Shown here: piece by piece, positions 1-64,000 of the stretch
Position numbering within the stretch: the stretch's first letter is position 1
Layout of the letters: each line of letters starts with the position of its first letter
Source of the DNA: Patescibacteria group bacterium
GTDB lineage: Bacteria > Patescibacteriota > Patescibacteriia > UBA1558 > GWA2-36-10
Assembly: GCA_018819405.1 (NCBI GenBank)
Contig: JAHJQF010000001.1
Span: 98,097-162,096, forward strand
DNA length: 64,000 nucleotides
Direction of reading: 5' to 3'
Program-made: the position numbers and the translations under genes
The notes under the pieces: generated by a model
Seen by the model: only the letters and a program-made list of their open reading frames with translations
The model's database searches: none
Told to the model about the DNA's origin: nothing

Positions 1-762
1 AGCATCTGAAAAAACACGTGGCCATAGATAAATACCTATCATACCGACTACTATCATCCCAAAAAATTTAACTATCATGCCAAAAATTCCAGCTTTATCC
101 AAAAACCTATCCTTTTCTTTTACTATTTTATTAAAAGAAATATCACCTACTACAAAATCTTTATTTATATTTAATTTGCTCAAAGACTGATAATAAAGAT
201 TTCCTCCTACATTGGCTCCTTCACTCAGTTGCAAAGGATTGTTGGCTGGCGTACCAGAAAGATATACATCTACATCATTTATAACCTTGCCGCTGATAGA
301 AGCTTTTTCCATAGCACCTTCTAGTCTACCAATTTCTCCGACAATAGAAACCATCTGACCAAAAAATGTAACATGGCCCAATACTTTACCATTACTATCA
401 ACCCTAAAATTTTGTCCCAGAGCCATGGCATTGCCACTAACTTCACCCGACACATCTACTCTTTGTCCGACTGCTCTGATAGATCCATTTATCTTGCCTT
501 TTATGGATATATTGTTTCCAGCTACAAAAATATCACCATTTATATTTTCTGAATCAATAGTGATTGTGTCACCAGCTACAAAAATGTCACCATTTACAGT
601 ACCATAAATTTCTATGGAATTACCGGCAGCATAGTAGTTTGTGTTTATGACCTTATCTTTGGCCAGAGTGACTACTTCACCACTTTGCCCGGCAAAAGCT
701 AAGGCTGACAAAGGCAAAGCCAAAAGCAGTGAAAAAATGACTAATTTTACGTGTTTAAACAT
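1..762 (-). CDS. Secreted or membrane-anchored beta-helix repeat protein, bactofilin-like (polymer-forming cytoskeletal family). The C-terminus runs off the window edge.
   Basis: ATG at 760-762 on the minus strand. Manual translation begins MFKHVKLVIFSLLLALPLSALA, which reads as a signal peptide. Repeated G-x-I/V-x-V/I-x-G units (GDIFVAGDTITI, GDIFVAGNNISIKG, GSIRAVGQRVDVSG) are typical of bactofilin (DUF583) beta-helices. The ORF track misses it because the ORF is open at the window edge. Confidence 0.5.
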   Translation of the reverse strand, partial: MFKHVKLVIFSLLLALPLSALAFAGQSGEVVTLAKDKVINTNYYAAGNSIEIYGTVNGDIFVAGDTITIDSENINGDIFVAGNNISIKGKINGSIRAVGQRVDVSGEVSGNAMALGQNFRVDSNGKVLGHVTFFGQMVSIVGEIGRLEGAMEKASISGKVINDVDVYLSGTPANNPLQLSEGANVGGNLYYQSLSKLNINKDFVVGDISFNKIVKEKDRFLDKAGIFGMIVKFFGMIVVGMIGIYLWPRVFSDA

Positions 763-838
763 AGTTGTTTTATTACTAATTATGTCCCTACATTTTAGCA
801 AATAGCCCCTAAAAATACAATTTTTTAGTTTTTAAAAA

Positions 839-872
839 AGTCCTACACCGTCACGGTGTAGGACTGCCTTTT
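839..872 (-). terminator. Rho-independent terminator for the minus-strand methyltransferase gene
   Basis: AGTCCTACACCG-TCA-CGGTGTAGGACT, a 12-bp perfect stem. A T6 run follows on the minus strand. Confidence 0.75.
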
Positions 873-1545
873 ACTTTGTCTTCTGAACAAAAGCATTTAT
901 ATTATATTTGGTCTTATAGACTCCCTCTGGCTGAAGATCAAAATGAGTCACTTTTAAAAGATAAACCAACTCACCGGTAGTAAAACTGTGATAGTATCGC
1001 CACTGTATATTATTTTTATCAGAGCGCCAAGGAATAAAAAAATCATTCCAGGAATGCTTGGACCAAAATTTTTCTAAAGAATATTTGAGATATTTTTTTT
1101 GCCATAGATTCCAATTGGTCATAAAAAGATAGCCCCCCGGCTTGAGCCAACGATTTATTTTAAAAAGTAGCTCCAAGCGCTCTCTTCTACTAGGGATGTG
1201 ATGAAAAGAGGCTATCATAAAAATCATATCAAAAGTGCCGGGCTCAAAATTCAAATCCACCATATCAGCTACTATAAATCTAGTGTCGGGGTGTTGTTTT
1301 CTGGCTTCCGCAACCAAATTTTCGCTAAAATCAACCCCTAGATAATTAAATTTTATATTGGCTGGTTGTATAGATTTTAAAAGTCGTCCATTACCGCAAC
1401 CCAGGTCTAAAATCTTGAAGTTATCTTTTATATATGGTATAAAGACTTGTAACTCTTGCCAAGGATAAACTCTAGTATGATTAAAATCACGGGCTACTTC
1501 GTTATATACGTTTTTAAGATGACTTTTTACTTTTTCACTTTTCAT
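871..1545 (-). CDS. Class I SAM-dependent methyltransferase
   Basis: LDLGCGNG motif (SAM-binding motif I) and a Rossmann-like layout. The track ORF is open back to 1596. The proposed start MKSEKV at 1545 shares a CATG with the divergent elp3 start. Confidence 0.75.
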   Translation of the reverse strand: MKSEKVKSHLKNVYNEVARDFNHTRVYPWQELQVFIPYIKDNFKILDLGCGNGRLLKSIQPANIKFNYLGVDFSENLVAEARKQHPDTRFIVADMVDLNFEPGTFDMIFMIASFHHIPSRRERLELLFKINRWLKPGGYLFMTNWNLWQKKYLKYSLEKFWSKHSWNDFFIPWRSDKNNIQWRYYHSFTTGELVYLLKVTHFDLQPEGVYKTKYNINAFVQKTK

Positions 1546-3184
1546 GCCAAAAAATATAAATAAAATATTAAAAGACGTTGTGCTGGAATTAAACAAGAAA
1601 AACTATTCCCATAATCTTGATTTTGTCCGAGACCTGAGAACTGTTTTTTCCAAACACTCTATTGCCCCAGAAGCAAAATCTAAACTTATTGTAACATATA
1701 AAGATTTGATTAAAAAGGGTATTATAAAAGAAAATAAAAAACTTGAACAACTACTGACCAAGAGGGCTGTCCGCACACTATCTGGTGTATCAGTCATTAC
1801 CGTCCTTACCAGGCCATACCATTGCCCAGGCAGATGCATCTATTGCCCACTTGAGCCTGGTATGCCCAAAAGCTATTTGTCCAATGAACCAGCGGCTCAA
1901 CGTGCCAAACGTAATTTTTTTGATCCTATCAGACAGGTGAACATGAGAATCCAAGCTTTGCAAAACAACGGCCACCAAGTAGATAAAATTGAAATAATAG
2001 TCTTGGGAGAAACCTGGTCAGCTTATCCAAAAAAATATCAAACTTCATTTATCCGTGACCTTTTTTATGCGGCCAATGTTTTCCGTTCGGCAAGCTCAGG
2101 ACAGGTTAACAAAAAAAATAAAAGGAAAGCTCGCTCACTCAAAGCTGAACAAAAAATAAATGAAAAGGCTCGTTACAAAATAATCGGCCTGACACTGGAA
2201 ACCAGACCAGACCACATCACTACTCAAGAAATAAAAAGACTACGCATGCTCGGAGCTACTCGTATGCAAATTGGTGTCCAGCACACTGATAATAAAATAC
2301 TTGATCTCATACAACGCGACCATCCAATAGAGCAAAGCATAAAGGCTACTCGTATGCTCAAAGAGGCCGGCTTCAAGGTAGACCATCACTATATGCCCGA
2401 CTTACCTGGTTCTACTCCAGCCAAAGATCTGAAAATGTTTGAGTATGTCTATAACTCTCCTGACCTACAACCTGACCAAATCAAAATATATCCTTGTGTA
2501 GTAAATGAGTATGCCCCCCTATACCAATGGTACAAAAAAGGCAAATACAAACCTTACAGCCCAAAAGAATTACTTGATCTTCTTTTGAAAATAAAAAAAA
2601 TAACACCTCCTTGGATAAGAATTAATCGCCTAATAAGAGACATACCTGAAGAAAGTATTATTGCCGGCAACAAAATCACCAACCTGCGTCAATATCTACA
2701 GGCGGAACTAAAAAAGCGAGGTCAATCTTGTCAGTGTTTGCGTTGCCGTGAAGTACGCGGTGATACCAAAGATGTAGACAAAGCTGTTTTGGTAAAAAGA
2801 GAATTTGCCGCTTCCCAAGGACAAGAAATATTTTTGAGTTTTGAAAGTAAAGACCATAAAAAAGTCTATGCTTTCCTGCGTCTAAGGTTTAATAAAAATC
2901 CAGAAAAAAATATATTTGCCGAATTAAAAAATGCCAGTCTAGTCAGGGAGCTACATGTCTATGGACAAATGATACCAACTTATGATGAAAAATCTGACGA
3001 AGAAATATCTCAAACCCAACACCTGGGACTGGGCAAACGCTTGATGGCCGAAGCAGAAAAAATCACCCACTCCCACGGCCTCAATAAAGTAGCGGTCATA
3101 TCAGGAATAGGAGTAAGAAATTATTACCGCAAATTAGGCTATCGTCTGGAGGGCACCTATATGACCAAGACTTTGACAAAATAA
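1544..3184 (+). CDS. elp3: Elp3-like radical SAM enzyme with a C-terminal GNAT domain (tRNA carboxymethyluridine synthase homolog)
   Basis: CPGRCIYCP is a radical-SAM CX3CX2C cluster motif (close variant of the canonical CX3CX2C; Elp3 proteins carry this spacing). The segment VDKIEIIVLGETWSAYPKKYQTSFIRDLFYA and the C-terminal KVAVISGIGVRNYYRKLGYRLEGTYMTK match my memory of the Elp3 central and HAT regions. Length 546 aa. Confidence 0.8.
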   Translation: MPKNINKILKDVVLELNKKNYSHNLDFVRDLRTVFSKHSIAPEAKSKLIVTYKDLIKKGIIKENKKLEQLLTKRAVRTLSGVSVITVLTRPYHCPGRCIYCPLEPGMPKSYLSNEPAAQRAKRNFFDPIRQVNMRIQALQNNGHQVDKIEIIVLGETWSAYPKKYQTSFIRDLFYAANVFRSASSGQVNKKNKRKARSLKAEQKINEKARYKIIGLTLETRPDHITTQEIKRLRMLGATRMQIGVQHTDNKILDLIQRDHPIEQSIKATRMLKEAGFKVDHHYMPDLPGSTPAKDLKMFEYVYNSPDLQPDQIKIYPCVVNEYAPLYQWYKKGKYKPYSPKELLDLLLKIKKITPPWIRINRLIRDIPEESIIAGNKITNLRQYLQAELKKRGQSCQCLRCREVRGDTKDVDKAVLVKREFAASQGQEIFLSFESKDHKKVYAFLRLRFNKNPEKNIFAELKNASLVRELHVYGQMIPTYDEKSDEEISQTQHLGLGKRLMAEAEKITHSHGLNKVAVISGIGVRNYYRKLGYRLEGTYMTKTLTK

Positions 3185-3252
3185 ACTAAATATAATTAAA
3201 TACAATAAAAGATCTTTAAACAACTGTCTTTCTCACAACAAGGAGGCTAAAA

Positions 3253-3540
3253 TTGAACACTTCCAGACACTCTATCAGCCTGCACAGGTCTGATGGAAAA
3301 CTAGGGGTGGACTTTGACTCTCCTGAAACACTAGCCAAATTCTTGGCTATACTAATAGAGGAAGGAAAGCCCGAAAACAGCTACTTGATCCCGGTCTTAG
3401 AAAATAATGGTGTAGTACCCAGAGACAACCCAGACTTTCGAGCCTTGCTCGATAGATTAGGTGTCACCGACTACACTATTCCCAATGTTCTGCGCGCTCG
3501 CTTTTTAGAAAAACTCCCCAAACTAGAAAAGGAGTCATGA
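3253..3540 (+). CDS. Hypothetical protein, first gene of GC-rich island 1
   Basis: TTG start at 3253 with AAGGAGG 6 nt upstream. About 55% GC against a ~35% background. No recognisable domain. Confidence 0.5.
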   Translation: MNTSRHSISLHRSDGKLGVDFDSPETLAKFLAILIEEGKPENSYLIPVLENNGVVPRDNPDFRALLDRLGVTDYTIPNVLRARFLEKLPKLEKES

Positions 3541-3541
3541 C

Positions 3542-3991
3542 ATGGAATATGAACTCAACCTAGGTTGGTTCGAAAAACTCCCGCTTGACCAAAAGGACGG
3601 ACTGATCAAGAACATCGAGGTGCGTGCCTCCAGAGACCTGTTTTCGGACAGGGAAGTACGCCTGGCCGCTGATGTCTGCCTGCCCATCCTCCGGGCTATC
3701 CGCCAGGGTCATGGCATCACTGCTGAGAGTCTGGACCTGGTCCAGCTGGCTGAAAGCCGAGGATTTCGTCGCTCGGAGATTGAGCCTATCATCAGGAAAG
3801 CCTGGCATCTGTTTCAAACGCCAATTCCCACCAAGCGAGCCGCTCGCTACATCGGCAAATCGCCACGACAGGCCAGACGTTTAGTAGCTCGGATGGCTCG
3901 CCGTAACGATGATGTGATCAAGACCGCCAAAGGCTGGCTGGTTCCTCTGGCCGCTCTCGATTCCTACCTGACTGGCGAGTGGCGGCCATAA
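3542..3991 (+). CDS. Putative HTH DNA-binding protein (excisionase/AlpA-like C-terminus), GC-rich island 1
   Basis: Arg-rich C-terminal segment AARYIGKSPRQARRLVARMARR...GWLVPL looks like a helix-turn-helix. Its start overlaps the upstream gene's stop (ATGA coupling). Followed by the GC-rich hairpin at 4008-4051. Confidence 0.5.
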   Translation: MEYELNLGWFEKLPLDQKDGLIKNIEVRASRDLFSDREVRLAADVCLPILRAIRQGHGITAESLDLVQLAESRGFRRSEIEPIIRKAWHLFQTPIPTKRAARYIGKSPRQARRLVARMARRNDDVIKTAKGWLVPLAALDSYLTGEWRP

Positions 3992-4007
3992 GCAGCCACA
4001 AGCAAAT

Positions 4008-4051
4008 AGCCGGTCGCCTCGCTCTGCAAATGCAGAAGCGGGCGACCGGCT
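4008..4051 (+). terminator. GC-rich hairpin terminator of island 1
   Basis: AGCCGGTCGCC...GGCGACCGGCT is a perfect 11-bp stem with an inner CTGCAAATGCAG sub-hairpin, placed right after the stop. Confidence 0.5.
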
Positions 4052-4097
4052 CTATTAAACTTTATAAAAAAATATTGCCTATCGTTTATAATGTACT

Positions 4098-4208
4098 TTA
4101 CCCCGTTAAATAAACTCAAAGAATTTGAGTTTAATTTTAAGTGTTGCTTAAAATTATTTAACGGGGTAAACTAAACCCAGCACCTTTTTTAAAAAAGGTG
4201 CTGGGTGA
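4098..4208. repeat. CCCCGTTAAATAAA inverted-repeat pair, copy a, followed by a second hairpin
   Basis: TTTACCCCGTTAAATAA (4098-4114) and TTATTTAACGGGGTAAA (4154-4170) form a perfect 17-bp inverted repeat with a palindromic ACTCAAAGAATTTGAGT centre. Then CCCAGCACCTTTTTT/AAAAAAGGTGCTGGG (4175-4208). Confidence 0.75.
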
Positions 4209-4232
4209 ATAACGTAATTAATACCCAATAAA

Positions 4233-5495
4233 ATGACAAATATAGAAAAAAACGATCCACAAATTGCCAAAATACTTCAACAAGAATTGAGACGCCAAAG
4301 ACAGGGTGCTGAGATGATTGCCTCGGAAAATTTTGTCTCGCCTGCTGTACTAGAAGCCGCTGGTTCAGTCCTGACCAACAAATACTCTGAAGGTTATCCG
4401 AATAAAAGATACTATGGTGGCAATGAATTTATAGATCAATCTGAACAACTAGCCATTGATAGAGCCAAAAAATTATTTGGAGCCGAGCACGCCAATGTCC
4501 AGCCTCATGCTGGAAGTCCAGCCAATCTAGCAGCTTATTTTGCCTTGACTGATTTGGGTGATACTATTTTAGGATTTTCACTGGCTCACGGCGGACATTT
4601 GACCCATGGGCATCCGGTCAATTTTTCCGGCAAATTTTACAATTTTGTCCATTACGGAGTAGACAAAAAAACCGAGTTAATAGATTTTGACGAGGTTACT
4701 AAATTGGCCAGAGAACATAAACCAAAAATAATCTTGGCTGGAGCTTCAGCTTATTCTAGAAAAATTGATTTTGACAAATTCAAAAACATTGCTGATGAGG
4801 TTGGCGCCTACCTAATGGTAGACATGGCTCATATTGCCGGACTGGTAGCTGTTGGATTACATCCCGATCCAATTCCTTATGCCGATGTAGTGACTACCAC
4901 CACTCACAAAACATTGCGCGGTCCCAGAGGCGCGATGATACTTTCCAAAATTGAAGACCGACTGCACCCTGATGACAAAAAGAATCTGGCCCAAAAAATT
5001 GACTCGGCAGTTTTCCCTGGTATGCAAGGTGGACCCTTGGAACATATCATTGCTGCCAAAGCTGTGGCCTTCAAAGAAGCCTTAGAACCATCTTTTAAAG
5101 ACTACCAAAGTCAAATACTAAAAAATTGTAAAGTCCTAGAAAATAAATTCCGTGAAGCTGATATCCGCATGGTCTCAGGTGGCACTGACAATCATCTTTT
5201 GATGATTGATGTCACCACAGTCGGTCTCAGCGGCAAAGAAGCTGAAACACTTCTTGATAAAATCCATATTTTTACCAACAAAAATATGATACCTTACGAC
5301 CCGCGGACACCTTTTGATCCGTCAGGCATCAGACTAGGAACCGCTGCTCTTACTACCCGTGGATTAAAAGAAAAAGATATAGAGATAATCTCTGATATTA
5401 TTATTGACACTCTAAAATCTAAACAAGCCAGAGAGGAAAATAAAACAAAGGTCACGGAATTGATGAAAAAATTTGAGCTTTACCCAGAATTGTAA
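4233..5495 (+). CDS. glyA: Serine hydroxymethyltransferase
   Basis: Segments GGHLTHGH and [13 protein letters not shown] (PLP-lysine region). 420 aa. Confidence 0.95.
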
Positions 5496-5501
5496 ACCAA
5501 T

Positions 5502-5581
5502 TGTCATTACGAACGTAGTGAAGTAATCCAAACTTTTAGATTGCTTCGTCGTTCGCTACGCTCTCTCCTCGCAATGACAAA
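5502..5581 (+). repeat. ~80-bp hairpin-forming intergenic repeat, copy 1 (TTGTCATTACGA...TCGCAATGACAA)
   Basis: Homologous to the reverse complement of 8909-8992. Has terminal inverted repeats and an internal imperfect long stem. Ends 11 nt before the folD ATG. Confidence 0.7.
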
Positions 5582-5592
5582 TACGAAAAACT

Positions 5593-6426
5593 ATGGACAA
5601 AATAATTGACGGCCAAAAACTGGCAGAAAAAATTAGGCAGGAAATTAAACAAGAAATATGCGCCAAAAAATTGAAGCCCAGTTTGGCAGTGATTTTAGTT
5701 GGTTCTGATCCAGCTAGTCAGCTTTATGTATCCAAAAAGAAAAAAGCCTCGCAAGATGTTGGTATTGATTTTCATGAATACCTTTTGGAAGCTGACAGTA
5801 GCCAAGAAAAAGTCTTGGAAGTAATAGATTTTTTAAACAAAGACACTAGTGTAGATGCCATACTTGTCCAACTGCCCTTACCAAAACATTTGGATACCGA
5901 CACAATTATCAAAGCTATTGATCCCAAAAAAGATGTAGATGGTTTTCATCCAGACAATATCAAAGACTTTTTAAATGACAAGGCTTTAATCACGCCTGGA
6001 TTGCCCTTGGGAGTTTTGAGAATATTGGAGCACACTAATCAAAATCTAGAAAACAAAACAGCTGTCATAGTTTCCAAAAGTACTGTCTTTGCCGGGCCAA
6101 TGATAAAAATCTTGGAAGATAGAAAAATAAAAGTCCAACAAATAATGCCTGATGACAAAAACCTAGGTGCCAAAACCAGTCAGGCTGATATTCTGATAGT
6201 TTCTTGTGGCAAAGCTTTTTTTATAAAAGAAGATATGGTAAAAAATGATTCCATAGTCATAGATATCGGTACAAATAAAATCGACAACAATTATGTTGTC
6301 GGTGATGTCGATTATAGTGCGGTGTTTGATAAAGTAAAATTTATCACTCCGGTACCAGGTGGCGTCGGACCAATGACCGTGGCTATGCTACTTTATAATA
6401 CTGTCAAACTAGCTGAAGCTGGATAA
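5593..6426 (+). CDS. folD: Bifunctional methylenetetrahydrofolate dehydrogenase/cyclohydrolase
   Basis: N-terminus IIDGQKLAEKIRQEIKQEI and C-terminal PVPGGVGPMTVAMLL motif. 277 aa. Confidence 0.9.
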   Translation: MDKIIDGQKLAEKIRQEIKQEICAKKLKPSLAVILVGSDPASQLYVSKKKKASQDVGIDFHEYLLEADSSQEKVLEVIDFLNKDTSVDAILVQLPLPKHLDTDTIIKAIDPKKDVDGFHPDNIKDFLNDKALITPGLPLGVLRILEHTNQNLENKTAVIVSKSTVFAGPMIKILEDRKIKVQQIMPDDKNLGAKTSQADILIVSCGKAFFIKEDMVKNDSIVIDIGTNKIDNNYVVGDVDYSAVFDKVKFITPVPGGVGPMTVAMLLYNTVKLAEAG

Positions 6427-6489
6427 AAAAAGCCCCAACCAGTCTTTACTAAGACTGCTGGGGCTATAGAAGAAGCCTGATGACAAGTA

Positions 6490-7116
6490 TCACCGATGAC
6501 AAACAAACACTATTTGTCTGTCGCCAGCAAAAAACTCATCATTCTTGGAGCCAATATGCTTGCCCACAAGGAAATTGGTGGATGCAGCATCAGGGTGGAT
6601 GCAAAAAATGACCAGATCGCCACTAACTCTGAGTTTGACAGGTTCCATAGCCAAGTAAAGCCATTCGTTCCAATGTCCATAATGTTGCAAACGCAATTGG
6701 GGACCAAGCTCAAACGGACATAGACCGTAACCCAACTCCAGACCGCGTTGGCAGATGTCGGGGTAGCGCGCGCCATCCTTGAAGCCGAGTTCTGCCACAG
6801 TCGGAGCAACAACATTGACCTCCATGGGCTGATCAAGAATCTCAATGTCAGTCTGGTCCAACATAGCACCGCCTACACGATCAACCTTCATGCCTTTTTC
6901 AGCAAAGGCTTGATAGAAATCACGACTTGTCTTAAGACCCGTGCCGAGCTTTACTCGACACAATACTGGGGAAAACCCAAAGGCTTTGCGCAAAATAGCA
7001 CGGAGTTTTTCTGGTTTACTGACGTAGACCTCCATCTCTTGACTGGACATCGTGGGTAAGTTTTCCACGACCACAGCAACAAAAGTCAACACTAGGTTAA
7101 AAAGTGACTTCGGCAT
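6490..7116 (-). CDS. Hypothetical protein on a GC-rich segment (island 2)
   Basis: 208-aa ORF of about 50% GC inside a low-GC genome. I recognise no domain. Confidence 0.45.
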   Translation of the reverse strand: MPKSLFNLVLTFVAVVVENLPTMSSQEMEVYVSKPEKLRAILRKAFGFSPVLCRVKLGTGLKTSRDFYQAFAEKGMKVDRVGGAMLDQTDIEILDQPMEVNVVAPTVAELGFKDGARYPDICQRGLELGYGLCPFELGPQLRLQHYGHWNEWLYLAMEPVKLRVSGDLVIFCIHPDAASTNFLVGKHIGSKNDEFFAGDRQIVFVCHR

Positions 7117-7173
7117 GGCTGTTCTCCTTTATGAGGCTGGTGTTGGTTTAAGGGACACTAACTATCTAATATA

Positions 7174-7202
7174 TTGACAATTTATAAATTTGTCTATACT
7201 AT
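7174..7202 (+). promoter_or_regulatory. Sigma70-like promoter upstream of the TrmB-family regulator gene
   Basis: TTGACA at 7174-7179. TATACT or TACTAT follows after a 15-17 nt spacer, about 100 nt upstream of the ATG at 7300. Confidence 0.4.
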
Positions 7203-7299
7203 AAAACATAATTGTCATAAAAATACAAAAATTATATAATTTATCAAAATATTATCTAATATTAGTCAATAAAATATCTACATAAAATAATAATATTGT

Positions 7300-8055
7300 A
7301 TGAATATAGCTACAACTTTAAAAAATATTGGTTTTGATGATAATAAAGCCAGAGTATATCAGGCTTTATTATCCCTTGGTACTGCACCAGCTGGCGCCAT
7401 CGCCGCCAAATCTGGCATAGTAAGATCTACTGTCTATAAAATCTTGGAAGAGTTGATTAGTGATGGTTTAGCAGAAAATGTTGAGGGCAAGGTCAAAAAA
7501 TTTATTGCTCTACATCCAAGCGCCTTAATAAGAATGCTGGAAAATAAAAAAACAGCCACAGAAAATATTCTGCCAGAATTATTAGGAATATTTACCTCTC
7601 CAAAATTTAAACCTCGCCTGAAATTTTATGAGGGTCTAGATGGCAAGAAAAAAGTTTTTGCAGATATCTTAACTTTACAAAATGACATTGTCTATACTTT
7701 TTCCCCCATCCAAGAAATCCTAACTGTTTTTGGGAAAACCTACAGCAAACATTTTACAGAAAAAAGAGTAAAGAATAAAATTTGGCGCTATGCTTTGCGT
7801 TCAATTGAAACAACAGCCGACAAAACCAAAGAGTGGGAATTTTACGGCTCTGATGAAAAACTGATGCGACAAATCCGCTTTTTGCCGCCAAAAATAAAAT
7901 GCGATACTTTAATTCAAATATACGCTGATAAAATATCAGTCGTTGCCTCACATAATGAAAATTATGCTTTTATTATTGAGAGTAAAGAATTATCAGGCCT
8001 TATGAAACAATTATTTTTGTGGCTTTGGAATACAGCTGATAAACCATCACAATAA
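7300..8055 (+). CDS. TrmB-family winged-HTH transcriptional regulator
   Basis: N-terminal ARVYQALLSLGTAPAGAIAAKSGIVRSTVYKILEELISDGL matches the TrmB HTH pattern. 251 aa. Confidence 0.65.
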   Translation: MNIATTLKNIGFDDNKARVYQALLSLGTAPAGAIAAKSGIVRSTVYKILEELISDGLAENVEGKVKKFIALHPSALIRMLENKKTATENILPELLGIFTSPKFKPRLKFYEGLDGKKKVFADILTLQNDIVYTFSPIQEILTVFGKTYSKHFTEKRVKNKIWRYALRSIETTADKTKEWEFYGSDEKLMRQIRFLPPKIKCDTLIQIYADKISVVASHNENYAFIIESKELSGLMKQLFLWLWNTADKPSQ

Positions 8056-8104
8056 ACTCTTCTGCCAACCACTTATGAGTGCGACCGCCCTATTGGCGAT
8101 ATTT

Positions 8105-8896
8105 CTACAATAATGTATTTTGCCAAGAACCCATCTTGCCGGCCACTTTGGCAGTTTTTATTTTATCCACATCAAATATTCTGACCGCGTCTCTTAGATG
8201 ACAGTGCGCTTTTATCTTATTGCCATCAATTCTTTGAATATCAATTTTTCTGATAGTAGTTTTACCTTTGTCATCCATATATTCAATTTCTAATTGATCA
8301 CCATTTTTCAAGGCAGCTACTATCTTGTCAGGGACTGTCTTACCATTGCCATTGGACCAGCGAGCTACTATTTTTTCTTTGCGCCCAGCATTGGTGTACC
8401 AAATATAGCCATGCTCCTTGCCATAATCATAAACTTCTTTGGTTACCTTCACATCATCCAAACAATATTTTATAAGGCTGTCCCAATCACCTTGCCTATA
8501 ATAAAATATAGCATCCAATCCTGCGCCTGACTTACCATAACCCAAAGTACTCTGAGCAACTGTTTCCAGCTTGAGACGATGCCCAAGAGCAAAGACTACC
8601 TCTTCTAAAATGTCCAGGTGCCCGATAGTGCTCAAATTAAAATCCTTGAAATATGGCTGAAGCACTGTAAAATCAAAACTCTTACTATTAAAACCAATAA
8701 CTAACTCGGTATTTTTGAGTAATTCCAAAAGCTCACCAAATTCCTCTTCTTTGAAAGCCCTGTATCCGTTGCGATTATAAGAATAGACGCCCACCACTGA
8801 TACGCCCAAAAGATGACGATTGTGCTGACCACCCACTTCATCAAAAGTTTTTTTGGTTTCAAGGTCTAATACGATTTTGTCTTTATTTTCTGACAT
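8105..8896 (-). CDS. DEDD-type 3'-5' exonuclease domain protein with a C-terminal extension
   Basis: N-terminal LDLETKK (Exo I D-x-E motif) and ribonuclease H-like spacing. About 90 aa of uncharacterised C-terminal domain. Confidence 0.5.
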   Translation of the reverse strand: MSENKDKIVLDLETKKTFDEVGGQHNRHLLGVSVVGVYSYNRNGYRAFKEEEFGELLELLKNTELVIGFNSKSFDFTVLQPYFKDFNLSTIGHLDILEEVVFALGHRLKLETVAQSTLGYGKSGAGLDAIFYYRQGDWDSLIKYCLDDVKVTKEVYDYGKEHGYIWYTNAGRKEKIVARWSNGNGKTVPDKIVAALKNGDQLEIEYMDDKGKTTIRKIDIQRIDGNKIKAHCHLRDAVRIFDVDKIKTAKVAGKMGSWQNTLL

Positions 8897-8908
8897 AATG
8901 TTTTATTA

Positions 8909-8992
8909 TTGTCATTGCGAGGAGCGAATAAAATGAGCGACGCGGCAATCTAAAAACTTCTAGATTACTTCGCTGCCGCTCGTAATGACGTG
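8909..8992 (-). repeat. ~84-bp hairpin-forming intergenic repeat, copy 2 (transcribed orientation on the minus strand)
   Basis: Reverse complement aligns with 5502-5581 over most of its length. Ends 12 nt before the start of the minus-strand gene 8105..8896. Confidence 0.7.
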
Positions 8993-9019
8993 TTAACATT
9001 ATAACAAATCCTCATATTT

Positions 9020-11044
9020 TTACCAATCATCTACACTAGGCAAAAAACTACCTTCTTCTGGTGTATATTCTACTCCGTCTTCAGCCGCAAAGGTCACGCT
9101 TCTGGCCAAATCATTGTACTGCAAAAGACGACTATCAATATCTACTACAAAAGGGGATGGCTTCATTTGTTTTAATCCGTCATATCTAATCATCGCCAGA
9201 GGATAGGTCAAAAACAAATATTTTTCTGCCCTAGTGACAGCTACATAAAATAGACGACGCTCCTCTTCTCTCTCTTCTTCACTGACTGATAAGGGATGAG
9301 GAAAAGACTGGTCAGTCATAGACATCACAAATACGGCCGGCCATTCCAGGCCTTTGGCCTGATGGACAGTAGATAGTACTACAGCATTTTGATTTTGTTC
9401 TCTATTTTGTTTGGCCGAATAGCTTTCTTGCAGACTTATTTCATTCAAAAATAGTTCCAAAGAATCATACTCAGTGGCAAAAAGAGCCAGCTGCTCCAAA
9501 TCATCCTGACGATATTTATAATCTGTATATTTACTCATCAAATAAAAACTATACTGATTAATAATAATAGCCAACAGCTTACTGAGATTTTCATCTTTGT
9601 GCTGCAATAAGGCCTCAAGAGTGACTATTAATTCGCTCCAGCTCTTAGCAGCTTTACTGGCTATCTCAATTTTAAAATCCAAAATATCTTCCAATTTATC
9701 AAGAGCCGATATTTTTTGATAAATAAGTTGGGCTGTCACCGCACCAATACCTTCGTACATATGAAGCACTCTCATCCAGGACACTTCATCACGAAAATTA
9801 CCCAGCACTTTAAGATATGCCAAGACATCTTTGACGTGAGCTCTTTCAAAAAAACGAAGACCACCTCTCATCTCATAATTTATGCCTCGACGATTGAGCT
9901 CCATTTCTAGAGCCCGACTGTGTGACGAGGCACGAAATAAAACAGCTATATCAGATTCTCTCATACCCCTTTCAATCAACTCCTCTATCTTGTCAGCAAT
10001 ATAACTAGCTTCTTGATTGTGACTCATCAAAGCTACTAGTTCTGGCCGGACATGAGCTTCTTTGACCGCTTTTAGATTTTTGGCAAATTGATAATTATTG
10101 GCCTTTATAATATCGTTGGCCAGATCCAATATCTCCGGTGTAGATCGATAATTTGTTTCTAGTTTATATATTTTGGTATTACTAAATCTATCCGGAAACT
10201 CCAAAATATTTCTGATATCAGCTGCTCGAAAAGAATATATACTCTGAGCATCATCACCGACTGCCAAAATATTTTTGTGTGTTTGAGCCAGATTAAAAAT
10301 AATTTCAGCCTGAATAGTATTGGTATCCTGATACTCATCTACTAATATATAATCCCACTTGTCTTGAAGTTTTTTTGATACTTCTGGATGTTCGGTCATT
10401 GCTTTCCAAAAAATAAGCAAATCATCAAAATCCAAAACATTGGATTCTTTTTTTCGGCGCTGATACTCACCAGCTATTTTTTCAAAAATTTCCAAAAGCG
10501 GCATCCACTCGGGAAATTTGGTTTCCAGGGCTTCTTCAATACTGAGTTTACTGTTGGTGGCAAAGCTGATTGTTTCTTTAAATAGACTAGCTGATGGCTT
10601 ATTTTTTTCTGACATATTAACTAGCATTTCTTTGGATATCATTTTTATCAAACTTTCACTGTCATCACTATCCATTATAGTAAAATTTGGTTCAACTCCT
10701 ATTGCTTTGCCATATATTCTCAAAAGCCTGTTTGCTACACTGTGGAATGTCCCGCCCCAAAGAGGAAATTTAGCATCTTTTCTTATGCCCAAAAGATGCC
10801 TGACTCTAGCTATCATCTCACTGGCTGCTTTATTGGTAAAAGTAAGGAGTAATATCCGAGCCGGATCTACTCCACTATCTACCAGCCAAGCGGCCCGATA
10901 GGTCAGGGTTCTAGTTTTGCCACTACCAGCGCCAGCCAAAACTAAATGAGGCCCTTTACCTGAAGTAACGACCTCGTATTGTTCTTTGTTTAGTTCATTT
11001 TTGAAATCCAATTGACTCATAGTAGAAGTATTATAACTAATCAT
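9020..11044 (-). CDS. uvrD: UvrD/PcrA-family ATP-dependent DNA helicase
   Basis: Walker A GAGSGKTRT. Helicase motif order characteristic of the SF1 UvrD family. 674 aa. Confidence 0.85.
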   Translation of the reverse strand: MISYNTSTMSQLDFKNELNKEQYEVVTSGKGPHLVLAGAGSGKTRTLTYRAAWLVDSGVDPARILLLTFTNKAASEMIARVRHLLGIRKDAKFPLWGGTFHSVANRLLRIYGKAIGVEPNFTIMDSDDSESLIKMISKEMLVNMSEKNKPSASLFKETISFATNSKLSIEEALETKFPEWMPLLEIFEKIAGEYQRRKKESNVLDFDDLLIFWKAMTEHPEVSKKLQDKWDYILVDEYQDTNTIQAEIIFNLAQTHKNILAVGDDAQSIYSFRAADIRNILEFPDRFSNTKIYKLETNYRSTPEILDLANDIIKANNYQFAKNLKAVKEAHVRPELVALMSHNQEASYIADKIEELIERGMRESDIAVLFRASSHSRALEMELNRRGINYEMRGGLRFFERAHVKDVLAYLKVLGNFRDEVSWMRVLHMYEGIGAVTAQLIYQKISALDKLEDILDFKIEIASKAAKSWSELIVTLEALLQHKDENLSKLLAIIINQYSFYLMSKYTDYKYRQDDLEQLALFATEYDSLELFLNEISLQESYSAKQNREQNQNAVVLSTVHQAKGLEWPAVFVMSMTDQSFPHPLSVSEEEREEERRLFYVAVTRAEKYLFLTYPLAMIRYDGLKQMKPSPFVVDIDSRLLQYNDLARSVTFAAEDGVEYTPEEGSFLPSVDDW

Positions 11045-11095
11045 TGATTTTTATACAAATCTATGATTTAATGCCCTAGTTATTAAACAAAATTT

Positions 11096-12157
11096 ATGTC
11101 TTTTTCCCTAGGAATTGTCGGCCTACCAAATGTCGGCAAATCAACACTATTTCAAGCATTAACCAGAAACAAGGTAGAAGCCAGTAACTACCCTTTTTGT
11201 ACTATTGATCCCAATGTCGGCGTGGTGGCAGTGCCAGACGAACGACTGGAAAAATTGGCTTTGATGTCAAAATCCGCCAAAATAATTCCCACCACCATTG
11301 AATTTGTGGACATTGCCGGACTAGTCAAGGGCGCGTCAGAAGGAGAAGGATTAGGTAACAAGTTTTTGGCTCACATTAGAGAGGTGGACGCCATAGTGCA
11401 AGTGGTCCGACGCTTTGAAGACAAAAATGTCACTCATGTCCATGGCAATATTGATCCGGAATATGACAAACAAATAATTAACCTAGAGCTTATTCTAGCC
11501 GACCTTGATACAGTGACTAAGACTTATGACAAAGTGGTCTCCAAAATAAAAGGCCCTCATGACAAGCAACTTGACGCAGAAAAAATAGTTTTGGAACGTG
11601 TCAAAGAAGTATTAGAAAACAATCAATTGGCTAATACTCTAGAATTTAAACCTGAAGAAAAAAAATTACTACGTGGCTACAATCTTTTGACTACCAAGCC
11701 AATTATATACCTATACAATATAGACGAAGTTGATTTGTCCGCCGACTTGGGACTGCCGGAAAACACTATTCCTATTTGCGCCAAAATAGAAGCTGAGCTA
11801 GCTGATTTGGAAGCAAACGAAGCCAAAGAGTATCTCAAAGAATTGGGTATTGCCAAAAGCGGCTTGGACAATCTGATTACTGCTAGTTACAAATTACTTA
11901 ATCTCATTACCTTTATTACCACCGGCCCGGAAGAAACCAGAGCCTGGACAGTGGAAGATGGCGCCAAAGCCCCACAAGCGGCTGGAGTGATTCATACCGA
12001 CTTTGCCAAAGGCTTTATCAGAGCCGAAGTCATAAATTGGCAGACCCTACTAGATGATGGCGGCTGGAATCAGGCCAAAGAAAAAGGACATATGCGTATG
12101 GAAGGCAAAGAATATATTATCAAAGATGGTGATACTGTCCATTTTCATTTTAACTAA
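11096..12157 (+). CDS. ychF: Ribosome-binding ATPase YchF
   Basis: [15 protein letters not shown]-loop and a C-terminal TGS-like region. 353 aa. Confidence 0.9.
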
Positions 12158-12159
12158 AT

Positions 12160-13872
12160 TTAATTACTAGCAATTTCCCACAAAGCCTGGCTGTTGTTTT
12201 GATCAACGGCTATTTGTTTTGCCTTCAATTCTTCGGCTTGTGGCCAGCAGAGACTAGCTATCACGTATTTTTGATTTGGCAATTCATTATTAGAGCTATC
12301 AAAGGGAATTAACCGAGATTTTAAAAGCAAAAATTGCCAACGATCAAAATTTCTGGAATAAGTATACGAATCCATAGTAGTAAATATTTTATCCCCTACA
12401 CAGGTACGCCTTGTCATATCATAGTTTAAGCTGTCTATTTTTTCATTAATCACCAGAAACGCTAAATTATTATACTGCTCAAACAAGTTTGTTCTTACGG
12501 CTATATTGTATGAATAATACATGTAATTCATTAATAAATAAAAAAACATCAGCATCAATAAACCATATATAAATCTATTACTAAAAAATCTCCAAAGAAT
12601 AATTATTACTAGTATTGATAGAGAAGTGATCTTAATAATTTTTACACCACCAAAAGTAATTATCCAGGCAAATAATCCTGGTATATTAAATAAAAGCGAA
12701 TGACCACGTAAAAAATCGGCGGCTAGAAAATGCAAAATTATAGCTATACTAGCCAACATGACCAAAACAAAAATATAGTTTCTTAACCTAAAAAACTCTT
12801 TATAGATAGCCCATAAACCAAACAAAATCCACAACAATAAAAATGGATCATTATGTCTACCATAAATCACTATATCTGCTCTACCGCTACTTGCTGAAAA
12901 AAATAAAACTGAAACACCAAAAATTGTTAAAGATAAAAATAAAAACAATGAGAAAAATATATAAAAATTATTAGTCAAAAACTTTTTTTTATCTTTTTTG
13001 AATCCTCTCAAAATATTTTTTACCACATAAAAAAAGGCCAGGGGGAATATTCCAAAACTAGCTATACATAAATATAATACCTGACCAAAAAACTTAGAAA
13101 ATATATATCTTATTTCTGACCAAGAAAAAATCCTAACCAACACATCCAAAATACTATACACATTAGGATCTGTCCAAGCCTTGGCTAAAATATATCCATT
13201 ATAAATATAGGACATGGTAAATAAACCTAAAATAATCAATAGACTGAATATAGTTTTAGGCCAAGCAAATCTTTTTAAAATTGCCAATATAATCAAGATC
13301 ACAACTACAACAAATACCAATGGTAAAGCCCTGAGATGAATAGCATAAAGAGAACCAAAAAATATACTAAAAAATATAAAATTGATATAAGATTCGTTTT
13401 TTAAAACTCGCCAAAATAATACAAAAGATAGGGTCATTATAAATGCAAACAGTGACTCTGAAGTAGCGGTACTAGCATACATAAATAATGATGGATAAAG
13501 GCAAGCCGCAAAAGAAATAAGAGCCGCTATTTTTTTATCAGCTGAAAATATATTCCTCAATAAATAATAAAACAAAAATACCAAAGCGCTAGCTAAAATG
13601 GCATTAAACAACAAGGCTATTTTATAAATCAATATAGCATTAGAAAAAATCAAAAATAATGGGCTGAGTAAAAGCCCATAACCAAAAGTACCGAAAGAAT
13701 GCTCTATAAAATAAAAATTAATGCCCGTGGCAAAATAACGAGCATGAGCCAAAACTATCACTTCGTCAGGAATAACATTTGGAGTATAAAAAGATCTATT
13801 ATAAAAAATATGCAACAAAAGCAAAATTAAAAAAAGGATAAATACTAATCTTTTTTTGAAAAATCCTGACAT
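12160..13872 (-). CDS. GT-C fold integral-membrane glycosyltransferase (family 39/83, ArnT/PMT-like), paralog A
   Basis: More than 10 TM helices. IPDEVI motif in the first extracytoplasmic loop. C-terminal soluble domain ending CWPQAEELKAKQIAVDQNN. Confidence 0.65.
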   Translation of the reverse strand: MSGFFKKRLVFILFLILLLLHIFYNRSFYTPNVIPDEVIVLAHARYFATGINFYFIEHSFGTFGYGLLLSPLFLIFSNAILIYKIALLFNAILASALVFLFYYLLRNIFSADKKIAALISFAACLYPSLFMYASTATSESLFAFIMTLSFVLFWRVLKNESYINFIFFSIFFGSLYAIHLRALPLVFVVVVILIILAILKRFAWPKTIFSLLIILGLFTMSYIYNGYILAKAWTDPNVYSILDVLVRIFSWSEIRYIFSKFFGQVLYLCIASFGIFPLAFFYVVKNILRGFKKDKKKFLTNNFYIFFSLFLFLSLTIFGVSVLFFSASSGRADIVIYGRHNDPFLLLWILFGLWAIYKEFFRLRNYIFVLVMLASIAIILHFLAADFLRGHSLLFNIPGLFAWIITFGGVKIIKITSLSILVIIILWRFFSNRFIYGLLMLMFFYLLMNYMYYSYNIAVRTNLFEQYNNLAFLVINEKIDSLNYDMTRRTCVGDKIFTTMDSYTYSRNFDRWQFLLLKSRLIPFDSSNNELPNQKYVIASLCWPQAEELKAKQIAVDQNNSQALWEIASN

Positions 13873-13896
13873 TTTTTTATTATAAAAAATTAATTA

Positions 13897-15618
13897 TTAC
13901 TCTACAGTCCACAAAGCCTGGCCATTTTTTTGATCAACGGCTATTTGTTTTGCTGCCAATTCTTCGGCTTGCGGCCAACAAACACTAGAAACTACAAATT
14001 CATTTATTGGTTTTTCATTTTTTTGACTAGAAAAAGGATCAAATCTTGTACCCAACAATAAAAATTGCCAACGATCAAAATTACGAGGATAATCATGCAT
14101 ACCTCTCAAAGCTACAGACACTTTAGCATCACAAACATAATTTGTCATATCATAAGATAAATTTTTAATGCCTTTTTCATCTATTATATAAGCCAAATCA
14201 TTAAAATTACTAAGAGCCACCCTCATAGCCTTCATATAAGAATGATTAATGCTGTTCATTAAGACAAAAATTATAACAATAGCAACCAGGCCATTGTAAA
14301 AACTTTTTTTAAAATAAAAAATAAGCAAAGTAAATAGCGCTATACTAATCAATGAAATAATAAACAATTTTAGGCCTTGTAAAATAATAGCCAGAGGAAA
14401 GACGCCTGAAGTATTAAACATCAATATAGTGTCTTGGGAATAATCTCCTCTATTTATGGATATAATAAACCCTAAAACCAATAGACTAAATAAAGAAAAA
14501 ATTATATTTTTTCTACTAACCTTATTTTTATAAAAAGCTACTATACCTATAGCCAAAAACAATATAAAAAATATCTCATTATGCCGGCCATATATGACTG
14601 CATCCAATCTCTCAGAAAAAACCATAAAAAGACTAGAGCTAAAAAACATTGCTCCCGACAATAAAAATAAAAATATAAGCACGAGCGCTTTATTATCTGC
14701 TAAAATACTCTTGCCTTTGGATTTTATTGAAGTATACAAATAGTTGACCAAATAAAATATTGCCACAAAAAATAGACCAAAACTAGAAATGCCTAGATAT
14801 AAAAATTGCCCCAAGAGATTATAAAAAAATATTTCCAAACCGCGCCAAGTCAAGAGCTTGCTAAAAGTATAGCTAAGAGAATATGGCACCAAGTCCTGCC
14901 AACCCAATAATAATAAATGACTATTTATTTGTCGAGTCACAAAAAACAATGCTAGACAAATAATAATAGACCAAATAACTTTTTTGAGCTCTATTACTCT
15001 TAAAATAGCCAATATAATTAACACCAAAAAAGCGGCTGCTATAAAAGCCAGCGACCTTACATGGACTGTATAAAGGAAGCCGAGATTTAGCCCAAAAAAT
15101 ATAAAATATTTGAGCTCTTTGCGCTCTAAAATTTTCCAAAACAACAAAATTAATAAAACAAATAAAACAAAAGATATAGTCTCTGTAATAACTAAAGAGG
15201 CTTGAGTAAAAATAGCTGGATATAAAGAAGTAACAAAAGCTATTGCCATTGCCTTTTCTTTGGCAATATTAAACAAATCTTTTATAAATAAATATATCAG
15301 CCAAAACAACAAAACACACAATAAACTATTTAAAATCAAGGCCGCTTTGTATACCAAAAATGGATTGGAAAAAAACAATAGTATTGGCGTAATAAATAAA
15401 GGAAAACCAAAACTACCAAAAGCAGCGTTGACATAAGAAAAAGAGTGCCCGCTAAAAAAATAATAAGCATGGCCAAGATATATTGTCTCATCCGGTACTA
15501 CGATTGGCTCGCTAAAACCCCAATTGTAGCCAATATGAAATAAAAATACCAAGATAATATAAATAAATATATTATTTGGTATAACACTTATAGTGTTTTC
15601 TAAACTAAAATTTTTCAC
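13897..15618 (-). CDS. GT-C fold integral-membrane glycosyltransferase, paralog B (tandem duplicate)
   Basis: Same architecture as paralog A. VPDETI motif. C-terminal about 25 aa and about 70 nt of DNA nearly identical to paralog A. Confidence 0.65.
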   Translation of the reverse strand: MKNFSLENTISVIPNNIFIYIILVFLFHIGYNWGFSEPIVVPDETIYLGHAYYFFSGHSFSYVNAAFGSFGFPLFITPILLFFSNPFLVYKAALILNSLLCVLLFWLIYLFIKDLFNIAKEKAMAIAFVTSLYPAIFTQASLVITETISFVLFVLLILLFWKILERKELKYFIFFGLNLGFLYTVHVRSLAFIAAAFLVLIILAILRVIELKKVIWSIIICLALFFVTRQINSHLLLLGWQDLVPYSLSYTFSKLLTWRGLEIFFYNLLGQFLYLGISSFGLFFVAIFYLVNYLYTSIKSKGKSILADNKALVLIFLFLLSGAMFFSSSLFMVFSERLDAVIYGRHNEIFFILFLAIGIVAFYKNKVSRKNIIFSLFSLLVLGFIISINRGDYSQDTILMFNTSGVFPLAIILQGLKLFIISLISIALFTLLIFYFKKSFYNGLVAIVIIFVLMNSINHSYMKAMRVALSNFNDLAYIIDEKGIKNLSYDMTNYVCDAKVSVALRGMHDYPRNFDRWQFLLLGTRFDPFSSQKNEKPINEFVVSSVCWPQAEELAAKQIAVDQKNGQALWTVE

Positions 15619-15730
15619 AAATTATATTTTTTTATAAATGTAACTATATAGTAACATATATCTACGATAAATTAAACGCAGCCTTGATTTAATTTTTGAT
15701 TACTGGTTTAATTGCTATATAATAAAAAAT

Positions 15731-16711
15731 ATGAAATTAATCATCCAAATTCCAGCTTATAATGAAGAAAAAACCATCGCCGATATTATCAAAAATATAC
15801 CAAAAAATATTGATAATATAGATAAAATAGAAATATTGGTGATGGACGACGGTTCAAGTGACCAAACAGCTAATTTGTCACGGCAGGCGGGAGCCAATTA
15901 TGTATTTAGCCGCAAAAAAAACATTGGGCTAGGTAATAATTTTAAATCTGGTATTGATGCCACCCTAAAATTGGGTGCCGATATAATAGTAAATATAGAT
16001 GGTGATGGACAATTTGACCCTCAAGATATACCTAAATTAGTAAAACCTATAGTCGAAAAAGAAGCCCAAATGGTAACTGGCTCAAGATTTTTGGATAAAA
16101 ATACTAGCAAAAATGTGCCCTGGCTGAAAAGAATGGGCAATAAATATTTTAGCAAGCTGATTTCTCAAATCACCGGCCAAAAATTCAGCGATACTCAATG
16201 CGGTTTCAGGGCCTATTCCAAAGAAGCAGCTCTGCAACTCAATTTGTTTGGAAAATTTACCTACACACAAGAAGCTTTTATTGACCTGGCCGAAAAAGGC
16301 ATTAAAATAGTTGAAGTGCCAATAGCTGTAAAATACTTCAAAGAAAGAAAATCAAAAATATCCGGTAACCTAATATTTTATGGTTTTAGAAGTCTAGGTA
16401 TAATTGCCAATACTACTCGAGATACTCAACCACTATCCTTTTTTGGTGTTCCGGGATTATTACTTTTTGTGTTTGGTTTTGCTGGTGGACTGTTTTCTTT
16501 TGTTTACTGGATAATATATCTAGTTACCACTCCCATAAAAACTCTATTTATAGTATCGGTATTTTTTATGACTTTTGGCACCCTACTTATTATCTTCGGG
16601 CTATTAGCCGATATGATAAAAAGAGTCAAAAAAACACAGGAAAAAATCCTATATCACCTGAGAAAGAAAGAATTTGACAAATTTAGAGAAAATTCTGAAT
16701 CAAAAAATTAG
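15731..16711 (+). CDS. GT2 polyprenyl-phosphate glycosyltransferase (DPM1/ArnC-like) with C-terminal TM helices
   Basis: IPAYNEE, DDGSSD and DGDGQ motifs of the GT-A fold. Two C-terminal TM segments. Confidence 0.8.
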   Translation: MKLIIQIPAYNEEKTIADIIKNIPKNIDNIDKIEILVMDDGSSDQTANLSRQAGANYVFSRKKNIGLGNNFKSGIDATLKLGADIIVNIDGDGQFDPQDIPKLVKPIVEKEAQMVTGSRFLDKNTSKNVPWLKRMGNKYFSKLISQITGQKFSDTQCGFRAYSKEAALQLNLFGKFTYTQEAFIDLAEKGIKIVEVPIAVKYFKERKSKISGNLIFYGFRSLGIIANTTRDTQPLSFFGVPGLLLFVFGFAGGLFSFVYWIIYLVTTPIKTLFIVSVFFMTFGTLLIIFGLLADMIKRVKKTQEKILYHLRKKEFDKFRENSESKN

Positions 16712-17765
16712 CCACAATTCTGGAAGGATTAATTGCCTCGTCTTTCGGGTATAATTTATAGCTGTAGTAATTACTTACAAAATCTTCTACAGTTTTTTTA
16801 TTATAGCCAGAAAGCACAGCATTTTGTCCCAAGCCTTCTTGCCTCTCAGTTTTTTGTCTCAATATCAAACAAGGCTTACCTAGATAAAAACTCTCCTCTT
16901 GATTGCTCCCACCATCAGTAATAATAAATTCGGCCTTATCCATTAATTTTATAAAATCAAAATAATCATACCGTGGCCTGAGTTCTATATTTTTATTATT
17001 TTTTAACCTGTTATAAAAATCAAATTTTCTTAATTTATCCTTAGTAGGCGGGTGTAATATAAACAAAAGCTTTATACTATCAGCTGTATCCTCTATCAGC
17101 TCAATCAAAGACAAAAATCTATTTTTTTTGAAAACATTTTCAAAACGATGCAATGATACAATGGCAAATTTTTCCTGAGGGATATCCAGATTTTGTTTAG
17201 TATCGCTATCTATAGCTAATTTGACTGAATCATAAAGAGTATTATAAATTGTATCTATTTTTTTACCTTTATATTTTTCTAAATTGCCCATCGCCCAAGC
17301 TCCTGGACAAAAATAATAATCAGTTAAGTGAAAAGTAAGATACCTAAATATTTCTTCTGGAAAAGGGTGAAAAAAATTAAAAGATCTAAGACCTGATTCT
17401 AAATGGCTATTTTTTAATCCAGCCAGCTTGGCCAATATTGACCCCAAGAGAGTAGTAAAAGTATCACCATGATTGATGACAATTCCATTTTTATCATCTT
17501 TAAATATTTCTTTTTTGTTTTTCAAAAATTTAAAAATAATTTTGCCGCCCCATGCAATCATCTGACTGACTTTGACAATGTCTGGACCTGAATATAAAAC
17601 AATGTCTGGTTTTTTGACTCCAAAATTTTCCATCAGATCATCCATAGTCTCTTTATGCTGACCACTGATAATAAAATTGTAATCAACGCCCCTGTCTTGA
17701 AGTTCTTTCATCAAGGGAGCCACTTTGATAAGCTGGGCTTTTGTGCCTATTATGATATGAATCAT
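16683..17765 (-). CDS. UDP-N-acetylglucosamine 2-epimerase-like (WecB family)
   Basis: IHIIIGTKAQLIKVAPLMKEL and ITDGGSNQEES resemble the WecB N- and C-terminal motifs. Convergent 29-nt overlap with the GT2 gene. Confidence 0.65.
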   Translation of the reverse strand: MIHIIIGTKAQLIKVAPLMKELQDRGVDYNFIISGQHKETMDDLMENFGVKKPDIVLYSGPDIVKVSQMIAWGGKIIFKFLKNKKEIFKDDKNGIVINHGDTFTTLLGSILAKLAGLKNSHLESGLRSFNFFHPFPEEIFRYLTFHLTDYYFCPGAWAMGNLEKYKGKKIDTIYNTLYDSVKLAIDSDTKQNLDIPQEKFAIVSLHRFENVFKKNRFLSLIELIEDTADSIKLLFILHPPTKDKLRKFDFYNRLKNNKNIELRPRYDYFDFIKLMDKAEFIITDGGSNQEESFYLGKPCLILRQKTERQEGLGQNAVLSGYNKKTVEDFVSNYYSYKLYPKDEAINPSRIVANFLIQNFL

Positions 17766-17827
17766 GATATTACTTTATCATATAGTAAAATATCTGCAAA
17801 TATCTTTTTAATCCTGAACCAATATGT

Positions 17828-17836
17828 GCTATAATG
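17828..17836 (+). promoter_or_regulatory. Extended -10 promoter element (TGCTATAAT) for the candidate sRNA
   Basis: A TGnTATAAT match sits about 6 nt upstream of the inverted-repeat region that begins at 17842. Confidence 0.35.
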
Positions 17837-17837
17837 T

Positions 17838-18040
17838 ATTTGTAGTAGTTCATTGTTTTACTTCTTTAGCAAATAGTAGCTACACTAAAATCGCACAAAT
17901 GCACAAAGTGCTAGAAATAAAAACAAAACAATCTTAGTGAACTACTACCTTGCTCTGAAGACAATTAACAACTGAATATGGAAAACGTGGAAGTTTTCTA
18001 AAACTCCGTCGACATTGGGGCCGACGGAGTTTATTTTTGC
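17838..18040 (+). ncRNA. Candidate small structured RNA (promoter to terminator, about 200 nt, no ORF)
   Basis: 5' GTAGTAGTTCA (17842-17852) pairs with TGAACTACTAC (17938-17948). Ends at the hairpin AACTCCGTCG...CGACGGAGTT followed by TATTTTT (18001-18038). No plausible ORF lies on this strand. Confidence 0.35.
18001..18038 (+). terminator. Rho-independent terminator
   Basis: 10-bp stem AACTCCGTCG/CGACGGAGTT with a GC-rich loop, followed by TTATTTTT. Confidence 0.6.
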
Positions 18041-18194
18041 CAATTTTGCCTATGAACGAAGTGAGTAGTTACAAAATTGAGCACCTCGCGCAAACGGGGT
18101 AAAGCCAAGTAGCTTAAATATATATTCTTGACATACAATGAAAATAATGATAAAAATTGTTTATAAGACAATAAAATTAGTTTGATAGACAAAT

Positions 18195-18330
18195 TCACCC
18201 CGTTAAATAAATTCAATTTAATGGGTGATAATAGAAACCATATAGTATATTTTTAAAAAACATACAATAAACTAGCTAATTAATTGAATTTAAAATTTAA
18301 GAAACTTAAATTTTATTTAACGGGGTAAAT
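18195..18330. repeat. CCCCGTTAAATAAA inverted-repeat pair, copy b
   Basis: Left arm TTCACCCCGTTAAATAAA (18195-18212). Right arm TTTTATTTAACGGGGTAAAT (18311-18330) ends 1 nt before the ATG at 18331. Confidence 0.7.
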
Positions 18331-20208
18331 ATGAAAAATCTATTTAAATCACAAACTTCTTATGAAATCCTTGATTTATTTACCAAAAACCCAGATAAAA
18401 GTTGGTATATGGCTCAACTATCCAAAGAGCTTAGCAAAGATCCAGCCAATATCACCCGCGAGCTGGACAAGCTAACAAAAAACAATCTTGTCCTAGCCAA
18501 AAATCAAGCTAATAAAAAATACTACTCTCTCAACCATGACTATCGCTCTTTCAAAGAGTTGATAGACCTCTTTGAAAAAAACCGCAGCGCTGATTTCAAA
18601 GATAAATTCAATAGCCCCTGGCTTTTGGCTGAAGATATCCCAAATATGTGCCCGTTTTTTTCTCAAATATGGATGAATTGTTTTGTTGATGAATTTGCCA
18701 ACCCCAGCGGCCGCGCCTATCAAAAAGTAGTGGCTATTTTTAAGGATTATCACCTTTGGTTTTATTATGATAAAAAGGACGCCTATCAAGTAGGGCAAAA
18801 TATAGTAGACAAATTCCAAAAAGACCCCCGGTTTATGCAAGAGGTCAATCAAAATATTATAAAACTGTCTGATAAATTAACAGCTTATTGTCAAAAACTG
18901 CCCCAGGATAATCTGGAAAAATTATCAAACAAAAAACTGTGGGATTATTACAAAAAACATGAAGATGTCCATACTGACTACTATCGCTATGGGTGGCTCC
19001 CAGTAGCAGCTGATATGTTTGGCAATAATCTGACCGAAACCGGCAAAGAAATTTTAAGAAATATGGGCGTCAGCGATGATAATATGGCCGAATATCTTAT
19101 TTTACTTACCGAGCCAGCCAAGCCGTCACTCATCAAAATAGAAGAAGATGAAATAAAACAAATGGCCGCTGATATACAAGCTGACCTCAGACAATTTAAA
19201 TTATTTAAAGAGCTTTTCAAAAAATTCAAAGAGGAAGATGTAAAGCTCTTTGGCTTATATACTCACTCTCCTGAATATGAGGCCAAATTTGAAGAAAGAG
19301 TCAGAGAGCTTATCAAAAAAATTGATCCTAAGATTTCTAAAAAACTAGAAGATCACTACCAAAAATATTTTTATACAAAATTTTTATTTACTGAAGAGCA
19401 AGGTGTATATAATTTTGAACACTACCTAAAAAAACTTGTCCGACTGGTCAATAATGAGACAAACATCGGCAAAACCCTAAAAGATGAAGTCACGGCTACA
19501 AAAATAGAGCTAAAAAAAAGAGACAGCTTGATAAAAAAACTAAAACTATCATCTCAGCATAAAATATTTTTTGACCAGTGGGGTGAATTTATGATTACGA
19601 AAATATACCGTCGCTATGCCCAGCTTTTTGCCATCTATCGAATGGTGCCTATTATAGAACAAATAGGCAAAAGACTTGGTCTCAGCATCAAAGAAACAAA
19701 ATTCATGACAAGCGAAGAACTATACAACGCTTTATTTAAAAATAAATTAAACAAAGAAGAAATAAAAAAAAGAATACCTTTTTCCGTATATTATACCGAC
19801 AAAAATGAACACGCCTTTTATACTGGGCGCATGGCCAAACAAGCGACTGAAATAATCCAGACTGAAAATATAGAAGAAGTCTCTGAAATCAAAGGCCAGT
19901 GCGGAGCCCGTGGTCATGCCAAAGGACCGGTCAAAATAATAAATGTAATAGCTGACATGCAAAAAATGCAAGCCGGCGACATCCTCGTTTCTATCTCCAC
20001 CCAACCCGACCTTTTACCGGCCATGAAAAAAGCCGCCGCTTTCGTAACAGAACAAGGTGGGGTCACCTCTCACGCTGCCATAGTTGCCCGTGAATTAAAA
20101 ACGCCTTGTGTGATTGCTACCAAAATCGCTACCAAAGTATTAAAAGACGGCGACTTGGTAGAAGTAGATGCTGATAAGGGTATTGTAAAGATTTTGAATA
20201 AGAAATAA
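18331..20208 (+). CDS. Winged-HTH / PEP-utilizing-enzyme mobile (swivel) domain fusion protein
   Basis: The N-terminus SYEILDLFTKNPDKSWYMAQLSKELSKDPANITRELDKL reads as a wHTH. The C-terminus GGVTSHAAIVARELKTPCVIATK carries the phosphohistidine-domain motif of PEP synthase / PPDK / rifampin phosphotransferase. 625 aa. Confidence 0.6.
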   Translation: MKNLFKSQTSYEILDLFTKNPDKSWYMAQLSKELSKDPANITRELDKLTKNNLVLAKNQANKKYYSLNHDYRSFKELIDLFEKNRSADFKDKFNSPWLLAEDIPNMCPFFSQIWMNCFVDEFANPSGRAYQKVVAIFKDYHLWFYYDKKDAYQVGQNIVDKFQKDPRFMQEVNQNIIKLSDKLTAYCQKLPQDNLEKLSNKKLWDYYKKHEDVHTDYYRYGWLPVAADMFGNNLTETGKEILRNMGVSDDNMAEYLILLTEPAKPSLIKIEEDEIKQMAADIQADLRQFKLFKELFKKFKEEDVKLFGLYTHSPEYEAKFEERVRELIKKIDPKISKKLEDHYQKYFYTKFLFTEEQGVYNFEHYLKKLVRLVNNETNIGKTLKDEVTATKIELKKRDSLIKKLKLSSQHKIFFDQWGEFMITKIYRRYAQLFAIYRMVPIIEQIGKRLGLSIKETKFMTSEELYNALFKNKLNKEEIKKRIPFSVYYTDKNEHAFYTGRMAKQATEIIQTENIEEVSEIKGQCGARGHAKGPVKIINVIADMQKMQAGDILVSISTQPDLLPAMKKAAAFVTEQGGVTSHAAIVARELKTPCVIATKIATKVLKDGDLVEVDADKGIVKILNKK

Positions 20209-20310
20209 CCAGATCCCGCTATACAGCGGGATGCTCGATTTTGCATCTAGTCGCTTCGCTCTAGACAAAATCGGCAGAAGTAGATGCTGATAAGGGTATT
20301 GTAAAGATTT
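20159..20310 (+). repeat. 36-bp direct repeat (AGAAGTAGATGCTGATAAGGGTATTGTAAAGATTTT) flanking an ~80-bp hairpin-rich insert
   Basis: Copy 1 at 20159-20194 encodes the C-terminus of the 18331..20208 gene. An identical copy lies at 20275-20310. The insert contains the ATCCCGCT-ATAC-AGCGGGAT hairpin (20213-20232) and CGATTTTG...CAAAATCG. Confidence 0.8.
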
Positions 20311-20318
20311 TAAAAAAA

Positions 20319-21356
20319 TCATAGCCTATTTTTAGTAATTATCATGGCGTCACCAAAAGAAAAAAATCTATATTTTTTGGCAACAGCTTTTTGATAAGTT
20401 TTGATTATTAGTTCACGACTAGCCAAAGCTGAGACCATAAATAGTAACGAGCTCTTGGGCAAATGAAAATTAGTAATCAAATCATCTGCAAACTTATATT
20501 TGTAACCAGGATAAATATAAATATCTACCCATTTAACCCCAGGGGTTAAATCACCTGTTTTGTCTGAAAAAGCCTCTAGCGTCCGGGCGCTGGTGGTGCC
20601 AACTGCTATTATATTTTTGCCTGTTTTTTTTAGTTTGTTTAATGCTTCAGCTGTCTTTTTATCAATCCTGGCCCACTCATGGTGTATTTTGTGTTTTTCT
20701 ATCTCCTCTGCTTCCACTGGAGCAAAGGTGCCAAGTCCAACATGCAAAGTAACTTTAAAAATCTTAATGCCTTTTTTTGACAGTTGTTTTAAAACACGAT
20801 CGGTAAAATGCAATCCAGCAGTCGGAGCCGCTGCCGAGCCAATACTACGAGCATAAATAGTCTGATAATCTTTTTTAATTTTTTGACTGTCTTTGGTCTT
20901 GATATAAGGCGGCAGCGGCGTATGACCAATATTATCAATTATCTTGTCCAATTCTTTACCTGATTTATTAAATTTGACTTGTTTAGTCTTGCCATCTATA
21001 TCTTTAATAATTTTGGCTTCTAATTTTTTATCAAAATAAATAGCATCTCCTACTTTTAGATTACGGCCACCAATCATGGCTAGCCAACCCGACGGGTTGA
21101 CCCGATCTATAAGTAATATTTCTACTTTACCACCGGTACTTTTATGCCCATAAAGACGGGCTGGAAATACCTTTGTTTCATTGACCACCAAAACATCATT
21201 GCTAGTCAAAATGTCTGGCAAATCATAAAAATGCTTGTGGGCAATTTTTTGTTTAGCGCTATCTAAAATCAAAAGGCGCGAATGATCGCGTGGTTTTATT
21301 TGTTTTTGAGCTATTAGCTCATGAGGTAAATTGTAGTCAAATAATTTTATATTCAT
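20319..21356 (-). CDS. queA: S-adenosylmethionine:tRNA ribosyltransferase-isomerase
   Basis: The N-terminus MNIKLFDYNLPHELIAQ is a QueA signature. The track ORF extends spuriously upstream, so the start is placed at the ATG at 21356. Confidence 0.85.
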   Translation of the reverse strand: MNIKLFDYNLPHELIAQKQIKPRDHSRLLILDSAKQKIAHKHFYDLPDILTSNDVLVVNETKVFPARLYGHKSTGGKVEILLIDRVNPSGWLAMIGGRNLKVGDAIYFDKKLEAKIIKDIDGKTKQVKFNKSGKELDKIIDNIGHTPLPPYIKTKDSQKIKKDYQTIYARSIGSAAAPTAGLHFTDRVLKQLSKKGIKIFKVTLHVGLGTFAPVEAEEIEKHKIHHEWARIDKKTAEALNKLKKTGKNIIAVGTTSARTLEAFSDKTGDLTPGVKWVDIYIYPGYKYKFADDLITNFHLPKSSLLFMVSALASRELIIKTYQKAVAKKYRFFSFGDAMIITKNRL

Positions 21357-21376
21357 AAATATTATAAAATAGAGTG

Positions 21377-21404
21377 GCCGGCTTCGCCTTCGGCGAAGCC
21401 GGCA
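21377..21404 (-). terminator. Perfect GC-rich hairpin (GCCGGCTTCGCC-TTCG-GGCGAAGCCGGC) after the small island ORF
   Basis: 12-bp perfect stem with a tetraloop immediately 3' of the minus-strand ORF 21409..21672. The U-tract is weak. Confidence 0.5.
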
Positions 21405-21408
21405 AGAA

Positions 21409-21672
21409 CTATTTGATCCTATGCTCGTTGAGACGAAAATAGTGTGGTTTCTGTACTGAGTAGCTACCATTGAAAAACAACAATGGTAGCCAAAAAAATA
21501 CTACAAAAAGAAACACTCCAATGCTAGAGCCAATAATACAAAAAGCATCACTTGGCGGCCCATGTTGATGCCTAGCACGATTGAGCAGAGACACGATGTC
21601 ACTGCTGTAAAGCATTCCGTAACAACAGCCAATGGTGGCGTACACAAGGGTTACCCAGAAGTACCAACTCAT
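21409..21672 (-). CDS. Small hydrophobic membrane protein on a GC-rich segment (island 3)
   Basis: 87 aa with two predicted TM segments and about 48% GC. A perfect AAGGAGG sits 5 nt upstream of the ATG. Confidence 0.45.
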   Translation of the reverse strand: MSWYFWVTLVYATIGCCYGMLYSSDIVSLLNRARHQHGPPSDAFCIIGSSIGVFLFVVFFWLPLLFFNGSYSVQKPHYFRLNEHRIK

Positions 21673-21758
21673 GACCTTCCTCCTTTTTCGAGCCTAGTTC
21701 AAACCAAGGTGTCAGAGAACATAATCAAATAAAGATTATCTTAATAACAATATATTTG

Positions 21759-22295
21759 TCAATTTCTTTTTGAATAAACACAGCCACAATAATCCTGACG
21801 GTAAAATCCTTCTTCTTTGGACATTTTGCTTGATATCTTAAAACCGTCTTTCTTTTTCCAATCTCGGTCCAAAAATTCTATGCCCAGTTGATTGGCTAGA
21901 GACTGCCCAATCATACTAATTTTGGCGTAGTCCTTGTGAGGAGAAATAGATAAGACTGTAGCAAAAGTATCATAGCCTTCGGCTTTAGCTTTGGTCGCTG
22001 TTTTAGATAATCTGAGATCAAAACATGCATCACAACGTCTGCCGCGCTCCGGTTCGTTTTCTAACCCTTTGGTTTTTTTGAACCATTCTGAGCTATTATA
22101 TTCGCCTTCTTCAAATTTTAGACCAATTTTTTTGGCATAATTTTTCATTTCATCACGACGCAAATTGTATTCTTTGCGGGGATGAATATTTGGGTCATAA
22201 AAAAATATAGTTAGATCATACTCATGAGCTAACTGATCCAAAACATATATTGAACATGACGCACAACAAGTGTGCAGAAGTAATTTCGGTCTCAT
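21759..22295 (-). CDS. queH: Epoxyqueuosine reductase QueH (DUF208)
   Basis: LLLHTCCASCS N-terminal cysteine motif and C-terminal CGC, typical of DUF208/QueH. Adjacent to queA. Confidence 0.75.
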   Translation of the reverse strand: MRPKLLLHTCCASCSIYVLDQLAHEYDLTIFFYDPNIHPRKEYNLRRDEMKNYAKKIGLKFEEGEYNSSEWFKKTKGLENEPERGRRCDACFDLRLSKTATKAKAEGYDTFATVLSISPHKDYAKISMIGQSLANQLGIEFLDRDWKKKDGFKISSKMSKEEGFYRQDYCGCVYSKRN

Positions 22296-22296
22296 A

Positions 22297-23313
22297 CTAA
22301 AACATTTTTTTCTGACTGTCTTTTTTTTCTTTGCCTAAATACTCATAGGTCTTATCTGTAGCAATCCTGCCTTGCGAAGTACGAGAAAGTAAACCCAATT
22401 GCATCAAATAAGGCTCAAATATTTCTTCTATTGTCCCGGCTTCTTCCTGAAGAGACGCGGCCAATGTACCCAAACCTACTGGTCCACCAGAAAAATTTTC
22501 TACCAATACTGTAAGTAACCTTCTATCCAAATCGTCTAGACCATACTCATCAATGGCCATCATGTCCAAAGCTCTTCTGGTCAAATCACGAGATATTTTA
22601 CCGTCTGCTTTGACCTGAGCATAATCCCTGACACGTTTGAGTACTCTATTGGCAATACGAGGCGTGGCTCGACTACGCTTGGCTATTTCTAGTCTAGCCT
22701 GATCTTCAATTGGCACAGCCAAAATATCAGCTGCCCGACTGACAATATCGGCTATTTCATCCTCATTATAAAAATTGAGCCTAAAAGTCGCCCCAAATCT
22801 ATCTCTAAGTGGTGAAGAAATAAGATTATATCTAGTAGTGGCTCCAATTAAAGTAAAACGCGGCAAATCCAGCCTGAGCATCTGAGCTGAAGGACCCTTG
22901 CCCAATACAATATCTAATGCAAAATCTTCCATAGCTGGATAGAGTATCTCTTCGATGGTCTTGTTGAGACGGTGTATCTCATCAATAAATAAAATATCGC
23001 CATCTTGCAGATTGGTAATAATAGCTGCCAAATCTCCGGCTTTAGAAATGGCCGGTCCGGAAGTAACCTTGATACCTGTGCCCATTTCTTTGGCAATAAT
23101 ATGAGCGAGTGTAGTTTTACCTAAGCCCGGTGGTCCAAAAAGAAGCACATGGTCAATGGCTTCTTTCCTTTTTTTGGCAGCGCTAAGTAATACATCTAGA
23201 TTTTCTTTGACCTGACGCTGACCCACATACTCTCTCAGAGTCTGCGGACGAAGCGTCAAATCCCAAGTACGGTCTTCATTTTGTTCTTTGGCTGATGTAA
23301 TTCGCTCTTCCAT
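22297..23313 (-). CDS. ruvB: Holliday junction branch migration helicase RuvB
   Basis: [12 protein letters not shown]...[17 protein letters not shown]+ motifs. 338 aa. Confidence 0.95.
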
Positions 23314-23322
23314 TTCAAAATT

Positions 23323-25848
23323 TTAAATAAAAGTCACAGACGATACTTTATCATCACCGTCTTTAAATCTCATAAGTCTCACTCCCTGAGTAGCTCGTCC
23401 CAAAATACTAACAGATTTGATAGCTAGCCTTATTACCTGTCCTTTACGAGATATAATAATCATATCTTCATCCTCCATATTTTTGGAAACAATCTTAGCA
23501 CTGGCAACCTCACCTGTCTTGGCTGTCACCTGAGCAGTCTTGATGCCACTACCACCACGTCCTTGCACCTTGTAAGCGCCCAAAGCCGTACGCTTGCCAA
23601 AACCATGTACAGTAACTACCAAAAGCTGTTCGTCTTTACTGGCTTTACCATCAGCAATAATATCGGCACCAATCATAGCATCATCCTTCTTGATTTTGAT
23701 GCCTCTTACTCCAGAAGCACTACGACCCATAGACCGGACTGATTTCTCTTTAAATCTTATAGACTGCCCTCTGGCCGTAACCAACATAATATCATCATTA
23801 CCAGATGACGGTTTGACCCAATCAAGCACATCATCTTTTTTCAAGGTAATAGCAATCAGACCACTTCTTCTGACATGTGTAAATTGTTCTACCTCTGTAC
23901 GCTTGATCACGCCGTTACGAGTGACCATGACAAAATATTTGAAAGCCTTGAAGTCCTCGCTCTGTAAAATACTTGAGACTTTTTCCTCTGGAGACAATTG
24001 TAAAAAGTTGACAATGTTTTGACCTTTGGAAGTCCTAGATTGTTGCGGTACTTCATAAGCCTTGAGTTGAAAGACGCGTCCTCGAGTGGTAAAAAACATC
24101 AAATCAGAGTGAGTAGAAGTAGTAAAAAATTCTTCTACTTCATCTTGCTCTTTGGTAGTAAGACCCATCACGCCTTTGCCGCCACGACTCTGCGTGCGGA
24201 ATGTCTCCGGAGCTAGTCTCTTTATATAACCATCTTTGGTCATCATAATTACAGTGGACTCATTGGGTATAAGGTCCTTGGTAGTCATTTTGCCAATAGC
24301 TGATTTTATTACTTTTGTCTTTCTAGGATCAGCATATTTAGCTTTGATTTCGGCCAACTCATCTTTGATAATACTCAAAACTTTGGACTTACTCTTAAGT
24401 ATTGCTTCCAAATCTTTGATAATCTTCAATTTTTCTTTTAGTTCGTCTAATATTTTTTGACGCTCTAGATTGGCTAAACTCTGAAGCTTCATTTCTAGGA
24501 TAGCTACTGATTGTCTCTCAGTCAGTTTGAATTTTTTCATCAAATTAACCTTGGCAATTTCTTTATCTTTAGAGGCGCGGATAGTTTTGATAACCGCATC
24601 AATTTTATCCAAAGCTTTTTTAAGTCCTTCCAAGATATGGGCTCTGTCTTTGGCTTTATCCAAATCAAACTGAGTACGCCTGACAACCACTTCTTGACGA
24701 TGTTTTATATACTCTTCCAAAATTGACTGTAGAGTCAAAACTCTAGGCTGTATACCATCCACCAAAGCCAGCATATTTACATGAAACTTTTCCTGCAATT
24801 GAGTATGCTTATAAAGATTGTTCAAAATCTTGTTTGGATAAGAATCTTTTTTGAGTTCAATGACAATCCTGACTCCGTCTTTATCTGATTCGTCACGCAA
24901 ATCTTTGACACCATCTATTTTTTTATCTTTAACTAACTGAGCTATCTTTTCCAACAAAGTGGCTTTATTGACCTGAAAAGGAATAGAGGAAATAATGATT
25001 CTGTATTGTCCTACTTTGTCTTCCACAATCTCTGCTTCTCCACGCGTTACAATACCACCACGGCCAGTAGCATAAGCTGTCTTGATGTCATCTATATCAT
25101 AGATTACACCGCCCGTTGGAAAATCAGGGCCTTTTACAATTTCAATCAGCTCATCAATAGTAACATTTGGTTTATCAATAATGAGATTTATAGCCTCAAT
25201 CAATTCCCCTAGATTGTGTGGCGGGATATTGGTAGCCATACCAACCGCAATACCAGTTGTACCATTTAAAAGAAGATTTGGTAATTTAGCTGGCAAGACT
25301 CTTGGCTCTTTCTGAGAACCATCATAGTTTGGTATGAAGTCCACTGTGTTTTTATCTATATCAAAAAGCAATTCTTCAGCTAGACCCTGCAATTTAGCCT
25401 CGGTATAACGCATAGCAGCTGCTCCGTCACCATCCATTGAGCCGAAGTTTCCTTGGCCATTGACCAATGTATAACGCATAGAAAAATCCTGAGCCATTCT
25501 GACCATAGAATCATAAACCGCTGCATCACCATGCGGATGATATTTACCTAGTACTTCACCGACTACGGTAGCTGATTTTCTGAATTTGGCAGTATGACGG
25601 AGCCCTAAGGTCCACATAGCATAAAGTATACGTCGATGTACTGGTTTTAGACCATCTCGGACATCTGGCAAAGCGCGAGAAACAATAACACTCATAGCAT
25701 AGTCAATATATGAGCTTTGCATCTCTTCTACAATAGACAAGGGCTCTACTCGACCACGATTGTTTATCAGTATATCCTGACTAGCTTTTGTTTCTTTGCT
25801 GTCTTGAGCTTTATTAGTTGATTTTTTAATTAATTTCTTTTTTGCCAT
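23323..25848 (-). CDS. gyrA: DNA gyrase subunit A
   Basis: [27 protein letters not shown], with the active-site Tyr region. A GyrA-box-like QSRGGKG lies in the C-terminal beta-pinwheel. 841 aa. Confidence 0.9.
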
Positions 25849-25872
25849 AATATTTCAAATTTCTTGATATAT

Positions 25873-26577
25873 TTAATCTGTAAATTTAAATGTATTTATC
25901 ATCGCATCAATAGTATTGTTATCTATATTTCTAAAGGTAAATAATAATATTCTATCCGCCATCGCTGTGAAGATAGTGTTTCCATTTTCTGGGAAATCAT
26001 TATTTTTATACAAAACAACATTATTAATATTTATAATTTGATAACCATATTCCTCTGCTCTTTGTGCCAAAATATTTTCCAATGTATCGGTATTATCATA
26101 AAGCACTTCGCTTTCTGTATCCATACTAATTGATTTATCACTATAGACCAAATAAAAAGCGCTCAGGTCTGGACTCAATGGTATATCAAAATCTTCATAT
26201 ACAGCTCTATTTTTATATCCGGGAGGAATAGCTATTGAAAAATTATATTTATCATTTTTATATATTTCCCACTCATTAACATCAACTTTATTTTCCAAAT
26301 ATTTTTTGGCTTCGTCAATCAATTGGGAACGCTGCTCTTCTTTTTGAACTTCGTCAGCAAAATTCTTGGCATTACTAATACCCAAAACAGTGCTATCCTG
26401 AATTTTATCAACTGTCTGGTCGCCGGCTTCAAAAATATTTTGCCAAAATACATTACTACTTCTGTCTATACTACCAAAAGGCTCTCTTTTTACCCATTCA
26501 GAAAAAATAAAACCCGTTACTCCAAGTGCCACTATAACTATCAAAAATATTTTTTTATTTGACCCAAAAAAAATCAT
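25873..26577 (-). CDS. Hypothetical membrane-anchored protein
   Basis: N-terminal TM helix, then a soluble domain with no recognised motif. Confidence 0.4.
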   Translation of the reverse strand: MIFFGSNKKIFLIVIVALGVTGFIFSEWVKREPFGSIDRSSNVFWQNIFEAGDQTVDKIQDSTVLGISNAKNFADEVQKEEQRSQLIDEAKKYLENKVDVNEWEIYKNDKYNFSIAIPPGYKNRAVYEDFDIPLSPDLSAFYLVYSDKSISMDTESEVLYDNTDTLENILAQRAEEYGYQIININNVVLYKNNDFPENGNTIFTAMADRILLFTFRNIDNNTIDAMINTFKFTD

Positions 26578-27179
26578 TTTTGCAAATTAAGTATTATTAG
26601 TTTCATATCATCCTGAGGCAAATCTTTTTTCTTTATTTTGAATTTGTCCTCTATCTCTGGTTTAGTACTTATTTCTTTGATAAAGTCCAATACATCATCA
26701 GCCTTTAATTTAAAGCTGCCGGCTTTATGACAGCTTGGTATAACAATTCGGGGCTCTACTTGACGAATGATTTTGGCCGCTTCTTTGGCTGTGGTCAAAT
26801 CACCACCGCCAACCGGTACTATTAAAATATCGGCACCTTCCACCAACTCCAGATAACTATTGGCCAACTCTTCATGGCCAAACTCTCCCAAAAAAGCAAT
26901 TTTTATATCTTCAAAAATAATATAATAAATAATATTGCCGTTTAAAGCTTTGCCATATACAAAAACATCTTTTACTTCGTACTCTCCCTGGCTATCAATC
27001 ACAAAAGAATCGCTATCCATTTTTATCTTAGCAACTTGACTAGAATCAGAAAATAAAATTACATCCCCTTTTGCTTTGGAGAATTTTGTGGCTTTGTCCA
27101 GAGCATAAGGATTTATAACCAAAGTATGTTCACCATTTTTAAGCCTAAAATAGTTAAAACCATGCCATGAAATTGTCAT
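26574..27179 (-). CDS. MBL-fold metal-dependent hydrolase (UPF0173-like)
   Basis: MTISWHGFNYFRLKNGEHTLVINPY resembles the N-terminus of the UPF0173 MBL family. The track ORF extends upstream to 27302, so the alternative start is uncertain. Confidence 0.5.
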   Translation of the reverse strand: MTISWHGFNYFRLKNGEHTLVINPYALDKATKFSKAKGDVILFSDSSQVAKIKMDSDSFVIDSQGEYEVKDVFVYGKALNGNIIYYIIFEDIKIAFLGEFGHEELANSYLELVEGADILIVPVGGGDLTTAKEAAKIIRQVEPRIVIPSCHKAGSFKLKADDVLDFIKEISTKPEIEDKFKIKKKDLPQDDMKLIILNLQK

Positions 27180-27554
27180 ATTTTTTACTGCTTTTTTATA
27201 CCTATTAACGTCTCTAATTTTATCATAAATAATATTGGAAGTAAACCCCGTTAGAGAATCATATTTGCCTATAAAATAAGGCCGAAATTGGATTTTTACC
27301 AAGCTAATTTAAGTTTAAAAATAAAGTTATAAAATTAAGTTCACTCTCTATCGGCATAAAGATAAGAATGCCCAAAAAAATAAGCTAAAAAAGGTCTTTT
27401 TTCAATCTTTGATTGCTCCTAGTACAGGGGCTTGATTTTTTTCTTAGTTTGTGTTAATCTAAGGCGGCTATTTAAAACTAATTTAACAAGCTCTCAAGGC
27501 CTGAACCCTTGAGAACTCGACCCGCTTGCGGGGAGGGATAATCATTAATAATTA

Positions 27555-28844
27555 ATGTCAGAAGAAAAAACACAAGTTCTAAGTCCAATGGATGAGCTGC
27601 TTAAAGATGAAAAGGCAGTAAAGATTCCTCAAGTTGGAGACTTAGTAACTGGGACTGTAATTAGCGTCTCAAAAAATGAAATTTATCTGGATATAGACGG
27701 TATCACTACCGGTATTATTCGTGGTCGTGAAATCTATGATGAGTCAGATGAATCCTCAAATCTAAAAATTGACAACCAAGCTACCGCCACTGTTATTGGC
27801 CTAGACAATGAAAATGGTTACATGGAGTTGTCCTTACGTGAAGCTGGACATAAAAAAGCTTGGGATAAATTGGAAGACCTACTAAAAGTAGGAACTATTG
27901 TTGACTCAAAAGTAATTGACGCCAACAAAGGTGGTCTAATGATAAAAATAGGCAATGTTGTCGGATTTTTGCCAGTATCACAACTTACTATCGAGCATTA
28001 TCCTCGTATTGAGGGCGGAGACAAAAACAAAATATTGTCTCACTTAAAATCTTTTGTAAATCAGAATTTAAAAACCAAGGTTATTGATGTTGATGAAAAA
28101 GACGACAAGCTTATTGTCTCTGAAAAAGCTGCTTGGGATGATAAACAAAAGAAAGTAATCTCCAAATTTAAAGTCGGCGATATTGTAGAAGGAAAAGTAA
28201 CGGGTGTAGTTGATTTTGGTGCTTTTGTAGAGTTTGGCGATGGTCTAGAAGGATTGGTTCATATTTCCGAGTTAGCTTGGCAAAGAATTGATAACCCTCG
28301 CGACATCATCAAAGTCGGCGACAAAGTAAAAGCCGAAATTATTGACATCGAAGAAACTAAAATTTCACTATCTATTAAAAAACTACAAAAAGACCCTTGG
28401 GTGGAAGTAAGCAAAAAATATACAATTGACCAAAAGGTCAAAGGTAAAGTTTTGAAAGTTAATCCATTTGGAGCTTTTGTGGAATTGGACGATGATATTC
28501 ATGGACTGGTACATATCTCCGAACTTAGCAATAAAAAAGTAAGTAAACCGGAAGATATAATCAAAGTAGACAATGAATATGAATTTGTCATATTGACCAT
28601 TGATCCAAAAAATCATCGCTTAGGTCTTTCCTTAAAAGTTGACCCAAAAAACTCTGAAGATGAATCTGAAGATAAAAAAGAAGCTTCTGAAAAAAAACCT
28701 GAAACTACAGAGGAAAAACAGTCTGAAAAAAAGACTGACAACAAAAAAGAGGAAAAAGCTAAAACTGGCGAAACTAAAGAAGAGTCCAAGACCAGCGAAA
28801 AAATCACTCCAACAGAAACTAAAGAGGAAAAAGACGCTAAATAA
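27555..28844 (+). CDS. rpsA: 30S ribosomal protein S1
   Basis: Four S1 domains (GDLVTGTV..., GDIVEGKVTGVVDFGAFVEF, VKGKVLKVNPFGAFVEL) and a K/E-rich tail. Confidence 0.85.
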   Translation: MSEEKTQVLSPMDELLKDEKAVKIPQVGDLVTGTVISVSKNEIYLDIDGITTGIIRGREIYDESDESSNLKIDNQATATVIGLDNENGYMELSLREAGHKKAWDKLEDLLKVGTIVDSKVIDANKGGLMIKIGNVVGFLPVSQLTIEHYPRIEGGDKNKILSHLKSFVNQNLKTKVIDVDEKDDKLIVSEKAAWDDKQKKVISKFKVGDIVEGKVTGVVDFGAFVEFGDGLEGLVHISELAWQRIDNPRDIIKVGDKVKAEIIDIEETKISLSIKKLQKDPWVEVSKKYTIDQKVKGKVLKVNPFGAFVELDDDIHGLVHISELSNKKVSKPEDIIKVDNEYEFVILTIDPKNHRLGLSLKVDPKNSEDESEDKKEASEKKPETTEEKQSEKKTDNKKEEKAKTGETKEESKTSEKITPTETKEEKDAK

Positions 28845-28896
28845 GCTTTCTATTTTCTGCTTTTTGTGTTTAAATAAAAAACAAAGGTAAAATTAT

Positions 28897-30705
28897 ATGA
28901 AAAATATTTTAAAAAATTTTCTCATCTTCTTTTTGATATTTGTAGCTATCGCCAGTGTCTTTACTTTTTTTGATAATAAATCAAAGCAAGTAGAAGAAGT
29001 GAGCATTGCCACCCTGGTGCAAGAAATAAACCAAGAACAGGTCAAAAGCATTACTGTCAAAGGCACTCAGCTTGATATAATATTAAAAGATGAGACACAA
29101 CAAAGCAGTAAAAAAGAAATAAATGAGTCTCTATCCGAGCTCCTAAAAAACTACGATGTCAGCACTGAAAAAATGTCAGCCGTGGACATAAAAGTAGCTG
29201 AAGATAGCAACTCCGGATTTTTTCTAACCACTATACTACCCTTTATAATCCCAGCTTTATTTATCATCGGCCTTCTCTGGTTTATGATGAGACAAGTCCA
29301 AGGAGTAAACTCCCGAGCTATGACCTTTGGCCAATCAGGCGCTAAACTGGCTGACCAACAAAAACAAAAAATAACCTTTAAGGATGTAGCTGGAGCTAAA
29401 GAAGCTAAAGAAGATTTAACTGAAATTGTAGATTTTTTGAAACACCCACAAAAATTTATTGCCATAGGCGCCAAAATTCCAAAAGGCGTACTGCTATTAG
29501 GCTCCCCTGGAACTGGTAAAACTCTGATGGCCAGAGCAGTATCTGGTGAAGCTAGAGTACCATTTTTCCATATTTCCGGTTCTGAGTTTGTAGAAATGTT
29601 TGTCGGAGTCGGTGCTAGCCGTGTTCGTGATCTATTCAAAAAAGCTAAAAAGGCTTCTCCTTGTATAGTTTTTATTGATGAGATAGATGCTGTCGGACGC
29701 CAACGTGGTGCTGGTCTAGGCGGAAGCCATGATGAAAGGGAACAGACTCTCAATCAAATCCTGGTAGAGATGGATGGTTTTGACAATCAGACCAATGTAA
29801 TAGTGCTAGCAGCCACCAACCGACCTGATGTACTTGACCCAGCATTGCTGCGTCCAGGACGTTTTGACAGACAAGTAGTAATTGACTTACCTGATATAAA
29901 AGACCGAGAGGCAATACTTAAAATACATGCCCAGAAAAAACCATTTGATAAAGATGTAGACTTACGACTTGTTGCCCAAAGGACTCCTGGATTTTCCGGA
30001 GCTGATTTAGCCAATGTGTTAAATGAAGCTGCTATTGCTGCTGCCCGCAACAACCAAAAAACAATAGACGGTAAGACAGTGCTTGATTCTATTGAAAGAG
30101 TGATGTTGGGTCGAGAAAGAAAAAGTCATATCTTATCTGATAAAGAAAAGAAGATCACCGCCTATCATGAGGCTGGCCACGCCCTAGCCGGACATCTATT
30201 GCCACATGCCGACGGAGTACATAAAGTATCTATCATATCCAGAGGAAGAGCCGCTGGCTATACTCTCAATCTGCCAAAAGAAGACCGTATGCTAAAAAGC
30301 TATTCTGAATTTATAGACAATATGGCTGTACTCCTAGGAGGCTATGCCGCTGAAAAAATATTTTTTGGCGAATTGACCACTGGGGCTTCCAATGATTTGA
30401 AAAAAGTTACTGAAGTGGCTCAACGAATGGTTACTGAATTTGGTATGAATGAAAAGATGGGTCCTCGTACTTTTGGAGAAAGAGAAGAATTAGTATTTCT
30501 AGGAAAAGAAATACATGAAAGAAGAGACTATAGTGAGAGAACAGCTGAGATGATAGATGAAGAGGTTTCCAAATATGTTGGACAAGCTCTAAAGACTGTC
30601 ACTGATCTGATAAAAACTAATAAAGATAAAATGGAAAAAATAGTTAAAGAACTTATAGAAAAAGAAACCATAGAAAAGCATACCTTTGAAGAGCTAATGG
30701 CTTAA
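28897..30705 (+). CDS. ftsH: ATP-dependent zinc metalloprotease FtsH
   Basis: [13 protein letters not shown] Walker A, the AAA second region of homology, and the HEAGHA zinc site. Confidence 0.95.
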
Positions 30706-30715
30706 ATAAAATTTT

Positions 30716-30747
30716 AGCCTCCCGCCTAACGGGAGGCTTTTATTTTC
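30716..30747 (+). terminator. Rho-independent terminator after ftsH
   Basis: AGCCTCCCG-CCTAA-CGGGAGGCT followed by TTTTATTTT. Confidence 0.7.
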
Positions 30748-30811
30748 TGCTAAAATATTGTATAATAAAATCGTCAAATAAAAATATAAAAACAAATTAA
30801 AATAAAAAAAT

Positions 30812-31771
30812 ATGTTCTATCGAAAAGTCTACAAAAATGCCTGGCAAGCAATACACAATAATATGTCCGTAATATTCTTCGGGATATTTGCATCTCTGTT
30901 AGGCTTTCATGAAGTAAAAATTTTATTTAATCTGACCGGCACTACTCCCGATTTCTTGGGTACCAGTATAGAATCCTGGCTCAAAATACTTTTGACTTTT
31001 GCCACCGCCAAAGTTGGTCTTAGTGACCTACCCAACCTGATGACTCTGGTTGGATTTTTTGTTGTGTTTGCTATTGCCACTATACTGGCCATTTCCTCAC
31101 AAGGAGCCTTAATTAAAGCTGCTGGGGAAAAGAAAAAAACTAGCTCAATGATAGAAAGATTAAGAGTTGGCGTAGAAAAATTCTGGCCCCTCTTAGGATT
31201 GAACGTAATAAATACCCTGCTAGGCTACTTCTTTATAGCTCTAGTGATTGAGCCACTTATTTACTTCTTATCAAACAGCCAAGATTGGTCTATTTATATT
31301 ATATTGGGAATTGTCACTTTCTTTGTACTGATACCTATGATTATCATTCTTTCTTTTGTGACTAGATATGGAGCGGCCTATGTTGTCTTAAAAAATCAAA
31401 ATTTTTCTGAAGCCTTTCTAAACAGCTGGGTTTTATTTAAGGCCAATTGGGTAATCACTATTGAAAATGCCCTTCTATTACTATTTATCACTGTGCTTTT
31501 CTTTGTATTAATGTTTACAGCTTTGGTATTTGTATTTGTGCCATTTATGATACTAGCCATGTTTATGTCATTTAGTGTATTAGCCTTCTGGATTATAATG
31601 GTAATTGGAGTATTTTTGGCAATATTTGTCTTTATATTTGGCACGGCCTATTATGGAGCCTTATATAATATGGTCTGGACTTATATTTTTTTGGAGCTAG
31701 TCTCCCCCGGCAAAAGTCAGAGTAAAGTACATAGACTAGCCCATAAACACCTACCTAGGTTAGCAAAATAA
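30812..31771 (+). CDS. Polytopic membrane protein of unknown function
   Basis: At least 7 hydrophobic helices. No motif recognised. Confidence 0.45.
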   Translation: MFYRKVYKNAWQAIHNNMSVIFFGIFASLLGFHEVKILFNLTGTTPDFLGTSIESWLKILLTFATAKVGLSDLPNLMTLVGFFVVFAIATILAISSQGALIKAAGEKKKTSSMIERLRVGVEKFWPLLGLNVINTLLGYFFIALVIEPLIYFLSNSQDWSIYIILGIVTFFVLIPMIIILSFVTRYGAAYVVLKNQNFSEAFLNSWVLFKANWVITIENALLLLFITVLFFVLMFTALVFVFVPFMILAMFMSFSVLAFWIIMVIGVFLAIFVFIFGTAYYGALYNMVWTYIFLELVSPGKSQSKVHRLAHKHLPRLAK

Positions 31772-31792
31772 AAATATTTTAAAACACTAAAA

Positions 31793-31827
31793 AACCATTC
31801 CCAACAAAAACTTAGAATGGTTTTTTG
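31793..31827 (+). terminator. Rho-independent terminator
   Basis: AACCATTC...GAATGGTT followed by TTTTGTT. Confidence 0.55.
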
Positions 31828-31841
31828 TTAGCTAAAACAAA

Positions 31842-31871
31842 TTGACTTATATTCTTTTAATAAAGTATAAT
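31842..31871 (+). promoter_or_regulatory. Sigma70 promoter for the pilB-like gene
   Basis: TTGACT (31842-31847), an 18-nt spacer, then TATAAT (31866-31871), about 30 nt upstream of the ATG. Confidence 0.55.
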
Positions 31872-31901
31872 ATCTATACATAACTAAGATCTAAAATTTA
31901 T

Positions 31902-33635
31902 ATGGCAGACCAATCTGGCCTCGCAGCTATATCTGGTGATGAGAAAACAAGAAAGCTGCAAAGCAAACTATCAGAGCTAGAATTAAGAGAAAAAGAAAAG
32001 CGTATCCAGGAACAAGCTGATAAAATCGGCGTGTCTTATATTAATTTGGACAAATTCCCTATTTCACAAGAAGCTATCAAAATAATCTCAAGAGAACAAT
32101 CTGAGTCTTTGGAAACTGTCTGTTTTTTATACACTGGTAATGAAATGAGACTGGGCTCTCTCAATCCCACTAATCCTCAAGTGGCCAATTTAAAAAAAGA
32201 ATTATCAGAGATATACCACACCCAAATAAAGGTATATCTAATATCAGAAAATAGTTTTCAAAAAGCCACTCAAATATATAACAAAATCCCCCAGATAATC
32301 CAAATGGAAGGGGTTACTATTACTTCCGAGGACTTGGAAAAATACCAAAAACAGCTCACCAATTTTGAAGATCTCAATAAACTAATCCAAGAAACCCAGC
32401 TGACTGAAACTCTAAATATCGTCATATCAGCCGGCCTTACTTTTGGCGCATCTGATATCCATATTGAAGCCGAAGAAAAAGATGTAAAAATCCGATTGCG
32501 TATGGATGGCGTACTTCATGACGTGGCTTCCCTACCCCGTGATACCTGGGACAAAATAAACTCTCGTATAAAATTATTGTCTGGATTAAAATTAAACTTG
32601 AACAATAAACCACAAGACGGACGTTTTACTATACATTCGGACAAAGAAAAAATAGACGTCAGGGTATCCTCTATTCCAACGGCTTATGGTGAAAGTATTG
32701 TCATGAGGCTACTCAAAGCTTCCGTCGTTGGCTTACAATTTGATAGCCTTGGTCTACGTGGCAAATCATATAACGATCTAAAAAATGAAATGGGTAAGCC
32801 AAACGGCATGATCATTTCTACTGGTCCTACTGGTAGCGGTAAAACCACTACTTTATATGCCATTCTCAATCAACTAAACAACCCACAAACAAAAATAATT
32901 ACTCTAGAAGATCCAATAGAATATAAGTTGCCTGGTATTGTCCAAAGTCAGGTTGAAAATATTGATTCAAGTCAAGAAGAATTAGACGAAGGAACCACCA
33001 GAAGAAATATCCATTACACTTTTGCCCGTGGTTTGAGAGCTATACTTAGACAAGACCCAGATATAGTAATGGTTGGTGAAATTAGAGATTTAGAAACCGC
33101 TGACACGGCTATCAATGCCGCTCTTACCGGACATTTGATGCTTTCTACACTACACACCAACTCAGCGGCTGGCACTATACCACGTCTACTGGCTATGGGC
33201 GTAAAGCCATTTCTATTGGCTCCAGCTTTGAACGCCATAATTGGTCAAAGATTGGTTCGCAAGTTGTGCCAATACTGTAAAGAGGAGGACCAAGAAATCG
33301 ACAATGCAACTATGACTGTTATTTTAAACGCCTTAAATGAAATCAGCCCTGAGTCAGGTCACAAACCAAGCGATTTAAATAACCTGAAATTTTATACTTC
33401 CAAAGGCTGTGAAAAATGTCAGAATATCGGCTATAAAGGCCGAATCGGAATTTATGAGGTATTTTTGATGTCCCCTGAAATAGAAAAAATAATTTTATCG
33501 GACAATACTTCAGAATATGAGCTAGAAAAAATAGCCATCAATAATGGAATGATAAGTATGCTCCAAGATGGCCTGCTCAAAGCTTTAGAAGGCATAACTT
33601 CAATCTCTGAAATATTTGATAAAGTAAAAGACTAA
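31902..33635 (+). CDS. pilB: Type II/IV secretion system ATPase (PilB/GspE family)
   Basis: GPTGSGKTTTLYA Walker A, the GEIRD motif, and a C-terminal tetracysteine (CQYC...CEKC). 577 aa. Confidence 0.85.
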   Translation: MADQSGLAAISGDEKTRKLQSKLSELELREKEKRIQEQADKIGVSYINLDKFPISQEAIKIISREQSESLETVCFLYTGNEMRLGSLNPTNPQVANLKKELSEIYHTQIKVYLISENSFQKATQIYNKIPQIIQMEGVTITSEDLEKYQKQLTNFEDLNKLIQETQLTETLNIVISAGLTFGASDIHIEAEEKDVKIRLRMDGVLHDVASLPRDTWDKINSRIKLLSGLKLNLNNKPQDGRFTIHSDKEKIDVRVSSIPTAYGESIVMRLLKASVVGLQFDSLGLRGKSYNDLKNEMGKPNGMIISTGPTGSGKTTTLYAILNQLNNPQTKIITLEDPIEYKLPGIVQSQVENIDSSQEELDEGTTRRNIHYTFARGLRAILRQDPDIVMVGEIRDLETADTAINAALTGHLMLSTLHTNSAAGTIPRLLAMGVKPFLLAPALNAIIGQRLVRKLCQYCKEEDQEIDNATMTVILNALNEISPESGHKPSDLNNLKFYTSKGCEKCQNIGYKGRIGIYEVFLMSPEIEKIILSDNTSEYELEKIAINNGMISMLQDGLLKALEGITSISEIFDKVKD

Positions 33636-33638
33636 AAA

Positions 33639-33676
33639 ATCCCGCCCCTCGACTTTGCTCGGGGCGGGATTTTAAA
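33639..33676. terminator. Bidirectional terminator between the pilB-like gene and valS
   Basis: ATCCCGCCCC...GGGGCGGGAT 10-bp stem flanked by an A-run and a T-run. Confidence 0.7.
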
Positions 33677-33677
33677 A

Positions 33678-36530
33678 CTATTTTAATTTGTTTTTGGCTT
33701 CTTGAAGCCGTTTTTTTGTTTCCTCAATCACATCAACTGGAGCATTTTTTACAAAACTTTCATTTTGAAGTTTTGCTTCCATCCCACCAATATACTTTTG
33801 TAAATCTTTTCTTTCTTTATCGGTCATTTCTTTGGATAGGTCAATATATACTATACTGCTGTTTATATACTTTGCCTCCACATCCAATCTATGATCTGAC
33901 AATGTAACTCGAGCCATCTGAGAGGCCAAAATTAAATAATCATCGTCTAAAATTTTGCTCTCAATATAACAATCTGGAAAATCAGTCGGTGCTATTTTGT
34001 TTTCGGCCTTCAAATTCCTAATGGCTACTACCAGCTCCTGAAGCTCAGCAAAATCCGATATAATATTATCATCAAATTTTACTGTCTCTGGCCATTTTTT
34101 AATCATCAGTAGCTCAGCCTGACCAAATTCCTGCCAAATTTTTTCTGTTACAAATGGCGTAAAAGGATGAGATAAAATAAGAAGTTTTTCTAAAATATAA
34201 AGTAAAATATCATCTTTCTCTTTTTCTATTTTGGATATCTCCAAATACCAGTCAGCTAATTTGTTCCAAGAAAAATCATAAATTTTTTCACCAGCTGCCG
34301 ATATTCTAAAATTGTCCATATCATCACTTACTTGACCGATTAGCTTATTTAACTCCGCTAAGATCCAACGGTCGGCCAATGTCTTGACTGGTGGTTGTTT
34401 GACAACCGGTCTTATATCTTCTACAAAATTAAATATAAATCTGGATATATTCCAAAGTTTGTTTACAAAATTTCTGTAGCCGGCAATTTTTTCTTCATAA
34501 ATACGCAAATCAGCTCCCGGAGAAGAGCCGATTATCAAAGATAGACGCAAAGCATCTGTGCCAAACTTCTCTATCATTTCCAAAGGATCAATACCATTAC
34601 CTAGTGACTTGGACATTTTTTGACCCTCTTTATCTCTGATAAGGCCGTGGAGATAAACTGTATCAAATGGTTTATCTTTTAAAATATACTGACTCATCAA
34701 TATCATCCTGGCCACCCAAAAAAATATAATATCATAACCCGTTTCCAGGACAGAAGTAGGATGAAATAAATCTAAGTCTGCTTTTTGACTATATATAAAT
34801 TCATAGCACCATAAGTCTGTATCGTCGGTGATATCTTTATCAGGATAATACTTTTTGAACACGTCTTTAAAATCATCGGTATTATTATATTTTTCATGAC
34901 CCGCCTGCTTTAAATCCAAATCTTTAAATTTTATAATCTTTACATCAATAATCCTAGCATAACCAAAATTTTCTTTGCTCTGAGAATTTTCCAAAATTAC
35001 TGTCTCGCCTTTGGAAAAACCTTTATCAGACAATCTATAAGTTTTTTTCTTTTCTCCGCTTTTTATAATAGCTATTAAGTCTTTATCAAAAGACAATTTT
35101 TTATCTAATGGCCAGCCTAGGGTTGAAAAAGTCCAGAGCGATGAAGAAAACCAAGTATCCAAAGTAGCTTCATCTTGAATTATTTTTTTTCCTTTGGCTT
35201 TGACTTTAGCTTCTGCTTCATTGTGGGCTACTATGATATCGCCTTCTTCGTCATACCAAACAGGTATTCTGTGACCCCACCATATTTGACGTGAGATGCA
35301 CCAGTCGTGCAAATTTTCCATCCAATGAAAATATATTTTAGAAAAACGCTCCGGTAATATTTTTATTTCGCCACTTGATACTGCTTCTGTAGCCAACTCT
35401 TTTAGACTTTTGCCTCTACCAGGTATTTTTTTATCAACTGCCACAAACCACTGCTCTGATGTAAGCGGTTCAATTGGAGTGTCACAACGGTAACATATAG
35501 ATAAATTATTTTTAAAATCTTCTATCTTATCAATTTGACCGGCCTTCTCTAAATCTTTGACAAAAGCTTGTCTGGCCGCTAGGACTGTCAGGCCTTTATA
35601 CTTGCCGCCGCTTTCCAATATCTTACCCTGTTCATCAATCAGCTTGATAATTTCCAAACTATGGCTTTTGGCAAAATCATAATCAATAGCACTGTGAGCC
35701 GGAGTAACACCAATTACACCAGAACCAAAATCTTTATCAACTGTCAAATCAGCAAAAACTTTTACTTTTATTTTGTGTCCTGCCAAATCTACTTCTAAAG
35801 TCTGGCCAGTATATTCTTTATACCTTTTGTCATCAGGATGAACAGCTACTCCGGTATCAGCCAGCTTGGTCTCTGGTCTAGTAGTGGCTACTATAAAAGG
35901 GCCATATTTTATATAATACAATTTAGCCATCTGCTCTTTGTATTCTACTTCATCATCAGCCAAAGTAGAGGCACATCTTGGGCACCAATTTACAATCCTA
36001 TGGCCACGGTATATCAAAGAGTCTTCATACATTCTAATAAAAGCTTCGCTGACAGCGTAGGATAAACCATCATCGTATGTATATCTTTCTCTTGACCAAT
36101 CACAACTAGAGCCCATCTTCCTAGTCTGATGTCTGATAGTGCCTTGTGAATTCGCTACATAATCTTTTACTCTTTGCAAAAAAACTTCCCGACCCAAGGT
36201 CTGTCTATCTGCGCCCTCTTTAGCCAATATTTTTTCTACTTTAGTCTGGGTTGCAATAGCTGCGTGATCCGTACCAGGTAACCATAGAACTTTTTTACCT
36301 TTTAACCTGTTGTACCTAACCATCAAATCTTCATAAGCCAAAGCAGAGGCGTGCCCTAGGTGCAACACACCAGTAGCATTTGGTGGTGGCATAGCAATAC
36401 TAAAATATTCTTTGCTTTCTTTTAAATTGTCAGGATTAAAAAAACCCGATTCTTCCCAAATTTTATAAATATCATCCTCATATAAACCAGGCTCATATGC
36501 CTTAGCTAATTCTTCTAATTTTTTGGCCAT
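33678..36530 (-). CDS. valS: Valyl-tRNA synthetase
   Basis: PPPNATGVLHLGHA (HIGH) and KMSKSLGN (KMSKS), with ValRS-like spacing. 950 aa. Confidence 0.85.
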   Translation of the reverse strand: MAKKLEELAKAYEPGLYEDDIYKIWEESGFFNPDNLKESKEYFSIAMPPPNATGVLHLGHASALAYEDLMVRYNRLKGKKVLWLPGTDHAAIATQTKVEKILAKEGADRQTLGREVFLQRVKDYVANSQGTIRHQTRKMGSSCDWSRERYTYDDGLSYAVSEAFIRMYEDSLIYRGHRIVNWCPRCASTLADDEVEYKEQMAKLYYIKYGPFIVATTRPETKLADTGVAVHPDDKRYKEYTGQTLEVDLAGHKIKVKVFADLTVDKDFGSGVIGVTPAHSAIDYDFAKSHSLEIIKLIDEQGKILESGGKYKGLTVLAARQAFVKDLEKAGQIDKIEDFKNNLSICYRCDTPIEPLTSEQWFVAVDKKIPGRGKSLKELATEAVSSGEIKILPERFSKIYFHWMENLHDWCISRQIWWGHRIPVWYDEEGDIIVAHNEAEAKVKAKGKKIIQDEATLDTWFSSSLWTFSTLGWPLDKKLSFDKDLIAIIKSGEKKKTYRLSDKGFSKGETVILENSQSKENFGYARIIDVKIIKFKDLDLKQAGHEKYNNTDDFKDVFKKYYPDKDITDDTDLWCYEFIYSQKADLDLFHPTSVLETGYDIIFFWVARMILMSQYILKDKPFDTVYLHGLIRDKEGQKMSKSLGNGIDPLEMIEKFGTDALRLSLIIGSSPGADLRIYEEKIAGYRNFVNKLWNISRFIFNFVEDIRPVVKQPPVKTLADRWILAELNKLIGQVSDDMDNFRISAAGEKIYDFSWNKLADWYLEISKIEKEKDDILLYILEKLLILSHPFTPFVTEKIWQEFGQAELLMIKKWPETVKFDDNIISDFAELQELVVAIRNLKAENKIAPTDFPDCYIESKILDDDYLILASQMARVTLSDHRLDVEAKYINSSIVYIDLSKEMTDKERKDLQKYIGGMEAKLQNESFVKNAPVDVIEETKKRLQEAKNKLK

Positions 36531-37006
36531 AATATTGTTATCTTTCTTTTGTCACCTTCTAATAATTTTATATCTACTCTTATAGTTCTTTCTGGTAAAT
36601 TTACAATTTTGTCCGCCCATTCAATAGCTACTATTATATTATCATAGTTTAGATAATCGCCTAAACCTATATCATAAAGATCATCTTGACCTCGCAAACG
36701 ATAGCAATCAACATGAACAAACTTATCAGCTTTTTTATGCTTTACCCCGTTAAATTGCGGCTCAGCTGCACCTCGCATGTGCGAGGATTTAACGGAGTGA
36801 ATATCATAAACTTTCATCAAAACAAAAGTCGGACTGGTAATCTGCTCTTTTATCTTGAGCGCTTTGGCTAGTGCTTTTACAAATACCGTCTTACCGGCTC
36901 CCAGATTACCGCTCAAAGCTATCAGCTCCCCGCCTTCTAATCTATCGGCCAAATCATTAGCTATTTGAGCCGTTTCTTTTTGGTTATTTGATATGTATTC
37001 TTTCAC
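36515..37006 (-). CDS. tsaE: tRNA threonylcarbamoyladenosine biosynthesis protein TsaE, with an internal insertion
   Basis: GNLGAGKTVFVK P-loop and the ...CYRL motif. GTG start. About 20 extra aa (SVKSSHMRGAAEPQFNGVKHKKADK) coincide with an intragenic copy of the CCCCGTTAAAT repeat. Confidence 0.75.
   Translation of the reverse strand: MKEYISNNQKETAQIANDLADRLEGGELIALSGNLGAGKTVFVKALAKALKIKEQITSPTFVLMKVYDIHSVKSSHMRGAAEPQFNGVKHKKADKFVHVDCYRLRGQDDLYDIGLGDYLNYDNIIVAIEWADKIVNLPERTIRVDIKLLEGDKRKITILWPKN
36745..36798. repeat. CCCCGTTAAAT inverted-repeat pair, copy c (inside tsaE), with an inner CCTCGCATGTGCGAGG palindrome
   Basis: CCCCGTTAAAT (36745-36755) and ATTTAACGGAG (36788-36798). About 60% GC inside a low-GC gene. 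Confidence 0.6.
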
Positions 37007-37078
37007 CCCGTTAGAAATTAATGATTAAATTTTATTTTCCCCGTTCATATATAAGCCTTATAATTTTTAACGGGGTTT
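37004..37078. repeat. CCCCGTT(A)AAAT repeat cluster, copy d (tsaE/tsaD intergenic)
   Basis: CACCCCGTTAGAAAT, TTCCCCGTTCAT and, on the opposite strand, TTTTTAACGGGGTTTAT. Confidence 0.55.
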
Positions 37079-37088
37079 ATTTTATTTA

Positions 37089-38141
37089 TTATATTTTATT
37101 TTTGGTAAGTTGCCAATTAGACTGGGGACCAAGACTAAATACCTTTTTAGCTGGCAAGATATCCTTTTTCTTGTCTTTTATATTATAATAAGCGGCAACG
37201 GCTATCATAGCGGCATTATCTCCAGTAAACTTCAGCTCTGGATAAAAAAACGGTAAGTCTATTTCTTTGGCTCTACTGGCCAAAGATGCTTTTAAAAAAC
37301 TATTAGCTGACACCCCTCCCGCTAGTAGTAAAGATTTGACTTTATATTTTTTTACAGCCTTAAAAGTCTTGGTAGTTAAAACATCGGTAACCGCTGTTTG
37401 AAACGAAGCACAAACATCTTTGACATCCTGCTGGTTCAATTTTTTCTTTTTTTCCAAAGCATATAATACTGCCGTCTTGAGACCAGCAAAAGAAAAATCA
37501 AAATTTTTCTTGTCCATCATTGGTCTGGGAAAATCATATTTTTGACCGTCTCCTGACTCAGCCAATCGACTGACAATCGGCCCACCCGGATATCCCAGAT
37601 TCAAAAGCTTGGCGACTTTATCGTAAGCTTCACCAACTGCGTCATCTAAAGTTTGACCAAGTAAAAAATACTGCCCATGCCCTTTCATCAACACCAGCTC
37701 AGTATGTCCACCCGATACTATAAGTACGAGAGCTGGGAAATATTTCTTTGGATTTTTTACTAACTCACTATTGGAAAGCCAATTGGAATAAATATGGCCT
37801 TCCATATGATTGATTGGCATGAGCGGTTTATTATTAGCATAAGCTAATGTTTTAGCCGCGCTAATTCCTAAAATTAAAGAAGTAATAAGACCCGGTCCAG
37901 CAGTAACAGCTAGATAATCTATACCCGCTAATTTGTTTTTACCGGTTATTTCTTCTAGCAAAGGTATAATGGTCTCGGCATGTTTTCTAGCAGCTACTTC
38001 CGGCACCACCCCACCATATTTTGTGTGTATATCAACTTGAGAATAAACAATATTTTTTTCTAAAACCAAAAAAGATCCGCTGCCTTTTATCACGGCTACA
38101 GCTGTCTCATCGCAAGATGTTTCAATTGCTAAAATTTTCAT
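37089..38141 (-). CDS. tsaD: tRNA N6-adenosine threonylcarbamoyltransferase TsaD
   Basis: MKILAIETSCDETAVAV N-terminus of the Kae1/YgjD family. 350 aa. Confidence 0.9.
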   Translation of the reverse strand: MKILAIETSCDETAVAVIKGSGSFLVLEKNIVYSQVDIHTKYGGVVPEVAARKHAETIIPLLEEITGKNKLAGIDYLAVTAGPGLITSLILGISAAKTLAYANNKPLMPINHMEGHIYSNWLSNSELVKNPKKYFPALVLIVSGGHTELVLMKGHGQYFLLGQTLDDAVGEAYDKVAKLLNLGYPGGPIVSRLAESGDGQKYDFPRPMMDKKNFDFSFAGLKTAVLYALEKKKKLNQQDVKDVCASFQTAVTDVLTTKTFKAVKKYKVKSLLLAGGVSANSFLKASLASRAKEIDLPFFYPELKFTGDNAAMIAVAAYYNIKDKKKDILPAKKVFSLGPQSNWQLTKNKI

Positions 38142-38254
38142 CCACTTGGAAATTTAAGCTAATTAATAATAATAAAATTATCTTAATATCTATTATATTA
38201 TACATTATAGCAGACTTGACCTTTACTATAAACTAATTAGATATCAAGCTAATT

Positions 38255-38266
38255 TAAGATAAAAAA
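38255..38266. promoter_or_regulatory. Perfect 12-bp palindrome GTCAATATTGAC upstream of the island 4 operon (candidate operator)
   Basis: Lies in the AT-rich leader about 160 nt upstream of the 452-aa gene. TTGACA-like hexamers are nearby. Confidence 0.3.
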
Positions 38267-38425
38267 TGCTTTGTGTCAATATTGACCAATAAAAATAAAA
38301 ATGTAAAAATAAAGCTAATGAGCTGTGTACATTGACAAGCTCAAGATATAATTCTAGCGAGGGGTAAAACTCCTCTTTTGTTTATTTGAAAAAGCCAAAA
38401 AACCCTTTCACGAAGGAGGACTACA

Positions 38426-39784
38426 ATGCCTAGTAATCAAAACGGAATCAAAATTTCCGGCGACAAAAAAGACTGTCTGCGTCTAGCCTCATGGCTGACT
38501 AGTACGGTCGCCAAAAATGTGGCTGGTATCAGAGAAATCAAACTATCAGGAACATCAGGACTGTGTGACAGAGCTATAGCCCTAAAAGAGAATCAAATGT
38601 GCCTTATGGTGCAAGGAGACCAAGTGCTTTGGCACTTTTGCCAAACAAAGAGCTGTGCGTCACAAATCTTTGTGCTCAAGCCTCAGAACAATGTCGAGGC
38701 AGATATTTTGCTAAAAACTTTAGCTGACTATCTGACCAAGATCTGTGGCAAGACTAGCATCAACTTGGTCAAAGCACTGGAATGCGGTCCACAACAACTC
38801 GTCAACAAATATTCACGCCCCGCCATCAGCCAACCAGAAGACCCAAGCCATATCCTCTACTCTAGACGCTTTCCTCAACCAATCAAACTGCCAGAAAAAA
38901 CCGAAGAGGTCTATCTGGCTCTACTGCTTCTTTTACCCACTTACGGACAGGCACTTCTGGACGTAAGCGGAGTTTTTCTCCTGCCCAATCCCGTCCGTCT
39001 TCTTGATGAATTTGCCCACAACTTGGGAAAACAAAAACTCTGGTGGCAAACCGGCTGGAGTCAACTCCTAAAAATCACTCCCAAGATAATCGAACGTGCC
39101 CGTAACGGCAAAGGGATGCTTGTCCATCGCATTAGATTGGAATCAAATGGAGTATTGGCCACAAACTTGCAGACCAAAAAGGAGGCTGAGACAATGCCGG
39201 AAAAAACCTTTAGACTCAATGCTAGACAACACATGGTCTACCACTCCCTTTTGAGATTGGCCGGAGATGATCTTGCTAATGTCGTGGAAATCAGTCGCTA
39301 CGCCACCAGATTGCTCAAGCTTTCCAGCTTTGACATTCCCAGAGGCAGTATTAGCAACTACATCAAACAGCTAACCAGACTAGGCTTGGTCGAAAATGGC
39401 TCTCAGCGCGGTAACATCAAGGTTTACCGCCAGCCCACCTCTATTATTGACGGTCATCAAGCCACCGATCCGCCAAAGAAAGTCGAAAAAAAAGTTGCCA
39501 AAAAGGGAAACGGCGATGACAATACGACAACAGACAATCCTGATACTCCTACCTCTTCCAAGACACCACAAAAACCTGGTAATGGTAGCAATAGCTTGCT
39601 TGCCATACTGACTGGCGGAAACGGAACAGGAGACTCTGTCGACCAACTGGTCGAACAGGCCACCAGACAATTTCACGGCATCGGCGGTGTGTTGGAGTTG
39701 GCTCGACGTTTACAAGAAGCCGGCTTCCAGACCCACGACAACAACGACGGCACACACACTATTTCTTTCACCACCAGCAAGTGA
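38426..39784 (+). CDS. Hypothetical 452-aa protein with a predicted winged-HTH and a low-complexity linker (GC-rich island 4)
   Basis: About 52% GC. AAGGAGG lies 6 nt upstream. A wHTH-like segment (ARQHMVYHSLLRLAGDDLANVVEISRYATRLLKL...GNIKVY). A K/T/D/N-rich linker. Own terminator at 39812-39842. Confidence 0.55.
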   Translation: MPSNQNGIKISGDKKDCLRLASWLTSTVAKNVAGIREIKLSGTSGLCDRAIALKENQMCLMVQGDQVLWHFCQTKSCASQIFVLKPQNNVEADILLKTLADYLTKICGKTSINLVKALECGPQQLVNKYSRPAISQPEDPSHILYSRRFPQPIKLPEKTEEVYLALLLLLPTYGQALLDVSGVFLLPNPVRLLDEFAHNLGKQKLWWQTGWSQLLKITPKIIERARNGKGMLVHRIRLESNGVLATNLQTKKEAETMPEKTFRLNARQHMVYHSLLRLAGDDLANVVEISRYATRLLKLSSFDIPRGSISNYIKQLTRLGLVENGSQRGNIKVYRQPTSIIDGHQATDPPKKVEKKVAKKGNGDDNTTTDNPDTPTSSKTPQKPGNGSNSLLAILTGGNGTGDSVDQLVEQATRQFHGIGGVLELARRLQEAGFQTHDNNDGTHTISFTTSK

Positions 39785-39811
39785 GCATCATCTTGAGCAC
39801 AGAAACATGAG

Positions 39812-39842
39812 GGCACGCGAAACAGAACGCGTGCCTTTTTTT
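39812..39842 (+). terminator. Canonical rho-independent terminator (GGCACGCG-AAACAGAA-CGCGTGCC-TTTTTTT)
   Basis: Perfect 8-bp GC stem followed by a T7 run. Confidence 0.8.
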
Positions 39843-39845
39843 GTA

Positions 39846-39874
39846 TTGACAAAATCCCAATATATTACTAATAT
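39846..39874 (+). promoter_or_regulatory. Sigma70 promoter for the cupin gene
   Basis: TTGACA, a 17-nt spacer, then TAATAT. Confidence 0.5.
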
Positions 39875-39920
39875 ATGCAATTACGCTCCCCTCACAGAAA
39901 CCCAAACCCAGGAGGAAAAC

Positions 39921-40427
39921 ATGCTCATTATCAGACAGGGTCTCCAAGGCATTGCTGTGCTTGACCACAGCAAAGAGCTCGGCCAGCCTGGCCAGTACAG
40001 CTCCTACAAAGGAGACGAACTGGAAGATCTGGCCAGCATCGTAGCGGCAGCCAAAACCAATGGCTTTGAAATCCGCTACTACTACAAGGATCTGCATACC
40101 TCGGCGAGCGAGATCATTCCGACCAAAATAATCATCACCGACATTCCGCCGATGACTGTCCAGAAGTTCCACAGCCATCAGGCCGTACACGAGCTTTCGG
40201 TGGTCACCGACGGCGAAATCGTAGTCATCGATTCCGACGTCCTGAACGAAGCTGATGTCGAGGCCATTCGAAGCCAGGGCGTCGCTCTCCGTGTCAACGA
40301 CATGGTGATCGAAGATCCGGGAGTACGCCACAGCGTAGCCAACCTCACAGACAGCTACGCTACCTTCACCACGGTCCAGACTGCCCGAATTCCCTTTGAA
40401 AGATTTGAGGCCGACTGGGTGCGCTAA
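39921..40427 (+). CDS. Cupin-domain metalloprotein (GC-rich island 4)
   Basis: Cupin motif 1 HSHQAVHELSVVTDG (HxH(x)4E(x)6G) and motif 2 PGVRHSVAN (PG(x)2H(x)3N). AGGAGG lies 8 nt upstream of the ATG at 39921. The track ORF upstream extension (from 39687) is rejected. Confidence 0.65.
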   Translation: MLIIRQGLQGIAVLDHSKELGQPGQYSSYKGDELEDLASIVAAAKTNGFEIRYYYKDLHTSASEIIPTKIIITDIPPMTVQKFHSHQAVHELSVVTDGEIVVIDSDVLNEADVEAIRSQGVALRVNDMVIEDPGVRHSVANLTDSYATFTTVQTARIPFERFEADWVR

Positions 40428-40462
40428 ACAAGCTCACCAAGGCCTGCGCACAGGCCCAAAAA

Positions 40463-40496
40463 GGACTTCCCCGCGAGGAAGTCCTTTTTATTTTTA
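40463..40496. terminator. Bidirectional terminator at the island 4 boundary
   Basis: GGACTTCC-CCGCGAG-GGAAGTCC followed by TTTTTATTTTT. Confidence 0.75.
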
Positions 40497-40775
40497 ATAT
40501 ACTTTGATATCTTTTTCAAAATCCGGAAAATAGTCTTTGACTTGCCGGACATCAAAATCACTTATTATTTTTTCCTTTGATTCATGAGAAAGCAAAAACA
40601 TAAAAACATCCTGAATTAGTTGGCCGGCCGGTATTTTTTCATTTGTCAGATAAATATAATAGTCCCTGTCTAAAACCACGCTGTACATCTGCCTATTGCT
40701 ATCGTCGCCTATTTCTACATCAAATTTCCATTTGCCATTTTTACTATAGGTATTTTTTATAGTAATATTGTCCAT
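40494..40775 (-). CDS. Hypothetical small protein (93 aa)
   Basis: Complete ORF with no recognised domain. Confidence 0.4.
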   Translation of the reverse strand: MDNITIKNTYSKNGKWKFDVEIGDDSNRQMYSVVLDRDYYIYLTNEKIPAGQLIQDVFMFLLSHESKEKIISDFDVRQVKDYFPDFEKDIKVY

Positions 40776-40820
40776 AAGATAATAATCTGTTATGTTTTAA
40801 TTAACTTAATATATTCTAAT

Positions 40821-41465
40821 ATGTCCCGGAAAAAAATGCAAAAATTTGCCGAGGCCGAAAATTTCCCCAATCTTATTCAATTACATCAAAAAGATCATAA
40901 GGAAAGGCTTCAAAAAATTCTATCTACAAAAAAAGATATTATCTTGGAGCTGGCTTGCGGCCGTGGAGAATACACTTTGGCACTAGCCCAAAAAGATTCT
41001 AAAAAAAATTTCATTGGTATAGATATCCAGGGCGAACGTTTATGGAATGGCGCCAAATATGCACTAGAAAACAAAATAAGTAATGCCTATTTTTTGAGAA
41101 TCCAAATAGAAGACTTGGAAAAATATTTTAAAAAAAAATCTATCCAAGAAATTTGGATTACTTTCCCTGATCCATACCCAAGAAAAGGCCAAATCAAAAA
41201 AAGACTTACTAGCCCAAAATTTTTACAAATTTATAAAAACATACTAAAAAAAGAATCTCTATTAAACCTTAAAACTGATGACAAAAATCTCTATGATTAT
41301 AGTCAAACTAGTATAAAAGACTTTGGCGGCCAGCTAAAAGAAAAAATAGAAGATATATATAGCCAAGATAATTTACCTGATTATCTAAAAATACAAACCA
41401 ATTTTGAAAAAAAACACTTATTGGCTGGCAAAAAAATTTATTATTTAAGCTTTTCTTTAAAGTAG
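40821..41465 (+). CDS. trmB: tRNA (guanine-N7)-methyltransferase
   Basis: LELACGRGEYTLALAQ (SAM site) and WITFPDPYPRK, a TrmB signature. Confidence 0.85.
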   Translation: MSRKKMQKFAEAENFPNLIQLHQKDHKERLQKILSTKKDIILELACGRGEYTLALAQKDSKKNFIGIDIQGERLWNGAKYALENKISNAYFLRIQIEDLEKYFKKKSIQEIWITFPDPYPRKGQIKKRLTSPKFLQIYKNILKKESLLNLKTDDKNLYDYSQTSIKDFGGQLKEKIEDIYSQDNLPDYLKIQTNFEKKHLLAGKKIYYLSFSLK

Positions 41466-41540
41466 CTAAAAGCCTTAGTTATTGACAATTTTACAAAAAT
41501 ATGGTATATTATCCTATTAACTAAAAAATAAGCTAAAAAT

Positions 41541-42956
41541 ATGAAAAATTGGTTAAAAATCTTATTAATAATCAGTGTTTTAGTGGCCTCTTTTGCCTTT
41601 ACTCCTTCAACTTTGGCTGCTGATTTGATTATTAGTCAGATAAATGTTGGCAATTTTGAAAACAATACCGCCCAACTTAGCTGGCGCACTAATCAAGCCA
41701 CCAGAAGTATAGTTTATTTTGGGGAAAACCCGGACGATTTACAATATAGACTAATTTATAATAATTATGATTATCAACATAAAGTAACTCTGACCGGATT
41801 GGAAAGTAAAACTACTTATTATTATAAAATAAAATCTACAGCCAAAGATGGCATATCTAACCAAACTTTTCTTCTAAATTTTGAAACCGGTAAAATAAAA
41901 GATACCACTGAACCAAAAATATTATCATCTCAATTGATACAAGTAACTAGCGATGCAGCTGCCTTTGCTTGGACTGCCAATGAAGAAGTAAAATCTGTAA
42001 TATATTATGGTATCGGAGAAAATAATTTTAATAAAAGTAAAAAAGTAAACTCATATATAAATGATAATGCTCTTACTATCACTGGCCTCAAAGCCTATAC
42101 TAGATACTCAGCCAAAATAAAAATCACTGATAGGGGTGGCAACTACTATTACAGTAAGGTGTTTACTTTTACAACAGGAGGCGACATAAATAAAAATACT
42201 GCCTTGAGTATTTATAATATTGAGCCTATAAGTTATGGAAGCCCTTTAATATCTAGCCGTCAGGTAACTATAAAATTTAAAACTAATATTGCCACAAAAT
42301 CTTATATTAAAATTGGTACCCAATCAAAAAAATATGGTAAGGATATACCGAGCACCACTTCTCATCGTCAGACTACGCATGAAATTACTTTGAAAGATCT
42401 AAAGCCTAATACTACTTACTATTATGTCATTACTACTAAAAATGATATTTATGGACATAGCAAATCAACTACTGAATATCAATTTATTACCTTGCCCGAA
42501 CAAAGTCCAGAAGTGTTGGGAGAAAAAATAAATTCAACTAAAGTAGACAGTGATAGAGATGGACTGATAGACTCTTATGAAGTGGCTATTGGCACCGATC
42601 CTCTAAACTATGATACTGATGGTGACGGCTACAATGATGGCACAGAGATAAAAAATGGTTATAACCCAAAAGGCCCTGGCCATTGGATAAAACTTATCTA
42701 CGGTAAAGAACGCAGCTCACTTGGTTATGAACAAAACAAAGCTGTAGAATTAAAAAATGTTTTAGAGCAAAGGATAGGTAAATTTTATATCAGCAAGCAA
42801 AACTGGTTCACTATAGTCAATGCCTACGTCTACGGTGGCTATCCAGTAGAAGCAATATCTCAGTCTATAAAATGGAGTGGCAAAACTGTCCACCCTACTA
42901 TCCCCTGGAGTCTCTGGAAAAACAGCCCTGATTATCAAAATTATATAAATAAATAA
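41541..42956 (+). CDS. Secreted surface protein with three Fn3/PAP-N-like repeats and a Ca-binding D-x-D-x-D-G repeat segment
   Basis: Signal peptide MKNWLKILLIISVLVASFAFTPSTLA. Three repeats of about 100 aa each (W-T/R-T...Y-Y-Y). DSDRDGLIDSYEVAIGTDPLNYDTDGDGYNDGTE is thrombospondin-type-3/dockerin-like. Confidence 0.55.
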   Translation: MKNWLKILLIISVLVASFAFTPSTLAADLIISQINVGNFENNTAQLSWRTNQATRSIVYFGENPDDLQYRLIYNNYDYQHKVTLTGLESKTTYYYKIKSTAKDGISNQTFLLNFETGKIKDTTEPKILSSQLIQVTSDAAAFAWTANEEVKSVIYYGIGENNFNKSKKVNSYINDNALTITGLKAYTRYSAKIKITDRGGNYYYSKVFTFTTGGDINKNTALSIYNIEPISYGSPLISSRQVTIKFKTNIATKSYIKIGTQSKKYGKDIPSTTSHRQTTHEITLKDLKPNTTYYYVITTKNDIYGHSKSTTEYQFITLPEQSPEVLGEKINSTKVDSDRDGLIDSYEVAIGTDPLNYDTDGDGYNDGTEIKNGYNPKGPGHWIKLIYGKERSSLGYEQNKAVELKNVLEQRIGKFYISKQNWFTIVNAYVYGGYPVEAISQSIKWSGKTVHPTIPWSLWKNSPDYQNYINK

Positions 42957-42992
42957 CAAAAAATCCCCCGCCTCTGCGAGGGATTTTTATTA

Positions 42993-44192
42993 TTATCCAA
43001 ACATCAAAATATCCGGTTTAAATATCAATAAAATACCAATAATAACCATTATTGTGCCGCCTATCAAGCTTGACCAACGAGAATATTTGGTACTAAGGCC
43101 AGTAAGCTGCAAAGTAGTCATAGCCACAAAAAATACCAACATATCATCTATCATAAAAAAGAATATGTAGACCAAAATATAGCTATAATATTGCCATGTA
43201 CTTAGATCATTTAAAGCTAATATCTGAGTATAAACAGCTGGCAGTCCGGCTGAACAAATAAGCTCTACTAGATTGACTGCAAAAGCTAAAATAATAATAC
43301 CCATCAGTGACAAAACAAAACTTTTTTGGCCGACTATTTCTTTGAGCCTATTAAATATCTTTTTCTTTTTTTCTCCTCCACTTACTTTGCAAGTGCCGGC
43401 TTTGTTGGTATAAAACTCTTTGATATTGTAAATTCCGCCACCTAATGCCAATAGACCAATAAGTATTCTAATAAAAATTACATAAGCCAAAAACAAAATT
43501 AAATTTAGCCAAGCAACCATGAATAAAAAATATACAAAAGCCGAAACAGCAATAAACGTCAGACCAAGAGCCCACATCTTTTTTTTATTTTCCATACCCA
43601 ATAATAAGGTAATCAAAAAAACCAAAGCCCACATAGCACAAGGATTAAACCCATCCAGAAAACCCAAGGCCACACTCATTCCCAAAAGTGACATATTGTC
43701 TAAATTAATTCCTGGTACATCAAACAAGCCATTTTTATTTTCTACAGTTGGCTCTGGTATTTGATCAACAGCCGACATTTCTTCTTTCATTTGTATAGGC
43801 AGCGGTCTTGGCACAACAATCACTGCCCTTGAATTTAACTGACTGATAGCCTGCTCAATCTGAGCACCGGTAGTCTGTTCATTAAAATAGCCTATAAAAT
43901 AATTGTCGCCTACTACTGTGAAAGGCACACCTGACACATCAGCTTGTAATTTTTTTCCAAAATCCATCAAAAGATTAGCATTCTCCTTACTACTAGTAAC
44001 TTCCAGACGATTAATGACAATATTAGGATAACTGGGAGCAATCTTATCTAAAAATAATTCTTCTTTAGCACAGTGAGGACAGCCATTGGCATAAAAAAAA
44101 TAAACCTGATTGGCAGATTGTGTTTTAGAAATATTTGGTAAAAATAGTAGTGACAAAAATATAAAGACGGCAAGCAAATTTATTTTTTTCAT
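42993..44192 (-). CDS. Thioredoxin-fold / CcdA(DsbD)-type thiol:disulfide transporter fusion
   Basis: N-terminal CPHC thioredoxin motif after a signal peptide. TM core with FNPCAMWAL (CcdA-type cysteine motif). Confidence 0.65.
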   Translation of the reverse strand: MKKINLLAVFIFLSLLFLPNISKTQSANQVYFFYANGCPHCAKEELFLDKIAPSYPNIVINRLEVTSSKENANLLMDFGKKLQADVSGVPFTVVGDNYFIGYFNEQTTGAQIEQAISQLNSRAVIVVPRPLPIQMKEEMSAVDQIPEPTVENKNGLFDVPGINLDNMSLLGMSVALGFLDGFNPCAMWALVFLITLLLGMENKKKMWALGLTFIAVSAFVYFLFMVAWLNLILFLAYVIFIRILIGLLALGGGIYNIKEFYTNKAGTCKVSGGEKKKKIFNRLKEIVGQKSFVLSLMGIIILAFAVNLVELICSAGLPAVYTQILALNDLSTWQYYSYILVYIFFFMIDDMLVFFVAMTTLQLTGLSTKYSRWSSLIGGTIMVIIGILLIFKPDILMFG

Positions 44193-44196
44193 ATAA

Positions 44197-44502
44197 TTAC
44201 TCTTTTGTTATCTTTATGGCATAGCCTTCTACAATGGCTTGGCTGATTTTTTTGTAAGCACTAGATAAAATACGCTGAAAAGTACTTTGTGATGTTTTCA
44301 TCGCTTTGGCGCATTGTATTTGATCGAGATTTTTTATATTTTTTAGACGTAAAGCCTCTAATTCTTCTTTGCTTATGTCTATTTCTTTTAATGTAGCTAG
44401 CGGTAAGCCTCGAGGCTTAAAATAGGTAACTATAGGATCAATAGCTATTTTACGTCTGCCTCGAGGCCGACCAGCCCCTCGTCTTTTTCTAATATTTACC
44501 AT
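44197..44502 (-). CDS. DUF134 (UPF0251) family predicted DNA-binding protein
   Basis: ITYFKPRGLPL...LEALRLKNIKNLDQIQCAKAMKTSQSTFQRILSSAYKKISQAIVEG matches the DUF134 pattern. Confidence 0.7.
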   Translation of the reverse strand: MVNIRKRRGAGRPRGRRKIAIDPIVTYFKPRGLPLATLKEIDISKEELEALRLKNIKNLDQIQCAKAMKTSQSTFQRILSSAYKKISQAIVEGYAIKITKE

Positions 44503-44540
44503 ATCTACTATTTTATACTATTTGGGTAATAATTCAATAT

Positions 44541-44705
44541 CTAGCGACCCAGACGAGGCTTTCTCTGCCTCCTATTGAGACCAGCCCCACGACGATTATT
44601 TGGGGCAATTTGCCCTTCTGGAAGGGCACTATTGGCACAGTTTCCCATGCCACGCCCTGTCATTGAGCCCTGACCATTTGGCCCTGTACCGTCTCTATTT
44701 GGCAT
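44541..44705 (-). CDS. DUF5320 family small protein
   Basis: MPNRDGTGPNGQGSMTGRGMGNC is the characteristic DUF5320 N-terminus. The start is taken at the internal Met. Pairs with DUF134. Confidence 0.6.
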   Translation of the reverse strand: MPNRDGTGPNGQGSMTGRGMGNCANSALPEGQIAPNNRRGAGLNRRQRKPRLGR

Positions 44706-44765
44706 ACTATCACCTCCTTTTCTTATCAATGGTTTATATTATGAATATATACCCAAAAATATGTT

Positions 44766-44795
44766 TTGTCAAACTACTGCCGATACTGTTATAAT
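44766..44795 (+). promoter_or_regulatory. Sigma70-like promoter for the nitroreductase gene
   Basis: TTGTCA, a 17-nt spacer, then TTATAAT. Confidence 0.4.
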
Positions 44796-44824
44796 AACAA
44801 GAAAGAAATAAATAAATATCTTAT

Positions 44825-45448
44825 ATGGCTTTTTTAGACAACCTAAATTGGCGCTTTGCCACCAAATCATTTGATACAAAACGTGAAGTAACTAAAGACG
44901 ACTTAGATAAAATATTATCAGCCATCCAATATACCCCCACTTCACGTGGACTTCAACCCTACCATATTTATATTATAAAAAATACAGAATTAAAGAATAG
45001 ATTGAAGCCAATAGCCAATGATCAGGCTCAAATAGATTCTGCATCATATGTTCTCATTTTTTGTTCTATAGTCGGCCGACAAGCGCTACTAGATAGAGTA
45101 TCAAAATATGTTGATATAGCCGCCCAACTACAAAAACAAGACCGCGCCGAATTAATCAATCTAGAAGCTGTAAGCCAAAATACTATAAACAAAAAAACTG
45201 ATAATGAATTAAAAGCTTGGGCTATCCGACAGACTTATATTGCTTTTGGTTTTGCTATAGCTGCCTGTGCCGAGCTAAAAATTGATTCATGCCCTATGGA
45301 AGGATTTAATAGAATAAAAATGAATACTACCTTATCACTACCTGACTCACAAAAATCACAAGCTATACTCACTATTGGGTATAGAGAATCTGACCCCAAA
45401 AGACCAAAGATAAGGTTCCCTGAAGACGATTTGTTTACTTATTTATAA
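44825..45448 (+). CDS. Nitroreductase-family flavoprotein
   Basis: WRFATKSFDTKREV...RGLQPYHIYII matches the nitroreductase fold pattern. 207 aa. Confidence 0.75.
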   Translation: MAFLDNLNWRFATKSFDTKREVTKDDLDKILSAIQYTPTSRGLQPYHIYIIKNTELKNRLKPIANDQAQIDSASYVLIFCSIVGRQALLDRVSKYVDIAAQLQKQDRAELINLEAVSQNTINKKTDNELKAWAIRQTYIAFGFAIAACAELKIDSCPMEGFNRIKMNTTLSLPDSQKSQAILTIGYRESDPKRPKIRFPEDDLFTYL

Positions 45449-45455
45449 ATAATAT

Positions 45456-46508
45456 ATGGAAGGAATAGTCTTAATTATATTTTCATTAATTATATTTTCG
45501 ATCCCCTTGGCTCGTAAAATATATTTTTCTGATATCCAAAATAAAGAAGAAAAAATATCAACTAGCCGAGACTTGTTTTTTGACTGGCTCAAAGGTCTGT
45601 CCATTATAGCAGTTATTATTATACATGTTAGTTATTTCTATTCTTTTTACTTTGGCCAGCCACACCCATTTTTTAATATCATAAACAACTTATCACGTTT
45701 TGCTATATCAATATTTTTTATTTCCTCCGGTATTTTGCTAAAACCACTGGCAAACAAGAAATCAGCCTTGACTAAATTTTATACTAAAAAAATTGTCCGA
45801 ATATTTTTGCCTTATATCATAATTGTCTCAGCTCTAGCTATGTTTACTGGGACAAGTATAAAGCATTTTTTATATTTATTAATATCTGGCCAGGCGGCCG
45901 TGCCTTATTACTTTGTAGTAGTACTTTTACAATTTTACCTTCTATACCCTGCCCTCTCATTACTAAGAAATAGCAAAATTTTTCTATATATCAGTTTCTT
46001 GATTACCCTATCATCATATCTTTATCCTGAAACCTGGAGAATATTTGGCATCCCCTTATTTGGAAAGTACCTATTCTTTTTCCAATATGGCATTTATATG
46101 AGAAATTACTTTATTATTTATCAAAAAAAGTATTTTCAAACTCAAATTTTGTTTTGGCTATCTATTATCATCATATATTGGCTGATTGTCTTCAATTTTG
46201 ATTATCGTTTTTACAATGTCCGATTGTTTTATGGTCTAGCGATATTTAATTTTCTGTTTTTATTAAGAGACAAAATAAATCTAAACAATTGGCTACAAAA
46301 AATACTCATTAAATCTGGCCAACTGAGTCTCTGGATTTTTTTGCTTCATTTTTTCGTAGTAGAGCTGTTTTACAAACTGTTAAATAACTATAGCCACAAT
46401 ATCTATCTGGATTTTTCTATAATCTTATTGTTATCTACTATCGTTAGTTTTGGAGTTGCCTATATTTGCGATATTATATATAAAGGGGTACTAAAATTAT
46501 TTAAATAA
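45456..46508 (+). CDS. Acyltransferase family 3 membrane protein
   Basis: About 10 TM helices. Conserved N-terminal segment W(L)KG(L)S(I)IAVIIIH of acyltransferase-3. Confidence 0.55.
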   Translation: MEGIVLIIFSLIIFSIPLARKIYFSDIQNKEEKISTSRDLFFDWLKGLSIIAVIIIHVSYFYSFYFGQPHPFFNIINNLSRFAISIFFISSGILLKPLANKKSALTKFYTKKIVRIFLPYIIIVSALAMFTGTSIKHFLYLLISGQAAVPYYFVVVLLQFYLLYPALSLLRNSKIFLYISFLITLSSYLYPETWRIFGIPLFGKYLFFFQYGIYMRNYFIIYQKKYFQTQILFWLSIIIIYWLIVFNFDYRFYNVRLFYGLAIFNFLFLLRDKINLNNWLQKILIKSGQLSLWIFLLHFFVVELFYKLLNNYSHNIYLDFSIILLLSTIVSFGVAYICDIIYKGVLKLFK

Positions 46509-46512
46509 AAAT

Positions 46513-48312
46513 ATGTGTGGAATCATCGGCTATATTGGTGACAAAAAAAGCGTCCCTATACTTTTGGAAGGTCTGGAAAAATTGGAATACCGAGGTTATG
46601 ACAGTGCTGGGATATGTGTCCTGTCCAACAAACAACTTACTAGTATCAAGAAAAAAGGTAAAGTCTCAGAATTGGCCAAACAGGAAAAAATAAAAAACCT
46701 GACTGGTATGATTGGCATTGCTCACACTCGTTGGGCAACACATGGCGAACCAAATGAAATAAATGCCCACCCTCATTTGGACTGTCATGGAGATATCGCT
46801 ATCGTCCACAACGGTATCATAGAAAATCACCAAGCCCTAAAACAACTTCTAATAAAACAAGGCCATAAAATAAAATCTGAGACTGATTCAGAAATAGTGG
46901 CTCACCTGATAGAAAAATTTTATCAGGGCAACTTAGAGCAAGCTGCCCGCCAAGCTATAGGGCTAATAGATGGGGCTTTTGGATTGGCTATAATACACAA
47001 AAGTGAAGATAAGATAGTGGTCGCCAGACGAGGCTCACCATTGATATTGGGTGTAGGTAAAGGCGAGATGTTTGTTGCTTCTGATGTGCCGGCCATACTA
47101 AAATATACCAAAAAAGTAATTTACCTCAATGATGATGAGATAGCTATAATATCCAAAAATAAATATATTATCAAAAATATAAGTGGTCAGAAAATAAACA
47201 AAAACACCCATGAAATAAAATGGAGTGTCGACCAAATAGCCAAACAAGGCTACAAGCATTTTATGCTCAAAGAAATATTTGAACAGCCTCAAGCTCTGAC
47301 CAATACTTTACGCGGTCGGATAAATAAAAACCAAATTAAGCTATCTATTAATTTAGATATAAAAAAAATAAAAAGAATAGTCATCACGGCCTGTGGCACC
47401 TCCTGGCACAGCGCTTTGATTGGCAAATATCTATTGGAAGACATTGCTCGTATGCCTACTGAGGTAGATTATGCTTCTGAATTCCGCTATCGAGACCCAA
47501 TAGTATCCAAAGAGGATTTAGTTATTGCTGTTTCCCAATCTGGAGAAACAGCCGATACTTTGGCAGCCCTCAAGGAGGCTAAAAGCAAATCAGCCAAGAC
47601 TCTGGGCATAGTAAATGTAGTAGGCTCTACTATCACCAGAGAGGTTGACTCTGGTATATATTTACACGTCGGTCCAGAAATTGGTGTAGCTTCTACCAAA
47701 GCTTTTACTTCTCAGGTGTTGGCTCTTTTGATGTTGTCTTTATATATTGCTCAGCAAAAAAACATACCTTTTGATAAAAAAATATTATCTGACCTAGCTA
47801 AGGTACCTGAAAAAATTGGCCAAGTTTTGACTCAAGCTGACAAAATAAAAAAAATAGCCAAAGAATTTAAGAACAGCCGCAATTTTTTGTATTTAGGCCG
47901 CGGCCTCAATTTTCCGGTTGCTCTAGAAGGCGCTCTCAAATTAAAAGAAATTTCCTATATCCATGCTGAGGGTTATCCGGCCGCTGAGATAAAACACGGC
48001 CCTATAGCTCTGATTGATCAGGACATGCCGGTAATATTTTTGGCCACCAAAAATAATCTTTCTCAAAAAATAATCAGCAATATGCAAGAAGTCAAAGCTA
48101 GGGGTGGTCAAATCATAGCTATAGTAAATGACCTAGACAAAGAAATAAAAAAATTGGTAGACTATATTATCGAAGTACCAAAAATAAGTAATGAGTTGTC
48201 ACCAGTTGTAAATGTGATACCATTACAGCTCTTGGCTTATTATATAGCTGATATAAAGGGTCTGGACGTGGACAAACCCCGAAACCTGGCCAAAAGTGTC
48301 ACCGTAGAATAA
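46513..48312 (+). CDS. glmS: Glutamine--fructose-6-phosphate aminotransferase
   Basis: MCGIIGYIG N-terminal nucleophile. Two SIS domains. C-terminal ...SVTVE. Confidence 0.95.
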   Translation: MCGIIGYIGDKKSVPILLEGLEKLEYRGYDSAGICVLSNKQLTSIKKKGKVSELAKQEKIKNLTGMIGIAHTRWATHGEPNEINAHPHLDCHGDIAIVHNGIIENHQALKQLLIKQGHKIKSETDSEIVAHLIEKFYQGNLEQAARQAIGLIDGAFGLAIIHKSEDKIVVARRGSPLILGVGKGEMFVASDVPAILKYTKKVIYLNDDEIAIISKNKYIIKNISGQKINKNTHEIKWSVDQIAKQGYKHFMLKEIFEQPQALTNTLRGRINKNQIKLSINLDIKKIKRIVITACGTSWHSALIGKYLLEDIARMPTEVDYASEFRYRDPIVSKEDLVIAVSQSGETADTLAALKEAKSKSAKTLGIVNVVGSTITREVDSGIYLHVGPEIGVASTKAFTSQVLALLMLSLYIAQQKNIPFDKKILSDLAKVPEKIGQVLTQADKIKKIAKEFKNSRNFLYLGRGLNFPVALEGALKLKEISYIHAEGYPAAEIKHGPIALIDQDMPVIFLATKNNLSQKIISNMQEVKARGGQIIAIVNDLDKEIKKLVDYIIEVPKISNELSPVVNVIPLQLLAYYIADIKGLDVDKPRNLAKSVTVE

Positions 48313-48329
48313 TTAACAAAAAAACAGAA

Positions 48330-48731
48330 ATGGAATATTTAAAATTTCCAGATAAAGCCCTCAATCATATATTGTCTATTCCTTTTATTTATGCCCTGTT
48401 GTTCCCCTTGATCCTTTTGGATATTTTTATAGAGCTATATCACCGAGTTTGTTTTCCTCTTTACGACATACCTTTGGTCCCCCGAGAAGCTTATATAAAA
48501 ATAGACCGACAAAAATTAGATTATTTGGAGCCTATTCAAAAAATAAATTGTATGTACTGTGGCTATGCCAACGGACTTTTGAGGTACGCCACTGTCATTG
48601 CCGCCGAGACTGAGGCCTATTGGTGTGGTATCCAGCATCAAAAAAACTCTATATTTATTGTACCAAAACACCAGGAAAAATTTGTTCCTTATGATGACAC
48701 CAAAAAATTTGATAATAAATACAAAAAATAA
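48330..48731 (+). CDS. Hypothetical membrane-associated Cys-rich protein
   Basis: N-terminal hydrophobic helix. CMYCGY...WCG cysteines. 133 aa. Confidence 0.4.
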   Translation: MEYLKFPDKALNHILSIPFIYALLFPLILLDIFIELYHRVCFPLYDIPLVPREAYIKIDRQKLDYLEPIQKINCMYCGYANGLLRYATVIAAETEAYWCGIQHQKNSIFIVPKHQEKFVPYDDTKKFDNKYKK

Positions 48732-48792
48732 CCTTAGACAACCTTGACATTTTGCCGATTTTTCGTTATTATATCGGAGTTATTTTACCCAT

Positions 48793-48867
48793 GGCCCCAT
48801 CGTCTAGTGGTTAGGACACCAGGTTTTCATCCTGGCAAGCGGGGTTCGATTCCCCGTGGGGTCACCA
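48793..48867 (+). tRNA. tRNA-Glu (UUC)
   Basis: Cloverleaf folded by hand. Acceptor GGCCCCA/TGGGGTC, anticodon loop TTTTCAT, T-arm GGGGTTCGATTCCCC, encoded CCA. Confidence 0.85.
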
Positions 48868-49016
48868 TTTGGCCAGCTACATTCGCTTGTGGTCTTTGGC
48901 CAAAAAGAGTATTGTGTCCTCGATTCCAAAGAAAAAGCCTTGGGGCTCGGACTCGAGGAGAGCGAACGCAGTTGAGCCGAAAGACAAGAGACACTTCTTT
49001 AACGAAGTGCTTTTTT
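48868..49016 (+). ncRNA. Candidate structured RNA or 3' trailer between tRNA-Glu and a terminator
   Basis: GC-richer 150-nt stretch with the local stems TTTGGCC.../GGCCAAA and TCCTCGA/TCGAGGA. It ends with the hairpin CACTTC-TTTAAC-GAAGTG followed by a T6 run (48992-49016). The two track ORFs here overlap the tRNA and are rejected. Confidence 0.3.
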
Positions 49017-49037
49017 GTTGAATAAAATAGACCCACA

Positions 49038-49066
49038 TTGACACTTTTACTATTATGTGCTATTAT
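49038..49066 (+). promoter_or_regulatory. Consensus-like sigma70 promoter for the cold-shock gene, with a ~100-nt leader
   Basis: TTGACA, a 17-nt spacer, then TATTAT. A long 5' UTR is typical for csp genes. Confidence 0.55.
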
Positions 49067-49167
49067 ATTGGCGAGTAATAATAATTGCTCAAAAGTATAG
49101 TAAGAGTAGAAATGAAGTCGAGTTTCGAATTTACTATAGTTAATTCGCATTTATTTCTACATTTATC

Positions 49168-49365
49168 ATGCAAGGAATTATCAAAAAACTGACTGACAAA
49201 AACTTCGGTTTTATCAGCCCAGAAGACGGCGGAAAAGATCTATTTTTCCACGCCAACGAACTTAGCGGTGTCTCTTTTGACGAGCTACGTGAAGGCGATA
49301 ACGTCACTTTTGAAGTATCTGATACTCCAAAAGGCCCAGCTGCTACTTCAGTTAGCAAAGCCTAA
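49168..49365 (+). CDS. csp: Cold-shock protein (CspA family)
   Basis: GFGFISP, an RNP1-like motif. 65 aa. Confidence 0.9.
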
Positions 49366-49393
49366 AAGTATTCATACTTTTTAAAAATAAAAA

Positions 49394-49429
49394 CAACCCT
49401 GCACCATAACGGTGCAGGGTTGTTTTTTG
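49394..49429. terminator. Bidirectional terminator (AACCCTGCACC-ATAA-CGGTGCAGGGTT)
   Basis: 11-bp stem flanked by an A-run and a T-run, between convergent genes. Confidence 0.75.
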
Positions 49430-49432
49430 TTG

Positions 49433-50752
49433 TTATAATAAAAATGGTAAGTATAATTCTACAATTTTTTTGGCATTGGTAAGAAACGGCCAAAGATATT
49501 CTATGCCACCTATATCATAAATATAATATGGAGCCCAAACTCTAAAAAGACCTATTATATTTATCAAAAAAGAAATTAAAAATAAATAAATAAATAAATT
49601 TACCAGCTTATGCCCCGGTTTTTCTCTAAAAAGAAAAGTAATAAAAAAATATAAAATAGGTGTCGGTGCCAAAAACCAACGAAAGCCATAGGCAGCGCCG
49701 GCATAGGCTCGGGAGCCAAAAGCATAAAAAATATAAATAGCCAAAAATGTCAGTGCCACCAAAATAGCTTCCCAAAAAAAATCTTTGTTTTTATTTTTTA
49801 ATAATTTATAAAGCCCAAAAAATGATAATAGCAAAATAGGCGAATAGAAAAACAAGCCATGCGTACCAAAAAATATATTGAATGTATAGACAAGCAAAGA
49901 ATGCTTAAATATATTACCCTTTGCTTCTAAATTCCACATCTGTCCGTTGACAGACCACATTTCACTATGCAGTTGGGGTGGTAGTATATCGCCGGTAATC
50001 TGAATATTTAAATAAAGATGTAAAGAAAACAAAAATATCGCTGGTAAAATATAATAAAAAATATTTTTTGCCCCATAACGAAAAAAATAATAAATAAAAA
50101 ATCCACTAAAAAATGCTAAACCAGTTGGTAAGTCTATAACAGCAGCCAAAGCTGCTAAAAGTCCTGACCAAAAAATCCATTTTTTCTTAAAGCCCTGGAT
50201 TTTTAATAAACATAAATAATAAAAAGATATAAATAAAAATGAACCGGCTATTGTATGATTGTTAAAAACTGTAGAGTATGGCAAATACAAAGTTGCTAAC
50301 GCTAAGCCGGCCAAGAGACGATAGCGGTATTTTTTTTCAATATCTATCAAAATCAAAATTTGATAAAAGTAATATAAAAGTAATATAAAACTTCCCCCAA
50401 CCAACAATAAATTGATAACATAAACAGCTGGCAAAGAAAATCCATGGCTCAAAAAAGGCTTGGTCGGCAGCTCCCAGGAAAAGATATGGTAAAGAGGATA
50501 ATATATACCGGCCGCTACTACTGACAAAAATGGCGGCTTGGAAGAATAAAAATTTCCCTCTCTAAAAATCTTGTCATCTGTATTTACATTATTTTCTGTG
50601 ATAATAAAACTACCATTTTTGACTAATGAATTTATAGTCAGATAGCGCGAAGATGAATTGGTGCTAGGTATATCAGAATCAGTAAAAATAAAAAGAAAGG
50701 CCACAATAGCAAGCAAAAAAAAGGCTAATTTGTGCTTTTTAAAAAAACTCAT
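49433..50752 (-). CDS. GT-C-like polytopic membrane glycosyltransferase (ArnT/PMT_2-like)
   Basis: More than 10 TM helices. In an operon with the GT2 and CTP-transferase-like genes. Confidence 0.5.
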   Translation of the reverse strand: MSFFKKHKLAFFLLAIVAFLFIFTDSDIPSTNSSSRYLTINSLVKNGSFIITENNVNTDDKIFREGNFYSSKPPFLSVVAAGIYYPLYHIFSWELPTKPFLSHGFSLPAVYVINLLLVGGSFILLLYYFYQILILIDIEKKYRYRLLAGLALATLYLPYSTVFNNHTIAGSFLFISFYYLCLLKIQGFKKKWIFWSGLLAALAAVIDLPTGLAFFSGFFIYYFFRYGAKNIFYYILPAIFLFSLHLYLNIQITGDILPPQLHSEMWSVNGQMWNLEAKGNIFKHSLLVYTFNIFFGTHGLFFYSPILLLSFFGLYKLLKNKNKDFFWEAILVALTFLAIYIFYAFGSRAYAGAAYGFRWFLAPTPILYFFITFLFREKPGHKLVNLFIYLFLISFLINIIGLFRVWAPYYIYDIGGIEYLWPFLTNAKKIVELYLPFLL

Positions 50753-51693
50753 TTTTTGACTTTTATATAATAGTTTTTATTTTTTTTAAAATTAGCCCTG
50801 ACAATCAACTCCCCCAAAAAACCCATAGACACCAACTGAATACCGACTATTATCAAGAGTATACCCAAAAATAAAAGTGGCCGATTGCCAATCGGACCAT
50901 GGCCGAGAAACCATAAGGCTGATAGATAAATATTAATAACTAAGCCGGACAATATAGCCAATAAGCCCCAACCACCAAAAAAATGAGCTGGCTTGTATTG
51001 ATATTTGGTAATCAAAATAACATTTATCGGATCCAGTATATAATTTCTGATTCTCTTTAGCCCAGAGCGTCCGTATTTTGAATCACCGAATTGACGTTCA
51101 TTATGCTTTACTTTTAACTCACCAACTTTAAATCCCTGCTGATAGGCCAAAGCTGGTAAAAAACGGTGCAAGTCTCCATAAACATCCAAACTTTTTACTA
51201 CTTCGCTTTTATATATTTTGAATCCACAGTTGAAGTCATGTAATTTTAACCCCGTCATTATACTGACCGTAAAGTTAAAAATCTTAGATGAAATTTTTTT
51301 GACCAGAGGATCTTTGCGATCTATCTTCCAACCAGAGACCAAATCATAACCCTTATCAATCTCTGCCAGCAGGCGAGGTATCTCTGTAGGCTCATCCTGA
51401 AGGTCGCCGTCCATAGTAATTACCAAATCACCCAAAACCTCTTCAAACCCTACTGCCAAAGCAGCCGACTTACCAAAATTTCTCTTGAGTTGAATTATTT
51501 TCAATTTATTGTTCTGGCTTTTTATACTTTCCAATACAACTATACTATCATCTCTTGATCCGTCATCTACAAAAATAATTTCGTAGTCCATATTAGCCAA
51601 AACAGCTGACAATTTTTGATACAGTACAAGTATAGACTGCGCTTCATTATATATTGGTATAAGGATTGAAATTTTTCTACTGTGCTTTTCCAT
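50749..51693 (-). CDS. GT2 polyprenyl-phosphate glycosyltransferase (DPM1-like)
   Basis: ISILIPIYNE, DDGSRDDS and MDGDLQDEP motifs. C-terminal TM helices. Confidence 0.8.
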   Translation of the reverse strand: MEKHSRKISILIPIYNEAQSILVLYQKLSAVLANMDYEIIFVDDGSRDDSIVVLESIKSQNNKLKIIQLKRNFGKSAALAVGFEEVLGDLVITMDGDLQDEPTEIPRLLAEIDKGYDLVSGWKIDRKDPLVKKISSKIFNFTVSIMTGLKLHDFNCGFKIYKSEVVKSLDVYGDLHRFLPALAYQQGFKVGELKVKHNERQFGDSKYGRSGLKRIRNYILDPINVILITKYQYKPAHFFGGWGLLAILSGLVINIYLSALWFLGHGPIGNRPLLFLGILLIIVGIQLVSMGFLGELIVRANFKKNKNYYIKVKK

Positions 51694-51698
51694 ATAAT

Positions 51699-52295
51699 TT
51701 AAAATTTATTTTTTTGTAACTTGAGTAAAAAACAAATATAGTTTATAAGCGGATGGATAATAATAGATAAGGCTACAGCCGCAATGGCATTTTGCCAGCT
51801 TATCTGTATATAAAAAGACATAGTGATGATTGCTCCTGCTATCCAATCTATCTGATCATAAGGAAACCAAAGTGTGCCTGGCATTATATTTTTGCGGCGC
51901 TTGATAAAACAACGAAATAAATCTCCCAAAAGAGCCCCCGAAGCAGACAAAATACCCAGAGCCAAAAAATTTAACTTTGTATAATCATAAATATAATAAA
52001 ATTTATCTGGAGTATAGAACCTGACTTGGAGATAGGCCACCAAAACAGCTGCTATCATGCCAAAAAATAAGCCTCGCCAAGTTTTGTGATTACCAAATAT
52101 TCTTTTGTTTTTTAGGCTTTTACCAAAATCAACTGGGCAATCCAAAAAATCAATCCATCTAGAAAGACTGGCCATCATATTGGCCGCTCCAGCTGGCAAA
52201 AATAGCCAGACTAATGAAAAAAAATATTGCCAAAAATCCGCTAGCATAAGCTTTTTATATACTATAATAATACCTTGTTTTCTCCTATTATTCAA
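51699..52295 (-). CDS. CTP-transferase family membrane protein (CdsA/CarS/dolichol-kinase-like)
   Basis: HKTWRGLFFG (KTWxG) and GDLFRCFIKRRKNI resemble the CdsA/CarS conserved blocks. The true start may be an internal Met. Confidence 0.45.
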   Translation of the reverse strand: MNNRRKQGIIIVYKKLMLADFWQYFFSLVWLFLPAGAANMMASLSRWIDFLDCPVDFGKSLKNKRIFGNHKTWRGLFFGMIAAVLVAYLQVRFYTPDKFYYIYDYTKLNFLALGILSASGALLGDLFRCFIKRRKNIMPGTLWFPYDQIDWIAGAIITMSFYIQISWQNAIAAVALSIIIHPLINYICFLLKLQKNKF

Positions 52296-52347
52296 TAAAT
52301 AAGATAAATTTGCTATAATAATAATATAAATAACTAAAATAACTTTT

Positions 52348-53163
52348 ATGGACGCAAAAACACAGGCTAATAATCAAATTTTGACCAGAGATGTTTCTGA
52401 TCCTAATTCCGTTTCTCCAATAGCCAACCAAACATTCAACACTCCAGCGCCAAGCAATCCTATGACCGCCAATCAAATAGCCAATCAGGGTGAAGCCCTA
52501 AATTCATCCAATCCAATCTTAGCTCAAGCTGCTCAGCAAAAAATAAACGACCAAAGTGCAACGCCAGACCAATCTAACACTTCTCCTGGCTATACAGACA
52601 AAAAAAGTCAAACCCAAATATTTGGTAAAAGTGAATTGCTTGATGCCAACAAAATACTGTCTGAAACTTTATATATTACCAATGGAAAGAGAGTGGCCGA
52701 TCTTGGCGCTGGTGGCGGGATGTTTAGTTTGCAGGCAGCTAGACTAGTTGGCGACCAAGGCGTAGTATATGCCGTAGATATCATAAAAAATACTTTATTG
52801 GATATTGAATCAAAAGCCCGTATGTCCAAACTCTATAATATCAAAGCCGTTTGGAGTAATATTGAGATATTAGGCGCCACCAAAATACCAGAATCCAGCC
52901 TAGACTTTGTCCTACTGGTAAATGTCCTATTTCAATCTGACAAACATTATGAAATGATGGCCGAGGGCCATCGCCTACTCAAATCAGAAGGCAAAATGCT
53001 AATTATTGATTGGAGTACCACGGCCCCAGGTTTTACACCACAAAAAAACCGACAAATAAACCAAGCAAATATCAGAGAACATGCCAGTAAACTCAAATTG
53101 GTGTTGGAGCAAGAATTCCAAGCTGGCCAATACCACTTTGGTATGATATTTGTAAAACCATAA
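52348..53163 (+). CDS. SAM-dependent methyltransferase with a Q/N/P/S-rich low-complexity N-terminus
   Basis: VADLGAGGGMFSL (motif I) and DFVLLVNVLFQ. The first ~90 aa are compositionally biased. Confidence 0.6.
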   Translation: MDAKTQANNQILTRDVSDPNSVSPIANQTFNTPAPSNPMTANQIANQGEALNSSNPILAQAAQQKINDQSATPDQSNTSPGYTDKKSQTQIFGKSELLDANKILSETLYITNGKRVADLGAGGGMFSLQAARLVGDQGVVYAVDIIKNTLLDIESKARMSKLYNIKAVWSNIEILGATKIPESSLDFVLLVNVLFQSDKHYEMMAEGHRLLKSEGKMLIIDWSTTAPGFTPQKNRQINQANIREHASKLKLVLEQEFQAGQYHFGMIFVKP

Positions 53164-53175
53164 ACTATACAAAAA

Positions 53176-53228
53176 ACGGGCTTGACCCCGCCCTTCGTGA
53201 AGAGCGGGGTTGACGAGGCCTGTTTTTT
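53176..53228 (+). terminator. Long imperfect hairpin terminator
   Basis: GGGCTTGACCCCGC...GCGGGGTTGACGAGGCC followed by TGTTTTTT. Confidence 0.5.
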
Positions 53229-53261
53229 AATTTAACATATAAATACTTTTTAAAATAACTT

Positions 53262-53669
53262 ATGGATTTATCAAAATTTTTTAACTTATCTTACCTTTTT
53301 AACCGTTTTCCTGAGGCTGGATTTTCTTGGCCGATGAGAATTACTCTATTGATTATTTTTTTGGGAGCCATCGTCCTGGCCATATTTGCCCAATTAAAAT
53401 ACAAAAAATCTGCCGGCTTATTAAAAAATGTCTGGTACAAATTACAAGTTTGGGGATGGACCACCGGAATAATAGGCCTGACTTTTTTCTATTTTAGAGA
53501 AGTCAGAGCTATTTATATCAGTGCCCGCGGTTGGTTGTTATTATTTTTACTAATAGAATTGATCTGGCTGGTATATATTATCAAATACTGGCAGACCAAA
53601 ATTCCACAAAAAGAACAAATCATCCAAAAAGAAAAAGAATTTGATAAATGGCTACCTAAGAAAAAATAA
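53262..53669 (+). CDS. Small membrane protein (3-4 TM)
   Basis: Hydrophobic ORF of 135 aa. Confidence 0.4.
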   Translation: MDLSKFFNLSYLFNRFPEAGFSWPMRITLLIIFLGAIVLAIFAQLKYKKSAGLLKNVWYKLQVWGWTTGIIGLTFFYFREVRAIYISARGWLLLFLLIELIWLVYIIKYWQTKIPQKEQIIQKEKEFDKWLPKKK

Positions 53670-53712
53670 TAAATTATCACAAATAAATAAAAACAGGCCC
53701 TAGTCTGTTTTT

Positions 53713-54057
53713 ATGTTTTATAAAAAACAATTCGGCCAGCGGGGTGAAAAAATTGCCCTAAAATATTATCAGTCAAAAGGCTATAAATATATTGCCCAAA
53801 ATTTTTATACCCGCTATGGAGAGATTGATTTAATTTTACAAAAAAATCAACAAATGTTGATAGTAGAAGTAAAAACCCGCTCCAGCCTGAATTTTGGTTG
53901 GGGTGAAGAAAGTATCAATAATAAAAAAATAAATAATATACAAAAAGCCTATCAAATTTTTTGCCAAAGATATAAAACCGAAGCAAATTACAAAATAGAA
54001 ATTTGTATTGTAGAAATAATAAACGGCCAAAATAAAATAAGAACTTTTGAAATATAG
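53713..54057 (+). CDS. yraN: YraN-family (UPF0102) endonuclease-like protein
   Basis: QRGEKIALKYYQSKGYKYIAQNF...GEIDLIL...IVEVKTR matches the UPF0102 pattern. Confidence 0.75.
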   Translation: MFYKKQFGQRGEKIALKYYQSKGYKYIAQNFYTRYGEIDLILQKNQQMLIVEVKTRSSLNFGWGEESINNKKINNIQKAYQIFCQRYKTEANYKIEICIVEIINGQNKIRTFEI

Positions 54058-54205
54058 TCCTTGACTAATAAAAAAAAATAAGCTATATTTACCTACGATG
54101 AAAGTTAGTTTACTATAGTAGACTAGCTCTTTTTTATAAACGACGTAGGGCGAGGAGTTTATATATAATATAAGCAAATAATTAAATTAATTAAAGAAAA
54201 AAATT

Positions 54206-55447
54206 ATGGCAAACAACAATATTGCCGCTGCCATCAAACTAATTGCTGAAGAAAAAAACCTTTCTATGGAAGCTATTATTGGGGCTATAGAAGCCGCTTT
54301 AGCCGCTGCCTATCGCAAGGAATTTGGCAACAAAAATCAAAACATCAAAGTAGTATTTAACGCTGACAACGGCCAAGCCGCTGTTTTTGATGTTAAAACT
54401 GTGGTTGAAGATGTAGATTTGGAAGAAGAGGAAAAAATGGTAGAAGAGCAAAAAAATAGAAAAGAGGCTGGTGAAGAGATTCCGGAAGAAGAGCTCATAA
54501 AGAGATTTAATCCCCGAAGTGAGATGATGCTTTCTGAGGCTCAAAAAATCAATACTGACTACAAAATCGGTGATATTATTGAAACTAAGCTGGAAGTACC
54601 AGAGGAATACGGACGCATGGCCGCCCAAACCGCCAAACAGGTGATTGTCCAGCGTCTGAGAGAAGCCGAACGTGATCACATATTCAATGAGTATAAAGAT
54701 AAAGAAGGCCAATTAGTCTTGGGCACTATCCAAAGAAAAGAAGGCCGACGCTATATAGTAGACCTAGGACAAGCCAATGCCATCCTAACCCCTGAAGAAC
54801 AGATCAGAACCGAAGGATATAATATTGGCACTCGTCTAAATTTTTATATTGTAGAAGTAAGGATGGGAAATAAAGGACCAGAAATAATTTTGTCCCGTAC
54901 TCACCCCGAAATTGTCCGTGAGCTTTTTGCTACCGAGGTACCAGAAATTGCTGCCGGTACAGTAGAAATTAAAAACATTGCCCGTGAAGCTGGCTCACGC
55001 TCTAAGATAGCTGTAGTAGCTACCGAAGAAAATATAGACCCCGTAGGGTCATGTGTCGGTCAACGTGGCTCAAGAGTCCAGACTGTCATCAATGAACTAG
55101 GTGGAGAAAAAATAGACATTATAGAATGGGAAGAAGACGTAAAATCCTTTATTGCCAACTCTCTATCTCCGGCTGAAATAGAAAGTATAGAAATCAACGA
55201 AGAAGCAAAAACCGCTTCAGTAAAGGTGGCTAATGATCAATTGTCTTTGGCTATAGGCCGCAGTGGACAAAATGCCCGTTTAGCTGCCAAATTGACTGGC
55301 TGGAAAATAGATATTATATCTGCTGAAGACGGAGATAAAATGTCTGCTAAAGGTGATGACAAAAAATCAGAAGAAAAAGCAAAAAAAGAAAAAACTGATG
55401 ATGACAAAAAATCAGAAGAAAAGTCATCTAAAAAATCTAAAAAATAA
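54206..55447 (+). CDS. nusA: Transcription termination/antitermination factor NusA
   Basis: N-terminal domain, S1 and two KH domains ([21 protein letters not shown]). K/E-rich tail. Confidence 0.9.
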
Positions 55448-55464
55448 CTAACAATAAACTCATT

Positions 55465-57516
55465 ATGTCCAACGTAATTTTATTGGCTATTTTAGCTTCA
55501 CTTATCTCCATAGTTTTTGGAATTCTGCTAATAAAGAAAATTTTGAAAAGCCCAAGTGGCGATGAAAAAATGCAAGAAATTGCATCAGCTATACAAGCTG
55601 GTGCTAAAGCATACTTAAATAGGCAATATAAAACCATTGCTTATCTAGCTGTGGTCTTATTTATTGTCCTAGGCTTTGCCATAGACTGGGGAACTGCTCT
55701 AGCCTTTTTGGTAGGCGCTGTCTTATCAGCCGCAGCTGGAATCATTGGTATGAATGTATCAGTCCGCACCAATGTCCGTACTGCCGAAGCTGCTAAAAAA
55801 GGTATCCAACCAGCTATGAGGTTGGCTGTATTAGGTGGTTCAGTGACTGGAATGCTGGTAGTTGGCCTAGCTCTATTGGGAGTAGCCGGCATGCTTGCTC
55901 TACCATTTATCACTGTCAAACATCTAGTTGGCCTAGGTTTTGGTGGCAGTCTTATCTCTGTATTTGCTAGACTTGGTGGTGGTATTTTCACCAAAGCAGC
56001 TGATGTCGGCGCAGATCTCGTAGGAAAAGTTGAGGCTGGTATCCCAGAAGATGACCCGAGAAACCCAGCTGTGATAGCCGATAATGTGGGTGACAACGTT
56101 GGAGATTGTGCTGGTATGGCCGCTGATCTTTTTGAAACTTATGCTGTGACTTTAGTAGCCGCTATGCTCCTAGGATCTTTGACTTTCAAAGATGCCAGTG
56201 GACTGCCTCTAGAAAATCCTATCTTGTATCCTCTAGCTCTGGGAGCAGTAGCAATCTTTACTTCACTAATCGGTTTATTTTTTATTAGACTTTCCAAAAA
56301 CAAGTCCGTTGAAGAGATAGAAAAAAATGACGGCATCATGAAGGCTCTTTACAAAGGCTTGATTGCTGCTGGTGTCCTGACCGTTGTTGCTTTCTTTTTT
56401 GTCACCAAATATATGATGTCTGATTTAATCAGTACTGATTACCTAAATATATACTATGCTAGTTTGGTAGGATTGGTTGTAACTGCATTTATTGTTTGGA
56501 TAACCGAATATTATACATCCACAAAATACAAACCTGTAAAATCAATTGCCAAAGCTTCTGAGACCGGACACGGCACCAATATTATTCAAGGTTTGGCCGT
56601 CAGTATGAAAGCCACCGCCTGGCCAGTACTGGTGATTGTAGCTGGTATTATAGCTGCTTATAGCTTTTCAGGCCTCTACGGCATTGCTGTTGCCGCTATG
56701 AGCATGCTATCACTAGCTGGTATTATAGTTACTATTGATGCTTATGGACCAATCACTGACAATGCCGGAGGTATTGCCGAAATGGCCGAATTACCAGAGG
56801 AAGTAAGGAATGTTACCGATCCTCTAGATGCCGTGGGTAATACTACCAAAGCTGTAACCAAGGGCTATGCCATTGCTTCCGCTGGTTTGGCTGCCTTGGT
56901 TTTGTTTGCTGCTTACACTGAAGATCTGGCTGCTTTAGGCAAAAATATATCATTTAACCTAGATGAGCCTTATGTTCTAGCTGGATTATTTATCGGCGGC
57001 TTGTTGCCTTATATCTTTGGCGCATTATCCATGGAAGCGGTTGGCAAAACTGCTGGCTATGTAGTCCAAGAAGTGCGCAGACAATTCAAAGAAATGCCAG
57101 GCATTATGGACCGAACTCAAAAACCAGACTACACCCGAGCTGTAGATATAGTAACCAAAGGAGCTCTAAAACAAATGATTATCCCAGCTCTTATCCCAGT
57201 GCTATCTCCAATACTTATCATGCTTATCTTTAGAGACAACGGCTGGCAAGTACTAGGTGGCACTCTGGTTGGCTCTATTATCACTGGAATATTTCTTGCT
57301 ATTTCGATGACTTCTGGGGGAGGAGCTTGGGACAATGCCAAAAAATATATTGAAAGCGGTCACCACGGCGGCAAAGGATCTGATGCTCACAAAGCCGCTG
57401 TGACAGGTGATACTGTCGGCGATCCTTATAAAGATACTGCCGGTCCAGCTATTAACCCAATGATTAAAATTTTAAATGTGGTTGCACTTCTTCTCATTGC
57501 TGTGCTTCTCGCCTAA
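55465..57516 (+). CDS. hppA: Membrane-bound proton/sodium-translocating pyrophosphatase
   Basis: [16 protein letters not shown] and DNAGGIAEM signature motifs. 683 aa, 16 TM. Confidence 0.95.
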
Positions 57517-57522
57517 ATAACT

Positions 57523-58803
57523 ATGCAAATTACCAAAAAAGACTTAGAGAAAAACCAAGTCGAGCTTACTATCGAAGTATCAGTTGAAGAAATCAAGCCT
57601 CATCTGGAAAAAGCTGCCCAAAAAATTTCTGCCCAACATAAACTACCAGGCTTTCGTCCCGGTAAAGCACCCCTGGAAATGGTCAAAAATAAATTTGGCG
57701 AAATGATGCTACTTCAAGAGGCCTTAGATTTTGTAATATCTGATTCATACTTTAAAGCTATCACCCGCGAAAAACTAGAAGCTGTCGGACAGCCTCAAAT
57801 CAATGTTGAAAAAATGGCTCCCAACAATCCGATAGTTTACAAAGCTATTGTCTCATTGCTACCAAAAGTAACTCTGGGCGAGTGGCAAAAAGAAGAGGTA
57901 AAAAGACAAGAAGCCAAAGCCACTCAAGAGGATATAGATAAGACCTTGGAGCAATTAGCTACTATGAATGTCAAAGAAACCGTAGCAGACAGAATTTCAA
58001 AAAAAGGTGACAAAGTAGAAGTGGATTTTGAAGTCCTGATAGATAAAGTAGTAATTGAGGGCGGTAAAAATCATAAATACCCAGTAGTCTTGGGGGAAAA
58101 CAAAATGATTCCTGGCTTTGAAGATCACCTTGTTGGTCTAAAAGCCAAAGATAAAAAAGAATTTGAGTTAAAATTCCCAGACAAATATTTTGAAAAAAAT
58201 CTAGCTGGAAAATTAGCTACTTTCAAAGTAGAGGTGGTGGCGGTTTATGAAAGAGAAATGCCAAAACTAGACGACACTTTTGCTAAAACTATTGGTTTTG
58301 AAAGCTTGACTAAGCTCAAGGAGCAACTTGAACAAAATATTACTCAAGACAAGGAACTCAAAGAACGCCAACGCTTAGAAGGCGAATTAATATCTGCCTT
58401 GGTAAAATCAGCGACTATTGGTGATGTACCTGAAAATCTGATTGAAAATGAAATCCATAAAATGTCTCATGAATTGGAGCACAATATCCGCAGCCAAGGT
58501 ATGGATATGGCTGGATACTTAAAATCTATCAACAAAACTCAAGAGGATCTAAAAAAAGATTTTAAACCACAAGCTCTGGAAAGAATAAAAGCTGCTTTAG
58601 TTCTACGCCAACTATCAATAGAAGAAAAACTAAAAGTGGAAGAAAAAGAAATTGACCAAGAAATTGCCAAGCAAAAAGAAACATACAAAGGCAATCAGGA
58701 AGCTACCAAAAACATAGAAGCCACAAACTACCGTCAATACTTGGCCAATATGATGACCAACCAAAAAGTAATAGACTTTATTACTGACAAAATAGTTAAA
58801 TAA
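57523..58803 (+). CDS. tig: Trigger factor
   Basis: N-terminal ribosome-binding domain, PPIase-like middle domain and C-terminal arm. 426 aa. Confidence 0.8.
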   Translation: MQITKKDLEKNQVELTIEVSVEEIKPHLEKAAQKISAQHKLPGFRPGKAPLEMVKNKFGEMMLLQEALDFVISDSYFKAITREKLEAVGQPQINVEKMAPNNPIVYKAIVSLLPKVTLGEWQKEEVKRQEAKATQEDIDKTLEQLATMNVKETVADRISKKGDKVEVDFEVLIDKVVIEGGKNHKYPVVLGENKMIPGFEDHLVGLKAKDKKEFELKFPDKYFEKNLAGKLATFKVEVVAVYEREMPKLDDTFAKTIGFESLTKLKEQLEQNITQDKELKERQRLEGELISALVKSATIGDVPENLIENEIHKMSHELEHNIRSQGMDMAGYLKSINKTQEDLKKDFKPQALERIKAALVLRQLSIEEKLKVEEKEIDQEIAKQKETYKGNQEATKNIEATNYRQYLANMMTNQKVIDFITDKIVK

Positions 58804-58812
58804 ATAAAAAAA

Positions 58813-58848
58813 CAGCCCTGCATCGTAACGGTGCAGGGATGTTTTTTT
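58813..58848 (+). terminator. Rho-independent terminator (CCCTGCATCG-TAA-CGGTGCAGGG) after tig
   Basis: Same hairpin family as 49394-49429. Followed by a T7 run. Confidence 0.75.
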
Positions 58849-58887
58849 ATTTGATTAAAAATGCTATAATTTATATATAAATAAAAT

Positions 58888-59673
58888 ATGTATAAAAAAG
58901 AATTAAAAATTGCCAAGCAAGCAGCGAAGTCTGCCGGAAAATTTCTTAAAAAAGAATTTTTTAATTTTGACCAAAAAATAGATTATAAAACCGGCAATGA
59001 AAGAGTCACTCGCTACGACAAAGAGGCCAATAAAATAATTTTGAACAAGCTCCGTAAAAATTTCCCAGACTATGGAGTGTTGTCCGAAGAAAGCGGTCAG
59101 ACTGATAAAGATAGCCCCTATACCTGGATAATAGATCCACTTGATGGCACTACCAATTTTACCATTCATCACACCCTGTTTGCTGTAACTATTGCCCTTC
59201 TTTATAAAAATAAGGTTGTCATGGGCGTGATATATAATCCAATACTTGATGAAATGTACTGGGCTACTGAAAATAATGGGTCTTATAAAAATGGCCAAAA
59301 GCTAAAAGTTTCCGCCAAAACAGACTTGAAAAAATCTATTATCACCTATTGCCACGGCTCAGGAAAAACAAACACAGAAAAAGCTTATCGTCTATATAGA
59401 CACTTCCATGATATATCCCATCACTGCCGACATTTTGGCTGTACAAGTTTGGAGCTAGCTATGTTGGCAGCGGGTGACACTCAAGCACATATGATTAGTG
59501 GGGCTAAAATTTGGGATATATCCGCCGGGACAATTATTATCAAAGAGGCTGGTGGCAAAGTCACTGATTGGAAAAATAAAACTTGGAATAAAGAATCCAA
59601 AACAATCCTAGCCGCTAATAAAAAAATACACCCCTTGTGCCTAAAAGAGCTAAAGAAAGTAAGGCTTGCCTAA
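58888..59673 (+). CDS. suhB: Inositol monophosphatase family protein (SuhB-like)
   Basis: WIIDPLDGTTNF and WDISAG motifs. Confidence 0.8.
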   Translation: MYKKELKIAKQAAKSAGKFLKKEFFNFDQKIDYKTGNERVTRYDKEANKIILNKLRKNFPDYGVLSEESGQTDKDSPYTWIIDPLDGTTNFTIHHTLFAVTIALLYKNKVVMGVIYNPILDEMYWATENNGSYKNGQKLKVSAKTDLKKSIITYCHGSGKTNTEKAYRLYRHFHDISHHCRHFGCTSLELAMLAAGDTQAHMISGAKIWDISAGTIIIKEAGGKVTDWKNKTWNKESKTILAANKKIHPLCLKELKKVRLA

Positions 59674-59704
59674 AATATAATTTTTTGCTAAATTAGACAT
59701 CCGT

Positions 59705-59779
<75 letters not shown>

Positions 59780-59867
59780 CTCGACTCGCTACGCTCGCTC
59801 GTGGTCTCCGACCATGATTTAAAAGTTGAGTGTCCAAAGCTTGCCGAGAGACAAATGTGAGATAATT

Positions 59868-59889
59868 TATCTCATTTTTTGTTTACAAA
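59868..59889 (+). terminator. Terminator after tRNA-Cys
   Basis: GAGATAA-TT-TATCTC followed by ATTTTTT. Confidence 0.55.
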
Positions 59890-59894
59890 AAAGC

Positions 59895-59927
59895 AGCTTA
59901 CAAAAGCTGTTTTTTTAATCCTATGGT
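59895..59927. terminator. Bidirectional terminator between the convergent tRNA transcripts
   Basis: AGCAGCTT-ACAA-AAGCTGTT flanked by an A6 run and a T7 run. Confidence 0.6.
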
Positions 59928-59943
59928 ACCGGCGATCGGACTC

Positions 59944-60029
59944 GAACCGATACGCCCAATGGGCACAGGATTTTAAGTCCTGCGTGTCTACCAATTCCAC
60001 CACGCCGGCCTGTAATATTAAAGTCTGGA
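59944..60029 (-). tRNA. tRNA-Leu (UAA) with a long variable arm
   Basis: Reverse complement GCCGGCGTGGTGGAATTGGTAGACACGCAGGACTTAAAATCCTG...GGTTCGAGTCCGATCGCCGGTACCA. Anticodon loop CTTAAAA. Confidence 0.8.
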
Positions 60030-60045
60030 GCGGGCGACCGGGCTC

Positions 60046-60122
60046 GAACCGGCGACCTTTTCCTTGGCAAGGAAATGTTCTAGCCAACTGAACTACGCCC
60101 GCTTAAAACACAAGTATTATAC
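60046..60122 (-). tRNA. tRNA-Gly (GCC)
   Basis: Reverse complement GCGGGCGTAGTTCAGTTGG...CCTTGCCAAGG...GGTTCGAGCCCGGTCGCCCGCTCCA. Closely resembles E. coli tRNA-Gly(GCC). Confidence 0.85.
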
Positions 60123-60208
60123 AATAAATAAGGAGAAAGTCAACCTTTAAAAAGCTTGGTTTTAGACCTTAAAAATGCTATCATTAAGAAAAGCAAAATC
60201 ACTACAAA

Positions 60209-62938
60209 ATGAGCAAAAAACAAGAAAAACTAGTGGTCATAGATAGCAACGCCCTTTTACATCGGGCCTGGCATGCTATACCCCCTCTAGAGACCAAGGA
60301 GGGTCTGGTAGTTAATGCTGTTTTTGGTTATACCTCACTTTTGTTAAAAATAATACAGGATCTCAAGCCCGATTACATCATAGCTTCTTTTGACTTGGCT
60401 GGTAAAACTTTTCGCCACGAACAATACAAAGAATATAAAGCTAAAAGAATAAAACAAGCCGATGAATTTTATAATCAATTTCCTCTAGCCAAAGAAGTCC
60501 TGTCAGCTTTTAATATCCCTATACTAGCCAAAGAAGGCTATGAGGCCGATGATGTCATTGGTACTATTAGCCAAGAAGTATATAAAAAATATCCCGACAT
60601 CCAGACAACTATCGTGACCGGAGACCTAGATGCTCTGCAATTGGTCAATGACAGGGTCAAGGTATTTACTCTCAAGCGCGGTCTGAGTGATACTATTACC
60701 TATGATAAGCTGGCTGTCAAAGAAAGGTATGGCCTGGCGCCAGAACAAATCATAGATCTCAAGGCACTACAAGGAGATAGTTCTGATAATATACCAGGCG
60801 TCAAAGGAATTGGTACTAAAGGAGCTTCTGATCTTATCCAAAAATTTGGAACGCTGGAAAATCTATACAAAAATTTTGAAATATCGGATATTAAAGACCG
60901 CACTAAAAAGTTATTAAGGGAACAAAAGGATCAAGCCTATGAGAGTAAGGGATTGGTTACTATTGTTACTGATGTGCCCCTTGATTGGAAACTTGAACAA
61001 GCTAGGTTCTCAGATTTTGATCCAGAAAAAGTTTATAAAATTTTCCAAAAGTTGGAATTTAGATCACTCTTAAATAAAATCCCTCATCAAAAATCTGACA
61101 TCAATGGCGACTCTGTCAAAAATAAAAAACAAGGCAGTGTCTATCACCTGATAGATAATGAAGAAAAATTTGAAAAATTTTATTCTCAGATAAAAAAACA
61201 AAAAATCTTTGCTTTTGATACCGAAACCACTGGCTTGGATGTGCTAAATGAAAAAGCCCTGGGCTTTTCTTTTGCTTGGCAAGCCCAAGAGGCATATTAT
61301 ATATCTTTTATCAGTAAAAAATTTACTGACTTTGTAATAAAAAAAATAAGCCCAATTTTGGAAAATGAAGAGATCAAAAAAATTGGACACAACATAAAAT
61401 TTGATCACAAAGTTTTAAAAATTCTTGGTATAGACCTCAAAGGTCTTAGTTTTGATACTTTGATTGCTGCTTATCTTATCAACCCTAATAGAGGTTTACG
61501 TTTGGAAGAGCTATCTTTTAGCTATTTGGGGTACAAAAAACTCAAATTGGCCAACCTTTTGGATGTCGCTCCAAAAGGCAAAACCCAAATAAATATGGCC
61601 GAAATTGACCCTCAAAAACTAGCCTGGTATGCTGCTGAAGATGCTGATATCACCTACCGTCTTTACCAAAAACTTTTACCAATTATAAAAACCAACGAAA
61701 ACTATGATCTGTTGATAAAGATGGAGTTGCCTTTAGTGCCAGTTTTAGCTGACATGGAGCTAACTGGTATCAGTCTAGATAGTCCATTTTTAAATAAAAT
61801 GGCCAAAGAGTTTGATACTGAAATAAAAAAAATAAGCCAAAAAATATATAAGCTGGCTGGGACTGAATTTAACATATCCTCTCCTTTGCAGTTAAAAGAA
61901 ATCCTATTTGAAAAATTAAAAATAAGCCAACAAGGCATCAAAAAAACTAAGACCGGATTATCTACTGCCGCTGCGGAGCTAGACAAAATGAAAAGTGCCC
62001 ATCCTGTGATACCTCTTATTATAGACTACCGTGAGCTAACCAAACTCCAGTCAACTTATATCAAAGCCTTACCTGAACTGGTCAACAAAAGAACCAATAG
62101 AATCCATACCAGCTTCAATCAGACTGTAACTGCTACTGGTAGACTATCATCATCTGACCCAAATCTACAAAACATACCTATCCGTACTGAACTTGGCAAA
62201 AAAATAAGACAGGCTTTTGTAGCTCCCAAAAATTATAATCTTTTGTCAGCTGATTATTCTCAGATTGAACTCCGTTTGGTGGCTGCCTTTTCCAAAGATC
62301 CCAAAATGATGACCTCCTTTAAAAAAGGTGAAGACATTCATGCTCGTACAGCCGCCGAAATACACAAAATATCTCTGGAAAAAGTAAGTAAAGAAATAAG
62401 ACGCACTGCCAAAGAAGTAAATTTTGGTATACTATACGGATTAGGCTCACGCGGACTGGCTCAAAGAACTGATCTCAACCAAACAGAAGCCAAAGAATTT
62501 ATTGAACGTTATTTTTCCGTTTACAAAAATATAAAAACCTACATTGAAAAAACCAAAAATTTTGCCCATCAAAATGGCTATAGCCAAACTATCTTTGGAC
62601 GCCGCCGCTATTTGCCTGATATAAAATCAAATATGCCAATGCTCATTGCCCAGGCTGAGCGTATGGCTATCAATATGCCTGTCCAAGGCACGGCGGCTGA
62701 TCTGATAAAACTAGCGATGATAAATATGCATCAGGGCTTGCCAAAAATCAGTCCAAGCTCTAAAATAGTCCTACAAGTACACGATGAACTGGTCCTTGAA
62801 GTCCCCAAAAATGACTTAAAAAAGGTAGCCAAATACGTCAAAAATACCATGGAAAATGTATACAAATTACCTATACCGCTCACAGTTGACATAGAAGTAG
62901 GTCAAAACTGGGGCAAACTTGAAAATTACAAAATATAA
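60209..62938 (+). CDS. polA: DNA polymerase I
   Basis: 5'-3' exonuclease N-terminus, 3'-5' exo block (FDTETTGL), and polymerase motifs A (LSADYSQIELR) and C (QVHDELVLE). 909 aa. Confidence 0.95.
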   Translation: MSKKQEKLVVIDSNALLHRAWHAIPPLETKEGLVVNAVFGYTSLLLKIIQDLKPDYIIASFDLAGKTFRHEQYKEYKAKRIKQADEFYNQFPLAKEVLSAFNIPILAKEGYEADDVIGTISQEVYKKYPDIQTTIVTGDLDALQLVNDRVKVFTLKRGLSDTITYDKLAVKERYGLAPEQIIDLKALQGDSSDNIPGVKGIGTKGASDLIQKFGTLENLYKNFEISDIKDRTKKLLREQKDQAYESKGLVTIVTDVPLDWKLEQARFSDFDPEKVYKIFQKLEFRSLLNKIPHQKSDINGDSVKNKKQGSVYHLIDNEEKFEKFYSQIKKQKIFAFDTETTGLDVLNEKALGFSFAWQAQEAYYISFISKKFTDFVIKKISPILENEEIKKIGHNIKFDHKVLKILGIDLKGLSFDTLIAAYLINPNRGLRLEELSFSYLGYKKLKLANLLDVAPKGKTQINMAEIDPQKLAWYAAEDADITYRLYQKLLPIIKTNENYDLLIKMELPLVPVLADMELTGISLDSPFLNKMAKEFDTEIKKISQKIYKLAGTEFNISSPLQLKEILFEKLKISQQGIKKTKTGLSTAAAELDKMKSAHPVIPLIIDYRELTKLQSTYIKALPELVNKRTNRIHTSFNQTVTATGRLSSSDPNLQNIPIRTELGKKIRQAFVAPKNYNLLSADYSQIELRLVAAFSKDPKMMTSFKKGEDIHARTAAEIHKISLEKVSKEIRRTAKEVNFGILYGLGSRGLAQRTDLNQTEAKEFIERYFSVYKNIKTYIEKTKNFAHQNGYSQTIFGRRRYLPDIKSNMPMLIAQAERMAINMPVQGTAADLIKLAMINMHQGLPKISPSSKIVLQVHDELVLEVPKNDLKKVAKYVKNTMENVYKLPIPLTVDIEVGQNWGKLENYKI

Positions 62939-63889
62939 ATGCTTTTTTTCTACTACGGAAACAATTCATACCTGGCCAACCAGAAAATACAGGCTATTGT
63001 CGAAAAGTTCAAAAAACAAATAGACACAATCGGCCAAAATGTAGAATACCTTGATGGTGAAAATATGACCAACGAGGATTTTTTTCGCTCTGTCTCTATC
63101 ATGGGTTTTTTGGCGGATAAAAAACTGATTATCATAAAAAATATTTTTGACAACAAAAAACTATCCGGCTGGCAAGATGCTTTGATAGATTATATAAAAA
63201 AACAAAAAAACACTCCCGATGAAAATTATATTATTTTTTTTCAAAGTGGTCAGCCTGATGCTAGGACCAAACTATATAAGACATTATCAAAAATAAAATT
63301 TTGTGAGGATTTCAAAGAATTAAATAATCGTCAGTTGATTATTTGGGTTAAAAATCAAGCCAAAAAATTTGATAAAGAAATATCTGATAAAGCTACCGAC
63401 TTACTAATAAACTATGTAGGCAACGATCCTTGGCAATTGTCCAATGAAATAGCCAAGCTAGCCAACTACAGTCAGGGACAAATAAATGACCAGGCTGTCT
63501 CGGAAATTGTCCAGGCCAAAACTGACGAGAGTATTTTTTCTCTGATTGACGCCTTGGGACAAAAAGATAAGGCTCAGGCTCTCAAATTAATCGAAGAAAA
63601 AATAAATAAGGGTGTAAATCACCAATATATTCTAACTATGATTGTCCGCCAATTTAGGATACTTATTAAAACAAAATCTCTAGAAGATAAAATAATATCT
63701 CCTGGACATCTATCCAGTACCCTAAAAATTCACCCACTAGTAGCTAATAAGACCTTAGCCCAAAGCAAGCTATATGATATGGCTCAACTAAAGCTAATAT
63801 ATCAAAAACTTTTATATCTGGATGAAAAATTCAAAAGTAGCCAAAATCAAGAAAAAATACTTTTTGCCAAAATGATAAATGAACTATAA
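62939..63889 (+). CDS. holA: DNA polymerase III delta subunit
   Basis: N-terminus LFFYYGNNSYLANQKI and a clamp-loader delta-like three-domain layout. The ATG abuts the polA stop. Confidence 0.65.
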   Translation: MLFFYYGNNSYLANQKIQAIVEKFKKQIDTIGQNVEYLDGENMTNEDFFRSVSIMGFLADKKLIIIKNIFDNKKLSGWQDALIDYIKKQKNTPDENYIIFFQSGQPDARTKLYKTLSKIKFCEDFKELNNRQLIIWVKNQAKKFDKEISDKATDLLINYVGNDPWQLSNEIAKLANYSQGQINDQAVSEIVQAKTDESIFSLIDALGQKDKAQALKLIEEKINKGVNHQYILTMIVRQFRILIKTKSLEDKIISPGHLSSTLKIHPLVANKTLAQSKLYDMAQLKLIYQKLLYLDEKFKSSQNQEKILFAKMINEL

Positions 63890-63890
63890 A

Positions 63891-63917
63891 ATCTAGCCAA
63901 TAGGCTGGATTTTTTTA
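63891..63917 (+). terminator. Rho-independent terminator after holA
   Basis: ATCTAGCC-AATA-GGCTGGAT followed by a T7 run. Confidence 0.6.
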
Positions 63918-64000
63918 TTATATTTTGCTAAGCTAAAAATACCTAGGACTGGCTGCTGGCCAAACTAGTCCACGTGCTCAAGCGCACATAGGTCAGGCCG

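Follow-up and report, generated by a model that had tools for sequence, protein, structure and literature searches.

A short palindromic DNA element as the probable origin of extra residues in TsaE of a Patescibacteria group bacterium

In the 64-kb window analysed here, that is, the whole stretch of 64,000 nucleotides from a Patescibacteria group bacterium, tsaE, an essential gene of tRNA modification, encodes a protein with 19 extra residues, and most likely these are the translated copy of a short selfish palindromic DNA element. We base this proposal on the presence and absence of the insert among TsaE orthologs, on its membership in a dispersed repeat family, on the covariation of this family, on the rules of frame, length and orientation followed by its gene-internal copies, and on the placement of the insert in a loop of the TsaE model. 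The sequence-only reading had considered such insertions as rarely documented in bacteria; in-frame palindromic elements are a known phenomenon, documented in the Rickettsia RPEs and the Coxiella MITEs, while the element family described here has apparently not been described.

The insertion in tsaE

The host gene, the insert and the parts of the element lie at the following positions of the window:

36515..37006, minus strand: tsaE, the insertion host (163 aa, GTG start, from the ORF list)
36743..36799, minus strand: inserted DNA proper, HSVKSSHMRGAAEPQFNGV, 57 nt or 19 codons (protein and DNA alignments with orthologs)
36741..36801, minus strand: full palindromic element including the stem-extending flanking TT/AA (covariance model match)
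36741..36755: outer-stem arm TTTACCCCGTTAAAT (plus-strand letters), encoding FNGV on the gene strand (repeat and motif search)
36756..36770: inner hairpin TGCGGC-TCA-GCTGCA, TGCGGCTCAGCTGCA, second in the gene sense, with one mismatch (sequence, folds)
36771..36786: inner hairpin CCTCGCA-TG-TGCGAGG, palindrome CCTCGCATGTGCGAGG, first in the gene sense (sequence, folds)
36787..36801: outer-stem arm ATTTAACGGAGTGAA (plus-strand letters), encoding HSVKS on the gene strand (repeat and motif search)

An in-frame insertion of about 20 residues, given as a string of 25, had been proposed in the sequence-only reading. The insertion itself is borne out by its absence from the closest orthologs, while its extent shrinks to 19 residues, given that the other 6, the adjoining KHKKAD, are native and conserved across TsaE orthologs. 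The coordinates proposed for it, 36741-36803, do enclose the element, and the suspected inverted-repeat pair is real, with arms at 36741-36755 and 36787-36801 that are complementary at 13 of 15 positions. The inner palindrome at 36771-36786 was also correctly seen, but it is not the only inner hairpin, a second one being present at 36756-36770. The GC-richness noticed relative to the gene was confirmed as well (0.53 over 36740-36799 vs. 0.25-0.40 in the flanks).

The tsaE element was recognised, with 42.7 bits and E 1.3e-10, by a covariance model that had been built on copies from other genomes. This is the top cmsearch match of the window, and it supports the suspicion that the element belongs to the dispersed CCCCGTTAAAT inverted repeats; by strand, the minus (gene-sense) orientation scored 42.7 bits vs. 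31.9 bits for the plus strand. The element consists of an outer stem and two hairpins in a junction-tight three-way structure, whose fold reaches -16.6 kcal/mol (z -4.76), and as single-stranded DNA its fold z ranges from -4.8 to -5.7. A role of the tsaE copy as an intrinsic terminator was rejected, since a terminator-like site is absent there.

The repeat motif CCCCGTTAAAT/ATTTAACGGGG occurs 7 times in the window at no more than 1 mismatch vs. 1.25 occurrences expected (0/100 shuffles), and the window holds 4 copies of the element, the other three being the following:

4097..4170: intergenic AT-rich copy with perfect termini (motif search, sequence, cmsearch 37.7 bits)
18194..18329: intergenic AT-rich copy with perfect termini and a nested partial arm (motif search, sequence, pair scan, partial cmsearch match)
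37002..37079: AT-rich copy filling the tsaD-tsaE spacer (inverted-repeat search; cmsearch 22.8 bits, E 1.7e-4)

The terminus ACGGGGTGAA of the spacer copy provides the GTG start codon of tsaE, where relatives show AAAATGAAAGAATAT, and the copy at 18194..18329 stops 1 nt upstream of the ATG of the ORF at 18331..20208. Given that these three copies are AT-rich and without the two hairpins, the window does not contain the source copy of the tsaE insert.

TsaE orthologs and the TsaE protein

The nearest TsaE orthologs, P0002 (86% identity) and P0004 (80%), are both without the 57-nt insert, and the empty site of P0004 reads GAT ATT/AAG CAC (the slash marks the insertion point here and below); the element is missing altogether from the syntenic 18-kb contig of the closest relative. 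The more distant orthologs P0003, P0005 and P0030 carry an 18-residue extra segment in the same position, which in P0005 is a clear copy of the repeat (54.6 bits with the covariance model) and in P0003 and P0030 a decayed copy that lost the fold and kept the reading frame. In the ortholog tree, the insert-bearing proteins fall in three separate places, each beside an insert-less sister. Scans of a metagenome collection gave 0 matches to the precise empty allele of this species and to the tsaE/element junction, both weak negatives given that the short P0005 contig is evidently missing from this collection.

The TsaE/YjeE proteins are defined by the P-loop GxxGxGKT, the SPT(F/Y) motif, the HxDxYR strand, the (E)W motif and the TsaE fold. 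The protein matches the Pfam TsaE family (PF02367) with E 7e-34 and the NCBIfam T6A_YjeE equivalog (TIGR00150) with 95 bits vs. a cutoff of 60, which places it within TsaE/YjeE, and all the invariant columns of the ortholog alignment are retained (G33-T40, S58-F61, H98-L104, E129), with a total length of 163 aa vs. 140 aa in most orthologs. Its AF2 model has a mean pLDDT of 87.9, and the best Foldseek match of this model is the T. maritima TsaE 6n9a_E with a TM of about 0.73. The pLDDT falls below 50 at residues 73-90, flanked by strands at 64-68 and 95-100, so the model agrees with the suggestion that the insert sits in a loop: it is predicted to be a disordered loop joining two beta strands of an otherwise confident fold. 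The phmmer alignment to the TsaE chains of the PDB splits in two at residues 68/96, the insert site corresponds to the gap between residues 72 and 77 of T. maritima TsaE, and it falls outside the contact segments of the TsaBDE complex (PMC6009658). The tsaE copy would have landed in the beta-hairpin turn just before the HxDxYRL strand, a turn that should lie a long way down the strand from both the SPTF motif and the ATP site, and the peptide would be carried as a disordered surface loop, with the TsaE enzyme presumably still functional.

The repeat family and its fold

When one genome per species was scanned for the exact pattern, at least 126 copies were found in at least 76 assemblies, which are labelled in their record titles as Patescibacteria and as other phyla of uncultivated bacteria; among the matches listed, the labels include CPR groups, WOR-3, Stahlbacteria, Omnitrophota and Bacteroidales, besides others. 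The elements are about 40-80 nt long and have conserved inverted termini of 13-15 nt (TTYACCCCGTTAAAT ... ATTTAACGGGGTRAA). Copies from one assembly resemble each other in their inner sequences more than copies from different assemblies do, with a mean identity of 0.66 vs. 0.48 and with 21% vs. 0.7% of the pairs at 80% identity or more (among the matches listed). Near-identical termini across such distant phyla suggest either a shared recognition factor or horizontal spread among co-resident uncultivated bacteria.

Two adjacent hairpins are formed by 43 of the 51 distinct GC-rich interiors among the matches listed, and 36 of these 43 have no unpaired bases at the junction, while 67 of 86 hairpin loops have 3 nt, many of them GAA or AAA. 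The two-hairpin interiors comprise 54 distinct stem strands; what is conserved in the interior is the structure and not the sequence. On the model alignment, 95.1% of the cells pair vs. 83.8% in shuffles (0/500), double-change cells number 271 vs. 91 expected, and slid controls pair at only 30-52%. Terminus variants are compensatory too, with both arms changing together. The outer-stem covariation, together with one compensatory change in EF-G copies, hints that the pairing is kept after insertion, unlike in a purely decaying parasite. The C/A vs. T/G asymmetry at position 2 of the termini, considered as an orientation marker, showed no correspondence with the order in which the inner hairpins lie.

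Known families and collections gave no counterpart. Rfam 15 yielded no family for the element at gathering or at E-value thresholds: only tRNAs in the window passed the gathering threshold, the best match on the element (Chlorobi-1, 14.7 bits vs. 50) was dismissed, and the canonical copies of 8 loci matched zero Rfam families. NCBIfam returned only host-protein families for four insert-bearing proteins, with the insert region unmatched; the PLSDB plasmids and INPHARED phages gave chance-level motif matches, and an IMG/VR pattern scan for the element gave 0. A concatenated 74-aa query of insert peptides had 2 weak matches in a set of 5.8 billion proteins. In the literature, a full-text motif search returned only PCR primers, and concept searches found no description in CPR.

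Copies inside genes

Besides TsaE, the insert hosts include EF-G, DNA polymerase I (Pol I, from two genomes), LeuRS, YchF, the RecG wedge, a glycosyltransferase, Wzy and GATase. The 57-nt tsaE insert is a multiple of 3 and stop-free, and so are the other gene-internal copies, for which the sequence-only reading had suggested this check: all of them are stop-free, the 22 GC-rich ones among the matches listed are all 0 mod 3 in length, and 18 of 19 are read in the same frame, PVKS..FNGV. In contrast, the AT-rich intergenic copies are spread over the three length classes (23/21/25 by length mod 3). Sense orientation prevails by about 20 to 1 in genes vs. 3 to 5 between genes, where the copies show no preference relative to the neighbouring genes. 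If the orientation is reversed, stops arise in 12 of 27 copies vs. 1 of 27 as found, and the hydrophobic content rises twofold.

The termini of the element have stop codons in two of three frames and leave one open, so a copy inside a gene would survive only if it is read in that frame (PVKS...FNGV), if its length is 3n, if its GC-rich interior is stop-free, and if it points in the direction that would encode a small, polar and flexible peptide. We infer that the element is translated when it lies within a gene, and that it is neutral for its host.

Insertion sites and movement

The element would multiply within genomes, occurs in many uncultivated lineages, and would land between T and A of a TT/AA-like site without duplicating the target. 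Its conserved inverted termini, placed around two back-to-back hairpins of free sequence, would let a single strand fold as a tight three-way junction, and the many 3-nt loops and zero-nucleotide junctions point to the recognition of folded single-stranded DNA.

The filled and empty pairs at tsaE and EF-G show no target-site duplication, and no direct-repeat signal was found at any boundary offset in 112 copies, whose conserved TT..AA flanks are inverted instead. An extended flank consensus or a palindromic target beyond TT/AA was unsupported (112 copies, and the 41 GC-rich ones), and in the tsaE alignment the YAC at the left end of the element is part of the insert and not of the target. As for the mover, about 0.8 Mb of loci contained no two termini at a spacing of 0.3-3.5 kb, such as would mark a parent element with the same ends; no transposase-like ORF recurred near copies in the sampled 8-kb windows, where T2SSE, GltX, REC, GT2 and similar genes were the recurrent ones, and in a limited sample the neighbourhood of the copies showed neither a RAYT nor a TnpA gene. 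With no duplication, no longer same-ended element and no linked transposase-like gene, it is from their distribution that the copies appear to be mobile.

Within TsaE and within EF-G, several lineages carry inserts at the identical codon. These two sites have nearly alike flanks (tsaE GAT ATT/AAG CAT AAA and EF-G GAT GTC/AAA CAT AAA), and both read D-I/V-K-H-K, with the insert before the first K, in a hairpin turn before the Walker-B strand. The single EF-G codon is occupied by different element subfamilies, EF-G relatives without the insert exist, and two orthologous EF-G copies differ by a compensatory change. Such recurrence is unlike random insertion, and to explain it one needs site selectivity or else a filter of tolerance that is very narrow.

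It is unlikely, though it deserves weighing before any other alternative, that host recombination or repair spread the element by templated copying, gene conversion or hairpin-driven slippage, and no dedicated transposase took part. The missing target duplication and linked transposase would suit such a process, and so would the nearly identical flanks of the recurrent tsaE and EF-G sites and the terminus variants that change in both arms together. But the 41 GC-rich copies have no extended flank consensus beyond TT/AA, different subfamilies occupy the same EF-G codon, and a conserved protein that recognises the termini would more easily account for their conservation across many phyla.

Host benefit, translation and ancestry

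Somewhat less probable still than spread by host recombination is that the element is kept because it benefits the host, either as a nucleic-acid signal (binding site, mRNA stabiliser or translational pause) or as a peptide module. We suggest keeping in mind that the termini and the fold are conserved in very distant lineages, that copies lie directly at gene starts, including the one giving tsaE its start codon, that two P-loop NTPases repeatedly have the insert at the identical codon, immediately ahead of the Walker-B/G3 strand, and that the change between the orthologous EF-G copies is compensatory. However, close relatives manage without the element, some lineages have decayed copies, the host genes serve unrelated functions, and the peptide is predicted to be disordered, while the intergenic copies have no orientation preference and the tsaE copy has no terminator-like site.

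We give very little credit to the idea that the element remains untranslated, with the fold as the signal either for its excision from the mRNA or for a ribosomal bypass like that of phage T4 gene 60 and of the byp elements in Magnusiomyces mitochondria, even if the fold is very stable, strongly covarying and sense-directed in genes, and the termini are conserved across phyla (as labelled). A length of 0 mod 3 in 22/22 copies, a fixed frame in 18/19 and freedom from stops would then be needless, the copies of P0003 and P0030, which no longer fold, have kept the frame and their genes are intact, and no Rfam match was found. Loops of 3 nt, as in mini-hairpins of the d(GCGAAGC) type, are also more typical of DNA than of RNA hairpins. 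Finally, an ancestral lineage-specific TsaE loop that resembles the repeat by coincidence is hardly credible: P0003, P0005 and P0030 do share the position of the 18-residue segment, with little repeat similarity and no fold in P0003 and P0030, but the nearest orthologs are without it, the insert-bearing proteins sit in three places of the tree beside insert-less sisters, the other-genome covariance model matches this site at E 1.3e-10 and P0005 at 54.6 bits, the same peptide frame is found in unrelated proteins, and the same-codon segments turned out to be clear (P0005) or decayed (P0003, P0030) copies of the repeat.

Comparison with known systems

In behaviour, the palindromic element most resembles the Rickettsia palindromic elements, of which the families RPE-1 to RPE-10, of about 100-150 bp, are reported only from Rickettsia and relatives (Ogata et al. 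2000, via PMC10969869). The RPEs are likewise short palindromes dispersed in a small gene-dense genome and lie in frame in unrelated housekeeping genes, where the ORF stays open and a peptide is added at a fold-compatible place, with intergenic copies too (PMC10969869). The present element also is an in-frame palindrome in unrelated genes, but it belongs to none of the RPE-1 to RPE-10 families: it is 40-80 nt long, occurs in assemblies labelled as many phyla, has an unrelated sequence, and shows a three-way-junction design, covarying hairpins and a single open frame. The family is different from the RPEs and apparently undescribed.

In-frame MITEs include the Coxiella QMITEs (PMC5896051), and intragenic ERIC, Correia and Anabaena MITEs are also on record (PMC10969869). 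The element shares with bacterial MITEs the small size, the terminal inverted repeats, the many dispersed copies, the lack of own coding and the occasional in-frame ORF fusions. In contrast, classical MITEs leave target-site duplications and are usually traceable to a same-ended IS, and neither a duplication nor, in the loci sampled, a parent transposon was found here, so the name MITE, which the sequence-only reading had used, is only partly apt. The REP/REPIN-RAYT and IS200/IS605 systems are alike in their short GC-rich hairpin units, abundant within a genome, without target duplication and with folded single-stranded DNA as the likely substrate. However, REPs are extragenic, 20-40 nt long, have a GTAG head and flank the gene of RAYT, an HUH tyrosine transposase, whereas the element has no GTAG head and many copies in genes; IS200/IS605 derivatives have subterminal hairpins, their ends are not inverted repeats, and they insert in one orientation 3' of a fixed tetra- or pentanucleotide, whereas the inverted termini of the element are long and perfect and its intergenic copies are unbiased in orientation. 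It therefore belongs neither to REP/REPIN-RAYT nor to IS200/IS605 derivatives.

The Magnusiomyces byp elements are reportedly skipped by the ribosome, and their frame need not be kept. Like the coding palindromes of Nematomorpha mitochondria (PMC6649704), they are hairpin-forming inserts that interrupt essential protein genes and are tolerated when these genes are expressed. Both are organellar, and the present element, unlike the byp elements, keeps frame, length and stop-freedom, all of which argues for translation. In structure only, it also recalls the inverted terminal repeat of adeno-associated virus, a T-shaped viral replication origin of about 125 nt that is nicked by the HUH protein Rep. 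Both have an outer stem, two small palindromes with 3-nt loops of the AAA/TTT type, a junction nearly without unpaired bases and both internal orders, but there is no sequence relation, and the element has no virus match (IMG/VR, 0).

Two further candidates were discarded. The integron attC site (5'-RYYYAAC ... GTTRRRY-3') would have its cores in the opposite order, given that the element reads GTTAAAT ... ATTTAAC on both strands. An attC site also has extrahelical bases and lies at cassette ends, whereas the element has fully paired stems and copies inside housekeeping genes. A resemblance to XerD arms (GTTAAAT) was dismissed as well, the arms of the element being separated by 20-100 nt and wrongly oriented.

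Taken further than the tsaE insert, these comparisons could mean, although we hold this only tentatively and with somewhat more doubt than belief, that the family represents a new class of mobile DNA defined by shape, with a T- or Y-shaped junction and paired termini, present in many phyla, with one ribosome-readable frame, free of target duplication, and recurrent at a codon of P-loop NTPases. If so, a site-selective mechanism, probably working on single-stranded DNA or through host factors, would be implied that known transposon families do not explain.

Significance

The Patescibacteria, or CPR, have tiny, gene-dense genomes that are thought to be poor in mobile elements. The element described here would solve the resulting problem of space by living within essential genes as a readable and harmless loop, a way of life previously best known from Rickettsia. 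Its inserts show where TsaE, EF-G, Pol I, LeuRS and YchF tolerate an insertion in nature, and the covarying junction, the missing target duplication and the repeated use of one codon make the mechanism of movement testable. Small lineage-specific insertions make CPR proteins harder to annotate, to align and to predict in structure, and the element provides one concrete origin for them.

An in-frame palindromic insert in tsaE

The gene that hosts the insert lies on the minus strand among co-oriented neighbours.

Genes around the insert
33678..36530, minus strand, valS
36515..37006, minus strand, tsaE (product of 163 aa)
37089..38141, minus strand, tsaD

Its product matched the Pfam TsaE family (E 7e-34) and also the NCBIfam TsaE equivalog, and an identical protein is recorded on a 1,035,872-bp Patescibacteria contig. 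A length of 140 aa is shared by nearly all of its best 120 relatives. When the proteins are aligned, the window TsaE (P0001) has 19 additional residues, HSVKSSHMRGAAEPQFNGV, with VYDI before and KHKKADKFVHVDCYRL after, which are missing from its two nearest orthologs, P0002 (86% identical) and P0004 (80%). We fetched the DNA of five orthologs and aligned their genes with the window tsaE, and the insert proved to be 19 codons at 36743..36799, bearing out the in-frame extra segment proposed by the sequence-only reading. The unoccupied site reads GAT ATT|AAG CAC in P0004 and GAT ATC|AAA CAT in P0002, and thus there is no target duplication at this insert. The inverted-repeat pair previously claimed was found as arms at 36741-36755 and 36787-36801; the inner palindrome is indeed present at 36771-36786, together with an additional hairpin at 36756-36770 that had been overlooked. 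GC rises to 0.53 at the insert vs 0.25-0.40 around it, as had been noticed, and no terminator-like site was found within or adjoining it.

The AlphaFold model of the window TsaE, with 85 orthologs as input, had a mean pLDDT of 87.9, and its best structural matches were TsaE chains (top 6n9a_E, TM ~0.73). Residues 73-90, between strands 64-68 and 95-100, fell below a pLDDT of 50, which fits the loop that had been proposed, and the insert position corresponds in T. maritima TsaE to the stretch between residues 72 and 77. The TsaBDE contacts listed are helix alpha3 (90-100), the beta5-beta6 loop (115-120), the S61PTFT motif, Tyr82, and Trp109, and the hairpin turn that takes the insert is not among them (PMC6009658); this turn is probably directed away from the TsaBDE interface. 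All family-invariant residues are retained.

A dispersed repeat family

With <=1 mismatch allowed, the window has 7 matches to CCCCGTTAAAT vs 1.25 expected, and their pairing in inverted orientation defines four elements.

Elements of the window, each an inverted CCCCGTTAAAT pair
4097-4170, AT-rich, intergenic
18194-18329, AT-rich, intergenic
36741-36801, inside tsaE
37002-37079, AT-rich, tsaD-tsaE spacer

A scan of one genome per species with the exact pattern CCCCGTTAAAT + 20-50 nt + ATTTAACGG gave at least 120 stretches, holding at least 126 elements in at least 76 assemblies. By record titles, the matches listed include CPR groups (Parcu-, Moran-, Saccharibacteria, Gracili-, Falkow-, Doudna-, Portnoy-, and Taylorbacteria), and other phyla (WOR-3, Stahlbacteria, Omnitrophota, Cloacimonadota, Zixibacteria, Bacteroidales, and some Gamma- and Deltaproteobacteria). 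The pattern had 0 matches in 2.9 million viral contigs, and matches in plasmid and cultured-phage collections stayed at chance level. Copies also cluster: two stand back to back in one ORF for a TIGR00375-family protein (L095 713-760 and 767-814), a Bacteroidales assembly has three identical ones in succession (L033 2404-2642), and an Omnitrophota assembly (L066) reaches a very high density of 5 in 8 kb.

Copies fall into a GC-rich and an AT-rich class with common termini. The AT-rich class, with longer and mostly unstructured interiors, comes mainly from WOR-3, Stahlbacteria, and Bacteroidales among the matches listed, besides the three intergenic copies of the window. The GC-rich layout is TTYACCCCGTTAAAT-[hairpin]-[hairpin]-ATTTAACGGGGTRAA; among the matches listed, 43 of 51 distinct GC-rich interiors fold two adjacent hairpins, 36 of these 43 without an unpaired base at the junction, and 67 of their 86 loops have 3 bases (GAA 23x, AAA 11x); 54 different stem strands are found among the GC-rich interiors.

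A covariance model built from eight 52-nt copies, all from other genomes, had its best window match at the tsaE copy (42.7 bits, E 1.3e-10 on the gene strand; 31.9 bits on the opposite strand), so that the claim of a dispersed repeat holds. Across 122 model-aligned matches, in an alignment that is model-fitted and includes both strands of every element, pairing was kept in 95.1% of cells vs 83.8% in column shuffles (0/500), with both-side changes in 271 cells vs 91 expected; slid controls gave 30-52%. All eight modelled inner pairs covary, and three outer-stem pairs have compensatory variants (GTGAAAT/ATTTCAC, GTTAGAT/ATCTAAC, and GTCAAAT/ATTTGAC). In 112 copies of the scanned stretches (L008-L127), the base two positions outside CCCC/GGGG is systematically non-complementary between the two ends, T going with G and C with A (only 22% complementary), the next two positions outward (TT/AA) pair again, and this asymmetry does not follow the inner-hairpin order.

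Constraints on gene-internal copies

All 22 GC-rich copies well inside long ORFs, among the matches listed, have a length that is a multiple of three, a check that the sequence-only reading had proposed; AT-rich intergenic copies are spread 23/21/25 over the three length residue classes. Among the matches listed, 18 of 19 gene-internal copies read (H/Y)PVKS...(Q/K)FNGV. A single frame is used because stops in the termini close the other two, the first by TAA in CGT-TAA and the second by TAA/TGA at the right end (GGGG-TRA-A), leaving the third as the sole open frame; the palindromic termini make this rule apply in both orientations.

The CC-starting hairpin comes first in the sense direction in ~20 of 21 copies inside genes, and splits 3 to 5 between co-directional genes (both among the matches listed). 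We translated 27 copies of 3n length in both directions: the observed one had 1 stop and 13% hydrophobic residues, and the reverse one had 12 stops and 27%. The bias in orientation is therefore best explained by filtering of copies once they have inserted, rather than by the insertion step itself. Among the matches listed, the genes that carry copies encode a glycosyltransferase, a Wzy/TPR protein, DNA polymerase I (two genomes), YchF, EF-G, the RecG wedge domain, LeuRS, and a glutamine amidotransferase.

Neighbouring features of the window

The AT-rich copy at 37002..37079 nearly fills the 82-nt tsaD-tsaE spacer, and its terminus ...ACGGGGTGAA supplies the tsaE GTG start (37004..37006), where relatives have ...AAAATGAAAGAATAT; just upstream lies a strong promoter-like site (TTGGCA-17-TATAAT, 11/12, 37116-37088, minus strand). 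The copy at 18194-18329 contains a nested partial arm (18216-18229) and ends 1 nt ahead of the ATG of the ORF 18331..20208, and that at 4097-4170 is next to a separate terminator-like GC hairpin (4177-4204). ValS has 950 aa vs 844 aa in the closest relative, its ~106 extra residues between TLGWP and FHPTS being an ASCH domain (Pfam PF04266, E 3.9e-11; ~34776..35105, minus strand, aa ~476-585), an RNA-binding-type domain here inserted in a tRNA synthetase, with no palindromic repeat flanking it. Four tRNA genes (48793-48864, 59705-59776, 59927-60009, and 60029-60102) are the window's only Rfam gathering-threshold matches.

Probable movement and comparison with known systems

No copy occurs on the 18-kb syntenic contig of the closest relative, where the tsaE insert and the spacer copy are both missing. 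Among the matches listed, mean interior identity is 0.66 within an assembly vs 0.48 between assemblies, with 21% vs 0.7% of pairs at >=80%. In a short, weakly resolved neighbour-joining tree, insert-bearing TsaE occupies three places (P0001; P0003 with P0030; and P0005), and at each of them an insert-less sister stands next to it. P0005 carries an intact element whose hairpins differ and whose terminus is compensated (54.6 bits, fold z -7.5), and the copies of P0003 and P0030 are decayed (z above 0) with the reading frame kept. The sampled loci yielded neither a longer element with identical ends nor a recurring transposase-like ORF near copies, and the metagenome scan, in a collection evidently without a short contig carrying P0005, yielded no empty allele of this species.

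The closest systems in behaviour are the Rickettsia palindromic elements (RPE) and in-frame bacterial MITEs (PMC10969869, PMC5896051). Membership of the RPE families was rejected because size, sequence, and hosts differ. The mobile MITE-like element previously suggested agrees with MITEs in its in-frame behaviour but not in target duplication, which is absent here. REP/RAYT and IS200/IS605-type elements share hairpins and duplication-free insertion with it, whereas it has long inverted termini and no strand preference; the AAV T-shaped terminal repeat resembles its outer stem and two 3-nt-loop hairpins in shape only. Full-text literature searches turned up neither an account of the motif nor one of comparable CPR elements, no Rfam family matches the element, and NCBIfam has no model for the inserted peptide. 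The interpretation of the tsaE insert as an in-frame palindromic repeat is supported.

Recurrence at one codon of EF-G

EF-G is normally 707 aa long in a Doudnabacteria-like clade. An HPVKSGEAGS..FNG insert lies between KLAGDV and KHKINIIDTPGH in the EF-G of L040 and P0123, and in P0177 and P0201 the identical codon is occupied by other inserts.

EF-G loci
L040, 6214-6261
L129, P0123
L130, P0177
L131, P0201
L128, P0125, empty site

The empty site reads GAT GTC|AAA CAT AAA and the filled one GAT ATT[...]AAA CAT AAA, with no target duplication. A compensatory outer-stem substitution, T:A to C:G, distinguishes the orthologous L040 and P0123 copies.

The tsaE and EF-G sites are alike (D-I/V | K-H-K), with near-identical DNA flanks (GAT GTC|AAA CAT AAA in EF-G vs GAT ATT|AAG CAT AAA in tsaE); past TT|AA, neither the set of 41 copies nor that of 112 shows an extended target consensus. 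Both sites are the hairpin turn preceding the Walker-B/G3 strand of a P-loop NTPase. In P0177 the insert is 78 nt long, forms an intact three-way junction and belongs to another subfamily (terminus CCCCGTTAGAAGT, -27.9 kcal/mol, z -7.7), so that at least two independent insertions have hit a single EF-G codon.

Follow-up and report, generated by a model that had tools for sequence, protein, structure and literature searches.

Two probably independent GC-rich single-gene units beside tsaD in a low-GC Patescibacteria contig

Results

Organization of the locus

Within a 64,000-nucleotide stretch of a Patescibacteria contig (hereafter the window), from a genome whose proteins NCBI lists under 'Patescibacteria group bacterium', a GC-rich segment carries two adjacent genes on the same strand, one encoding a 452-amino acid protein and the other a 168-amino acid cupin (Table 1). 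The initial annotation had read them as one two-gene cassette, recently acquired. The promoter-like site of the cupin gene, the AGGAGG Shine-Dalgarno (SD) sites of both genes, and the two terminators that it listed, which we place as terminator-like hairpins with T-runs at 39809–39838 and 40458–40489, were all recovered; however, as a promoter-like site and a terminator belong to each gene separately, the segment appears to consist of two units, A (about 38277–39845) and B (about 39846–40496), with tsaD on one side and, on the other, a small conserved ORF adjacent to trmB. The hairpin that ends unit B lies between convergent genes, and thus probably acts in both directions; a homologous hairpin is found at the end of a 92-aa ORF in the closest relative found, L030.

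Table 1. Features of the GC-rich segment and its downstream neighbor, in window coordinates.
Feature	Position	Strand	Basis or remark
Promoter-like site of the 452-aa gene, TTGACC-17 nt-AAAAAT, TG ahead of the second hexamer	38282–38310	+	Pattern scan
Leader box GTACATTGACAAGCTCAAGATA	38327–38348	+	Conserved in an alignment of 7 leaders
Leader box core GCTCAAGAT	38339–38347	+	Exact 9-nt inverted match to 39790–39798
Leader hairpin, GAGGGGTAAAACTCCTC then TTTTGTTTAT	38359–38385	+	Terminator-like hit in pattern scan
SD of the 452-aa gene, AGGAGG	38414–38419	+	5–6 nt before ATG
ORF of the 452-aa protein	38426–39784	+	ORF list; 7 homologues only
Internal in-frame AGGAGG and ATG (Met257)	39180–39185 and 39194–39196	+	Junction preceding winged helix B
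3' box ATCTTGAGC	39790–39798	+	6 nt past the stop; reverse complement of leader box core
Intrinsic-terminator-like hairpin GGGCACGCG-AAACAGAA-CGCGTGCC and T-run	39809–39845	+	Pattern scan; ends the 452-aa unit
Cupin promoter-like site, TTGACA-17 nt-TAATAT	39846–39874	+	Pattern scan
Cupin SD, AGGAGG	39910–39915	+	5–6 nt before ATG
Cupin, 168 aa, single-domain	39921–40427	+	ATG at 39921; GC 54.7%, GC3 67.5%
Hairpin AAAAAGGACTTCCCCG/CGAGGAAGTCCTTTTT with T-runs	40458–40496		Between the convergent cupin gene and 93-aa ORF
93-aa ORF	40494–40775	-	Convergent with the cupin gene

Composition and translation signals

The segment from 38240 to 40500 was first described as an island of about 52% GC. Its GC content is in fact 47.3%, against a window average of about 36.5%, with a single 1-kb window reaching 51.4%, but the island itself is real: it is the most GC-rich 2.26-kb window within the 64 kb and the compositionally most deviant part, with a tetranucleotide distance of z = 5.3. 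GC is 47.3% in the 452-aa gene and 54.7% in the cupin gene, the respective third-position values (GC3) are 0.49 and 0.675 as against 0.26–0.33 in resident genes, and codon adaptation gives z = -4.25 and -7.5 for the two genes. By GC, tetranucleotides and codon adaptation, both genes thus have the strongly atypical composition and codon usage that mark a genomic island.

The translation signals divide in the same places. GGAG, GAGG or AGGA precedes the start of all five GC-rich ORFs and of none of the 47 resident ORFs (Fisher p = 4e-7), bearing out the earlier remark that resident genes lack SD sites; with alternative starts allowed, the counts become 6/6 and 2/47, both of the latter being internal chance sites. 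An SD-bearing DUF5320 gene is conserved between the window (44544–44705) and L030. A Parcubacteria subgroup has been reported to be without the anti-SD motif in its 16S rRNA (PMC9297842).

As to the GC-rich genes at large, the cupin, a 110-aa gene of L030, a response regulator and an MliC-like gene were each found in one genome only. GC-rich neighbors of 452-aa family members reach GC3 values of 0.61–0.85 in L032 and L037, and the 336-aa GC-rich genes that adjoin family members in L035 and L037 show no mutual relationship.

The GC steps are sharp, at about 38300 and 40490, as they would be had reads of a higher-GC organism been stitched into a low-GC contig during assembly or binning. Against such a chimera, the same junction of tsaD with a GC-rich gene recurs in independent assemblies from other samples (L030/L031 and L033), in unit A an AT-rich promoter and leader run on without a break from the resident intergenic DNA and are conserved from locus to locus, the downstream hairpin is common to the resident 93-aa ORF, homologous in L030, and the GC-rich islands are only 0.6–1.6 kb long inside a contig of ~1.04 Mb. 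We consider the chance of an artifact of this kind to be negligible.

The 452-aa protein

A word-indexed homology search with the 452-aa protein returned only itself, and an exhaustive HMMER search of about 15 billion proteins was needed to find its family, which has 8 members, all from low-GC contigs of this kind and none from outside the lineage. An AlphaFold2 model built with the 7-sequence alignment is of moderate quality (mean pLDDT 62, domains 66–90, pTM 0.31); the single-sequence model (pLDDT 34) was useless, and it was the alignment that yielded usable domains. The predicted layout comprises an N-terminal alpha/beta domain (about residues 9–114), winged helix A (about 145–240), winged helix B (about 262–340), a disordered linker (342–400), and a small helix plus hairpin domain (404–447). 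The three-helix bundle and beta-hairpin wing expected of a winged helix are predicted, in agreement with the initial annotation, which had nevertheless seen one such domain rather than two and had not described the N-terminal domain. All family members have shuffled versions of this plan, with one or two N-terminal alpha/beta domains, at least two winged helices, and a small C-terminal domain.

Database searches were otherwise uninformative. Profile searches of Pfam, NCBIfam and PDB found no catalytic domain, as had been surmised from the sequence; against named winged-helix families the protein scored below threshold (best TrmB, 14.3 bits against a cut-off of 25.6), and its relatives gave only single weak matches to MarR_2 and DUF2250 in Pfam. 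PDB profile and sequence searches matched neither the 452-aa protein nor the cupin, and PADLOC and NCBIfam gave no match at the locus. Fold comparison returned generic winged helices only (TM-score <0.2 on the query), and no informative match for the N- and C-terminal domains. The predicted strand order had brought to mind a PD-(D/E)xK or RNase H-like nuclease for the N-terminal domain, an idea dropped by inspection rather than by a formal test, as the N1 and N2 modules have no conserved acidic or lysine triad in common.

The internal SD-ATG pair at Met257 could be the start of a 196-aa short isoform with winged helix B and the C-terminal domain. L030 (M321) and L033 (M403) have an equivalent pair just before winged helix B, and five other family members have one where N1 meets N2. 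The start of the gene itself is preceded by an SD-like GGAGG or GAGGTG at 7/7 loci.

We also weighed the possibility that unit A is what remains of a plasmid or phage-like element once integrated here, its protein being a replication initiator or replisome organizer and the inverted boxes around the ORF marking element ends or origin sites. Residues 263–387 match phrog_186 ('DnaD-like helicase loader', E = 2.3e-5) and phrog_270 ('replication initiation protein', E = 8e-4), Foldseek weakly matches the phage models 'Replication initiator A' and 'replisome organizer', and family members are found in three or more genomic contexts. Yet matches to PHROG 186, 270 and 428 are confined to the window protein (0/6 relatives), and for this reason we dropped the identification as a replication initiator. 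The viral fold matches, too, are weak (best E = 5e-4, TM-score 0.13–0.15 on the query), the site is chromosomal and syntenic and has no integrase, iterons or other element genes, and neither phage and plasmid collections nor IMG/VR, the latter searched with a winged-helix-A profile, gave a match. Since the promoter and terminator, which lie outside the inverted boxes, are conserved too, these boxes are not element ends, and we regard an origin from such an element as quite unlikely.

Synteny and age of unit A

Homologues of the 452-aa protein lie beside tsaD in two related assemblies, where they are divergent (33–47% identity) and equally GC-rich. In L030 the order is valS-tsaE-tsaD-[503-aa homologue]-92 aa-...-trmB-fn3; the neighboring proteins are 65–87% identical to those of the window but the homologue only 42%, and its gene has 47.3% GC in a contig of 35.5% GC. 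In L033, tsaD (74% identical) is followed by a gene for a 610-aa homologue with 47.1% GC. Such syntenic homologues contradict the recent acquisition that had been proposed for the 452-aa gene; the cupin, in contrast, is absent from L030. Present at the identical site in both relatives, unit A also lacks the absence from relatives by which an island would be recognized. GTDB species genomes searched with TsaD yielded distant relatives only (identity <=44%), and no empty-site comparison among them.

Identities within the family track the order of tsaD, and its GC3 is 0.43–0.53 across 7/7 loci. Unit A keeps a GC3 of 0.43–0.49 in three genomes that are 20–26% apart in TsaD, a lasting excess not easily explained by slow decay of an old import; selection may hold its GC up, or the gene may have been replaced repeatedly. 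We suggest that unit A was in place here by the time the window genome, L030 and L033 split, and that the protein has since evolved fast through domain loss and duplication, the window copy having lost the first N-terminal module. The 452-aa gene would then be an old, fast-evolving, lineage-restricted gene for a predicted DNA-binding protein.

Non-coding flanks of unit A

The non-coding flanks of unit A are more conserved than its protein. The -35/-10 block is conserved at 7/7 family loci despite differing upstream contexts, and a leader hairpin is predicted at the same place at all seven, with varying stems (GAGGGG/CTCCTC, AAGGCT/AGCCTT, AAGGAT/ATCCTT, GAGGGC/GCTCTC); in the window it looks like a terminator or attenuator. 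The stem and loop of the terminator are near-identical in the window, L030, L032, L037 and L035, among which the proteins are 35–47% identical.

The 3' box is present at 6/6 full-length loci, and its complementarity with the leader box is the best predicted duplex at each, with extensions of its own in L030 and L035 and a matched change, CTCAAGGT/ACCTTGAG, in L033. In the register given here 94% of cells pair, against 26–41% when the register is slid. Support for the pairing is slender, however: among the 6 sequences two pairs show a single compensatory change each, and 68/500 shuffles reach the observed covariation score. A 17-mer of the leader box is single-copy in the window, with no sign of a regulon there, and Rfam holds no known RNA family matching the leader or the rest of the island.

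We suppose that the unit A protein is a transcription regulator, probably acting on its own gene, and that expression of the unit is probably controlled after initiation in three ways: by the attenuator-like leader hairpin, by an 8–13 bp pairing of the 5' leader box with the box just past the stop, and by the internal SD-ATG at Met257, with its possible short isoform.

The cupin gene

The cupin of unit B matches Cupin_2 (PF07883) over residues 73–152 by a small margin (27.9 bits against a cut-off of 27.2, E = 2e-6), and its closest homologues are 43–51% identical. In cupins, the metal ligands are carried by motif 1, G(X)5HXH(X)3-4E(X)6G, and motif 2, G(X)5PXG(X)2H(X)3N. Here motif 1 is FHSHQAVHELSVVTDG and motif 2 is present as DPGVRHSVAN, with a P-to-H spacing one residue shorter; H84, H86, H90, E91, H137 and N141 do not vary among 5 family members, consistent with the initial view that the metal-binding motifs are kept. 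Unit B is presumably a stand-alone gene for a small metal-dependent enzyme or ligand-binding protein.

In L041 and L040 the cupins are single genes of 44–45% GC within contigs of 34–35% GC, each with a TTGACA promoter, a GGAGG SD, a TTG start and a GC hairpin terminator. The homologues of L001, L003, L040 and L041 all have GGAGG or AAGGAG ahead of the start, and the housekeeping genes adjoining the cupin in L003 have no SD. The family seems to consist of promoter-SD-ORF-terminator cassettes in several Patescibacteria-like genomes otherwise without SD sites, and its GC3 ranges from 0.90 to 0.30, tracking context. L030 has no cupin ORF at the orthologous site but retains the -35 part of the cupin promoter (ATTGACAAAAT), which is as compatible with loss of the cupin in L030 as with its gain by the window lineage.

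Discussion

One recent acquisition of a regulator-plus-enzyme cassette, possibly from the host of an episymbiont, would account for two adjacent genes on one strand that are both compositionally foreign and SD-bearing, and for the lack of the cupin in L030. Positional homologues of the same GC in L030 and L033 already contradict this reading for the 452-aa gene. The two genes differ in GC3 (0.49 and 0.675), and they are separated by a strong, family-conserved terminator and a second promoter. Nor do they occur together elsewhere, 6 other loci having a 452-aa homologue without the cupin and about 6 a cupin without a 452-aa homologue, and the search of about 15 billion proteins found no homologue of the 452-aa protein in a donor or host outside the lineage. 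A joint and recent arrival is therefore very unlikely.

A second alternative is that the genes are native, a class kept GC-rich and SD-led for its function (mRNA structure, regulated translation or internal initiation), in which case composition would be uninformative as to origin. Unit A fits this description in being confined to the lineage, fixed in place and of similar GC3 at every locus, as do the family-wide conservation of its SD, the internal SD-ATG pairs at domain junctions, the cupin SD kept in every genome regardless of local GC, and the SD-bearing DUF5320 gene shared with L030. However, GC-rich genes are the most variable among relatives, several being found in one genome only; cupin-family GC3 tracks context as would be expected of transfer followed by decay; and the values in the L032 and L037 neighbors are hard to see as a native optimum where genome GC3 is near 0.3. 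We consider a native origin unlikely.

The explanation that we favor, and think probable though by no means assured, is that the segment consists of two independent single-gene units drawn from an accessory pool that is distinct in composition and translation signals from the Patescibacteria core genome. The cupin was probably added after unit A, as its GC3 is higher and it is absent in L030, and probably by recombination following DNA uptake rather than by a recognizable mobile element. Neither gene could be traced to a donor lineage, and no integrase or transposase gene was found at the locus, nor a tRNA target within 8 kb. The only repeats are a 28-nt AT-rich inverted repeat with 75% match (38239–38266/40485–40512) and a 5-nt CCCAA around the cupin, both compatible with chance, and no family of tandem or iteron-like repeats was seen in 37800–41000. 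The winged-helix-A profile gave no match in a scan of JGI metagenomes. It is thus composition alone that points to a foreign origin. Single-gene transfers, mostly within the phylum, have been reported to be common in Patescibacteria (PMC12455944).

For ultra-small symbionts with genomes as minimal as those of Patescibacteria, the way in which genes are gained and expressed bears on adaptation to hosts. The locus cleanly illustrates that looking foreign by composition differs from being recent: a GC-rich gene led by an SD site has kept its place in the chromosome across genome divergence, its protein being remodeled and its untranslated regions remaining constant. The split between SD-less core genes and SD-bearing accessory genes is usable for flagging the latter in such genomes, and raises the question of how these ribosomes start translation. 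The 452-aa family is new, very small and without annotation, and the cupin family is likewise uncharacterized. Were our reading wrong, the locus would simply be two hypothetical genes of atypical composition.

A bolder proposal, which we put forward as speculation and rather doubt, is that unit A is an undescribed self-contained Patescibacteria module, in which a hypervariable, domain-shuffling multi-winged-helix protein has nested isoforms from conserved internal SD-ATG pairs and an mRNA closed by 5'/3' pairing beside an attenuator, and that the lineage runs two translation-initiation regimes, an SD-less core and SD-led GC-rich accessory genes. Two such regimes would be all the more striking were its 16S rRNA that of the Parcubacteria subgroup reported to be without the anti-SD motif (PMC9297842).

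Comparison with known systems

The locus resembles the single-gene transfers and small islands of Patescibacteria from aquifer genomes (PMC12455944), which are likewise short atypical segments with accessory genes in streamlined genomes, and the presence of the cupin family in several Patescibacteria-like contigs fits exchange mostly within the phylum. It differs from those islands in that there is no identifiable donor-recipient pair, and unit A is conserved in position and absent from other lineages. Unlike the core genome, the islands here carry strong SD sites.

Compared with the winged helices of MarR, TrmB, the CRP C-terminal domain and HrcA, the 452-aa protein falls below every Pfam and NCBIfam threshold, has no recognizable ligand-binding domain, and differs in architecture, with its N-terminal Cys-containing alpha/beta module or modules, tandem winged helices, long disordered linker and small C-terminal domain. 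Two consecutive winged helices are also found in Rep/RepA, DnaD-like proteins and the N-terminal domain of lambda gpO, which the window protein further recalls in its weak PHROG and BFVD matches; these are not common to its relatives, however, and its gene is chromosomal and syntenic, without iterons, origin or partner genes.

The mRNA of icaR in Staphylococcus aureus is a bacterial message regulated by pairing between its 5' and 3' untranslated regions. Unit A is predicted to share with mRNAs of this type a short sequence just past the stop that is complementary to its own 5' leader, but the 5' partner is not the ribosome-binding site and the predicted pairing is only 8–13 bp; the two boxes could equally be read as operator sites. 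The cupin, lastly, has no solved-structure match by sequence, no NCBIfam match and no conserved neighbors; it is like other small single-domain Cupin_2 proteins in its His-x-His...Glu and ...His...Asn motifs and the size of its barrel region, and unlike them in having an extra conserved N-terminal region of about 70 residues.

Two probably independent units in one GC-rich segment

The segment at 38240-40500 has the highest GC of all 2.26-kb windows in the 64 kb (47.3%, in a window of 36.5% GC), and the richest 1-kb window, 39501-40500, reaches 51.4%. Its tetranucleotide usage is likewise the most deviant in the window (L1 distance z = 5.3, r = 0.64 against the rest), and both of its genes are poorly adapted to the codon usage of the resident genes (z = -4.25 and -7.5), the GC3 of their resident neighbours being 0.26-0.33. 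The compositional observation of the initial annotation is thus sound, although its figure of about 52% GC is too high for the whole segment, and the signals that it listed were found: two AGGAGG sequences, a TTGACA-17-TAATAT site, and terminator-like hairpins (Table). Its further reading, that a cassette of a 452-aa winged-helix protein and a cupin had been acquired recently as a pair, does not hold.

We suggest that the segment is best accounted for as two independent accessory units. Unit A, the 452-aa gene with its flanks, would be an old multi-winged-helix gene, restricted to the lineage and fast-evolving, whose untranslated regions are unusually conserved, and unit B, the cupin gene with its signals, would be a recurrent stand-alone cassette that was probably added later. 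An imperfect (75%), AT-rich inverted repeat of 28 nt frames the segment as a whole (38239-38266 and 40485-40512; ends AGATATCAA/TTGATATCT), its right arm overlapping the end of the 93-aa ORF; it is probably a chance occurrence in AT-rich DNA.

Table. Features of the segment, its surroundings and GC-rich genes elsewhere (SD, Shine-Dalgarno sequence; L030, L032 and L037, other contigs carrying homologues)
Feature	Coordinates	Strand	Remarks
tsaD	37089-38141	-	flanking gene
Promoter-like TTGAC(C/T)-17-AAAAAT	38282-38310		upstream alignment, seven loci
Leader box GTACATTGACAAGCTCAAGATA	38327-38348		upstream alignment, seven loci
Leader hairpin	38359-38375		stem sequence varies among seven loci, pairing kept
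AGGAGG (SD)	38414	+	452-aa gene
452-aa ORF	38426-39784	+	GC 47.3%, GC3 0.49
3' box ATCTTGAG(C/T)	39790-39798		few nt from stop codon, 6/6 full-length loci
Terminator-like hairpin	39809-39838		
Promoter-like TTGACA-17-TAATAT	39846-39874		cupin
AGGAGG (SD)	39910	+	cupin
Cupin ORF, 168 aa	39921-40427	+	GC 54.7%, GC3 0.675
Terminator-like hairpin	40458-40489		
Conserved 93-aa ORF	40494-40775	-	flanking
TrmB-type methyltransferase gene	40821-41465		flanking
Further GC-rich SD-bearing genes	3253-3540, 3542-3991		
Further GC-rich SD-bearing gene	6490-7116	-	
Further GC-rich SD-bearing gene	44544-44705	-	
L030 110-aa gene	11807-12139		GC-rich, SD-bearing
L030 response regulator gene	1984-2373		GC-rich, SD-bearing
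L030 MliC-like gene	676-1641		GC-rich, SD-bearing
L037 asparaginyl-tRNA synthetase gene	2622-3950		GC-rich neighbour of 452-aa family member
L032 OPT transporter and M20 peptidase genes	2372-5717		GC-rich neighbours of 452-aa family member

The 452-aa gene has syntenic homologues

A word-indexed search with the 452-aa protein returned only the protein itself, and an exhaustive HMMER search and a profile search together found seven relatives (P0007-P0013). One of them, the 199-aa repeat protein P0012, matches the family weakly (E = 5e-5) and is made up of tandem repeats, each about 55 aa long and similar to part of the N-terminal module. In L030, which is the closest relative found and a contig of 195 kb from another sample, the gene order is that of the window, with valS, tsaE and tsaD followed by the gene for the 503-aa P0007, a 92-aa ORF and, further on, trmB and an fn3 protein gene. 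The neighbouring proteins of the two contigs are 65-87% identical, but P0007 is only 42% identical to the window protein over the shared part; its gene has 47.3% GC within a contig of 35.5% GC and an SD-like GGGGGTG. A third contig, L033, carries tsaD (74% identical) and then the gene for the 610-aa P0009, of 47.1% GC.

Because these syntenic homologues of similar GC lie in related low-GC genomes, the 452-aa gene cannot be regarded as recent; for this gene, the outcome that the initial annotation itself had named as refuting its reading was thus observed. The sharing of the tsaD-homologue arrangement by independent assemblies argues against a chimeric junction at tsaD. The order of relatedness agrees between TsaD (80, 74 and 73% identity) and the family (42, 33 and 24-37%), which fits vertical descent with rapid change of the protein.

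The family has a modular architecture. An N1 module is present in every member but the window protein, and an N2 module in the window protein, P0008, P0013 and P0009. A predicted winged helix A, which starts with YSRRFP and holds LWWQxGW, is followed by a second winged-helix module, a linker of low complexity and, at the C-terminus, a conserved domain of about 50 aa. P0010 consists of N1 and winged helix A, and P0011 combines N1 with a winged helix and the C-terminal domain. Profile comparison places N1 and N2 in register (E = 4.9e-4, probability 32%), which suggests an old duplication, and the window protein looks like the product of an in-frame loss of N1, because the MP... start typical of the family runs directly into N2. 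Searches of Pfam, NCBIfam, PADLOC and PDB sequences were negative. Matches to PHROG profiles (DnaD-like, replication-initiation) were obtained for the window protein and for none of its relatives, and we therefore do not file the family among the replication initiators.

Conserved flanks and internal start sites of unit A

The flanks of unit A are better conserved than its ORF. Upstream, all seven family loci can be aligned, SD included, and a T-run follows the leader hairpin in the three tsaD-linked loci, where a scan calls the hairpin terminator-like. Downstream, the terminator after the 3' box is nearly identical, loop included, in five of the six full-length loci.

The core of the leader box, GCTCAAGAT (38339-38347), is the reverse complement of the 3' box, ATCTTGAGC, so that complementary sequences flank the ORF. 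Both are conserved in six loci (the window, L030, L032, L033, L035 and L037), with a matched change in L033 (pair CTCAAGGT/ACCTTGAG) and lineage-specific extensions of the complementarity in L030 and L035. The best predicted duplex between the 5' and 3' untranslated regions takes in both boxes in all six, and 94% of cells pair in this register as against 26-41% with the register slid; covariation alone, with n = 6 sequences, is not significant (68 of 500 shuffles score at least as high). Base pairing within the transcript would explain the boxes, as would a role as a pair of operators; they are not the termini of a mobile element, since conservation runs past them on both sides.

Within the ORF, AGGAGG (39180-39185) stands 8 nt before an in-frame ATG (Met257; the pair spans 39180-39196), precisely where winged helix B begins, and the same SD-ATG junction occurs in L030 (M321) and L033 (M403). 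At the N1/N2 or N1/winged-helix-A junction, AAGGAGGGAGG-N7-ATG is found in L030, L032, L034 and L037 (M142 in each) and in L033 (M144). Such pairs would fit nested isoforms or a fusion of once-separate cistrons, a lead rather than proof because Glu/Gly-rich linkers favour purine-rich codons.

The cupin is a separate unit

The cupin gene carries a promoter-like site, an SD and a terminator of its own, no relative of the 452-aa protein is encoded at any of the cupin loci, and L030 has the 452-aa homologue without a cupin; these observations speak against a single two-gene cassette. In L030 the sequence after the family terminator is GGATTGACAAAAT, the cupin promoter's -35 element, and 14 nt further on comes a homologue of the window hairpin at 40458-40489. 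The resulting indel of about 595 bp, with CCCAA at either side, could have arisen by insertion in the lineage of the window or by deletion from L030. We favour a later insertion, as the cupin gene has a much higher GC3 than unit A.

Cupin homologues, 43-51% identical, occur in several settings, and the metal-site residues are invariant in five family members. In L040 and L041 (34-35% GC contigs) the gene is a single-gene island of 44-45% GC, in which a TTGACA promoter and GGAGG precede a TTG start codon and a GC hairpin forms the terminator, among neighbours without SD. In L003-L006 (60% GC contigs) it has a GC3 of 0.90 and an SD, and nearby nusA, yidC and groES/EL have none. In L001, where genes have about 37% GC, the copy is native in composition (GC3 0.30) and bears an SD. 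This L001 gene (994-1503) is separated by about 360 bp from a 16S rRNA gene downstream (1864-3341), whose extreme 3' end, the place of the anti-SD, is missing because the contig breaks off at position 1524 of the 1533-position 16S model. No conserved neighbours were found among the compared cupin loci, and we therefore propose no substrate.

Two apparent initiation styles and a mosaic of accessory genes

The SD contrast drawn by the initial annotation is real and extends across the window. GGAG, GAGG or AGGA precedes the start of 0/47 resident ORFs and 5/5 GC-rich ORFs (Fisher p = 4e-7); with any start within the first 40 codons permitted, 2/47 and 6/6 score, both resident hits being internal chance sites. 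Three further GC-rich units (45-56% GC) have strong SDs, and GC-hairpin terminators are present in both of those read, 3253-3991 and 6490-7116. No family match was found for their 95-aa, 149-aa and 208-aa products; the 54-aa product has an L030 relative annotated as DUF5320, and gene and SD are both conserved there.

The set of accessory islands changes from one relative to another. L030 has different GC-rich SD-bearing genes, each missing from the window, one of which, the 110-aa gene, sits between the 92-aa ORF and trmB. L030 has nothing equivalent to a 599-aa ORF of the window (46513-48312, 38% GC, no SD) between its matching neighbours 16842-17891 and 17896-18297. In L037 and L032, low-GC genes without SD alternate with GC-rich SD-bearing genes, among them OPT transporter and M20 peptidase genes (GC3 0.71-0.85) beside a family member in low-GC sequence. 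An asparaginyl-tRNA synthetase gene (GC3 0.61, SD AAGGAG) likewise adjoins a family member in otherwise low-GC sequence, and for this reason an essential gene seems to belong to the GC-rich set; the 90% cluster of its product includes a protein named as from a metagenome-assembled Patescibacteria genome.

The window genome seems to use two initiation styles; the window itself holds no rRNA gene. In a survey, the anti-SD motif of 16S rRNA was missing in about half of Parcubacteria (PMC9297842), and single-gene transfers have been described as frequent in Patescibacteria, mostly within the phylum (PMC12455944).
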